The notes beneath the pieces were generated by a model, which was not told the DNA's origin, searched no databases, and saw only the letters and a program-made list of their open reading frames with translations. A stretch of DNA of 64,000 bases, from assembly GCF_030028105.1 (NCBI RefSeq), contig NC_092378.1, positions 113,759,731 to 113,823,730 of the forward strand, written 5' to 3'. The DNA comes from Mobula birostris (Eukaryota). Shown here in pieces: positions 1 through 64,000 of this stretch; position 1 is the stretch's first letter; every line of letters starts with the position of its first letter. The position numbers were made by a program, and so were the translations under genes.

Positions 1-2254
1 AGATTGTTTGATGAACCCTATTCTGATCTTGCATTTATTTGCAAAGTGTGACAGGTCTCAATTAAACTCTTCAGCATCACTGATGTCAAAGCCAAAGATG
101 CTAGTACTGAGCAGGGTCACTTGGAGCAATTTTGCTCTCTGCAGTTCAGTCGAATTTTTGTTTGTGATATTAAACTTAGTTTTACACAATGCTGCATAAA
201 ATCTCTTGGAGCCCACTAACTTGAACAAGCATTTTGCACTATAAAAGTGTTTTCTGTTTTTGTCATTGAGAATTGACTAATATGTGAACTGTCAATTTTT
301 CATTGAGTATCTTGTAAAATTAAGTGTTAGAGTTTAGTGTTTTTAAAAACAAAAATTTAGTGTTCCATTTACATTTTGAAAATAAAATGTTACTTGTTAA
401 ATGTATTCTATACAGGTGACAGGCCGATGTGGTTCAATTTTGGTTCGCCTGATCCCTGCCCCATGTGGTACTGGTGTACAGGCAGTCCCTGGGTCACGAA
501 CGAGATCTGTTTCTAAGTCTGTCTTTGTTGAGTTTGTAGGTAAGTCGGAACAGGTACATACAGTTCTTAATTAGCGTCAGTTAGTCAAATGTTTGTCTTA
601 GTATATAGTATGTATTTTACCATTCCATGCAGAGCTTTTCTTTTTCTCATCATAAATGGCCTTGTAGCAGCTGAGGCCCTTAGTAACTGTATGGTAAACT
701 TTAGTGAACCTTTCTGTATTAGGATCTTGCTCCTCTAACTTTGCCATCCCTGCTTCAATGAGACGAAAGGCTTCAGCTATCAAAAACTTTTTCAGTTCTG
801 GAGTTTTTAGGTCCAGTCTTCTTCCTCAGATGCTATCAACAGTTTATCCTTTAAAATTGTTCCGATCATTGACCGACTGTAGCCTGATGCTTTTCCAATG
901 ACCGATGGTGTTTCACCTCTTTCCGATCGCTTTATTATTTCCACTTTATTTTCAATTGTGATCGTTTTCCTGTTCTTTGCATCACCAGCACTTGCATCGG
1001 ATTTACGCTTTGGAAGCATGGTCACAAGTGTAAATAAGAGAAAAAATTAAGCCAAATCAAAGTTACACACTCAACACAGTGTTAACGGCAACATGATCTG
1101 ACTTAAAATAGCAGATGGCTTTCTCCTTCCTCAGGCCAACGAACTGCTGAAGCCACACATTGTCTTCATGAGCATCACAAAGTAGTGCGTGCATTCATTG
1201 TTACGAACCATTGTATTTAACTAAAATTTTTAATATAATAGGCTTTATAGCAGTCCGTTCATAACCCAGATGCCTGTAGTCTCAGCACTGGTACCCAAGA
1301 AACTACTCCAGATGGCTGGTACTGATGATTGCTACACCTCAGCCAGAGGCTGCACAGCTACGCCGGGCAACTTTGGTAAGTCAGAATCCTGATCTTGGCA
1401 AAAGCATCTCTGCTTATTTTTATGTGTAACTTTCGTGGAAAAAGTTGTGAATCACTTTATGTTGGAGTTGTAATTGTTTGAAGGTAGAACAATATGAAAT
1501 GCAAGCAAACAACAGGAATTCTGCTAAATTATTTGTTTACTGACACCACTGCTAGTAGTAGTTGGAAACCATTATAAATTATGTGACTTTATCACTTAGT
1601 TATGCTTGGTATAAAATGTTTTTTGTGTGTCTCAGTTCTACATAATTTAACCTGCTGGTCTGTAATAGTGAGAGAGGGAAATGGAAAAAAAAGTTTTTTT
1701 TAAAAAAGGTGAACACTGAATTTCAAGTTTCATTTTTGAAACTAACTGAATTGGCCAAATTTGTTTTGCTTATTTACAGCTAAAGCTACCTTGGATGCCA
1801 TCTCTGACTTACAGCTATCTAACCCCAGATCTTTGGAAAGAGACTGTATTTACCAAGGCTGCTTACCAGGTAACCAAAGTCATCTATAAAGACCTTTGAG
1901 AGGTTCTGATATGTGTATAAAGTCACAAGTTTGTTTTAGTATTATTGACTTAAACTGAATGTAGTGGAACATGATTATAAAAATAAAGTGATTTGCAATT
2001 TTTAAAAAAATTCAGTCATTTAACTTTTCAATGTCAGTACTAAATTGAACCATGCATAATAAATTACATTTTTAATTAACTTCTAGGTAATACACTTTCA
2101 TTTGTATTTAGTGTTGGTATCTGTTTCATTGGTCAGCATTACCAGCTTTCAAATATTTGTTTTTCCTTTTTAGAAGTTCACTGATCACCTGGCCAAAACT
2201 CACACCCGTGTGTCTGTTCAGAGGTACCAGTCTGCAGTTGCTCAAGCAACATAA
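1..2254 (+). pseudogene. RPS2: Intron-containing partial RPS2 duplicate (last three coding exons), pseudogenised
   Basis: Position 1 aligns to 15034 of the intact gene. Exon copies lie at 416-1375 (split by a transposon), 1780-1869 (2-nt deletion, tctctgac vs tctctaagac, a frameshift) and 2174-2254. There are several missense changes and the AATAAA is deleted. Homology to the flank continues to about 2820. Confidence 0.92.
479..1276 (-). mobile_element. Internally deleted pogo/Tigger-like DNA transposon
   Basis: TA TSD at 477-478 and 1277-1278. TIRs caggcagtccctgggtcacgaac / gttcataacccagatgcctg. ORF 807-1025 resembles a CENP-B-type HTH (RKTITIENKVEIIKRSERGE); ORF 598-783 resembles a Tigger C-terminus. 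Confidence 0.88.
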
Positions 2255-3756
2255 GCATGTATGAAAGAACTGATCTTGTGTTACTGCGTTGTGTTATGAT
2301 GAGTAATAGATTTTGAATGAAGTATGTAGGAAGTTATAAATTACTTGCCAAATTATTTTTATATGGCATGGGTATACAGGTAATATCAAATATAGTTGCA
2401 TTTTATATAATACCCTTTGGCTCTGTTGGGTGTCAATCAGGAGTTGTGAAAGGAGTCTCTGCCCTCCCTCTGACCAAGTGATGATAAACCTGATTCAGAT
2501 ATGGGTCTCTTTTTTTCTACTGAGTGGAAAGGGGAATCATGGTTGGGAAAAGGGGAAAAGAGTGGGAAGCACCAGAGGCATCCTGTAATTATCAATAAAC
2601 AAATTGTTAGAAATCCAATTTTCATGTGATTATATTTCTTTTTGTTGAATGGCAGTTATTGAATTTGCAAACTTTAATAAAACAATTTTATAGATTGTAT
2701 TTTGTAATAGATCCATGACCAGGTGCCCTGCATCAGCATCCTTATGATCCATATAAGTTCCTTGGTTTATGTATATTCATCTTTACTGTGCAAAATGTAG
2801 AATTCAGTGTATTGAATTGATCTGCAAACCCACTGAAGCTCCATTTAATTATTTATTGACCTACGATGTGGAGCAGGCTCTTCTAGCCACACTGCCCACT
2901 AATTTTCTCGTCTATTGTGATAGAATTACTTCTGAACAGCATGTATATGCCAACTACATTTTGAAAGCTGGTTTCATGTACCACAATGAATAGCTCTAAA
3001 AGACTGGTGCTCTAAAGTGTTATAGCACTACTTCCGAACATCTGTATCTCACATTCTTGTTCAAGAATCAATACTTAAGATATTACCGATAAAACTTGTG
3101 GTTTGACAAGTTTAGAACACTTGGAAAGAGATCCAACAGGCACTTCAGAGGCTGAAGTCCATTTATTCCATCACCCCAGTTCTGCATGATCTAATAACAG
3201 ATTTAGACACCTGGCTTTCAACTGTCAAGTACCAAAGTTTAATTTCATTCCCAAGCTATAGCAAAATCATCGTGATTGTCAAGCATTCCATTGCATTAGT
3301 GCAAAGCAAAAAAACCTTCACGTGCCCAATATTTGAAATTAAGCAGAAAATGATCAGAAACATCATGGTCAAGCAACACTCAATTTATATCTGAAACACC
3401 TGACATCTCGACAAACACCTTTTCTCAGACTATGAGCAGTTCTTTATATTATTAAAAAAAGTCAGAACAGAGCGACAAAGGGATCATCAAGACAAAGTGC
3501 AATCATTCCTTCCCACATTAGTCAGAAAACCAGCAGCAATGAAAGTATTAATTCAAGGTTGTTTTCTAATGTAGTCAAAAGATAGTGCTTAATTGAAAGA
3601 ATAATGACAAAAACATCAAGCTATTCAACATGTCCACTATTATTTTATTTCACTTCTAACAGCTAACATATTTCACCTAATCTCAGTACAAGTCTCTAAT
3701 TTAGTTTTAAGAGCATTATACAATTCAGGAATGGTAAATATACTGTTTCAATATCC

Positions 3757-4869
3757 ACTCAGGTGTGGAACCCAGTGTAGTCTTCTGATGCTGTAACCCA
3801 TCCACTTCAAGATTCAGTGTGTTGCATGTTCAGAGATCCCTTCTGCACATCACTGTTGTAACAGCTATTTCAGTTACTGTTGCCTTTACATCCGCTTGAA
3901 CTAGTCTGGCCAAACGCCAGACCTAATTAACAAGGCATTTTCACCCACAGAACTGCCGCTCAAAGGAGGATTTCTGTTTTTTTTACACCACTCTTTATAA
4001 ACTCTAGAGACTGTTGTGCATGAAAACCCCAGGTCAGCAGTTTTTGAGATGCTCAGACCACTCAGCCTGGCACCAATAAGAATTTCACGTTCAAAGTCAC
4101 TGAGATCACATTTCTTCTCCGTGCTGCTGTTTGGTGAGAACTGTACTTCTTGACCATTAAAAGATGTACGATGGCATGCAAAAGTTTGGGCACCCCAGGT
4201 CAAAACAGGACTCCCCCCAAATGCATCAGGCTTGTTTAGAAGTTCCTTTGCAAACCTCTGACACTGAATTTTGTGGCGAGGATGCAGGAAAGGTTTTCTT
4301 CTGATGACTCTTCCATGAGTCATATTTGTGCAGGTGTCGCTGCACAGTAGAACAGTGCACTACCACTCCAGAGTCTGCTAAATCTTCCTGAAGGTCTTTT
4401 GCAGTCAAACGGGGGTTTTCATTTGCCTTTCTAGCAATAATACGAACAGTTCTCTCGGAAAGTTTTCTTGGTCTCCCAGACCTCAACTTGACCTCCACCG
4501 TTCCTGTTAACTGCCATTTCTTAATCACATTACGAACCGAGGAAACTGCTACATGAAAACGCTTTGCTATCTTTTTATAGCCTTCTCCTTTTTTGTGGGC
4601 ATCAATTATTTTAATTTTCAGAGTGGAAGGCAGCTGCTCAGAGGAGCCCATGGCCACTGATTGATGGGACAAGGCTTGACGCGTCAGGGTATTTATAAAG
4701 CTTTGAAATTTGCATCACCTGGCCTTTCCTAACGCTGACTGTGAACAAGCCATAGCCCTAACAAGCTAAAAGGTCTGAGACCTTGGTAAAAGTTATCTGA
4801 GAGCTCAGATCTCTTGGGGTGCTCAAATGTTTGCATGCCACTGTACCTAACAAAGTGGCCACTGAGTGT
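3757..4869 (-). mobile_element. Non-autonomous Tc1-like element hosting a second Tc1 insertion
   Basis: HTH remnant DLSDFEREILIGARLSGLSISKTADLGFSCTTVSRVYKEWC. Right end tacctaacaaagtggccactgagtgt. Left boundary approximate. Confidence 0.7.
4169..4843 (-). mobile_element. Internally deleted Tc1 transposon
   Basis: About 28-bp TIRs (cgatggcatgcaaaagtttgggcacccc / ggggtgctcaaatgtttgcatgccactg) with TA on both sides. ORF 4226-4672 is a Tc1 N-terminus with paired-like HTH and GRPRK; the DDE domain is missing. Confidence 0.9.
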
Positions 4870-7632
4870 GATCATGCTCTTGTGAAAACAATGGGCACAC
4901 TTCAATCCATTAAACTTCAGACCTGTAACAAGAATGAAAAAAGGTAAGTACTTCTCTTCAAATTACAATTTAACAATTAATCAGACCTTATGTACAATGG
5001 AATCCCAAGTTCAAATGACCTTATAACCTTGCACTTTATTTACCTGCACTGCACCTTGTAATCACAACACTAATCAGTACTGTTATTGCTTTTCCCTTGT
5101 ACTAATTTAATGTAATTATGCCATGGACTTGCCTGTATAGATAGCCTCCAACAGCAAACGTGACAATAAACCACTTTAAACTGCTGAATAAAAAACTGCA
5201 ACAGAAGTGCTCAGCAGGTCAAGGAAAATCAGAACAGAGTTAACATGACTCTGGGAAGGGAAAATAAAGTTACAGAGGATGGAAGGGCAATAGACCCTTG
5301 TTTCTAATAGTACAAGGCTCAGGTCTTTGAAATTCTAAGAGACCACCCAGTCAAATTAACAGGTGCAGTTAGAAAGAGCACAGAAGCTATGAATAGGGCA
5401 GCAAGAACAAAGCACAAGTTGCAAAATAGTGATTTTTTTTCCAAGTGGGGGATTAACCATTACATTTTAAAGGTGAACAGATAATCTATCCTGGTGTGGG
5501 ACAGTGCAATAAGGTCAACACTATTGGTAGTAATGCAGGTGGATTGAAGAGTCACACCTCTGGAACAGAGAACACAGTTTGTATTAACATACCGGGCAAA
5601 CCTACAAGGGCATTACAAAGCAGCAAACGTGACAATAAAACAGCAAAGCAGGCAACAAGATGAGAAGTGTATATCTAAATTACAGTAAAGGTGAAACAAA
5701 AATCATTAAAAGTGAAACAAATAAGTAGATAAAACAAAGGAATGAAGAGAACAGAAAGACATCTTTATAATATCAAGTAGTGGGAAGGTTGAGAAATGCA
5801 GGACGGGGTTAATATTGAGCTTGAGGTTTGGGTGCATAAAGAAACACAAGAAAGTCTGCATTGGCTGGAAATCCAAAGCAACACACAAAATACTGGAGGA
5901 GCTCTGGTCAGGCAGGATCTATGGAAATGAATAGTCAAATGTCAACTATCTGTTTATTTCCTTGGATGCTGCCTGACCTGCTGAGTTGCTCCAGCGTTTT
6001 CTGTTGTTTCTAATAAACAAATGGCAGGTGCAAGTACTGTAATCAACAGTTAAGTATGTACTAATAGTATCAATATTATCAACAGGATGCTTGATTTTAA
6101 AGTTATTACAGAATAGAACACTAACAGTATTTTGCAGAAAGGATCTCAGGATCATTGCTTTAAATATATAGTGCAGTTTTTAAAGAATACAGGTTTTTTT
6201 TAAAAATATAGAATTTGATTCAAATAAACATATAGGATTTAGATATCCTGACTCACACTCCAGTTCAGAAGGTGGCACTAAGATTGTAGGACTTACAGCC
6301 ATTGTCAGCTGTGAAAGCCAGGAACTAAGCGACTGTACACAAAAGAACAGTATGAGGGACAAGAACAGGGCTGGACAACCAAGAGAAAATTAGGCCCACA
6401 ACCAGGACAGTGTCCAGCAAGTTCAGAAATTTAGATGGAAAGAAGAATATTTGATCAGCAATAGATCAAAAGGGCTGCTTCTGTGCTGCCAATTATGTAA
6501 AACATTTGTTGTCAGTTCTGACAGAAGTCATCAATCCAAAACATTAAAGCCATTTTCCTATCAAGATATCACTTGGATTTTAACATTTTTTGACCTTTCA
6601 ACATCCTTCCTTACTGTCCATTTATTGGTATGCGGGTTTTATCAGCCACAAATAAGAACAGTGGACAATAAGCTTAGCATACCAGTTAATTTTGGCACAC
6701 TTATCTTACCAACAACAATAGATAATGCTGTTGGTAACTTTCAGAGTATGCCACACTCAAACTGGTAAGCCACTCAACTGTAAACAATGACAGCACCATG
6801 AAACACTGCTTGTTGTCCTTTTAGTCACTGCCGATATCAAAACAAACTTTGAAGTATCTATATACACACTACCTTGTGAAAAGGAAGCAACACCAACAGG
6901 AAGGTACCAAATGATAGCACTCCATTTAACGTACTTCATATTAAATCAAAATGCTGGAAGAACTCAGCGGTTCATGCAGAATGCCTGGGAGAAAAAAAGA
7001 AACCACCACCCTTCAAGATCCTTTATCACTCTTCCAACAGATTGCTGCCGAAGGCGGTGGTATCGATCATTAAGGACCATCATTAATGATCTAATTAATG
7101 AGGGCTCATCATTGGGGATGTGCCCTCTTCTCATTTCTACCATCGGGGAGAGGCCCACACTCAGCAATTAGAAACAATCTCTCCCCCTTCCCCCCTCCAC
7201 ACTATCAGATATCCAAAATTCATGGATATAACTTCGTTTTGTGCTGTACTATTTTGTAGTTCAGAACAACACTCTGTACCTTTAAACTACACTGTTCCCG
7301 TAAAATGGCTTTCACAACTACATTATAGATAACAAAGAGAACAGATTATTTTAATTAAAGCTCAACAGGTGCAAACGCTCACACTGTAACCTTAAAAATG
7401 ATTTAGAAAAAAAATTCTCCCCCACCATCAAATTTTGAACCGCTCGTCAATATCGTTCTGCACCATCTATTTTATAGTCTAACATGTTAAACATATTTGT
7501 ATGCGCAACACCTGATACTGCAAATAAGCGTTTTCGATAATGAGGTGCACTGCTGCAAAACCACAATTTGTAGTTTTATCCCGTGAATTATCAGACATTT
7601 ACCTCACCTTCCTTAGACTGCGACACAAGAGG
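4870..7632 (-). ncRNA. Putative SNHG9-like spliced non-coding gene divergent from RPS2
   Basis: Minus-strand TATAAA at 7661-7656, pyrimidine start CCTCTT at about 7632, donor AAG|GTGAGG at 7608. Candidate short exons 6777-6710 and 6332-6297 and an acceptor at 4922, all with AG/GT. The position is syntenic with human SNHG9. The 3' end is unknown. Confidence 0.5.
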
Positions 7633-7854
7633 CCGCAGCACCGCCGAGCTACCGATTTATACCGCTACAGCGTCGTCACCACACCTCGTTCCCCACCCCA
7701 ACACTGAATAACACATTAATACAAGCTTGTTTGAGGCCGATGAATTGCTCCATGCTCGGTCTGGGCCTGATAATCTGTTGGTTAATCTCGCGAGATCTCG
7801 GAAGCTTTAATAGACGCGCGGGCCGGAGTTCGGCCTTCTGTGGAAAATTATCAC
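7633..7854. promoter_or_regulatory. RPS2: CpG-rich bidirectional promoter plus RPS2 non-coding exon 1 (about 7834-7854)
   Basis: Palindromic TCTCGCGAGA motif at 7786-7795, TATA-like tttaata near 7806, pyrimidine start ccttct at 7834 and donor CAC|GTAAGT at 7854/7855. Confidence 0.75.
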
Positions 7855-8952
7855 GTAAGTGGGTTGTTGGGGGAGCCTCGGTAATCGGTGCCATATCCCA
7901 GCCATCTGCCCTTCAGGCTTCCTGTCTAGGCTGGGAAGCATTCTTCTCCAATTAATAAACTTATTTTGTTAGTCTTTTTCGTGTCCGATGAGGATCTAAT
8001 TGATGGTGAGGTGTTTAATAGTGACCGAGTTCTGGGGCTTCTATACCCCGGTTAGGCCAAGAGCCGGACTGGATGAGCAACCGCGTTGATTTCCGTACAG
8101 TAGTGGATTGTATCGGTTTTCTTGCATGAAAAATAGCTCACAGCCCTAACTTAAAGGGAATCAAATTTCACGTAAGATTTATGTGACTAGGCTTCGGTAG
8201 AAAGATGCATCTAAGGAAATTAAGCTGTAAAATCTTTGCTTTCACTTGAATCGACTTCACATCCACGCCTTTATTAACATATTCAGGAAGTGTGATGAGA
8301 CGACGCTTTATACTTTTGCAGTTAGCATTTTGTTTAAAAATACAACAGCGTATTCGAGTACAAAGTGCAGTGATTACAGGTGGAATTGGTATTGGTGTCA
8401 TGCTCGATGTTTAGCCCTCCGTGTTATTGATGGTGCAACCCCAGCTTGGTTGTGTATTTATTGTAATGAGTCGGAATTTTCAGTAAGTAAATTGGCTGCT
8501 GTTGTCAATGATAGTGACAGGCAAATAATTTTAAAAGTTATTTCATTAAATTCTTTGAGGTCCATTAAGAGTAGGGCAGTACTTCATCCCTTGGTGACTG
8601 AAAATTCCAACCCCTTGTATTTTTTTACTGTACACCAACTGTAGAGACCCTCCCTTAGCATCTGGGAGGTTTGAATCTGTTTCTTTAGTGAGAAACATAA
8701 AAAAGAAGGAATAGTAACTAGAGTTTTGTAATAGTGGGTGATGATTGGATAGTGAGGTACCAGGATGTGATTTATAATAAAATCAGGGGATGCTATACAA
8801 GAACAATTTCATTTATGTAATGATGCATATTTATTGTTTTACTGCTGTGGGCAATTATTGATTTAGATCTGTCTAGAATGTAGATTTTACTCTGCTTTTG
8901 AAATCTGAATGTGTTGCTACTACACACTGATTTATTTTTTGCTTTACAGCAA

Positions 8953-16314
<7,362 letters not shown>

Positions 16315-16332
16315 GCATTTATGAAAGAATGA

Positions 16333-16338
16333 AATAAA
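16333..16338 (+). terminator. RPS2 polyadenylation signal
   Basis: AATAAA 18 nt after the stop codon, with a GT-rich tract downstream. Confidence 0.8.
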
Positions 16339-16507
16339 ATCAAATCATTTTCTCATGATCTTGTGTTACTGTGTTCTGTTATGATGACATAGGTTTTGAA
16401 TGAAGTATAAATTGTTTGCCAAATTATTTTTTATATGGCATGGGTGTATAGGTAATATCAAATGCAAATGCATTTGATACCAAGTTTGATATAATTTTAG
16501 GTATTGA

Positions 16508-16712
16508 TCAGGAGTTGTGAAAGGAGTCTGTCCTCCCTGTGGAATGTATGGGTTTTCTCTAGTTTCCTCCCACAGACCAAAGATCTATTGGGTTGTCGGA
16601 CTGGTTAATTGGTATGTAAATTGTTCCATGATTGGGTTAGGGTTATTTGGGTTTCTTGGTGGTTGCTGGGGTGGTGTGACGCCAAGGGCCTACTTTGTAT
16701 CACTAAAATAAA
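16508..16712 (+). mobile_element. V-SINE-like element (related copies at about 18085-18293 and 43165-43440)
   Basis: Core tgggttttctc..gtttcctcccacag(t)ccaaaga shared among the copies. Confidence 0.6.
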
Positions 16713-16869
16713 ATAGTAGTGAATTAAAAATGATAACCAATCTTTAGGAAATAATAATTGTACACAATTTAACTTCCAACTGATACTTTGTGGTTTGTGA
16801 AATCAATTGGGTGTGGGATACTCTGTCCCACTGAAAGCTCATAGGGAAAGACAACAGATGACTGGTTCC

Positions 16870-17460
16870 AATCAGAAGAGAAAACCTGCAGATGTTGGAA
16901 AGCCAAGTAGGGGATTGGTGAAACTGGGAGAAGGGGAAGAGTGAAGGAGATTAAAGGGCTGAAGAAGGGGGAACCTTGATAAACAGAAGGCCATGGAAGA
17001 AAGGGAAATGGGGGGAGTGCACCAGAGGGTGGTGATGGGCAGATGAGATGAGAGAGGGGAATGGTGGGGGTGGAATTATCAAGTTTGAGAAATTAGTGTT
17101 CAAGCTATCAGGTTGGAGGCTACCCACCCAGGTGAAATGTGTTGCTCCTCCAACCTGAATGTGGCATCGTCATAGCAATAGAGGCCATGGACTGACAGTC
17201 CATGCTCCTCTTCCCTGTCCTGAGTTCTATCAGATGCCTCCTCCAGCCTTTTATCTCCTTCAGCAATTGACTTCCCAGCTCTTCATCCCTCCCCTTATGG
17301 TTTCACTCATCATCTACTACCATGTACTACTTGCTCTCCTCCCCTCACCTTACTCTGACTTATCTTTTTTCTCCAGTCCTAATGAAGGGTCTCAGCAGGC
17401 CAGGCAACATCTATGGGAAAGGTGTTCTGGGCTGAGTTCCTTCAGCATTATGTATGTGTT
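16870..17460. mobile_element. Penelope-like 3' fragments in inverted arrangement
   Basis: atcaggttggaggctaccca matches the end of the PLE GIY-YIG region at 27857. Plus-strand terminal piece cagtcctaatgaagggtctcag. Confidence 0.65.
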
Positions 17461-19754
17461 TCTAAAATGAATGTTTCCACTACTAGCCCACTGTTAAAGC
17501 TGTTTCAGTTACCCAAGGCATAGTTAAATTTATTATCCATGTATAAGTCATCGTATATTACCTTGAGTTTCATTTTCTAGCAGCCATTCACAGTAGAACA
17601 GAGACAATAGAATCAATGTGAAACTACACAAAGACTCAGTTACTTAAGCTAGTCAGTTGTATATTCATGGAGCCTCCTGCAATACTAACAAAAGGATGTA
17701 TTTTGGGTGTGTGTCCTTTGAAGGGGTTCTGCTAGCTGGGATGTGCTACCTTCTACCATGTTTTATTTACATATGCAATACTGTATTAATTTGAGTATAT
17801 TCAAAATGTTTAGATGATATTAATCAAAACTAGTTAATTGAAGTGTAAAACAGGAAGTTTCTTGGATTCTTCTGATCTCTTGTTCTTCTTGAGGTTTGCT
17901 GCATTTCCCAGTTATAGCTGCTTTGTGGCTCAGTTGTAATCAGTCACCACAACCCCCTCCAGAATAATTATGAACATACTAGGTATACAGAGGGTACATA
18001 GTCACAAGAAGTTAACATACTGTAAAGTGCAGTGGGATAGGGGGTCTATTCATTCTTGTATTATTTTTCTTTACTGCTTTTTGGGTGGCACTATTACAGC
18101 TCAGCATTCAATCCTGGCATCCTCTAAGGAGTTTGTATGTCCACCCTGTGGAATGTATGGGTTTCTTCCAGGTGCTCCAGTTTCCTCCCACAGTCCATAG
18201 ACGTACTGGGTAGGTTAACTAGTCATTGTAAGTTGTCCTGTAAATAGGTTAGGGTTAATTGGGTGGCATAGCTTTAAGGGCCTGCTAAATAAAAACTATT
18301 TCCTGTCCACAAATCTGTTCTCCCTTTCCTGACTAGTCTATTGGCTGTTCCTTAGATCCTGCCTTTGCTTCAGAAAATTCCTATTTACATTGCTCCATGG
18401 TTTTTGTGCTGTGAATTTTCACGTGATTACATTTATTTTAGTTGAATGGCAGTTACTGAATTTGCAAATCTTTAATAATAAGCCATTATTATTTTATAGA
18501 TTGTATTTTATAATAGATCCATGACCAGGTGCCCTGCATCAGCATTCTTAATGGATCCATACGTTCCTTGGCTTATGTATGTTCATCTTTATTGTGCAAT
18601 GTAGAATTCAATATATTCAATTGATATTTATTGACGTACAATGTCAAGCCAAACTGCCCACTATCACCCCCCCCCCCAATCATAACCTAATCACAGGACA
18701 ATTCACAGGACCAATCAACCCAGCAAATGGTATGTCTTTGGACGATAGGAGGAAACACCAAACTTTTGCAATTGTTCCTTTCCTTTTTTTCCACCCTAAA
18801 ATTGTACAAAATCTTGCTTAAAATGTTGAAAAGAATGTTTCATCTTTAACTTTATGACTTTTGGAAATCAGTTCATCTTCTACTCAACTATTCATAGTAA
18901 CAGGAATTTTGACCAGGGGTGCCCAAACCTTTGTGTGCCACTAAGTAATGAGGTCCATTAGTCCCTATATGTGATGATTTTAATTTACAAAATACAATAA
19001 AACAATCAAATGCTGGAGGAACTCAGCAGGTTAAGCAGCACCTATGGAAATAAATAGTCAACATTTCCATAGATGCTACCTGACCTGCTGAATTGCTCCA
19101 GTATTTTGTGGGAGTATTGTTCTGGATTTTTAGTATCTGCAGAATCTTGTGTTAGCGATAAGTCTATTAGTATACTGAGATAAAAAACTGTACAGAGCAG
19201 GGTGGGAAGGTAGTTGTGAGGCAGGTGCCAAAGGATATTGTGAATGTGTAGGACACTGGCAACTGGAATGCAGGTCCAGAAGAAATAGTAGTATTTTAAC
19301 AATTTTTAAAAATGGCATCTGGAAATATTGGTGCAGTGTTTGGAAGGTGGTATATGAAAAGAATGCATCCAACTACTATCAATTTTCTACTCTATCCCCT
19401 TGGCCCTTGACTTCCTCACAGAATAAACGTTAGTCTACCTAGCCTAATTCTGTTTCTATGTTTTACGGTCTTGCAGTGGGATCTGGGTTCAACCATGATG
19501 CAATGGCGGACCTGACTTGATGGGATAAATGGCCCAATTCTGCTATGTCTTATGGTCTCGAATATATTCAAAGCCAGCTTCTGTCAATAACCAAGATCTT
19601 GTATGTTTCAATAAAATCACAATTTTTCTGAACTCTAGTGAATCCAATATGTTGAACCTCCAATTCTTAACCCTTTCAACCCAGGAATTAGTCAAGTGAA
19701 CCTTCTCCAATGCAAATTTATCCTTCCTTTTAAGACAACAAAAACATACTTGAA

Positions 19755-19970
19755 GCAACACACATCAAAGTTGCTGGTGAACGCAGCAGGCCAGGCAGCA
19801 TCTGTAGGAAGAGGTGCAGTCGACGTTTCAGGCTGAGACCCTTCGTCGGCCTGAAACGTCGACTGCACCTCTTCCTACAGATGCTGCCTAGCCTGCTGCG
19901 TTCACCAGCAACTTTGATGTGTGTTGCTTGAATTTCCAGCATCTGCAGAATTCCTGTTTGTGCTTTTAAA
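19755..19970 (+). mobile_element. Short Penelope-derived fold-back insertion
   Basis: About 84-bp near-perfect inverted arms (19753-19836 / 19846-19929). 15-bp TSD aaaaacatacttgaa (19740-19754, 19971-19985). Sequence matches the PLE terminus at 27426-27520. Confidence 0.9.
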
Positions 19971-21362
19971 AAAAACATACTTGAACTGTGGTTTCACCAG
20001 CACTGTTTAGAATTGTATAAAAACTTCCCTTTGCAAGATATACTAACACCCCTCTTAACATCCTATTTACTTCAATAACTTCATACCAATCTTTATTTCA
20101 TCCCTTCCCCCCCCTTTCTACTACTGAAAGTTGTAATCTCCCTTGTTTTAACTTTAAGTTTTTAACTTTTCCACCAATGTTGATGACCCAATTTTCCCTA
20201 CACATTTGTTTGCTGCGTTCTCACAATTTGCTAAACCGTCTCAGAATCAGATTTATTATCATTGGAATACATTGTGAAATCTCTTGCTTTGCAGCAGCAG
20301 TGCAATATATTAAAATACTATGAATTACAAAAATATTAAAGTAGTGCAAAAAGGAGAGGTACTGTTCATCAATTCATGGGCTTTTCACAAATGGTAGAGG
20401 GGAAGAAAGTTTCTAAAACAATGAGTGCTTGTTTTCAGGGTGGCATATCCTGGGTGGTGGGGATCCTTAATGATGAATGCCAACTTTGTTTACTTCAGTT
20501 AATTATGGAGTCTAGCCCAATAATTGTTCATTTAACATTTAAAATACCAGTTGTAGAGCCATACCTTTCTCTCCAAAACCAAATTTAAAATCACGCTCAT
20601 TGGTATCTAGAAGGAAGGTGGACAAAGTAATATGCAAGGTGGACAGTAGCTGAAGAAAATTAAGTTTCAACAACTGACTTAGTTTTTATAGAATAAAGAT
20701 AAAAACCTCAAAAGAAAAATGGCATATGGCCATCCAACCTCTGTTTACAATTTAGCAGCTTTCCACCATAGTTAACAGATTGTAATAATTTACTTTGCTG
20801 ATCAGGTTACTCTAAACCAATTTTGAGGTGCAATATACATACACAGTGATATCAAATACAAATTAGGATTTTGTGGAAATATCCTACCCTTGCAAACTTC
20901 ATACAAATAAAATTGAGGATGATGTTCCAAATTCATTTACACTTTGGAAATTGTTAGGCATAGCATTAACTGAATCACAAAAATACCTTTGCAATACCAG
21001 GATAATTGAGAAGGTCAGGTAGTGCTGGATATGTTTAACCAAAACACTGGTAAACTCTTGTGAGTGGAGAAGCTAAAATTTTTCCAAATGAACACTACTG
21101 AAGTGAGAGCTAATTTTCTAATCTATAAAGTGCAAATATTACCTGCATTTTCCGAGGGTCACAAGGACCAAAACATCCAAAGTATTGACAAGCATAGGTT
21201 ACAGATTAGACATTATTTATTATTTAGAAGGTCCATGTATCTTAATCACATTCATGTGAAATTTAGCATTCTGCACAATTTGAACATATTCAGACTATAC
21301 ACGAGTGATGGTTATCACACATTTCATTTAAAAATGACCACAGGCATGTTTGGCAAGGGCTC

Positions 21363-24300
21363 TCATGCTTCACCTTTTGCCTTTTTTCTTTCCTCAATCA
21401 TTCGATGTTTCTGCTTCATTAGACATTTTTTGGAACTAGCATAAGCCCCAAGATCACCATCTAAAAGAAGAGGGGGAAACCATCAGCAAGGGAATGCAAT
21501 TTAAAAAAAAATTCCATCTACTCAACTATTTATATGCATCTCAAGGGGGAAAAAGTGGAAAAGAAACATGGCACATCCAGTTACCTACTGCAAGGAATTC
21601 TTCCAATAAATTACACTCTTCATTTTCAACTTTGAAATCTTTTAGTAAAGTGTATGTATGATTTCAAACTAGAAAAGGCTGCTAGTGTCATACACCATGG
21701 AAACAGACTGTTCAGCCCAACTCATCCATGCCATGCAGAATGTCAATCTAAGCTAGTCCTATTTGCCTGAATTTAGTCTATATATCCCTCTAAATCAGGG
21801 CACCCCAACCAATGTTGTGCCATGGACTCCTACCATTGACTGAGGGGTCCATGGATCCCAGGTTGGGAACCCCTGCTCTAAACCTTTATTTCTAAAATCC
21901 ACGCACCTGTCCAAATCTCTAAATAGCTCTAATCAAACTTGCGTCTACAGCTTCTTCTGGTAGCTCATTCCATACACCCACCACACAATGTGCACAAAAA
22001 GTTGCCCTTCACGTCCATTATAAATGTTTTCCTTCTCACTTATAGTTTTAGATGCCCCTGCAGTGCCTCTCAGATTTTACTTATCTCTAAGGTACTTATC
22101 TCTCTGACTTTAACGCTCCAAGGAAACATGTCTAGCCACTGCAATCCTGTGCTCAACATAATGACCAATAAAGGCCTTTTTCACTTCCATTCCAGTCCTT
22201 ATGAGAAGGGTCTTGGCCAGAAACATTGACAGTTTAATTATTTTCATAGATGACCCTGACCTATTGAGTTCCTCCAGCATTTTGTGCGTGTGTGTTTGCC
22301 TTCTTCACTAATCTGTCTACTTGTGGCACCACTTTCAGGAAACTATGTACCTATACCCCAGGTCTACCTATTCTACAACACTCCCTAGGGGACTAGCATT
22401 TACTGTGCAAGTCCTGCTCTAGTGGGACTTCCCAAAATGCAACATCTCAACTTGTCTAATTTAAACTCCATCTGTTATTCCTTATGCTGTTTCTCTAGTT
22501 CATTTAAATCCTTTTGTAATATTGAAACCTTCTGTACTGTCCACTATACCACTGCAAACTAGTTATAATGCATTATGTGAGCAAGTTCGTATATATTTCA
22601 GCAGGGTATACAACTTGGATGCTCAAAAAGACTTTGCTACACAAGATTCAATACTATTTTATACAACTGATCTAATACTCTAAGATCCAGTAAAAGATCA
22701 GATGTTTAATTGGAGCTTTCTCAAAAATATTGATACAGATCCATAAAAGGACATTAAGATAAATGACCTAAAGCTAATGGAAAGATTTTGTGTTGCAAGC
22801 CAATATCCAGGTGCAATGATCATCAGCTAGGATAGCAAATACTACACTAGCTTTTAAGAGAATTTGAGAAGGGGAATGAACATACTGTAATTGTACAGGC
22901 CAATGGTGACACCACACCAGGAGTATGCAATTGAAATTATGGTCATCAACATAGGAAGGATTTAAAAAAAAAATCAGGAGTAAGCACGAGGTCAGAATTA
23001 GCAAAGCCAAATCTCAAACAATTACTTTACAGAGATGTTCGATGTATCAGGTGACAAGGACTAAACTAACTGAGACAAAGGAGGCTCGAAAAATGTGAAG
23101 CGAGGTCATGTACAGACAAGGGCAACATTTAAAAAGATGAAAATACTACAAAGCAGGTTGAGCAGCATCAGTGAGAAAGTGAGAAATTATCTTCAAATAA
23201 GGATGTCAGAGTTAGAGGAAGAAATAAGTAACTTGGTCCTTCAAATTTCTGTACCTCCATCGACATAATGACCAATCTTCTACCTCAATACCACTCTCCT
23301 GCACTATCGCTATACTCGTTGACTCTCACAATATTCAGAAATCTATAAACACAATGATAAAAGTCTCTGCCACCCGCCCCCCCCAACCACCACAGGGAAT
23401 TCCACAGATTCATTCATTATCCTCTGGTTGAAGACATTTCTCATCTCCATTTTAACTGCTTAAACTGGCCTGAAACCATGACCCAATTGTAAACTCCTCA
23501 TACCAAGAGAAACATCCTCTCTGTATCTGCCATGCCAAACCCGGTCTGATTTTTGTAAGCTTCAATAAGCTCTTCTCCCAGTCTAAATTAAGAGAACACT
23601 GGCTCTCTACACACTGACTCCTCATACAGCAAACCCTTTAGATGCTAAACTGGTTCCCAGACTCTCTGCTGTAATCACTCTAAAGCAGATATATCTTTTT
23701 TTAATGTAAAGAGACCAAATCTATACACAGTACTTTCTCACCAATGGCCTATATAATTATAGAATTCTTTTTATTCCTATTCAAAATCTCTTGCAATAAA
23801 AGTTAACATACCATTGGCCCTCTTAACTAATTGTTACACCTGTATGTTAGCTTTCAATTACTTAGAAGAACATCTCTTTGAAAATGAACAATTCGTAGCA
23901 TATTGCGATTTAAAAATATTATGCTTTGTTCTCTGCACCAAAAGGGAATCTTCATATTTTTCCACATTATGTTCTATCTGCCATGTTCTCACTCAATTAG
24001 CTCATCTTCCTCCTCCTTAAGCTTTTGAACATTCTCATTATTAACAATACCGCCAAATTTGTTACCATCAGGAAATTGGGCACATGACACATGACTCTCT
24101 CTTGCAGATCACTGTTACAAGCACTAATTCTGCTGTAACTCAATTACTTGCCATTCTGGAAAAACCTGTTTATTCCCAATTTTTGCTTCTGTCAAGTAAC
24201 CAGTTTATAAACCATGCCCCAATTCAATACATTAACCAGACTAAGTGGTACTCTATCAAAAGTCTTTTGAAAATATGAATACATTCTCAGCTTTGAATCA

Positions 24301-27300
24301 ATTTATTCTACCAGAAATATTCTCAAATTACTTCCAAGATTAGTTGAAGACATTTCATCATATTTATATATGCAAAGAGAATTCTTACACCAAGAATTAT
24401 TACACAAAGGCATTGGTCAGACCGAAATTGATAAGCAATTTTGGGTTCCTTACCCAAAGAATGATGTGTTGGCATTGGAGAGGGTTCAGAGGAGGATCAC
24501 GAGGAAGATCCCAGGAATGAAATGGTTATTGTATGAGGAGTGTTTTATGGCTGAGCCTGAGCTCACTGCAGTTTAGAAGAATGGGGGTGGGGTGGGGAGA
24601 GACCTCATTGAAACCAAATATTTAAAGGCCTAGTTAGAGGGGACATGGAGAGGATGTTTCCCATAGTGGGGAAGTCTACAACCAGAGGGCACAGCCTCAG
24701 AATAGAAAAACATCCTTTTAGAACTAATATGAGGAGGAATTTCTTTAGCCAGAGGGTAGTGAATCTGTGGAATTCATTGCCGCAGACAGCTGTGGAGGTC
24801 AAGTGATCGGGTATATTTAAGGTGGAGGTTGATAGGTTCATTAGTAAGGGTGTCAAAGATTACAGGGAGAAGCAGGAGAATGGGGTTGAGAGGAATAATA
24901 AATCAGCCATGATGGAACAGAAGAAGACACTTAATGGGACAAATGCCTTAATTCTGCTGCTATGTCTTATAATTTTATTGCCAGATCAGAGCAGAAGTTC
25001 AGATGAAGTGTGACAAACCTGAAACATCGCCTTTTCCTCTCTCCACAGATACTGCCTGGCTTGTTGAGTTTTCCCAGTATTTTCTATTCTTAATTAATTT
25101 TTAAAAATATTTTCAGAGACAATCTTGACAATCTAACAGCTGAACAGAACTGTGTGGGTTAGGATTTGGACATTAGGCTTCAATGAGCAAGTTTATGAAC
25201 ATTGACTGTAATACGGGAGGACAGCCAATGAGGCAAGTGAATAATGTGTGTCTTGAGGATGTTCTGTACCTCATGCTACATGCCCCTGATGTCACTGCAA
25301 GTAGGATTTTCATTGCATCTGTGCATAAATATTATGTACCCAACAAACTTTACTTTGGAAGAAAGGGCTGATGGAAATGGAAATTTCAGGAAACGAGCTG
25401 AGCCAAAATTGAAAATGGAATTTTCATTCAAATAACTACGCCGTAAGAGTTACTTACATCTTGACTCGTAGCCTTTAGCTGCTTCCTTGAACTGGTCCAG
25501 TTCTTTGGCGCAGTTCTGTACGTAGCTGTTACCTTCCCGTTGCTGGCAGGCCCTCAGACGCTCCTGGAGAATTTTAATAATTTCTTGATCGACTTTGCTG
25601 AAGTAAAAGGTGCAGGTTTATTTAAAACAAAGAAAAGTTTTACTTGATTTTAGAAGATTTACTGGTTTGGTATGATCTATGTGGTTTAGCCATCACTCAA
25701 TATTCGATTTCCAACAACTCTATCCATGGCTTAACCCTAGACTTCATTACTTGTTTGCTTTGACTTTCAATGAACTAAGTACATTAAATATACAACAAAA
25801 ATCACACATAACCCTGCCTACAAAAGACAGCAATGAAGAAGAACTGAAACTAGCAACAGGCCTGACCTTTATAAGGTGTGATAGATTTCCCCCTTTGTCT
25901 GAGAACATGTATATTCTCTAAAACCCCAATCCTCTAGCTGAATAGATGCTGCTCAGGGAGAGTACAGATTAGGTCCAAAATAATGAGGGCTGAGAAAAGG
26001 GCTAAAAAAAAGAAACCCAAACTGTTGAAGTTTAATACAAATTTAATATGCTTTTTATGCTTTTCGACTCTCCTTTTTCTACATTAAACAAACAGTCTTG
26101 CTCATTTTTAGGATTTGTGTAACTGTATCCTGGTTTAGTTTACTGCTTTGCTCCAGTCAGTACCTTAACCAAGTCAAGAAAGACAGAAGGTACAAGTTAT
26201 TGAAAAAAGTGAAAGGGAGACAAAACCAAGGGAGAAATGCACAGGAGAATCAGATCTCATGTAAACTATTGGAAAAAAAAGTCACTAATATTCCTTTTGA
26301 AGTGGCTTTCTTGAAAATTACTGGCACTACATTACAGAGATTATGAGTATCTACCTAGATAAAATGCTTGTAATTTTGCTAGTGTACAGTTTTCTCTCCT
26401 TCCTGCTGGGCTTCAAAAGATTGGCTACCCCATGCCAGAAGAATGAAGGAAATAGCTCAGGGAAACACTTTCTAGTTCCTGATGTACTTTGGTATGTGAG
26501 TAGGAAACCAACCTGAATAACTTAACTGAAATCATTGTCTGTCTCCATTCCATAAGAACAACCATGTTTGTCTCACCAGCAAAACAGTACTTTCAAAATT
26601 AAAAATAAGAAGTAGGTACATACTAATCCCTTCTCCACTGCATCTCTGCCTCATAATAGCACAGGTAATCACCCAGTTGACAGTCAGTCAAATCTGGCAC
26701 TCGTCTGAAATTCTGATGGTAGTAGTAAAATTTATTCTTTTGTTGTTGCCGTTCCACCCATTCTGCAAAAATAAAAACACTACATTCAGTTTGTAAGCAA
26801 GTCCATATTCAAAATTTCTCAAGGAAACTTTTTTCTTAACCAATGGATTTGCAGTTGATTTTGGTATTTACCAGAATACATGGGGATGAAACAGTTAGCA
26901 GTTTAGGTGACTGTTTCCATGTGAATCTTTGGTTGAGCTTCAACCATTACTATGAAGTGTTAGACAACTGTACACGAGTCAAGTTTGGTTTCACAATCTC
27001 GAAGCAGTACTGCCCATGTTGAAAAGGAAGATATAACATGGATGCAAAAATGTTCAACCTACAACTACACAACTCTTCCATTAATAATGGAAGTACAGCA
27101 ACAGCCTCTTTTGTAGAAAGGATTTCAAATGCTGGAACATCTGATACAAACAAGGAATATATTTGATTCAAGCCAGGTGAGATTATAGTTGTTCAGTCCA
27201 TAATCAAAGTGGGATGGACAATCATACTTCCTAAGCACACAGTTGAGAGAAATGGCATAAGGAATTACAGGAGCAAGTGATATGGCTCCTGAGACTACTT

Positions 27301-30300
27301 TATCAATCAATTCAATCACAGATAAATCTTCTACCTCATTCAATATTTAAATCAAATAGTCAAAACCACCAATTAAAGAAGTTTAAAAACTCAAACACGA
27401 GAAAATCTGTAGATGCTGGAATTTCAAGCAACACACAAAGTTGCTGGTGAACGCAGCAGGCCAGGCAGCATCTCTAGGAAGAGGAGCAGTAGACGTTTCA
27501 GGCCGAGACCCCTCGTCAGGACTAACTGAAGGAAGAGTGAGTAAGGGATTTGAAAGTTGGAGGGGGAGGGGGAGATCCAAAATGATAGGAGAAGACAGGA
27601 GGGGGTGGGATGGAGCCAAGAGCTGGACAGGTGATAGGCAAAAGGGGATACGAGAGGATCATGGGACAGGAGGTCCGGGAAGAAAGACGGGGGGGGGGGG
27701 GGAACCCAGAGGATGGGCAAGGGGTATAGTGAGAGGGAGAAAAAGGGGAGAGGGGGAGGGGGATAGAGAGAATGTGTGTATAAAAATAAATAACGGATGG
27801 GGTACGAGGGGGAGGTGGGGCATTAGCGGAAGTTTGAGAAGTCGATGTTCATGCCATCAGGTTGGAGGCTACCCAGACGGAATATAAGGTGTTGTTCCTC
27901 CAACCTGAGTGTGGCTTCATCTTTACAGTAGAGGAGGCCGTGGATAAACACATCAGAATGGGAATGGGACGTGGAATTAAAATGTGTGGCCACTGGGAAA
28001 TCCTGCTTTCCCTGGCGGACAGAGCGTAGGTGTTCTACTGCCCCACCGAACTAATTTCTGCATACCTCGACACAGTTTTATCCCCCTTTGTTCAATCCCT
28101 TCCTACCTATGTTCGTGACACTTCTCACGCTGAAACTTTTTGATGATTTTAAGTTCCCTGGCCCCCACCGTTTTATTTTCACCATGGATGTCCAGTCCCT
28201 ATATACTTCCACCCCCCATCAGGAAGGTCTCAAAGCTCTACGCTTCTTTTTGGATTCCAGACCTAATCAGTTCCCCTCTACTACCACTCTGCTCCGTCTA
28301 GCGGAATTAGTCCTTACTCTTAATCATTTCTCCTTTGGCTCCTCCCACTTCCTCCAAACTAAAGGTGTAACTATGGGCACCTGTATGGGTCCTAGCTATG
28401 CCTGCCTTTTTGTTGGCTTTGTGGAACAATCCATGTTCCAAACCTATTCTGGTATCTGTCCCCCACTTTTCCTTCTCTACATCGACGACTGCATTGGCGC
28501 TGCTTCCTGCACACATGCTAAGCTCGTTGACTTCATTAATTTTGCCTCCAACTTTCACCCTGCCCTCAAGTTTACTTGGTCCATTTCCGACACCTCCCTC
28601 CCTTTTCTAGATCTTTCTGTCTCTGTCTCTGGAGACAGTTTATCTACTGATGTCTACTATAAGCCTACTGACTCTCACAGCTATCTGGACTATTCCTCTT
28701 CTCACCCTGTCTCTTGCAAAAATGCCATCCCCTTCTCGTAATTCCTCCGTCTCTGTCGCATCTGCTCTCAGGATGAGGCTTTTCATTCCAGGACAAGGGA
28801 GATATCCTCCTTTTTTAAAAGAAAGCGGCTTCCCTTCCTCCACCATCAACTCTGCTCTCAAACGCATCTCCCCCATTTCATGCACATCTGCTCTCACTCC
28901 ATCCTCCCGCTACCCCACTAGAAATAGGGTTCCCCTTGTCTTCACCTACCACCCCACCAGCCTCCAGGTCCAACATATAATTCTTCGTAACTTCCACCAC
29001 CTCCAACGGGATCCCAACACTAAGCATATCTTTTCCTCCCCCACCCTCTCTGCTTTCCACAGGGATTGCTCCCTACGCGACTCCCTTGTCCATTCGTCCC
29101 CCCCCATCCCTCCCCACCGATCTCTCTCCTGGCACTTATCCTTGTAAGCAGAACAAGAACAACACATGCCCTTACATTTCCTCCCTTACCACCATTCAGG
29201 GACCCAGACAGTCCTTCCAGGTGAGGCAACACTTCACCTGTGAGTTGGCTGGGGTGATATACTGCATCCGGTGCTCCCAATGTGGCCTTCTACATATTGG
29301 CGAGACCCGATGCAGACTGGGAGATCATTTCGCTGAACACCTACGCTCTGTCCGCCAGAGAAAGCAGGATCTCCCAGTGGCCACACATTTTAACTCCACC
29401 TCCCATTCTGATATGTCTATCCACGGCCTCCTCTACTGTAAAGCTGAAGCCACACTCAGGTTGGAGGAACAACACCTTATATTCCGTCTGGGTAGCCTCC
29501 AACCTGATGGCATGAACATTGACTTCTCAAATTTCCGCTAATGCCCCACCTCCCCCTCGTACCCCACCCATTATTTCTTTATATACACACATTCTTTTTC
29601 TCTCTCCTTCTTCTCCCTCTGTCCCTCTATACCCCTTGCCCATCCTCTGGGCTTTCCTCCCCCCCCCCCCTTTTTCTCCCTAGGCCTCCTGTCCCATGAT
29701 CCTCTCATATCCCTTTTGCCAATCAACTGTCCAGCTCTTGGCTCCATCCCTCCCGCTCCTGTCTTCTCCTATCATTTTGGATCTCCCCTTCCCCCTCCCA
29801 CTTTCAAATCTCTTACTAGCTCTTTTTTCAGTGAGTCCTGACAAAGAGTCTCAGCCCAAAATGTCGACTGTACCTCCAATTAAATAAGTTTGTTTTCTCA
29901 GTTCTAAGTGGCTTCCTATTGTGCTCAAAGGACATCTGAAATGCAGTGAAATAATTCAATAGATCAAAAGACTACCTATTTTATGGATTATAGACAAACT
30001 TGCAGTCTCCCTGCATGCAGCAAAACTTAGACAAAAGTTGTAGGCATGGATTGAAAAGTAGCAAAAACCCAGAACTGCCAGGCCGTAACTATTTCCAACA
30101 AGATAAAGTGACACTGCGGTAAAAAGGTCACTTATGATCTTCTTAAATGGCACAGCAGGGACAGGGAGATGAAAAGTCCTCTCCTACATCTATATTCTGA
30201 TATTCACATAACCTTTACAATCTAAGGGATTACTACTTTTAACTCCACTATTAGCAACATCATGGAGGTCACTGTTGCCCAGAAGCTCCACTGGGCCAGT

Positions 30301-32416
30301 TCCATAATACTGTAACTACAATAGCAAGTTAAAACTTCAGTTGGAACTTGCTTACATCATCTCCTCAACCACTTCAGCTTTTTCACCATCTTCAATGCAT
30401 ATGTCAGAAGCCTAATGGGATGCTCTTCATGTGCCTGGATGAATACAGTTCAAAAATTTCAAGATGCCCCATATTATCAGGGCCACTACCATGATTGTGC
30501 GTTTCCCCCCTCCAACACTATACTGACTTCATTGTGAACCAATTTCAAAATGCCCTGCAGTCACTCACCACGACACTTCCAATTGTCTCCCAATCCGGCC
30601 CATACTACAAAGAGCAGCATCCCACCTTAATTTGCACACCATTCCTCCCAGACTTGGAATTATTGTCAATAGGTCTAATTGCTGAAATCACTACACAACT
30701 ACTTGCATTAGGGTTAGCATAAGCCTAGCCTAGCCCTACCATCTGCAAGTGGTTTGAGAAGATAACTCATCACCACCTTTTCACAGGTAATTAGCATCAG
30801 GCAATAGCAACATTCCAAAGAAACAATCTTAAAAAACACAGTTAACACATTTTTCTACTGTGGAGATAGCAAATACTGATATTAAATAAATTACAGTGCA
30901 TTGTTTCAAAGGCTTTTTCTATCTGAGTATAATTATGAGTTTTGTGAGTGGTTACATCTTTTGTCTTCCTATCTCAAAGGGTCTATTATTAAGCTTTTTT
31001 TTGTTAATGACTATAGTGAACAGTAGGCAATAACTGGACATCATGTTGTTGTACAAACTTTACAATTATAGTAGTATTTCTTCACTTGCCTAATTTTTAA
31101 ATCTCCCTTACCATAGGCCTGACAGGTGATTCGGTGAACAAGTTTCCACTAAGTTCATCAATTTTACTCTAAAATAAGTAAGTAGAAACAGAGTGATCCA
31201 GAATGTGGCACCCTCTTTCAGGCAATCTCATCAAATTACAAATGCTATTCAACAAGTCTATTGAATTAACTAATATACCATCATTATCTGGCCATAGTGA
31301 ACTTAACCATAGTTTTGTATCCTTGAACTAAGTACTGCAAGAAGATGGAACCAAAGGAATGTTTCATCCACAGCTTGGAGAGAAGGTCCATTTCTTCCCA
31401 GCAAGTACAACAGTAGAACAGGCAGTTCTGTCTTGGATCTAAATATGAACACCCTACTGCACATGTGCCTCTTCAGTGTTGTACAGCTAAAACTCATCAT
31501 AAATGACATTTGAGTTTTCTCATCGTAGTTGAGGAAAACTGCACAGTTTGTACAAACCCATCAGACATGGGGGGGGGGTGTGGAAATGAGACATACAAAA
31601 AAAAACAATTGACACATACAAAATGCTGGAAGAACAAAGCAGATCAGCATATATGGTGGAAAATGAAGAGTGGATGTTTCCTCAACACTGGTTTAAAAAA
31701 AGAGGGCAGAAGTCATAATAAAAAGGTGGGTGAGGAGCACAAACTGACAAGTGAATAAAAAGCACAATGCAGTCCACACCCAGAAAGCCCAAGTCTCAAA
31801 CCTGAAAGGAAGCAAATGTTGACTTTTTAAAAATGTAACATTCTTCTGATTCTCACAGGACAAGATGGGTTTATGTCAATTTTTTGAAATTCACAGTAGG
31901 AAATGAAATCTCCAGCATCTGTTGCACAGGGTATTTACAATGTGACAAGAAATACAGATTAACCCTCTTTTATATATGCACATTATAAATTAAATTGCTA
32001 GAATTCTAATGAACCGTAAAACTGAAAAGTTAACTGTTTTTTCTTCCTCTCTCCCAGATGCTGTTTGACCTGATGAGTCTTTCTAACGTTTTCTGCTTGA
32101 ACAGACACCCAGCATCTGCTTTGGAACTAAAACTGAAGGTGCGTGTGCTTTAGGTGCTAACACTCGCTGTGACTGCAAGCACTTGCCATTGCAAACACTT
32201 CTGCTCAGTGAAGGGCATCCCTGGCCCAGGACAGAAGTCGGCCTCATCCACATTCAACCCTCACTCACCCCTGAAGGTTGTAACCGGTAAATCCACCGCA
32301 TAGTAAAAAAGCTTGCTAGCAATAAATGCAGGATTGGGCAGGGCGGTCTGCTTGTCCACTACCGGAGTCCGACTGGCAGGCTGTTTGTAAACGTCCTTGT
32401 CCCCATCTTCCGGCAT
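21363..32416 (-). CDS. NDUFB10: NADH:ubiquinone oxidoreductase subunit B10 (PDSW), 174 aa
   Basis: Exons 32416-32269, 26762-26624, 25597-25458 and 21460-21363, all GT-AG: [119 protein letters not shown] at 21221-21216. Confidence 0.97.
21796..21875. mobile_element. 80-bp hAT (Charlie/MER5-like) MITE inserted in a minus-strand CR1 remnant (about 21685-22560)
   Basis: TIRs cagggcaccccaacc / ggttgggaacccctg; 8-bp TSD ctctaaat / ctctaaac. Confidence 0.8.
24411..24970 (+). mobile_element. CR1 LINE 3' fragment
   Basis: [26 protein letters not shown] remnant and a 3' end similar to 12925-13445. Confidence 0.82.
27385..29877 (+). mobile_element. Penelope-like element (RT + GIY-YIG) with inverted terminal segment
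   Basis: PLE RT motifs ([23 protein letters not shown]) at 28088-28741 and GIY-YIG (VIYCIRC..HIGET..EH) at 29086-29541. 27385-28034 is an inverted copy of the 3' end. 14-bp TSD aattaaa(g/t)aagttt (27371-27384, 29878-29891). Contains stops and frameshifts. Confidence 0.92.
27488..27523 (-). ncRNA. Minimal type-I hammerhead ribozyme motif in the PLE terminus
   Basis: Minus strand reads AGUC-CUGACGA-GGG-GUCUCGG-CCU-GAAAC-GUC-UACU. Core CUGANGA/GAAA/UH is intact, with stem II and a palindromic ACGU stem III. There is one stem-I mismatch versus sibling copies, which have GACU. Confidence 0.75.
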
Positions 32417-32533
32417 TGCTGCTACAGTACCTTGGTAAATGAACCAGGACCAGACCGCGCAGGCGCACTTACACCGGCGTATGGAGCGCCCCTCGTGCGA
32501 AAGGACGCACTACGTATTGCTATTCACGCCACG

Positions 32534-32684
32534 GAGACACACACAACATGGCGCCACTTGTACACAGAGACACACACAACATGGCGCCACTTGTACACAG
32601 AGACACACACAACATGGCGTCACTTGTAAATAAAGACACACACAACATGGCACAACTCGTGCACAAAGACACACAGAGCATGGA
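32534..32684. repeat. 33-bp tandem repeat (about 4.5 copies) upstream of NDUFB10
   Basis: Unit gagacacacacaacatggcgccacttgtacaca. CAACATGGC recurs at 32544, 32577, 32610 and 32643. Confidence 0.9.
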
Positions 32685-32949
32685 GGCAAAGCCAACTTTT
32701 TTCTGAGCATATTCCACGTAATGATATGTTACGCCCTTTTAACGGATTTTACGTATCTTTCTCCACAGATGTAGGCTGAATTGTTGAGTGTTTCAACAAT
32801 TTATATCTTCATTACATCTCTATTAAATATAACTCGATTCCTTCTGCTTTAATACACAGGCCAACACTAAAGCCATACATCAGATTTCCTGAAATAATTA
32901 TCGCCCCATATAATAAACTATTTAAAAAAAATAAAAATCTTAATCTGAC

Positions 32950-33048
32950 AACACACATCAAAGTTGCTGCCTGGCCTGCTGCGTTCACCAGCAACTTTGA
33001 TGTGTGTTGCTTGAATTTCCAGCATCTGCAGAATTCCTCGTGTTTACT
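32950..33048 (+). mobile_element. 99-bp Penelope-derived fold-back insertion
   Basis: Inverted arms aacacacatcaaagttgctg / cagcaactttgatgtgtgtt. 13-bp TSD atcttaatctgac (32937-32949, 33049-33061). Same 3' tail as 19755-19970. Confidence 0.85.
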
Positions 33049-33208
33049 ATCTTAATCTGACGTTGTTTTCTATTGATTACATTAAATCAAATTGGAACCA
33101 CTCTCTGAAATGTCACCTGAAATACATTAGTTAGCCTGGTCTCACTGGCATTTTCCCAGTTTAGTTGTAGACCTGAAGCTCTGCATTCCGAAACAAAGAA
33201 AGAATCAC

Positions 33209-34950
33209 TGATAAATGGGGTTTCAGGATTTCTGCTTCTTAAGTCCAAATATATGATTTTTGGCTTTAGAAGAAAGATTCCTGATTGTGAATTGTATCCA
33301 TATGATTCTCCACTAGAAAAGGTCAAGGTATTCAAGTCTTTAGGTGTCTGGTTTGATGAAGGACGTACTTGGAGGGTTCATATAGATAAAACAATTGGAA
33401 AGTGTGAGAAAATTTTAAATGTTATGAGAAGTATTGCTGGATGCGACTGGGGAGCAGGGCGAGAAACTATGTACTTAATATATCTAGCTATGATTACATC
33501 AGTTACTGATTATGGTTGTATTGCTTATGGTTCCACTGCTACGGCAGTGCTTGGAAAACTAGACACTGTGCAGTCCAAAGCACTTAGACTCTGTTGTGGA
33601 GCTTTTAGAACAACATCAGTCCCGGCATTATGTGTGGAGATGGGAGAAGTGCCTCTATATTTAAGACGAGTTCAGTTGGGCCTGCAGTATTGAGCAAAAC
33701 TAAATGGATTCAATCACAGCTGTCCGCTAAAGTGTCTTTTGCAGGGGAAGTCGGAGCGCCAAAGTAAAATTAAGAGATATCTATTTTTAGATTTGGTTAC
33801 TAACTGGGCTGTGAAATTGAAAGTGACTGAGGAAGAAATAGTTGACCAAATTTGCTTGCCACCTGTCCCTTTTTGGCTCTTGCAGGAACCAGAAGTAGAC
33901 CTATTCCTCCTTTTTCAACTTCAAGGAAGCAGAGCAATTTCATCAGCGTTGATCACAAATGAATATTTAAATAATAGATGGGGATCTTATCTGAAGATTT
34001 TTACTGATGGCTCAGTGGACCCAGAGAGCAGTAGGGCAGGATTTGGGATGTATGTGTCTCAACTTGGAGTTAAGATTGGTCACAGGGTTTCAGATGGGGT
34101 TTCTGTCTTTGCAACAAAATTATTAGCAATCCTCTGGGCCTTATGGTGGATAGAAGACTCTCGACCATGCAGGGTTATCATCTGTTTGGATTCTGCCACT
34201 GCCTTAGAGTCTATAAAAGGAGTACATCAAAAGCTCGTCCTGACATAGCTATTGAGATTCTCTTAGTGTTGTTTAGCGTAGGGAAGATGGGTTGTGCAGT
34301 TAGATTTTCATGGATACCAGGGCTTGCTGGGGTGGAGGGAAATGAAATTGTGGATGGCATTACAAAGTCTTCCTTACAGAGCAGGCAAGTAGAAATTAGA
34401 GTTCCCCTAGGCAGAGCAGAATTGAGAAGTAGGATTAAAAAAGGTATAGAGAAGAAGTGGCAGGAGGATTAGAAAAATGAATTAAAGGGCAGGCATTATT
34501 TATCTAGTCACCCACTAGTTAAAAAGGTCCCAGATTGTTACCTTTTAAATTGTAGAGATATGGTAAAATTAACAAGACTTAGGTTGGGGCATTGTGAGCT
34601 AAACTATTATTTAAAGATAATAGGAAAGCATCCTACTGGATTATGTGACTGTGGTAGTCCAGAGACAGTCCAGCGTGTTTTGCTGAGCTGTAATTGATAC
34701 AAGTTTGAAAGAAGCATGTTGTTCAAGAGGCTATCTGGCTTAAATGTATTTTGGTTTTCTATTAAATCTTTGTTTGGCCATGAAGAGAACCAACATCTGA
34801 TTGAAGAGTTTATTATTCGGTTTATACGTGAGACTAGGCTACGTTCGAGAATTTGAGTTCCCTGAAGTTCTATAATTAATTATACATCCTGTGGAGGGCA
34901 GTAATATGCCTAGATGCGTCTAAACTGTCGGAAATAGAAGAAGAAGAAGA
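33209..34950 (+). mobile_element. 5'-truncated I-group (Nimb-like) LINE with RNase H
   Basis: RT thumb (KSLGVWFD, DYGCIAYGS, ALRLCCGAFRTT), RNase H (IFTDGS..WIPG..GVEGNEIVD), Cys/His finger and (GAA)n tail. TSD agaaagaatcac (33197-33208, 34951-34962). Confidence 0.88.
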
Positions 34951-34974
34951 AGAAAGAATCACAATTGTCGTTAG

Positions 34975-37900
34975 TATGAACTTCCTGCTGATCTTATGTT
35001 ATTAAGATCAAAAGAATACGTTTCAGGCTGAGACCCTTTTTCAGGACTGGAAAGGAAAGAGGAGGACACCTGAATAAAAAAGTGGCCGGGGGGGTGGTGT
35101 GGTGCGAGGGGTGCGGAGGGGAAGGATGAGCTTGAAGGTGATAGGTGAAGACAGGTGGGTGGGAAAAGTAAAGGTAATGGTCTCAAGAAGAAGGAATCTG
35201 ATAGCCGAGGACAGTGGGCCATGGAAGCAAGGGAAGAAGGAGGGACACTTTGGGGTATGATAGGCAAGTGAGGAGGGGCCAGAGTGGAGAACACAAGAAG
35301 ATGAAAGGGGCAGGAAAAAAATTACCGGAAGGAGAAATCGATGTTCATGCCAACAGGTTGGAGGCTAGCTAGATGGTGTTGCACCTCCACCCTAAGAGTG
35401 GTCTCATAGTGGACAAAGGTGAGGCCATAGACTAACATGTCAGAATGAGGACAGGAATTTAAAAAGTTGGCCATCAGAAAAATCCACTTTGGGTGAATGG
35501 AGCAGAGGTGCTTGTCAAAGCAGTCCCCTAATTTTGGATGAGTGTGTGCCCACAAAGACTTGCTGTACATTCCCAAACCAAAAGCTGTGGATGAACCAAG
35601 AGGTACATCACCTGTTGAAGGCTAGATCTGTGGCATTTAAGGCTGGCGACCCAGACCTGCACAAGAAAACCAGGTATGACTTGTAGAGGGCTATTTCTAG
35701 GGCAAAGAGACAATTTTGATCGAGGTTGGAGGCGACATCGGATATATGACAACTCTGGCAGGGTTTGCAAGACATTACTTCCTACAAAGTGAAACCCAAT
35801 ACATAGCATGAACAGCAGTGATGCTTCACTATCAGATGAAACTCTACACCTTCTATGCCCGCTTTGAGAGGGAGAATATAACTACAGCTGTGAAGACCCT
35901 GCTGCACCCAGTGACCCTGTGAACTCTGTCTCGGAGGCCAATGTTGGGCTGCCTTTAAAGAGGGTGAACACTCGCAAGGTGAGAGGCCCTGACGAAGTAC
36001 CTGGTAAGGCTCTGAAAACTTGTGCCAACCAACTGGTGGGAGTATTCAAGGACATTTTCAACCTCTCACTACTATGGGTGGAAGTTCCCACTTGCTTCAA
36101 AAAGGCAACAATTATACCAGTGCCTAAGAAGAATAACGTGAGCTGCCTTAATGACTATCGCCCGGTAGCACTCACATCGACAGTGATGAAATGCTTTGAG
36201 AGGTTGGTCATGACTAGACTGAACTCCTGCCTCAGCAAGGACCTGGACCCATTGCAATTTACCTATCACCACAATAGGTCAACAGCAGACACAATCTCAA
36301 TGGCTCTTCACATGGCCTTAGACCACCTGGACGATAGAACCACCTATGTCAGGATGCTGTTCATTGACTATAGCTCTGTATTTAACACTATCATTTCCAC
36401 AATCCTGATTGAGGAGTTACAGAACCTGGGCCTCTGTACCTCCCTCTGCAACTGGATCCTCGATTTCCTAACCAGAAGACTACAATCTGTGCGGATTGGT
36501 AAAAATATCTCCTCTTCACTGACTATCAACACTAGTGCACCTCAGGAGTGTGTGCTTAGCCCACTGCTTTGCTCTCTCTATGCTGATGACTGTATGGCTA
36601 GGCATAGCTCAAATATCATCTATAAATTTGCTGATAATACAACCATTGTTTGGTAGAATCTCAGATGGAGATGAGGGGGCGTACAGGAGTGAGATATACC
36701 AACTAGTGGAGTGGTGCCACAGCAACAACCTTGCACTCAACATCAGTAAGATGAAAGAGCTGATTGTGGACTTCAGGAAGGGTAAGACGAGGGGACACAA
36801 ACCAATCCTCACAGAGGGATCAGAAGTGGAGAGAGTGAGCAGTTTCAAGTTCCTGGGTGTCAAGATCTCTGAGGATCTAACCTGGTCCCAACATATGGAT
36901 GCAGTTATAAAGAAGGCAAGACAGCAACTATACTTCATTAGGAGTTGTAGAGATTTGGTATGTCAACAAAAACACACAAAACCTTCTATAGATGTACCGT
37001 AGAGAGCATTTTGATAGGCTGCATCACTGTCTGGTTATGGGGGCAGCGGGGGGTGGGGAGGTTCTACTACACAGGACTGAAAGAAGCTGCAGTGGATTGT
37101 AAATTTAATCATCTCCATCTTGGGTATTAGCCTACAAAGTACCCAGGGTATCTTCAAGGAGTGGTGTCTCAGAAAGACAGCGTCCATTATTAAGGACCCC
37201 CAGCACTCGAGGCATGCCCTTTTCTCACTGTTACCATCAGGTAGGAGATGCAGAAGCCTGAAGGCACACACTCAGCGATTCAGGAGCAGCTTCTTCCCCT
37301 CTGCCATCTGATTCTTAAATGGTCATTACCCCAATTTTTAAATATATATTATTAATATATATTTGCATAATTTTTAATCTAGTCAACATACATATACTGT
37401 AATTAATTTATTGGTTTATTTATTTATTATTTTTCCATTTCTTCTATATTATGCATTGCATTGAACTGCTGCTGTTAAGTTAACAAATTTCACAACACAT
37501 GTCAGTGATAATAAACCTGATTCTGATTCTAATTTACGCCAGGTCTCAACAATGTTGAGGAGGCCATATCATGAGCACCAGATACAATAGATAACCTAAC
37601 AGATTCTCAGACTTGCAGATGAATGGGCAGGTGTAGCACTTCTGTGGCTTGCAGGGTATGTGTCAGGAGGGAGACTGGGGGAAGGGATGAATGGACAAGG
37701 GAATCACGGAGACTCGGTAAAGACATGATTGGTGGCAGGATCCCCTTGAAGCTGTGGAAGTTGTGGAGAATAATGTGTGGGATACAGAGGCTAATGGGGT
37801 GGTAGGTGAGGACAAGAGAAACTCTATTCCCGTTAAGGCAGCAGGAAGATAGGGTGAGTGTGGATTTCCGGGAAATGGAGGAGATGTGGGTGGGGACAGC

Positions 37901-38070
37901 AACAATGGTGGAGGAAGGGAAGCCCCATTCTCTGAAAGAAGACATCGCTGAGGCCCTGGAAAGGAAAGCCTTATCCTGGGAACAGATGCAGTGGAGATGA
38001 AGGAACTGAGAAACAGGAGATAGGGTGAGAAGAGGCATAGTCAAGATAGCTGTGAGAATCGGTAGGTTAC
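34975..38070 (-). mobile_element. Penelope-like fragment interrupted by a Rex1 LINE
   Basis: Terminal repeat and GIY-YIG end at 34975-35534 (LQPVGMNIDFS). The element continues at 37536-38070 (SQFLHLHCICSQD, VLTYHP). Confidence 0.8.
35535..37528 (+). mobile_element. Rex1/Babar-type LINE (5'-truncated)
   Basis: [37 protein letters not shown]; (gattct)n tail; short TSD ctaattt. Confidence 0.88.
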
Positions 38071-38243
38071 AGGAGACAAGAAATTACCCTCCAGTAATGT
38101 TTTATCCTCCCTCTTACCTCTTCTTCTACTTCCTCCTCTGGCCTCTTAGCTCTTTTCATCACCTGCCTATCACCTGACCTGCTGAGTTCCTCCAGCATTT
38201 TGGGTGTGTTTCTCAGAATTTCCAGCAGTTTTTACATATAATC

Positions 38244-38660
38244 TGTAATGAAAGATTTAAACAAATAAAGAATGCTTACTCAAGCAATATATTTACAATA
38301 TTACTAAATTATTAAATACACAACACTCCCCCCTGCTCAGCTATAAACTCCAACTCAGTGTAGAATGTAACTCACTTTGCTTGGCAGGAGAGACTTGCAG
38401 CTGTGAACCAATCCTTGGTTCTGGGGCCTCCTCTGTTGTGATTACAGGAGTTGACTCTGTGACTGAAGGAAGTGTTTCTGACAGCTCTGGATGCTTTTCC
38501 TCCGGATGTGTTGGCATCTCGAACAGTGCTTGGCAAGCTGCACTGGACAATGTGAATCACAATGTGTGAGTATAGTGTCTGATGTCACCACCTCCTTTAC
38601 CCTTTGGAAAGCCACCTCATGCTGCTCTGCCCATTGCCATTATTGCTCATGATCTGAGCC
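38244..38660 (-). mobile_element. Gypsy LTR-retrotransposon 3' remnant
   Basis: Polypurine tract (38334-38326) immediately followed by TGTTG...CA (38325-38244). It is preceded by a Pro/Ser/Thr-rich integrase-tail-like ORF (38341-38550). Confidence 0.55.
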
Positions 38661-40344
38661 CAAAATATTCTAAACTTTATAACACTGTGTTGAGGCCTGG
38701 CAGATGCTCCTTGTCATTCTTAACAGCACAATTATGTCCAGTGAGCATAGGTCCAATGTAGCCAACCAGTTCTGCTTTTTTAATTTATGATTACGATCAC
38801 TGGTACTCATACATAACCCTTACATTCCTGCGATCATTCTCATAATTTTACTCTGGATTCTCTCCAAGGTCAGCACATCCCTTCTTAGATATGAGGTACA
38901 AAACTGCTGACGATACTCCGGATGTAGACTGACCAATGCCATATAAAGCCTCAGCGTTATACCCTTTCCTTATATTCTAACCCCCTGGAAACAAATGCCA
39001 ACATTGCAGTTGCCTTACTGACTCAAATTGCAAGTTAACATTTAGAAAATCCTGCATTAGGACTCCCAAGTTTCTTTGCACTGCCGATTCCTGAATTCAC
39101 CCCCATTTAGAAAATAGTCTACTCCTTTATTCCTTCTACCAAAGTGTATGACCATAGACTTCCCTTCAGTGTATTTCATCTGCCAATTCTCTGCCTATTC
39201 TCCAAATTTGTCCAAGTTCTTCTGCAGATTACCTGCATTCTCAACACTACCTGCCCCTCTACGTATCTATTTATAAACTTGGCCGCAAAGCTGTCAATTC
39301 CAACATTCAGATCATTAACATATTAACGTGAAAAATAGCAGACCCAACACTGAACTGTGCAGAACACCACTGGTCAATGGCAGCTAAGCAGGAAAGGTCT
39401 TCATTATTCCCACTCTTTGCCATCTGCCAGCCAGTCAATCTCCTGCCTATGCTGGTAATACCATGGGCTCTTACCTTGTTTAGCAGTCTTATGTGTGGCA
39501 ATTTGTAAAAGGCTTTCTGAAACTCCAAGTAAGTAAGACCATAAGACATAGGAGCAGAATCAGGCCATTCAGCCCATCAAGTCTGCTCTTCCATTTCATC
39601 ATGGCTGATCCATTTCCCTCTCAACCGCATTCTTCTGCCTTCTCCCCGTAACCTTTCATGCCCCGACTGCTCAAGAACCCGTCAACCTCCACCTTAAATG
39701 CACCCAGTGACCTGCCCTGATATAGGGTAGCTGCCTGTGGCACAGGTTCTACAGATTCACCACCCTCCGGCTAAAGAAATTCCTCCTCATCTTTGTTCTA
39801 CATACCACGTAATGGCTCTATTTTATCTATGCTGCCTGTGCTTTCCTCAAAGAATTTCAACAGATTTGTCAGGGAAGGTTTTCCCTGAAGGAAACCATGC
39901 TGATTTTGGCCTTTTTATCATGTGTTTCCAAGTACCTAGAAACCTCAGACTTAATAATGGACTCTTAATATCTTGCTAAGTGTGAAGTTGGACTAAATGG
40001 TCTATAATTTAGTGTATTTTGCCTCCCTAAGCTTCCTAAATACTGGAGTGACATTTGTGATTTTCCAGTCCTCTGGAAGCATTCCAGAATCTAGTGATTC
40101 TTAAGGATGGGGTATATAGTCCACCTAGTCTAGGTGACACAACTACCTTCAGATCTTTGAGCTTCCCAATCACTTTCTCCTTTGTGAGAGCAATTACTTT
40201 CACTTCTGCCCCTGACACTCAGATTTTTGGAATGCTGCTGGTGTCTTCCACAGTGAAGGCTGATGCAAGATACTAATTCAGTTCATCTGACATTTCTTGT
40301 TCCTCATTACTACTTCTCCAGCGTAATTTCCGGTAGTCCAAAGT

Positions 40345-41115
40345 TCATGTCCATTTCACGCACATCTGCCCTTACCCCATCCTCCCGCTACCCCCGCAGG
40401 GATAGAGTTCCTCTTTTGTTCACCTACCACCCCATCGGACTCCGTATCCGGCACATAATTCTCCGTAACTTCCATCATCTCCAATGGGATCCCACCATCA
40501 AACACATCTTTCCCTACCCCCGCTTTCTGCATTCAGTAGGGATCGCTCCCTGCACGATTCACCTCCCCACTCATCTCCCTCCTGGCACTTATCCTTGCAA
40601 GCAGAACGAGTGCTACACCTGCCCCTACACCTCTGCCTTCACTACCATTCAAGGCCCAAGCAGTCCTTCCAGATGAGGCAACACTTCACCTGTGAGTCAG
40701 TTGGGATCATCTAATGTATCCTGTGCTCCTGGTGTGGCCTCTCGTACATCAGTGAGATTTGGCATAGATTGGAAGACCGCTTCGCCGAGCACCCACACTC
40801 GATCCATTAGAAAAAGCAAGATCTCCCAATGGCCACCCATTTTAATTCCACTTCTTATTCCCATTCCGATATGTCAATTCATGGCCTTAGGCTCTTTCAC
40901 CAATCAACTCCCAGCTTTACTTCACCCCTCCTCCTCCCAGTTTCACCTATCACCTTGTGCTTCTCCCTCCCCTCCCCTCCCCCACCTTCTAATTCTGACT
41001 CCTTGTCTTTTCTTCCTCCACTCCTGCTGAAGGGACTCAGCCCAAAACATTGACTGTACGCTTTTCCATAGATGCTGTCTGGTCTGCTGAGTTCCTCCAG
41101 CATTTTGTGTGTGTT
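40345..41115 (+). mobile_element. Penelope-like 3' fragment
   Basis: RVPLLFTYHP and [15 protein letters not shown] plus the terminal repeat; homologous to 28870-29877. Confidence 0.82.
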
Positions 41116-41334
41116 GGTTGGTCCAATGTCCACTCTAGCTTCTCATTAACTCTTTATATTTCTGAAAAAATTGTTTAGCTTACCTTCATTTTTAATCTTT
41201 TCTCTTCTTATTGTTTTTTTTAAGTTACCTTTTGTTGGTTTTAAAAGCTTTCAAATCCTTATGCTTTTATTCTGTCATTGACTTCCCTTATCAGCCACAG
41301 TTGCCTCAGCCTCCCTTTGAAATGCATCTTCTTT

Positions 41335-42683
41335 CTTTTTCAATCTTTTTATTAATTTCAACATCATACACATTACAAAAAATAAATACAGAGCGATGGG
41401 GATTGTATTAATTAATAATAATTAGGTTATACAAGTGTACAGTCAAGTAACACATAGTTAGTAAACCTCCCAAAATCTTACAAATTAGCAATAGGGTATA
41501 TAAATAGTATACATAAAAATACAAAAATATCATAAAAAGACAGAAAAAGAAAAAAAAATATATCCCATTAAAAAAACTAATCTACCCAAACTAAAAGAAG
41601 ACTAAGAAAAAGAAAAAGAAAAAGAAAAGGGCTATTATGATACCTCAGATAGAACTAATAGTGTCGCCACTTCCGCTCCTCTCCCCATATATTGAAATCA
41701 CAAAATAGATTTGGCAAGGGTCAAATTACATCATGTGGAAATATTGAATAAATGGTCTCCAAGTCTCATCAAATTTAATAGATGGGTCATAAATGACACT
41801 TCTAATTTTTTTCTAGATTTAAACAAGATATAGTTTGAGAAAACCAATGAAATGTCGTAGAAGGATTAATGTCTTTCCAATTCAATAGTATAGATCTTCT
41901 AGCCATTAGAGTAACAAAAGCGATCATCCGACAAACTGAAGAGGTCAAATGATGTCTTTCTATCATTGGTAAGCCAAAGATGGCAGTAATAGGATGAGGT
42001 TGTAAATCAATATTCAAGACAGTTGAAATAATATCAAAATATCGTCCCAATATTTTTTCAATAAAGGACAAGACCAAAACATATGAATTAGTGAAACTAT
42101 CTCAGAATGACATCTATCACATATAGGGTTTATATGAGAGTAATAACAAGCTAATTTATCCTTAGACATAAGAGCCCTATGTACAACTTTAAACTGTATC
42201 AACGCATGTTTAGCACATATAGAGGAAGAGTTAACTAGTTGATAAATTTTTTGCCATTTATCAGTAGGTAAGGTAAGCTTAAGTCCCCTTTCCCAATCAT
42301 TCTTAATTGTATTCGAAACATTAGGATTTATTTTCATTATCATATTATAAATAATTGCTATTGAACCTTTCTGAAAGAGATTTAAATCCAAAATTTTTTC
42401 CATTATATCAGTAGAATAAGAAATCGGAAAGGTAGTAAGAATAGTATTTAAAATGTTTCTAATCTGTAAATATCTGAAAAAGAATGGGATCTAGGTAAAT
42501 TATATTTATTAGATAATTGTTCAAAAGACATAAAACAATTATCTAAAAATAAATCAGAAAAATGTATTATACCTTTTGTTTTCCAGACCAGTTAGGCTTG
42601 ATCCAATAAAGAGGGATGAAAAAGAAAGTTGGATACAATAGGGTTTGCTAAAATAAATTGATTCAATCCAAAAAATCTTCTGT
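41335..42683 (-). mobile_element. 5'-truncated L1 LINE
   Basis: ORF2 C-terminus (IQFKVVHR, CDRC..HMFWSC) and A-rich 3' end. 14-bp TSD aatgcatcttcttt (41321-41334, 42684-42697). Confidence 0.88.
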
Positions 42684-42960
42684 AATGCATCTTCTTTGGG
42701 ATAAACTGATCCTGCATCCTCTGAATTACTCCCAGAAACTCCATCTATTGATTATCTACCATTATCCCTGCTAGTGTCCCCTTTCAATCAACTTTGGCCA
42801 GTTCTTCTTTCATGCCTGTGCAGTTCCCTTAATTCCACTATAATACCAATACATTTGATTTTAACTTCACCCTTTCAAGCAACAGGGTGAATTCTAACAT
42901 ATTATGATTACTGTCTCCTAAGGGTTCATTTACCTTAAGCTCCCTAAGCAAATCTAGTTG

Positions 42961-42964
<4 letters not shown>

Positions 42965-42996
<32 letters not shown>
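42965..42996. repeat. (CA)n microsatellite (another at about 46090-46127)
   Basis: Direct reading of the AC dinucleotide run. Confidence 0.95.
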
Positions 42997-42999
<3 letters not shown>

Positions 43000-43444
43000 T
43001 GGAATTGCTTTTTCCCTTTTGAGCTCAACCACAAGCTGCTCTATAAAGCCATCTTGTAGGCATTCTACAAGTTCTTTCTCTTGGAATTCGGCACCAATAT
43101 GATTTTCCCAATCTACTCATATACTGATATCCCCCATGATCATTGTAACATTGCCCCTTTTGCAGGTAGCACAGCAATTAACACAGTCGCTTTACAGTGT
43201 CAGTGACCATTGATCATGGTTAATTCCTACTGCTGTCAGTAAGGAGTCTGGATGTTCTTCTTGTAACCACGTGAATTTCCTGCGGGTGCTCCAGCTTCTT
43301 CCCACATTCCTAAGACAACTGGTTAAGTTTAGTGTGTTGTAGGCGTGCTATGTTGGTGCCAGAAGCACATTGCAAAAATGACGATGCATTACGACATATT
43401 TCACTGTATGTTTTGATGTACATCTGACAAATAAAACTAATCTT

Positions 43445-46088
43445 ATGTACCTGGTAGGGGACTGAAAGCGTATGCCAACCAACTGTAGGAGTGTTCAAGG
43501 ACATTGTCAATCCCTCACTCCTGCAGTCGGAGTTTCCCACCTACTTCAAAAGGGCAACAATCATACCAGTACCCAAGAAGAGCAGGGTGAGCTGCCTCAT
43601 TGATATCACTCAATTGCACTCACATCTACTGTGATGAAGTGCTTTGAGAGGTTTGTCATGGCCAGAATCAGCTCCTGCCCAGGCAAGCACCTGGACCCAT
43701 TGCAATTTGCCTTTTACCACAATAGTGGATGCAATCTCATTGGCTCTCCACTCGGCCCTGGATCACCTGGGCAATAGCAATACCTACGTCAGGCTGCTGC
43801 TTATTAATTACAGCTCAGCATTCAACACTGTTATACCTTCAGTTCTAATCAACAAGCTCCAAATCTTAGGCCTCTGTACCTCCCTCTGCAACTGGATCCT
43901 TGACTTCCTCACTGGGAAACACAGACAATGTGGACCTCAAGGATGCGTGCCTAGCCCACTGCTTTTCTCTCTACACACATGACTGTGTGGCTAGGCACAC
44001 AGCTCAAGTGCTGTCCACAAATCTGCCGATGACACAACTATTGTTAGCAGAATTTCAGATGGCGATGAGAAGCTGTACGGGAGTGAGGTAGATCTGCTGG
44101 TTGAAGGGTGTTGCCACAACAACCTTGCATTCAGTGTCAGTAAGGCCAGAGAATTTTATTAGGAGTTTGAGAATACCTGGTATGTCACCAAGACTCTCGC
44201 AAATTTCTCATTTTCATTTTTAAATCTTTTTATTAATTATTATTGAAAATCGACAACAAAAAACATTAAACTAATCAAGTCAATATATCAATATGTATAA
44301 GAGTCAAACTATTAACCAAACTAAACAGTATATCAATAATAATAATTAAAAAAAAACAAAATGTTAAAGTTATTTTTTTTGAAAAAAGAAAGAAGGAAAA
44401 AAGCCCTTACTAACTAAAACAAAAAAAAAACCCAGCTAACAAAAAAAAAACACAAGGGAAAAAAGACCATTTGGAGTACAAACCTGGAGCTATACGCTAT
44501 ACAAGCTTCTATTAAAAAAAAGACATCAATCCGCCAACCAAATCTATTTACCCAAGAATCAGAAGGAGACCATCTTAATTAACTCAAATCAAATGATAGT
44601 AGCAGGCAAAAGAGCCCCACCTTTTCTCAAAGTCAAACCGAGGATCAAAAGTTCCTTCGAAAACTCCCCAACGTGTTGTTCCTCTTGATGCTGAAAAGGC
44701 ATTTGATAGAGTTGAATGGAAATATTTATTTAACGTTTTAGAGAAATTTAGCTGTGGTACTAATTTTAATAAGTGGATTAGAATGATATATAAAAGGCCT
44801 ACTGCCACTGTGATTACTAATAACCGTAGATCGCCCTTTTTTCGACTTTCGCGGGGTACGAGACAAGGATGTCCGTTAAGTCCTTTGTTATTTAATTTGG
44901 TGCTGGAACCTTTGGCTATTGCACTACGTGAAGCTAAGGATATTCAAGGAATTTCCATAAATGGGATTACGTATTCAAAAGATTTCCCTTTATGCTGATG
45001 ATCTCTTAGTTTATATTTCAAATCCTGAAGAATCTATTCGTAGTTTATTGAAATTATTAAATGAATTTGGAAAGTTTTCAGGATATAAATTAAATCTGCA
45101 TAAAAGCGAATTATTTCCTTTAAATGATTCTACTTTTATATATGATGATATTCCTTTTAAAGTTATAGATTCTTTTAAATATTTAGGTATTACCATCACT
45201 AAAAATTATGGAGACCCTTGTAGACCTAATTCAGTTCCCTTAGTGGATTTTATGAAGCAATTATTTTCTAGATGGAATCCTCTTACACTTTTGTTAGTTG
45301 GTCGAATTCATGCAGTTAAAATGATGATCTTACCAAAATTTTTATAAATATTTCAAAATATTCCTATTTTTTTAACTAAGAAGTTTTTTTGATCAGGTTG
45401 ATTCTATTACTTCATCTTTTGTTTGGAATAATAAAAGACCAAGAATTGGCAAATGTCATTTACAAAAATTAAAAAAGGGTGGAGGTCTTGCTTTGCCTAA
45501 TTTAAGAATGTATTATTGGGCAGTTAATATACACTATACGTGTTCTTGGTTATTTTGGACTGATAAAAATGAACGACCACCGTGGGTTGACTTGGAATTG
45601 AAAGCTGTGAAACAATTTTACTTAAGTTCATTATTAGGAGCTTCTTTACCTGTACAACTAGCCAAAATTTCTATTTTAAATATAAATCCCATGATTAAGC
45701 AGTCATTACGAATTTGGTACCAGTTTCGTAAGATTTTTAATCTTAAAAAATTTAACCTTCTTAGTTTAATTTAGCGAAACAATTTATTTAAACCATCACT
45801 TAGTGATCCTACCTTTTCTCTTTGGAGGAATAAAGGAATTTCTTCGCAAATTTCTACAGATATACCGTGCAGAGCATTCTAACTGATTGCATCAACATCT
45901 GGTATTGTTGGGGGGGGGGTGGATCTCTGTACAGGATCAGAAAAGCTGCAGAGGGTTATAAACTCAGCCAGCTCCATCATGGGCACTGACCTCTCCAGCA
46001 TCGAGGACATCTTATCATTAAGGACCCCCATCACCCAGAACATGCCCTCTTCACATTGCTACCATCAAGGAGGAGGTGCAGAAGCCTG

Positions 46089-46125
<37 letters not shown>

Positions 46126-46375
46126 ACAGTGTTTCAGGAACTGATTTTTTCCCTCCATCATCAGATTTCTGAAAGAATAATGAACCCATGTACACTTCCT
46201 CTATTTTTTTCTTTTTTTGCTCCCTTTTTGCACTACTTATTCAACTTAACATTTTACCTATATTTCTTATCGCAATTTATAGTTTAAAAATATTATGCAT
46301 TGCATTGTGCTGCTGCCACAGAACAACAGATTTCACGACATATGGCAGTGATATTAAACCCAATTCTGATTCTAA
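43445..46375 (+). mobile_element. Degenerate Rex1/Babar LINE split by an L1
   Basis: Homologous to 35998-37528 on both sides of 44209-45843. Confidence 0.8.
44209..45843. mobile_element. 5'-inverted L1 insertion
   Basis: Minus-strand 3' end at 44209-44653 joined to plus-strand RT (DAEKAFDRVEW, RGTRQGCPLSPLLF, LYADD) at 44654-45843. 12-bp TSD tcgcaaatttct (44197-44208, 45844-45855). Confidence 0.88.
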
Positions 46376-49300
46376 TCTCTTTTTGTATTTTATCTGTATT
46401 TAACTCCCATCAGTTTCTTTTTGCTCTTGCAGTTTCTTAACTCTACCCAAAATTATTCTACATCTCTTGATCCTATGTTGTTTCTTTCTAAGGATTGGAT
46501 TTCATTTTTTGCCAACAGAACCACCCCACTCTGGCCGCCACCTGCCTGCCTTTTCAATACCATGTGTATTCTTGGATGTTAAGCTTCCAGCTATAATCTT
46601 TCAACCAGGACTCAGTGATGCATGCAGCATTGTATCTGCCAATTTCCAACTGCGCTACATGATAATATACCTTATGAAATACATTGTGTGGCGTAACACC
46701 TTCAGTCCTATATTCACCATTCTTCTTTTCAATTTTGGTTCCACGCTATCTGAAGTTAAGTTCTTATCCCTTTCTAAACTTTTTGCCTTATTCTTTATTC
46801 TCGAGACTCCAGTAACATCTCCTGTATTTTCTTTTCTTTTTACTTTATCCATACTTCTCCAAGCTGTTGAACCTAACCCCTTACTATTTAGTTTAAAGTC
46901 CTATCCACAGCCCTAGTTATGTGATTCACCAGGACCCTAGTCCCAGCATGGTTTAGCTAGATCCATCACAATAGCTCCCTCCTTCCCCAATACGAGTGCC
47001 AATGCACCACAAATTCAAATCCATTTCTCCTATGCCAATCTTTGATCCACACATTTAGCTTTCCAATCTTATTAACCCTATGCCAATTTGCATGTGACTC
47101 AGGTAACAATCCAGGGATTATTACCTTTTTGTTTCTGCATTTTAACTTAGTCCCTAGTTGCTCAAAATCACTCAGCAGAACCTTTGTCTTTATTCTGCAA
47201 TGCCAGGAAATTCAATTAAAACTCAGAGGACTACCACTCTGAGAAATGGACAACGTCCTCCATGCAGTGGACAAAACTGGATCAAGTCCATTATAGATGA
47301 CTTTTAATAATAATGATGATGGAAGACGAGCAGAAAGAGCATTAAGTATTGAGGTACGAGAAATCCAAAGGAAGTCAATAGCAGATCTATTGGTTGCTTA
47401 TTCAGACAATTCTGTTCTGTCTTCAAGAGCAACTCTGTTCACCTTATAAATTCAATTCCCAATCTGAATTTTTTATCCTTAGCTTCTAATGCTGCCCTAA
47501 TTATTTCTCTCAAGCTTGATGAGTAGCATTTTTCATGAGCATTTGACAGTTGTCTTGCCTTTATATAGAGCAATTATTTCAGATCATAGCATTTTCTTTC
47601 TTGGCTGCTGGCAAGAGATTAGTTGTGGTAGAACTTCTGGTGGAATGGAGTGAGGGCGGTTGGAACTTGAGATAGAGATCCTCTGGTGAATTCTGTGCTT
47701 GTGAGCATAGCTATTTACTCATGTTCTGTTTCCACTAAATGACTTACCTATTTGTTTTATAATAGCTTCAATGTAATATCACCTCAATCACTTTTCTGCC
47801 TTTTATTTTTCTCTTTGGGATCAATTTGGACATTGATTATCCATAATTTCTCTTAGCATTTAAATCTAAGATATTCATTTACAACTCTTTTTCAATGCAA
47901 ACTGATGGACTTCATTCTTTTTATACTATTACAGAGAGAAAGTACAGGGTAGCTTCACTTTGCCACACACTCCTATTCATTGCTATATTTAGAAAAAGTG
48001 AAGCATTACTTTGCAAATTAAAAACACTGCTTAACAGGAACCATGCAGCACCGGGGCTATTTTTTAATTGAAAATTGAAAATATTATTGGAATCATCTTT
48101 GAAAGTTTTTATTTTAGGAGTTACAAGTTTGCATATCAATATAAAGAAGTACATATTTGCAATTAAATATTCTCTTTTTGGATCACAGTTCCAATATACC
48201 TTGCAGCAAATTAATTCCTGTTAAGTTTAATCACTGTTGTAATTCATATCAACTAATTGCACAGAGCTGGGCCCCATCAATGAACAGATACAGTAATTTA
48301 CTTTAATGAGGGACAAAATTTAGACAAGATACAAGGGAGTTTCACCTGCTCTTTTGCAAAGTGCTCTTTGGGAATCTCTCCTGTTATCTATCTGGGATGT
48401 AGAGCCTCATGTAGATATGTTATCTGAAGTACAGCACTTCTGATAATGCAATATTAAATCAGAACAGTTGGAAGAAATTTCAAGTGTGCATCTTTAGTCT
48501 TGTACTTGTCAGAAGTCTTCACTTGAAGATTTGGCAGCATTACTATAAGTTTCAACCTTAATGATGTTTTACATTTCAAGATTCATGGTTTGAGAAAGGA
48601 GTTTAAATTCACCATATCCTCTGGCGGCTGTAAGATTAAAAATTCCTACTCTTTGTAACGGCAAAACTAATCCAGAATCAAAACAAAGCACTTGCCACTA
48701 GCATGCAACCGCCACGGGGTTGTTGTACTTGCATGATCCACCTTCAGCTCCAATGAAACGATTGTTCCAAAGAGTTGAATCCTTAATTCAATCCTTTATT
48801 AGCAATCGGCAAAGGTATGACCTCCACCAGTTCCAAGCTACAAACTGCCGCAAAATAAGCAAGAGTATGTAACTTATTCCCTTCACTTTTACCGCACCCA
48901 AACTAATGAGACTAGTTACCATAATATACATAATAAACGCATAACACAGAATACAAAGCAATAGAAAACAGAATAGCTCCAGAGCTATCTAGAAACAAAG
49001 CTCAATATACGTAAGCAAGCTTTGTGATAAATGATTAAAATACACATGTGTACACATTTTACATTTGACAGCGATTAATAGAATGCTTAAAATGACTTTC
49101 TGGGACAAGGTAAGCACAAAATATCAATAATGAGAGCTTGGGTATGCCACATGTTCCACTCCCAGTATCATTTCACCTTGGATGAGGGGTGAGGTTGTGG
49201 AGGGACAGAGATCTCCAGTCACAATTCTTTAGTTATTATGCTGTGCAGATGGACTTTCCTTGTCATCAATGTCATAAAAAAACTGTACTATAGTGGGAGC

Positions 49301-50334
49301 AATTATGAAACAATTGCTTTCCTTGAAATAATCTGACAAACATCTCAAACACTTCACAGGGGCATTGCCAAACCAACAAAATTGATTTTGGGCCACTGAA
49401 CATGATGTCAGGAAAACTGTTCAGTTGCTTAATCAAAGGTAGCTTTTAAGGCACAACTTTGATAAAGAAAGAAAGGTCATTAAATATGACAAGGCAGTCA
49501 GGGACATTAAGGAAAAGTTAGTGCTTCAGGGTACGTCCCCAAATCTAATGTACTGTAGGTCTATTTACACTTATTTTATTGGAAATCTTGGTTGTTATGA
49601 TGTAGAATCCAGATCATGACAACTGAAGTGGGGCAAGAAAGATTCCTGCTGGGATGATATGTTATTATTGCATTGGAAATGATCCAACATAGCCTGTTAG
49701 TTAAGATGAGACATTGTATTCTCGATCCAGAGAATAATATTCACAGTATCTGTGAGTAGTGATCACAGCCAAAGCCTGTGACTGAGCTACATTTATAAAG
49801 ACTGATATGTAAACATACCAGTTTATACTTCTGGTAAGAAATGTAGAAGCAGTACATTTTATATATACAGTATATATAAAATATTGAGTGTTTTAATGTT
49901 ATTAGTTTTTTTAAGGATTGTGTCACATTAACCATTCTCTGGATGGCGTCAGTGTGTGTAGAAAGTTCTACAAACAATTGGTGTACAGTGCTTGAGGAAA
50001 CCACACACACGCTTGACTTTCTCTTGTCTCACATGCAATTGATTTTATTAGATGTTAAAAAGCTACTGGCATATAGTTTTTAATATTAAGTAAGTTTTCA
50101 TATGTGGGTCCTGTCATAAGTAAGGACGACAAAATATACGTACGTAGTTTTATGTAATTCAACAACACTGAATCCATATTATCTTTAGTAACACAGCATA
50201 AATATCATTTGACTAACACTATTAATATTCATTTTATTTTCAGGAGTAATGTATCCCGTGAAGGAGAATAGCACAAATAATAATCGTCAAAAGATGCCAG
50301 TAGATATTTGTCATTCAATGAACAGTGGCAGTGG

Positions 50335-50519
50335 CACCTGGTGTTTCAGTTACTGCAACTGCTGTGGTGTCAAACCTGCTCCTGAAATCAATCCATGGGG
50401 TAATGGAGCCAGGAGCTAAATTTGTGATTGTATATTAAGTAACATCTTAAGTATGAGCTTATTTCAGCATTTAGAAACTGCCTCTTTCAGCTGTCCGCTA
50501 ACGCACGGTCCACATTATG
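50335..50519 (+). promoter_or_regulatory. Candidate RPL3L promoter and exon 1
   Basis: TOP-like cctctttc at 50481. E-boxes CACCTG 50335, CAACTG 50356 and CAGCTG 50488. MEF2-consensus CTATATTTAG upstream at 47983-47992. Confidence 0.55.
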
Positions 50520-53500
50520 GTTTGTATGCTTTCTCTTAATTTTAAACTCTGTGATTGGACACAAGAATTTTTTTTCTTAGATTAGCCATAAGAGGGACTG
50601 TGAATGCATATGTTGTATTGTTCCTATTTTTATATGGTTTACTCTGAACTTTAATGAAACTTTTTCCAGAAGATCTGGAGCTTATATTTGTGCTGTGGAT
50701 GTTCAGTGATTGACTGTTGTGTGAAGGGCATTTTTTAATGATTCGACTTTTTTCTCCAGTCACATCGCAAATTTTCAGCGCCCAGGCATGGGCACACAGG
50801 ATTCCTTCCTCGTAAGAGAAGTTCCAGGCACAGAGGGAAAGTTAAAAGCTGGCCTAAAGATGATCCAAGCAAGCCTGTGCATTTGACAGCTTTTTTGGGA
50901 TACAAAGCTGGCATGACTCATGTTTTGCGGGATATACACAGACCAGGCCAAAGTAAGATTTGCCTTATTTTACTCCTTGTTCCATGTAACATTCTGTTTA
51001 TGTATTGCCCAGGCAATTAAACTTCATATCCTTGCTAATGCCTTATATGTGTCTACCTTGTCTGTGAAAACTCTTATCCAGCCAGACCAAGTAATGCAAT
51101 ATACTGTCAATGAAATCCTAATGGACTTCTTATTTCATGTCCTATCATCAGAAAGATGGCTCAACTAACATTTTAGCATTCCTTCAAATACAGACTGGAT
51201 AGATTATTGGGTTCCAGTCTCAGAAATGAGGTTTGAACCTTTAACTTTCTAATTTTGAGTCGAGAGTTCTTTTCAGTCATCCAAGAGCAAATATTGTGGA
51301 TTCATTCCTTACTCCAGAGGTGTGAGGCAAGTTCATAGGTTCATTGTATTATCAAAGTAAGTATGCAGAATACAACTCCGAAACTTGCCTCTTCTCCAGA
51401 TAGCCAGAGAATACCGAAAACTATATAAGTAGTTGAAAGAAAGACACCAATCCCCTGCACGAAAAGAAACACTCGCAAACCCCCAGCCTGGCCCAAGCCC
51501 TCCCTCGCACAAAAACTAACAGATCAAACAAATCCCCAGCCTGCCAACTTACAGGAAAGCATGGGCAAAAACACAAAAAAATTTACAGATCCGAAAGAGG
51601 CCAATGTGAACTACAGTCCAAACTATAAATCTCTTGAGAGATTTACACACTTGAGAGCATCGTGAGCCAACAACCCCTTCGACGTCAGCGACTCAAACCA
51701 GTGGCCTGTCTGAGGAAAGTCCTTGGCTGAAATTCTACAACAACCCTGAGAAGGGACAAAAATTAAAAACAGAAAGTGCTGGAAATACCCAACAGGTCAG
51801 GTTGCATCAGTGGGAAAAGAAACCATTAACAGTTCAGGTTGAAGTCCCTTTTTTGGTGCATTCTGAAAAATGGTCTTTCACCTGAAACATTAACTCTGGT
51901 TTTCTTCCCACAGATTGGCCTAAATCTGCTATTTCCAACATTTTCTGGTTTTATTTTAAATTTTCAGTTCTGCAGTTGTTGATTTTTCTATATTTTCACT
52001 GAGAAAGGCATAGTCCATCAGATAATACATTCATATAAAAACAGTTCCCTCAAGATCCTGTGGCACTATTTTGAAGACTGAAAATCTCTCAGGCTGTTGA
52101 GCAATATTTATTCCTTAATCAACACAATTAAGAAACAGACTATGTCATTGTTGTTTACTGTGCTGCCCTACCTTAATTACCACAGGAGTTATATATAGTA
52201 TCTGAAGTATTTAATTGGCTATAACTTACATTGAAGTGTACTAAAGTTGTGAAAGCTGCTATAGGATTGCAAGTACTTTATTTTTCACTTTTTATTGTCA
52301 GTCACCGATGCTTTATGGTTGTCTAGTTTAAGCCTTGCTTTTGCACTATCTGTTGAATAGTATTTTGCTTATAATGGTTGATAATGGTACAGTTCCCATT
52401 GCTTAATTTGACAGAAAATCACATTTTGGTGTAGTTGTCGGTTTTGCAGCTCTGGTATTGAAAAAATATCAGGGCATTACTTCCAATACAATGTCTATCC
52501 CACTCAACTTTCTATATTTGAACTGGATGTTTTAATATTTCAGAGATCTCAAAACGCGAAATGGTGGAGGCTGTTACGATAATAGATACACCTCCAGTAG
52601 TAATCATTGGGATTGTTGGATATGTGGACACTCCCAGGGGATTGCGGGCATTGAAGACAATCTTTGCAGAACACATAAGTGATGAATGCAAGCGTCGTTT
52701 CTACAAGAACTGGTAATAAGAATTTTTCTCTCTTTTTCAAAAATTTGCCTTTGTCAAGTACTAGTAAATATGGGTGGAATAGAACTTAAAGGAAGAAGCT
52801 GCAAAGTTTCAATCCCAAGTTCATTTGGTGTCCCCATCTCATGTGGGATTCAATCTATTTAGACGAAAGATCCTTAGGGACCATGAGAAGACTAAAGGCT
52901 ACCAGAGCAAGTTCACTTGCTCTATCAGAGTGCATTGCTCTCTCATCCTACGCCAAATTTAATTTTAAAATCCCCTGATGTATTAACTTTGTCACTTCAC
53001 AGTATTTAAAATATTCATTAACCTTTGAATCAAAACCATTGAGAATCTCCTTTGCATTGCATCCAGGGCATTGATGGTTCTCTTGTGTTCCAATAACTAG
53101 AACTGGGCTTGGAGAAGCACATGGTTTCCACATTTCCATTTTTCCAAACTCCAATTTTAAGAGACTTGGTTGCACAGTTTAGGCAGTCATCTAGTCTTAA
53201 ACTGTTTGTCAGTTCTTCCCTTAATATCTTTAAATCTCAGAACAAATCACTTCTTAGTGCCCTAAATTCAACAATGTTTGGTTAATCCCTCTTCATAATG
53301 TCACTTCTGTGTCCAGTTATTAGGTATCATTTTCATACGTTTAATGCTTACTGTCTCCAAGAACAAAATATCCTTTCTACAGCTCACAGTTCACCAGGCA
53401 TAGTTAAACCAGGGCTTCGAATAATTGCTTTACAACTTTTAATTTCACAGGCATTTTGATTAATTTCTATATTTATCTGTGACATTTAAATTTTTTATGT

Positions 53501-56500
53501 ATAGTACATGCACCTCTAAGACTCTTTCTACATCACTAAAGTTTGTAGTGCTTAATCAGTTAGAAGATTCTCAGTTCTTTCAGTTCTAGGCCCTCTACAG
53601 ATGATCTTACACTTGCCAATGTTGAAGTCCATTTACCTTTGCTAAATCCATTAATATATGTAATACAGTATAGTATATGTAATTTTATGCCTCCATCAGC
53701 GTGTGTTTACATTTATTCATGAAGTAATTATTCAATATATGTTGCAGGCATTGAGCTCTTTCTAGATATTACTCAAAAATTAACAAATAAAGTGGTTTAT
53801 TGGCTCCTAAGGAAGTGACAGCATAAATATCATAGTTGCCATGGTTGACAACAAACCGAACGCTGCGTAGGGATCGGGAAGCTGCCTTCAGACTGGGGCA
53901 TAAAATGGCTGTCAGGTCAGCATGAGCTGCACTTTCCCGTGCCATCAGGAAGGCAAAACAGCACCACTCACGGTCATTTCTGTGACGCCATAGACATGAG
54001 GCGCAAGTGGCAGGTCATTCAGACCATATGCGTCAGTGATAATGATGCCACTCTTCCTGATAGGCTGAATGTCTTTTACACACAGTTTGATAGGTGGGAT
54101 AATGCGCCGGCAAGGAAGACTCCCCCTCCCCCAAACGAGCAGGCACTCTGTCTGGCTGCAGCTGATTCATGTGAGGAAGACCCCAGCCAAGGTCAACCCA
54201 TGTAAAGTTGCAGGGCCTGATAGCATACTGGGTAGGGTGCTGAGACACTGCAGCCCAGTTAACAGAGGTTGTAACAGACATCTTCAGCACCTCTTTGGAA
54301 CAGTCCCCTGTCCCCATAGGCTTCAAGACAGTATTTATAATGCCACTGTTGCTTAATGACTACTGTCCAGTGGCATTGACCTCAACAGTAATGGAGTGTT
54401 TTGAGTGGGTGGTTATAGACCACATTAAATCCCATCTTCCTGCTACATAAGATCTCTTCCGGTTCACTTCTCACTCAAATTGGTCCACTGATGATGCCAT
54501 AGCCTGTGCACTCCACTGTGTCCTGTCCCACCTGGAACTGGTGCCTCACATACCAGGATGCTGTTCATCCACTGCAGCTCAGCATTTAATGTGGTCATCC
54601 CTCAGGAGCTGGTTGGTATTCTGCCCTCAGTGTGTCTCAACACCTCTCTCTGTAACTGGATCTCGGGCTTCTTGACAGAAAGACCACAGTCAGTCCATGT
54701 TGGGAGCAGCATCTCTAGCTCCATCACGCTGAGCATCATGTACCCCAGGGCTGCGTGCTCACCCCGCTACTGACACATGATTGTCCTGTTAGATCCAGTT
54801 CAAAGTATCTCACCAAGTTCGCTGGTGACACAACAGTGGTTGGTCTCATCAACAATGACAAAGGGACAGCATACAGAGAGGAGGCAGAGTGGCTGGTAGA
54901 ACAGTGTGAGCACAACATCTTGTGTCTCAACATGGACGAGACCAAGGGGATGTTTGTGGACCTCAGGAAGGTGCATGCCGACCATTCTTCATTGCAGATA
55001 AACATTGGAGAAGGTTAGAAGCACAAGTTTCTGGGAGTGCACATTACAGGTGATCTCACCTGGTCCCTCAACACCATCTGTTTAATCAAGAAATCACAGC
55101 AACATCTTAACCCTCCCCCCCCCCAATTCTAACCAATTTTTATAGGAGCACCATTGACAGTTCCTGTTCAGCTGCATTACTGTCTGGTACGGGAATTGTG
55201 AGGCATTTGGCCACAGGACTCTACAAAGTACTGCTGAGACGATTGTCGGGGTCTCTCTTCCACCCGTATGAAATATGTACAGGAGCACTCGGGGCACAGG
55301 ACCCTTAGCGTTGTCAATGATCCCCACCATTCATCAAATAATCTCTTTGATCACTCCCCCACCCCCACCATCAGGCAGGAGGTACCATAGCATTAGGACA
55401 AGAACTGTTGGAATGGGAAACAGCTTTTCCCCCCCAAGGCCATAAACTACTGAACTCCCTGCCATACCCAGGTCTCGTCACATATGAAGCAACAGTGGTG
55501 TTAGACTGGTTATTTTTTAACTTGTGTTGTAAGTGTAACTTATTAGTTGTTAACTTATTTGTGGTAATATTGCTTTTTGTGTTGTGTGTGAATTGTATGT
55601 GTTGTGTTGTGCACTTTGGTCCTGAGGAATGTTGTTTCATTTGGCAGGATATATATATGGTTGAGTGACAATAAAATTGAATTTGAACATAAAATATCAG
55701 ACTACAATTACATAAAATAGATGTTTGAATAGAAGTAGAAGGTGATTAATAATCAAGGGAACAACTGAGATTTTGTCATTTTCTTGATCTGCTCAGGCAA
55801 GCTAAGCCTCTCGTAAATTCACTTATAAAATCCCTCTTCACCCTTCTTTTTGATTCATTTCTGTACTGCCTCCCTTCATAATTGATTGTAAGTGCAGGGG
55901 AGACCTAAATCAATCACTGATTTAGATGCACCCCTCAGCTTACTCACAGAACTGCTGCGCCTGATGACCCTGTGATATCCATCTCAGAGGCCAATGTTAG
56001 GCTGTCTTTAAAGAGAGTGAACCCTCGCAAGGCGGCAGGTCCCAATGGAGTACCTGGTAAGGCTCTGAAAACCAGTGTCAACCAACGATCAGGAGTATTC
56101 AAAGACATTTTCAACCTCTCACTGCTACGGACGGAAGTTCCCACTTGCTTCAAAAAGGCAACAATTATACCAGTGCCTAAGAAGAATAATGTGGGCTGCC
56201 TTAATGACTATCGCCCGGTAGCACTCACATCTACAGTGATGAAATGCTTTGAGAGGTTGGTCATGACTAGACTGAACTCCTGCCTCAGCAAGGACCTGGA
56301 CCCATTGCAATTTGCCTATTGCCACAATAGATCAATGGCAGACGCAATCTCAATGGCTCTCCACACGGCTTTAGACCACCTAGACAACACAAACACCTAT
56401 GTCAGGATGCTGTTCATCAGCTGTAGCTCAGCATTTATTACCATCATTCCCAAAATCCTGATTGAGAAGTTGCTGAACCTGGGCCTCTGTACCTCCCTCT

Positions 56501-59500
56501 GCAATTAGATCCTTGACTTCTTAACTGGAAAACCACAATCTGTGCAGATTGGTGATAACGTATCCTCCTCACTGACAATCAACACTGATGCACCTCAGGG
56601 GCATGTGCTTAGCCCACTGCTCTACTCTCTATATACACATGACTGTGTGGTTAGGCATAACTCAAATACCATCTATAAATTTGTTGATGATACAACCATT
56701 GTTGGTAGAATCTCAGGTGGTGACAATAGGGCGTACAGGAGTGAGATATGCCAACTAATGGAGTGGTGCCGCAGAGCTGATTGTGGACTTCAGGAAGGGT
56801 AAGACGAAGGAACACATACCAATCCTCATTGAGGGATCAGAAGTGGAGAGAGTGAGCAGCTTCAAGTTCCTGGGTGTCAAGATCTCTGAGGATCTAACCT
56901 GGTCCCAACATATCGATGTAGTTATAACGAAGGCAAGACAGCGGCTATACTTTATTAGGAGTTTGAAGAGATTTGGCATGCCAACAAATACACTCAAAAA
57001 CTTCTATAGTTGTACCATGGAGAACATTCTGACAGGCTGCATCACTGTCTGGTATGGAGGGGCCACTGCACAGGACCGAAAGAAGCTGCAGGAGGTTATA
57101 AATCTTGTCAGCTCCATCTTGGGTACTAGCCTACAAACTACCCAGGACATCTTTAGGGAGCAGTGTCTCAGAAAGGCAGCATCCATTATTTAGGACCTCC
57201 AGCACCCAGGGCATGCCCTTTTCTGTCTGTTACCATCGGGTAGGAGATACAGAAGCCTGAAGGCACTCACTCAGCGATTCACGAACAGCTTCTTCCCTTC
57301 TGCTATCTGATTCCTAAATGGACATTGAATCTTTGGACACTACCTCACTTTTTTTTTAATATACAGTATTTCTCTTTTTGCATGTTTTAAAAAATCTGTT
57401 CAATATACATAATTGATTTACTTGTTTATTGATTATTATTATTATGTTTATTTATTATTATTATTATTAATTTTTCTCTGCTGGATTATGTATTGCATTG
57501 AACTGCTGCTGCTAAGTTAACAAATTTCACGTCACATGTCGGTGATAATAAGCCTGATTCTGATTCTGAGAAAGACAGGTTGAATAATAGTTTTGCCTCA
57601 ACCTGAGGTCCTGCCCTGGAAAATTCATCTCTTGCTTGGATATCCGACTAATTTGAAAAGTATGGTTAGTTGAACAAGAGTTTGACTGAAAGCAGTTACA
57701 ACATTTTGTAAATTGTGCTTTTCTGCATTGGAAACACTTTGTTAATGGGGTCACCAGAAAAGCTGAAACAGTGTAAATAAGGTGGATTGTACATTGGAAA
57801 ATAAAATGCATGAGCTGCTAGAAGGTGGAGCAGGTCCACAGGTGGGCATTGTAGAACCATGTCCAGTTCTTCTTATTCTTTTCAATTTCTTATAAATTTG
57901 CAAGATTCATTTGGAAAATTCAGCCTTATGACATAAACATAAAGGGTATTTTCTGTCATGTCTTTGAGAAGAATAATTAATATCTTTTCAATATAGTATA
58001 AGATACGGTCCATGCCATATTTGCATGTTCAATTAGGTGCAAGAGTAAGAGGAAAGCCTTTACTAAATACAACAAGAAATGGCAGGATGAGGCGGGGAAG
58101 AAACAACTGGAGAAAGATTTTGAAGCCATGAAGAAGTATTGCAAAGTCATCAGAGTCATTGTTCATACTCAGGTGAGAACTTTTTTTTCTCTGTTGTACT
58201 TATCTACTTCTTCCAATTCTAGACATTAATTTTTAAGACCCATATTACAAAGTGGGGCCAGATTGGTATCAAAGCAATTCCAAAAGCCGTGCTACTGTGA
58301 TGACTTGCAATGTGTTTTACTTCAAGCATGGGAGCAGCATCTTCAGAACTAGTGGAAAGACTGAGAATTCTTAGATGTCATTTCTCACTATGACTTCAAA
58401 CCTATACTATTGAAGCTTGATCGATACGGCAGAGCCCTATAATGTGGTGTAAGGATTCACCTTTGGCACTAGTGATCAGGACTATGGCGTTCTGAGGATT
58501 ATAAAGTTAACCTGTTTTAAAATTTCAAAGCAGTTGAATAGTACTGACAATTTTAAGTTTTAATGTCAGAAGTGCACACAATTCAGAATTTAACACAGCA
58601 TTTAGACCAATGCATTTAATAATAATAATAATTCCAAGTTAAAATTAAAAAATAGTTTTGAAGTGTTAATGTTGTTAAATAAATGCAAGTTGACGATCTT
58701 CTGAGGGGCGTTGATCTGAAAGGTCATCAGTCTGCAACATTAATTTTGCTTTTCTTTCCATTCTGATCTATGAGTGTTTCCAGATTTCTATTTAAGTTTC
58801 AGATTTACAGTATCCGAGGTGTTTTACTTTTGAACTGATTTAACCCTTTTCACAATCTTAGGATGTCCCTTTGTTCTGCAAAATCAATTATGTGTTGTCA
58901 CCAAGATCCTGCAAACAGCAATTTCAACATCAACAAAACACGGGCTGGTAATCTCTTTTTGTCCCAAGGCATGGTAAACTAGCTACACATGGTGGGTCAA
59001 CGCATCATTTGTGTGAGGGCCCTCCTAGCAGTAATTTCTGTTGTATGTGCTTCACTAATTCCTCCATTGAAAAGCTGATCAAACTGAGTGACACAAAGAC
59101 AAGAAAATTTGCAGATGCTGGAAGTCCAAGCAACACTCACAAAAAGCTGGAAGAACTCAAGGTCAGGCAGCATCTATGGAAAAAAGTAAATGGTTGATGT
59201 TTCGAGCTGAGACCCTTCATCAGGACTGGAAAATAAAGATGAGAAGGTAGAGCAAGAAGCTGGGATGAGGGGAGGAAGAAGTACAAGATGATAGGTGATA
59301 GGTGAAACCGGGAGAGGAGGAGTGGTGAAGTAAAGAGCTGGGAAGTTGATAGGTGAAAAAGATAAAGGGCTGGAGAAGGGGGAATCTCATAGGAGAGGGT
59401 AGAGACCATGAAAGAAAGGGAAGGGGGAGGATCACCAGAGGGAGGTAAAGAGATAAGGTGAGAGAGGGAAACGGGAATGGGAATGGTGAAGGGTAGGGGA

Positions 59501-60553
59501 ATTACCAGAGGTTTGAGAAATCAATGTTCATTGGAAGTGCCCCCCTTCACCATTCCCATTTCTGTTTCCCTCTCTCACCTTATCTCCTTACCTGCCCATC
59601 ACCTCCAACAGATCGGCAGGTGGAGTGTTGTCTTACCAGGAAGGATTGCTTGGGGCCATGAATGTAGATGAAAGAGGAGATGAATGGGCAGGTGTGGCAC
59701 TTCTTCCACTTGCAGGAACTCCTGATGCCCCCCCTTACCTCTTCTCTTCTCCTTACCTGCCTATCACCTCCCCCTGCTGTCTCTCCAGCTTCCCTTTCTC
59801 CCACGGTTCACTCTCCTCTCCCAACAGATTCCTTCTTCTCAGCCCTTTATCTTTTTCACCTATCACCTCCCATTTTACTTTCTGGTTCTGGAGAAGGGTC
59901 TCGGGCTAAAACGTCAACTGTTTATTCTCCTCCACAGGTGCTGCCTGGCATGTTGAGGTCCTGCAGCATTTTGTGTGTATTGCTCTGGATTTCCAGTATC
60001 CGGAGAATCTCTTTATTTGTGACCTAAAGAGATACGAAGCACTGAGTTGAAAAAGGTTCAGTAAAAAAATGCATCTCCTTTGTTAGCTGGATCATTTGTG
60101 AGCAGATTGCAAGGCAGTAGAGTGAAGATACTCATAAGCCTTGTGTATTCTTTTAATCAATTGACATGCCTTGGCTGAATGTAGGGTTTGACAACAGAAG
60201 TCAATTGTTTAAACAATGTGGTCATGCAGTAGCTGACAATTAATTTGGTGAAGGGCTCTGACCTGAAATGTGTCTCCTTGCATAGTTCTTGCCTGACTTG
60301 CTGACTGCTACCTGCACTCCTTGTTTTTATATTATATATGCAATCCTGTTCTTCCTTCCCCGTTAGATGAAGCTGCTACCTTTGCGCCAGAAGAAGGCCC
60401 ATATGATGGAAATTCAACTGAATGGTGGGACCGTTGCGGACAAAGTAGACTGGGCACACGAAAAACTGGAGAAACAAATCTCAGTGCACTCTATCTTCCA
60501 TCAAGATGAAAATATAGATGTCATTGGAGTCACCAAAGGAAAGGGATTCAAAG
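50517..60553 (+). CDS. RPL3L: Ribosomal protein L3-like (muscle paralog of uL3), 5' part; the gene continues beyond the window
   Basis: Exons 50760-50952, 52544-52712, 58037-58172 and 60367-60553: [67 protein letters not shown]3L-type residues (HGH, W at KSW, ISKRE) and synteny with NDUFB10/RPS2 support the paralog call. The ATG-only exon 1 (ATG 50517-50519, donor gtttgt) is less certain. Confidence 0.93.
53850..55688 (+). mobile_element. Degenerate Rex1/Babar LINE (second subfamily)
   Basis: [37 protein letters not shown]; ends gacaataaaattgaatttgaac. Confidence 0.82.
55945..57568 (+). mobile_element. Rex1/Babar LINE, same subfamily as 35535-37528
   Basis: ORFs 55972-56508, 56542-56802 and 56783-57193 closely match the earlier copy; (gattct)n tail. 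Confidence 0.9.
59095..60022. mobile_element. Non-autonomous Penelope derivative with inverted termini
   Basis: Terminal repeat on minus at 59095-59530 and on plus at 59725-60022, with short inverted internal pieces including a CHTCPF..GPKQSF fragment. Confidence 0.78.
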
Positions 60554-62287
60554 GTAGTTCAAGTGCTTAATCCAGAATTTTTCTGTAATTTAAAAATATT
60601 ATATGGGAAATAATTGCCTTATTTTAAAACATCTTTTTTCAAACTTAAAACAAAAACAGTGATCTATTTGGATGAATGAAAACTTCTGATGTAATATTTG
60701 CCAATCCCAAACTCCATGTTGGAAGTCGGAGAGAACAGAGAAAATTGCAACATTCCTTCTTCTGAGCTTTACCAACATTCCCATTATGATTCAGAAACAA
60801 CTGTGTACTCTGAAACACTCATCATCATTATGTGCTGTGTCATAGGACATGGGCAATCGTGGTTTATGACCTTGATTGTTCTTGGCAAATCCTACAGAAG
60901 TGGTTTGCCATTGTCTTCTTCTGGGCAGTGTCTTCATAAGATGGATGACCCCAGCCATTAACAATACTCTTCAGAGACTGTCTGCCTGGTGTCAGTGGCT
61001 GCACAACCAGGACTTGTGATATGCACCAGCTGCTCATACCTGACACACTCGTTGCTATATTAGTAGATCCTAGAATGTCTTGGGGGATTATTCATTCTGA
61101 CAATATATGTTAAAAACAAGCTGCTGGAGGAACTCAGCTGGTCTGGCAACATCTGTGGGGAGAGAAGGATAGTCAATATTTACAGGTCAAGCACCTTCAT
61201 CTGGACTCATCTATCCCTCCACAGATGCTGCCTAATCTGCAGAGTTCCTCAATATTTTGTTTATTTTTGCTCCATAGTTCAGCACCTATAGATTATGCTG
61301 TCTCCAATATATTATGTTAACTTTGGTTAAGGTTCTTAGGAAGATAGTTGCACAGTCTACATTCAGCACTGTAAGTGACTACAGAAGGGAAAGTATATGT
61401 TATTCAGGCTGAAGATCAAAAAGGTAATCGAGCTATGGCACCTCCAGTTATGCTCCAGCTTCAGAAACGATGACTCATGTTCAGGTGACAATAGATGAAA
61501 GAAGGAAGTCTATCAGTTAGAATGAAAATTTTTCATATAAAATTGCAGATGAGTCCTTCCTTCTTCAACTTGCACTTGAATTTGAAATACGATTGAGATA
61601 CTTGCTGAAAACTTCCTCCCCGCCTCTTAAACTTGTAGCCATTATTTACCTGTGTATGTTCATTGGCAAAGGTTATACCTTAGTTATATTAAAAAGTATA
61701 TCGGCCCTTGCCCTTCCCTTGGACAACATTGGTGTCATGGAGAGGGGAGACTTGCAGCATGGGCAACTGCTGGTCTTCCATACAGCCTTGCCCAGGCCTG
61801 CTTCCTGGAGAGTGAAGACTTTCTTGGCACAGATCCATGGTCTCGCAAGACTAACGGATTGTGAAAACTTCCTGTACCATATCATAGGAAGGCTTATGGC
61901 CTTCATGACCTTGACTCCAATCGAAACTGTGAGGAGATATTATATAGACCAAATTGTAGAGCCCAAGCTCTAAAATATCATGAGATGACTTGATCAAAGC
62001 TTCCCTGACATTAAGGGAAGCTTAAAGGGTGGAAAGGGAGAAATCTTTTATTTATTATTTGGGGAGTGATACTCGACCTATAAAGGAACACTTCTATAAA
62101 GTGCTGGACGAGGTTGGGGTTTTCTTCCACAGACAATCCATCTTCAGTTTCCTTCCTAAGGGGTTAGGATGGATTCATGGAGGATCCCAGAATTTTGGGC
62201 AAGGGTAAAAATAAAGTGGTTAATGAAACATGAAAACTGATCCTAATGCTTTGAAGAATGGATGGGATTGTTATGAATAAACATTAA

Positions 62288-64000
62288 ATATAGAAGAGTA
62301 CAGGACTGGAACATCACCTTCGGCCCACAATATTACGCTAAACCAAAGAAATTAGTAACCAAATGACCAATGAAACTAATCCCTTAATGCCTACACAATG
62401 TTCATATCCCTCCATTTTCCTCACATTCCTGTACCTATCTAGAAGTCTCTTAAAAGTCCCTAATGTACTCCCCTCTACCACCTCCCAGGCAGCACATTCC
62501 AGGCATCCATCACTCTGTTTAAAAACTTGCCTCTCACATCGCCTTTGAAGTTACCCCCTCTCACCTTAAATGCATATCCTCTGTTATTAGACATTTCGAC
62601 CTTGGGGAAAAATATATTGTCTGTCTGCTCTATCTATAATCTTATAAATCGCTATCAGAATTCCCCTCAGCCTTTGCCTCTCAAGAGAAAACAACCCAAG
62701 TTTGTCCAATCTCTTGATATAGCACATGGCCTCTAATCCAGACAGAATCAGTGTGAACCTCTTCTGCACCCCTCCAAAGCCTCAACATCTTTCCTTTAAG
62801 ATGGTGACCAGAACAGTATGCAATTCTCCAGTTTCAGCCTAACTAGAGTTTTATAAAGCTGCAATGTAACTTCCTAGCATTTGAACTCAATACCTTGACA
62901 AAAAAGGCAAGTGTACCAAATTCCTTCTTAACCACCCTATCAACCTGTGTAGCCTCTTTCAGGGAGCCATGCACTTGGACCCCAAGATCCCTCTGCTCAT
63001 CAACACTGTTAAAGGTCTTGCCCTTAACAGTGTGCTGTCTCTTTACATTTGACCTACTAAGGTGTAATACTTCACATTTGGCCAGGAAAGCTCCATTTGC
63101 CATTTCTCTGTCCTTATCTTCAACTGTTCCATATCCTGTTGTATTCTTTGCCAGTCTTCTACAGTATGCACATCACCACCAATTTTATACCATTTGCAAA
63201 CTTACTAACCCACCTATCTACATTTTCATCGAGGCCATTTATATAAATTACAGACAGCAGAGGTCCCAGTAGAGATCCCTGTAGAACACCACTAATCACA
63301 GACCTCTGGCTAGAATAATTCCCTTCGACCACCACCTTCTGTCTTCCATGAGTAAGCCAGTTCTGAATCAATTCACCATGGATCCCATGCATCTTAATCT
63401 TTTGGATGGGCCTCTCATGAGGGAGCTTGTCAAACATCTTCCTAAAATCCATATAGACAACACCCACAGCTCTAGCTTCATGAATCACCGTTGTCACCTT
63501 GTCAAAAAACTCAATCGAGTTAGGAAGACACGGCTCTGCACAAAGCCACATTGGCTGTCCTTAATTAGCCCCTGATTCTCCAAATGATCATAAATCCTAT
63601 CCCTAATAATTCTCTCCAGTAACTTCCCCAGCACTGATTTAAGACTTGCTGGTCTATAGTTTCTAGAATTATCCCTGGTTCTCTTCTTAAACAATGGAAC
63701 AACATTAGCTACTTGCCAGTTCCCTGAAACATCACTTGTGGTTGGAGAGAGCACAAAGATATTGGTCAAGGCCCCAGCAATCTCTTCACTTGCTTCTGCC
63801 AGTAACCTAAGGGTATATCCCATCTGGCCCGGGAGACTCATCCACCTTCATATTCCTTAAGAGGTCCAGCACTTCCTTCTTCTTTCTTTCGACATGCCCT
63901 AGCATACTAGTAACCTTGGCACTGATCTCACTGCCCTTCACATCCTTCTTGGTTAATAGTTGATCCTTTGCCTACAAGCAGATTATCCACCTTTGATCCC
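62288..64000 (-). mobile_element. CR1 LINE (runs off the window)
   Basis: NVVPLFKK..NYRPASL, VYMDFRKMFDKLPH, GVLQGSLLGPLL, RDLGVQV, LGLFSLERQRLRG. Confidence 0.9.

What the first reader, a model, noticed from the sequence alone, without database searches (positions are those of the whole stretch)
27488..27523. Minimal hammerhead ribozyme in the termini of this genome's Penelope family
Seen: combining the copies at 27488-27523 (-) and 19818-19864 gives the consensus AGUC-CUGACGA-AGG-GUCUCRG-CCU-GAAAC-GUC-GACU. This has stem I (AGUC/GACU), the full catalytic core, stem II and a palindromic ACGU stem III. Eroded versions occur at about 17375, 22193, 29834, 35018(-), 41024, 59190(-) and 59886. 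Known: Penelope-like elements can carry minimal type-I hammerheads that cleave as dimers. Inference: this lineage has an abundant, probably unannotated, ribozyme-bearing PLE family. The best copy is in sense orientation within NDUFB10 intron 1 and could cleave the pre-mRNA 3' of the GUC at 27494-27492.
Basis: partly seen in the sequence, partly recalled or inferred. Interest (0 to 1): 0.75.

Follow-up and report, generated by a model that had tools for sequence, protein, structure and literature searches.

The report
Dead ray Penelope hammerhead in intron
This is a mutated leftover of the tiny self-cutting RNA motif that Penelope-type jumping genes are already known to carry; it sits in an intron of a ray gene, where it is predicted to be zipped up against its own mirror copy and so likely cuts nothing.

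Summary
The motif is real and matches the known minimal type-I hammerhead of Penelope-like elements (PLEs; PMC4209133). It lies in the end repeat of a broken, Neptune-type PLE inserted in NDUFB10 intron 1 of a ray-like genome (27391-29876, 16-bp target duplication). Related invertebrate elements carry the same core, in sense with the ORF, with different but pairing stems (13 of 80 loci; 1 hit in 20 shuffled sets). The family is very abundant, roughly 10^5 copies.

The pre-mRNA cleavage idea is not supported. The 'best' copy has U instead of the family's G (83%) next to the cut site, which breaks stem I. The insertion's inverted arm is predicted to pair with 34 of its 36 bases. None of 15 window copies is intact. 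19818-19864 is not a second ribozyme but two truncated halves back to back. Published minimal PLE hammerheads need a dimer or the element's protein.

One side clue: the two arms carry different subfamily variants, hinting at two RNA templates per insertion. This scan has noted both the motif (93 notes, at least 24 genomes) and the two-template hint before on other DNA.

The parts
27488..27523 (-). Minimal type-I hammerhead copy: all 13 scored core letters intact, 1.1 changed to U (stem I junction pair broken), base after A9 changed to G; nominal cut 3' of 27492
27391..28035 (-). Left arm of the PLE insertion: C-terminal end of the GIY-YIG domain (27844-28035), 3' UTR/pLTR, hammerhead and the long tail ending 100 nt past the cut site; sense to NDUFB10
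28039..29876 (+). Right arm and body: 5'-truncated RT, Cys linker, GIY-YIG (stop at 29539-29541), three frame changes, 3' UTR, ending 11 nt past the cut site; antisense to NDUFB10
29834..29869 (+). Eroded hammerhead of the right arm (G8, G12 and C15.2 changed); the predicted pairing partner of 27488-27523 in the pre-mRNA
27369..27384 (+). Target-site duplication, left copy (15 of 16 identical to the right copy)
   Evidence: (D10)
29876..29891 (+). Target-site duplication, right copy
   Evidence: (D10)
19750..19975 (.). Separate fold-back mini-insertion of two 5'-truncated ends, each with part of the motif; target duplication at 19737-19754 / 19968-19985; downstream of NDUFB10
32269..32416 (-). 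NDUFB10 coding exon 1 (name recalled from the protein sequence and gene order, not from a database call)
26624..26762 (-). NDUFB10 coding exon 2; intron 1 is 26763-32268 (5506 nt)
59190..59229 (-). Eroded motif copy of another subfamily (G16.2 and 1.1 changed)
41014..41062 (+). Eroded motif copy (A6, G12, G16.2 changed), 3' of a second PLE coding remnant at 40257-41027
59878..59926 (+). Eroded motif copy (A6, G12 changed)
22188..22238 (+). Eroded motif copy in NDUFB10 intron 3, antisense to the gene
35018..35054 (-). Eroded motif copy, cut off inside the 3' half of the core
17361..17463 (.). Rearranged fold-back remnant holding the 5' half of the motif

Best explanation
The 36-base motif is a mutated copy of the minimal hammerhead carried in the end repeat of a very abundant Penelope-like retrotransposon, left in NDUFB10 intron 1 by one broken, inverted-arm insertion, and it is likely inactive there. 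Shown: the sequence, the insertion with its target duplication, the broken ORF, the 1.1 mismatch and the same motif in related elements. Inferred: in an intact parent element two RNA copies would pair through ACGU, probably helped by the RT-endonuclease protein, and each would be cut 3' of GUC, trimming tandem or read-through transcripts. Reverse transcription likely starts 55 or 100 nt past that site, so every insertion carries the motif as cargo. After insertion the copies likely decay neutrally, mostly at CpG. Predicted: in the pre-mRNA this copy pairs with the antisense arm made just before it and cannot fold.
For: PLE identity: the RT fragment is 88-91% identical to two Mobula hypostoma proteins and about 50-60% to many RT proteins, some also bearing a GIY-YIG Pfam hit; homologues show the CX4CX2C linker and the CxxC..YIG..H..H endonuclease pattern. 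Architecture: inverted arms, 16-bp duplication and a tail at one end only, as drawn for PLEs in PMC8557442 and PMC3846280 (passages). Motif homology: 16 descriptor hits in 13 of 80 related loci, 14 in sense with the RT, against 1 hit in 20 shuffled sets; all 16 had the unpaired A and the CG palindrome although the descriptor allowed other forms. In 12 of these, 7 of 8 pairs show changes on both sides and G10.1-C11.1 is invariant. Decay: 0 of 15 window copies are intact, and the defects are commonest at G16.2 (7), U4 (6), G8 (5), C15.2 (5) and G12 (4), four of which are CpG-prone sites. This copy: the active dimer scores -6.5 kcal/mol against -16.7 for the window majority and -8.7 to -23.9 for 12 invertebrate motifs; 34 of 36 bases pair with the antisense arm at P above 0.9, and stem I and II pairs have P below 1e-20. 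Family ends pile up at 27392 and 27436-27437, similar to the 85-92 nt spacing that follows from the numbers given for the anole element (PMC11167929). Published: a monomer did not cleave, dimers cleaved weakly (PMC4209133), and the anole motif cleaved only with protein (PMC11167929).
Against: No cleavage assay was possible, for this copy or the family. This copy is the only one of 15 with all 13 core letters, so its 5' half could in principle act in trans if it were free. The covariation count is partly circular because the hits were chosen by a descriptor that demands pairing. The model score for the window copy is modest (rough E 0.02). The folding result is an equilibrium prediction; editing or helicases could open the duplex. 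The ray majority has U at 11.1 (C in 6%, 4%, 29% and 35% of depth in the four runs, biased towards the reference), which departs from the invariant G10.1-C11.1 of the homologues, so even the parent may be a weak cutter. The role of cleavage in the element's cycle is unsettled: ribozyme mutants did not affect insertion in vitro (PMC11167929).
Confidence: 0.9

Rival explanations
1. One reading: this copy cleaves NDUFB10 pre-mRNA in intron 1, in a dimer with another transcript of the family, and lowers or tunes gene output.
For: Sense orientation in intron 1; all 13 core letters intact while 14 other copies have core defects; many family-like contigs in two runs guessed to be RNA (770 and 976 laid), so partner RNAs may exist.
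Against: The 1.1 mismatch is on the strand that would be cut. The motif is predicted to be fully paired with the antisense arm. Its active fold is the weakest of 14 scored. Minimal PLE motifs cleave poorly even when intact (PMC4209133). Cleavage of an intron by a slow hammerhead still allowed splicing, as summarised in PMC2995048 (passages). With CpG sites changed in about 10-16% of family depth, one core-intact copy in 15 needs no selection.
Confidence: 0.03
2. In the parent element the motif serves mainly as an RNA-RNA pairing signal rather than a cutter: ACGU and stem I join two RNAs in one dimeric particle, each is copied from one of the two DNA nicks, and this makes the tails-out inverted insertion.
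For: The two arms inside one target duplication differ at 49 of 537 aligned bases. In the part covered by family frequencies, 6 of 23 differences are at sites where both letters are common (18% or more), against 0.4-1.1 expected (binomial P 2e-6 to 5e-4 under my assumptions). The anole protein is predicted to be a dimer and nicks and extends both strands (PMC11167929).
Against: One locus only; the frequencies are biased towards the left arm and the table was cut. Two different end repeats of one tandem transcript, or later gene conversion, would give the same picture. The 19750-19975 arms are 97% alike and uninformative. Naiad PLEs make inverted insertions without canonical hammerheads (PMC8557442), and self-priming on an antisense template is a published alternative (PMC3846280). 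Nothing here ties the two templates to the hammerhead.
Confidence: 0.15
3. The motif is vestigial in the ray lineage: the dominant ray subfamilies amplified with a non-functional hammerhead.
For: U at 11.1 in the majority; U4 changed in 6 of 15 window copies, twice to the same A in similar-looking old copies; ribozyme mutants did not impair insertion in vitro (PMC11167929).
Against: The window majority keeps all core letters and a 5-bp stem I. Old window copies with different stem letters still show pairing stems by eye. The core has been kept between rays and invertebrate relatives whose RTs are 44-65% identical.
Confidence: 0.15
4. Chance resemblance to a hammerhead.
For: The bare core pattern is not enriched over shuffles; no Rfam hammerhead match; no unusual folding energy of the isolated strand (z 0.79).
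Against: The same core sits at the same place in related elements with unrelated stems, and an independent model ranks family copies in the first three places.
Confidence: 0.01

Closest known systems
Minimal type-I hammerheads (min-HHR) in pLTRs of metazoan PLEs, including Xena, Poseidon and Neptune of fishes, coelacanth and Xenopus (Cervera and De la Pena 2014, PMC4209133; parts 1-2 of 4 read)
   Same: Core boxes, no loop 3, palindromic 15.2-16.2, short stem I, place in the terminal repeat, thousands of dispersed variable copies.
   Different: Remnant numbers look one to two orders above the 4,000-9,000 reported there, but those were descriptor-intact motifs, so the counts are not comparable. 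Rays are not named in the parts read; supplementary file 1 could not be searched.
PAc, the Poseidon element of Anolis carolinensis (Frangieh et al. 2024, PMC11167929; parts 1-2 of 4 read)
   Same: Hammerhead shortly upstream of two preferred end points; optional tail; AT-rich target.
   Different: Poseidon clade, lacking the Cys linker. Its ORF starts inside stem II, which was not shown for the ray element. Its activity was assayed; this one was not.
EN+ PLE insertion unit with inverted 5'-truncated pLTR, one-sided tail and target duplication (Pen2/Pen2a of Adineta vaga, PMC3846280; Fig. 2 legend of PMC8557442; passages read)
   Same: Head-to-head arms, tail on one arm only, target duplication.
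   Different: The duplication is 16 bp rather than 8-10, the tail is about 45 nt rather than 30-40, and the two arms carry different subfamily letters.
Non-LTR retrozymes with canonical type-I hammerheads (PMC7229834, passages; bioRxiv 10.64898/2026.07.22.740005, part 1 of 5 and passages, which reports them and PLEs in one chondrichthyan)
   Same: Type-I hammerhead in a PLE-related repeat.
   Different: Retrozymes are tandem non-coding repeats, mostly with the canonical motif; this is the end of a coding PLE, dispersed and inverted.

Membership tests
PLE minimal type-I hammerhead (family-level motif) | C3-U4-G5-A6-N7-G8-A9 and G12-A13-A14-A15.1 ... U16.1-H17 core boxes | tested here: met
   Present in 27488-27523 and in the window majority
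PLE minimal type-I hammerhead (family-level motif) | No loop 3; palindromic 15.2-16.2 allowing helix III only in a dimer | tested here: met
   ACGU in this copy and in 16 of 16 hits in related loci
PLE minimal type-I hammerhead (family-level motif) | Helix I of about 4-5 bp starting at 1.1-2.1 | tested here: met
   5 bp in the majority of 8 window copies; G at 1.1 in 83% of depth in run X1
PLE minimal type-I hammerhead (family-level motif) | Helix II, typically after an unpaired base and opened by G10.1-C11.1 (typical, not part of the published descriptor) | tested here: inconclusive
   Helix II can form. G-C is invariant in 12 of 12 invertebrate motifs but the ray majority has U at 11.1, so the opening pair is G-U or A-U depending on register
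PLE minimal type-I hammerhead (family-level motif) | Located in the pLTR, in sense with the ORF | tested here: met
   297 nt past the stop codon in the window; 84-143 nt in the 7 related loci where the endonuclease ORF end was clear
PLE minimal type-I hammerhead (family-level motif) | Self-cleavage as a dimer or with protein | not testable with these tools
   Needs an assay; the runs held are contigs and cannot show RNA ends
Functional hammerhead (this one copy, 27488-27523) | Intact 1.1-2.1 pair and freedom to fold in its transcript | tested here: not met
   C-U mismatch; predicted pairing with the antisense arm. Filed as a defective descendant, not as a working ribozyme
Canonical type-I hammerhead / non-LTR retrozyme | Match to canonical models; tandem non-coding repeat units | tested here: not met
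   No Rfam hammerhead match; no tandem copy of the motif among the direct repeats of 27300-30000
EN+ Penelope-like element | RT followed by a C-terminal GIY-YIG endonuclease with the CCHH pattern | tested here: met
   RT hits; collinear with a 931-aa homologue bearing PF00078 and PF01541; pattern read in the translation. Pfam itself gave no hit for the window's endonuclease fragment
EN+ Penelope-like element | pLTR, 5' truncation, inverted copy, one-sided tail, target duplication | tested here: met
Neptune (or Nematis) clade | CX2-5CxxC linker between RT and endonuclease (PMC8557442) | tested here: met
   In the homologue alignment and the window remnant 40257-40673; the middle Cys is changed in this copy
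Neptune (or Nematis) clade | RT phylogeny placing it in Neptune rather than Nematis | not tested

The most novel reading that the evidence does not exclude
PLE hammerheads are RNA dimerisation signals: two element RNAs pair through the ACGU palindrome in one dimeric particle and are copied from the two nicks of the target, which is why one insertion here has arms from two subfamilies. Ray genomes, with about 10^5 copies and several distinguishable subfamilies, would make the two-template model directly testable by counting arm pairs.
Probability: 0.12. Interest if true: 0.6.

Novelty: new member of a known kind. Interest (0 to 1): 0.15.

Why it matters
As a ribozyme finding it matters little: it extends a motif described in 2014 to rays, and this copy is likely dead. 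If the host-cleavage idea were true it would be a rare case of a PLE ribozyme acting on a host mRNA, but the evidence is against it. The lasting value is the family as a large natural record of PLE insertion (fixed end points, inverted arms, mixed-subfamily arms), which bears on the open questions of what the hammerhead does for PLEs and how the inverted structure forms.

Tried and rejected
Whole-genome scan: no genome is held for this window, so copy number and the core-versus-loop test rest on Logan contigs. The core-versus-loop test on ray copies was inconclusive: one search showed 40 rows and cut 23, and the shown rows inside the motif were CpG sites, position 11.1 and this copy's private changes; a second pass on a 60-base stretch returned no variant table. 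Rfam at two thresholds gave no hammerhead. The isolated strands fold no better than shuffles (z -0.65 to 0.79), so I make no claim for a special structure in the tail. RNA ends at the cut site could not be seen because all laid runs were contigs and their RNA status is a guess. A search for a paper on the 1.1-2.1 mismatch found none that I read; that such a mismatch slows the chemical step is recalled, not sourced. An automatic search for target duplications at 8 fold-back or terminal remnants found clear ones at 2; the other 6 are older or my ranges were off. Rejected: retrozyme (not tandem), canonical type-I hammerhead, chance, and reading 19818-19864 as one ribozyme. Literature searches for a report of this motif in rays or sharks found none that names it; the library lacks most subscription papers, one supplement of PMC4209133 was not searchable, and the bioRxiv supplements are closed, so absence from print is not shown.

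Full report
Observation. The bare core pattern alone is not above chance (3 matches, 1.39 expected), and Rfam has no matching hammerhead model (the only gathering-level hit in the window is snoRNA ACA64). Two points need correcting. The 27488 copy has U at position 1.1, so its stem I is not the consensus one. And 19818-19864 is the centre of a fold-back of two truncated arms with its own target duplication, neither arm holding the full core.

Setting. Four exons on the minus strand join into an open 174-aa frame that I recognise as NDUFB10 (the name is recalled, consistent with RPS2-like and RPL3L-like frames nearby). Intron 1 runs 32268-26763. The motif lies in one insertion, 27391-29876, bounded by a 16-bp duplication with one mismatch. 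The insertion has two arms pointing outwards: a short one on the minus strand (end of the endonuclease, 3' UTR, hammerhead, long tail) and a long one on the plus strand (truncated RT, linker, endonuclease, 3' UTR, eroded hammerhead, 11 more bases). The ORF is 5'-truncated and changes frame three times. The RT fragment is 88-91% identical to two Mobula hypostoma proteins and 64-81% to other ray and shark proteins, so the host is likely a ray. The Cys linker and endonuclease pattern point to the Neptune or Nematis type (PMC8557442, passages). No tree was built.

Abundance and age. Logan contigs from four runs laid on 27250-27660 gave summed depth of 5-13 million over the motif against 36 on the unique flank in run X1. 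That suggests the order of 10^5 copies at 80% likeness or better, though the tool warns that this depth is not a copy number. The window itself holds 15 remnants that span the motif in 64 kb (the other 16 of 31 hits cover only the 3' part or the tail and were left out). Contigs of X1 and X6 run from the flank into the element. Family 3' ends pile up at 27392 and 27436-27437, that is 100 and 55-56 nt past the cut site. This matches the optional tail of PLEs and resembles the anole element, where reverse transcription starts 111-118 nt into the ORF and the cut is at 26 (PMC11167929).

Is the motif a true hammerhead homologue? Of 80 related loci from metagenomes (293,314 bases, RT 44-65% identical, many too short to reach the 3' end), 13 gave 16 hits to my minimal descriptor, 14 in sense with the RT. 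Twenty shuffled sets gave 1 hit in all. Every hit had an unpaired A before stem II and the CG palindrome, neither forced by the descriptor. In 12 of the 16 hits (four duplicates or second copies dropped), 93.8% of cells pair, 7 of 8 pairs have changes on both sides, and G10.1-C11.1 is invariant; the pairing figures are partly circular because the descriptor demands stems. A model from these 12 alone ranks 27486-27525, 59190-59229 and 19815-19855 first in the window (rough E 0.02-0.04). So the ray motif is homologous to the min-HHR of PMC4209133. One departure: the ray majority has U at 11.1.

Can this copy cut the pre-mRNA? Likely not. First, G is found at 1.1 in 83% and A in 15% of family depth, so U is nearly private. 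In the dimer the 3' half of one RNA pairs with the 5' half of the other, so this change sits on the strand whose cleavage would break the pre-mRNA. That a mismatch there slows cleavage is recalled, not sourced (one search found nothing that I read). Second, the active dimer scores -6.5 kcal/mol, the weakest of 14 scored (window majority -16.7; invertebrate motifs -8.7 to -23.9; the energy model does not score the tertiary core, and all active folds lay above the minimum). Third, folding 27340-29930 in the gene's sense pairs 486 of 645 left-arm bases, and 34 of the 36 motif bases, with the antisense arm at P above 0.9; that arm is transcribed first. Fourth, in print a monomer did not cleave and dimers cleaved weakly (PMC4209133), while the anole motif needed the protein and no RNA reads ended at its cut site (PMC11167929). 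Fifth, splicing survived intron cleavage by a slow hammerhead, though not by a fast delta ribozyme (as summarised in PMC2995048, passages). Against my reading: this is the only one of 15 copies with all core letters, and nothing was assayed.

Conservation of core against loop across genomic copies is a weak test, because inserted copies are expected to decay neutrally. In the window, defects fall most on CpG-prone core positions and on U4. The contig tables could not settle it. Across lineages the core is kept while stems and loop change, which is the informative comparison.

A side clue. The two arms differ at 49 of 537 bases. Among 23 differences in the part with family frequencies, 6 are at sites where both letters are common, far more than the 0.4-1.1 expected from random change. 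This hints that the arms were copied from two different templates, which would fit a dimeric particle extending both nicks. Two end repeats of one tandem transcript or gene conversion explain it equally well, and nothing links it to the hammerhead. Earlier notes of this scan report the same hint at other loci, with mixed verdicts; I had reached it.

What I saw of each paper. PMC4209133: parts 1-2 of 4 and a term search of two supplements (file 1 not searchable). PMC11167929: parts 1-2 of 4. bioRxiv 10.64898/2026.07.22.740005: part 1 of 5 and passages; supplements closed, and they may list the chondrichthyan motifs. PMC8557442, PMC7229834, PMC3846280, PMC2995048 and PMC8455134: passages only. 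Searches found no paper naming this motif in rays.

Verdict. Real motif, known kind, new host lineage at most, and a likely dead copy. Interest 0.15.

Noticed in passing
window 27391-28035 and 29335-29876: The arms would form a roughly 500-bp duplex in NDUFB10 pre-mRNA, a likely A-to-I editing substrate; with so many fold-back insertions PLEs could be a major source of intronic dsRNA in rays. One literature search returned only a human TE review.
   Followed up: partly
window 19008-19146, 5842-6004, 17361-17463, 51769-51915, 61116-61294: Five more back-to-back pairs of element ends, in most cases with one long and one short tail; clear target duplications were not recovered for them.
   Followed up: partly
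window 59092-59240(-), 35018-35060(-), 17365-17390, 22183-22200 and about 15-25 nt past the cut site in most copies: A pyrimidine tract ending in CAG overlaps the 5' strand of stem I in one subfamily, and a second tract ending in YAG lies just past the motif. Both look like 3' splice sites; in D. virilis Penelope an intron ends at helix I (PMC4209133). Judged by eye only.
   Followed up: no
window 24992-25042(+), 61160-61212(-), 10322-10372(+): An older subfamily with different stem II letters shows U4 replaced by A twice and by C once; this may be a subfamily core variant rather than decay.
   Followed up: no
proteins P0003, P0005, P0007: Annotated 'isoforms' of ordinary ray and skate genes (chitinase domain protein 1, divergent protein kinase domain 1C, nicotinamide riboside kinase 1) contain this PLE RT at 67-91% identity: either exonisation or gene-model artefacts.
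   Followed up: no
L008:1028-4123: A full-length relative with an open frame of about 990 codons between two direct repeats 3066 nt apart, each with an intact hammerhead whose cut triplet is GUA; a good natural positive control.
   Followed up: partly
window 32959-33045(+): A tail-only piece of the same young subfamily just upstream of NDUFB10 exon 1, with no hammerhead; a short sequence seems repeated on both sides of it.
   Followed up: no
window 6620-6749(-), about 8850-9000(+), about 50742(+), 4229-4714(-): snoRNA ACA64, an RPS2-like N-terminus, an RPL3L-like exon and a Tc1/mariner transposase remnant; gene names recalled.
   Followed up: no
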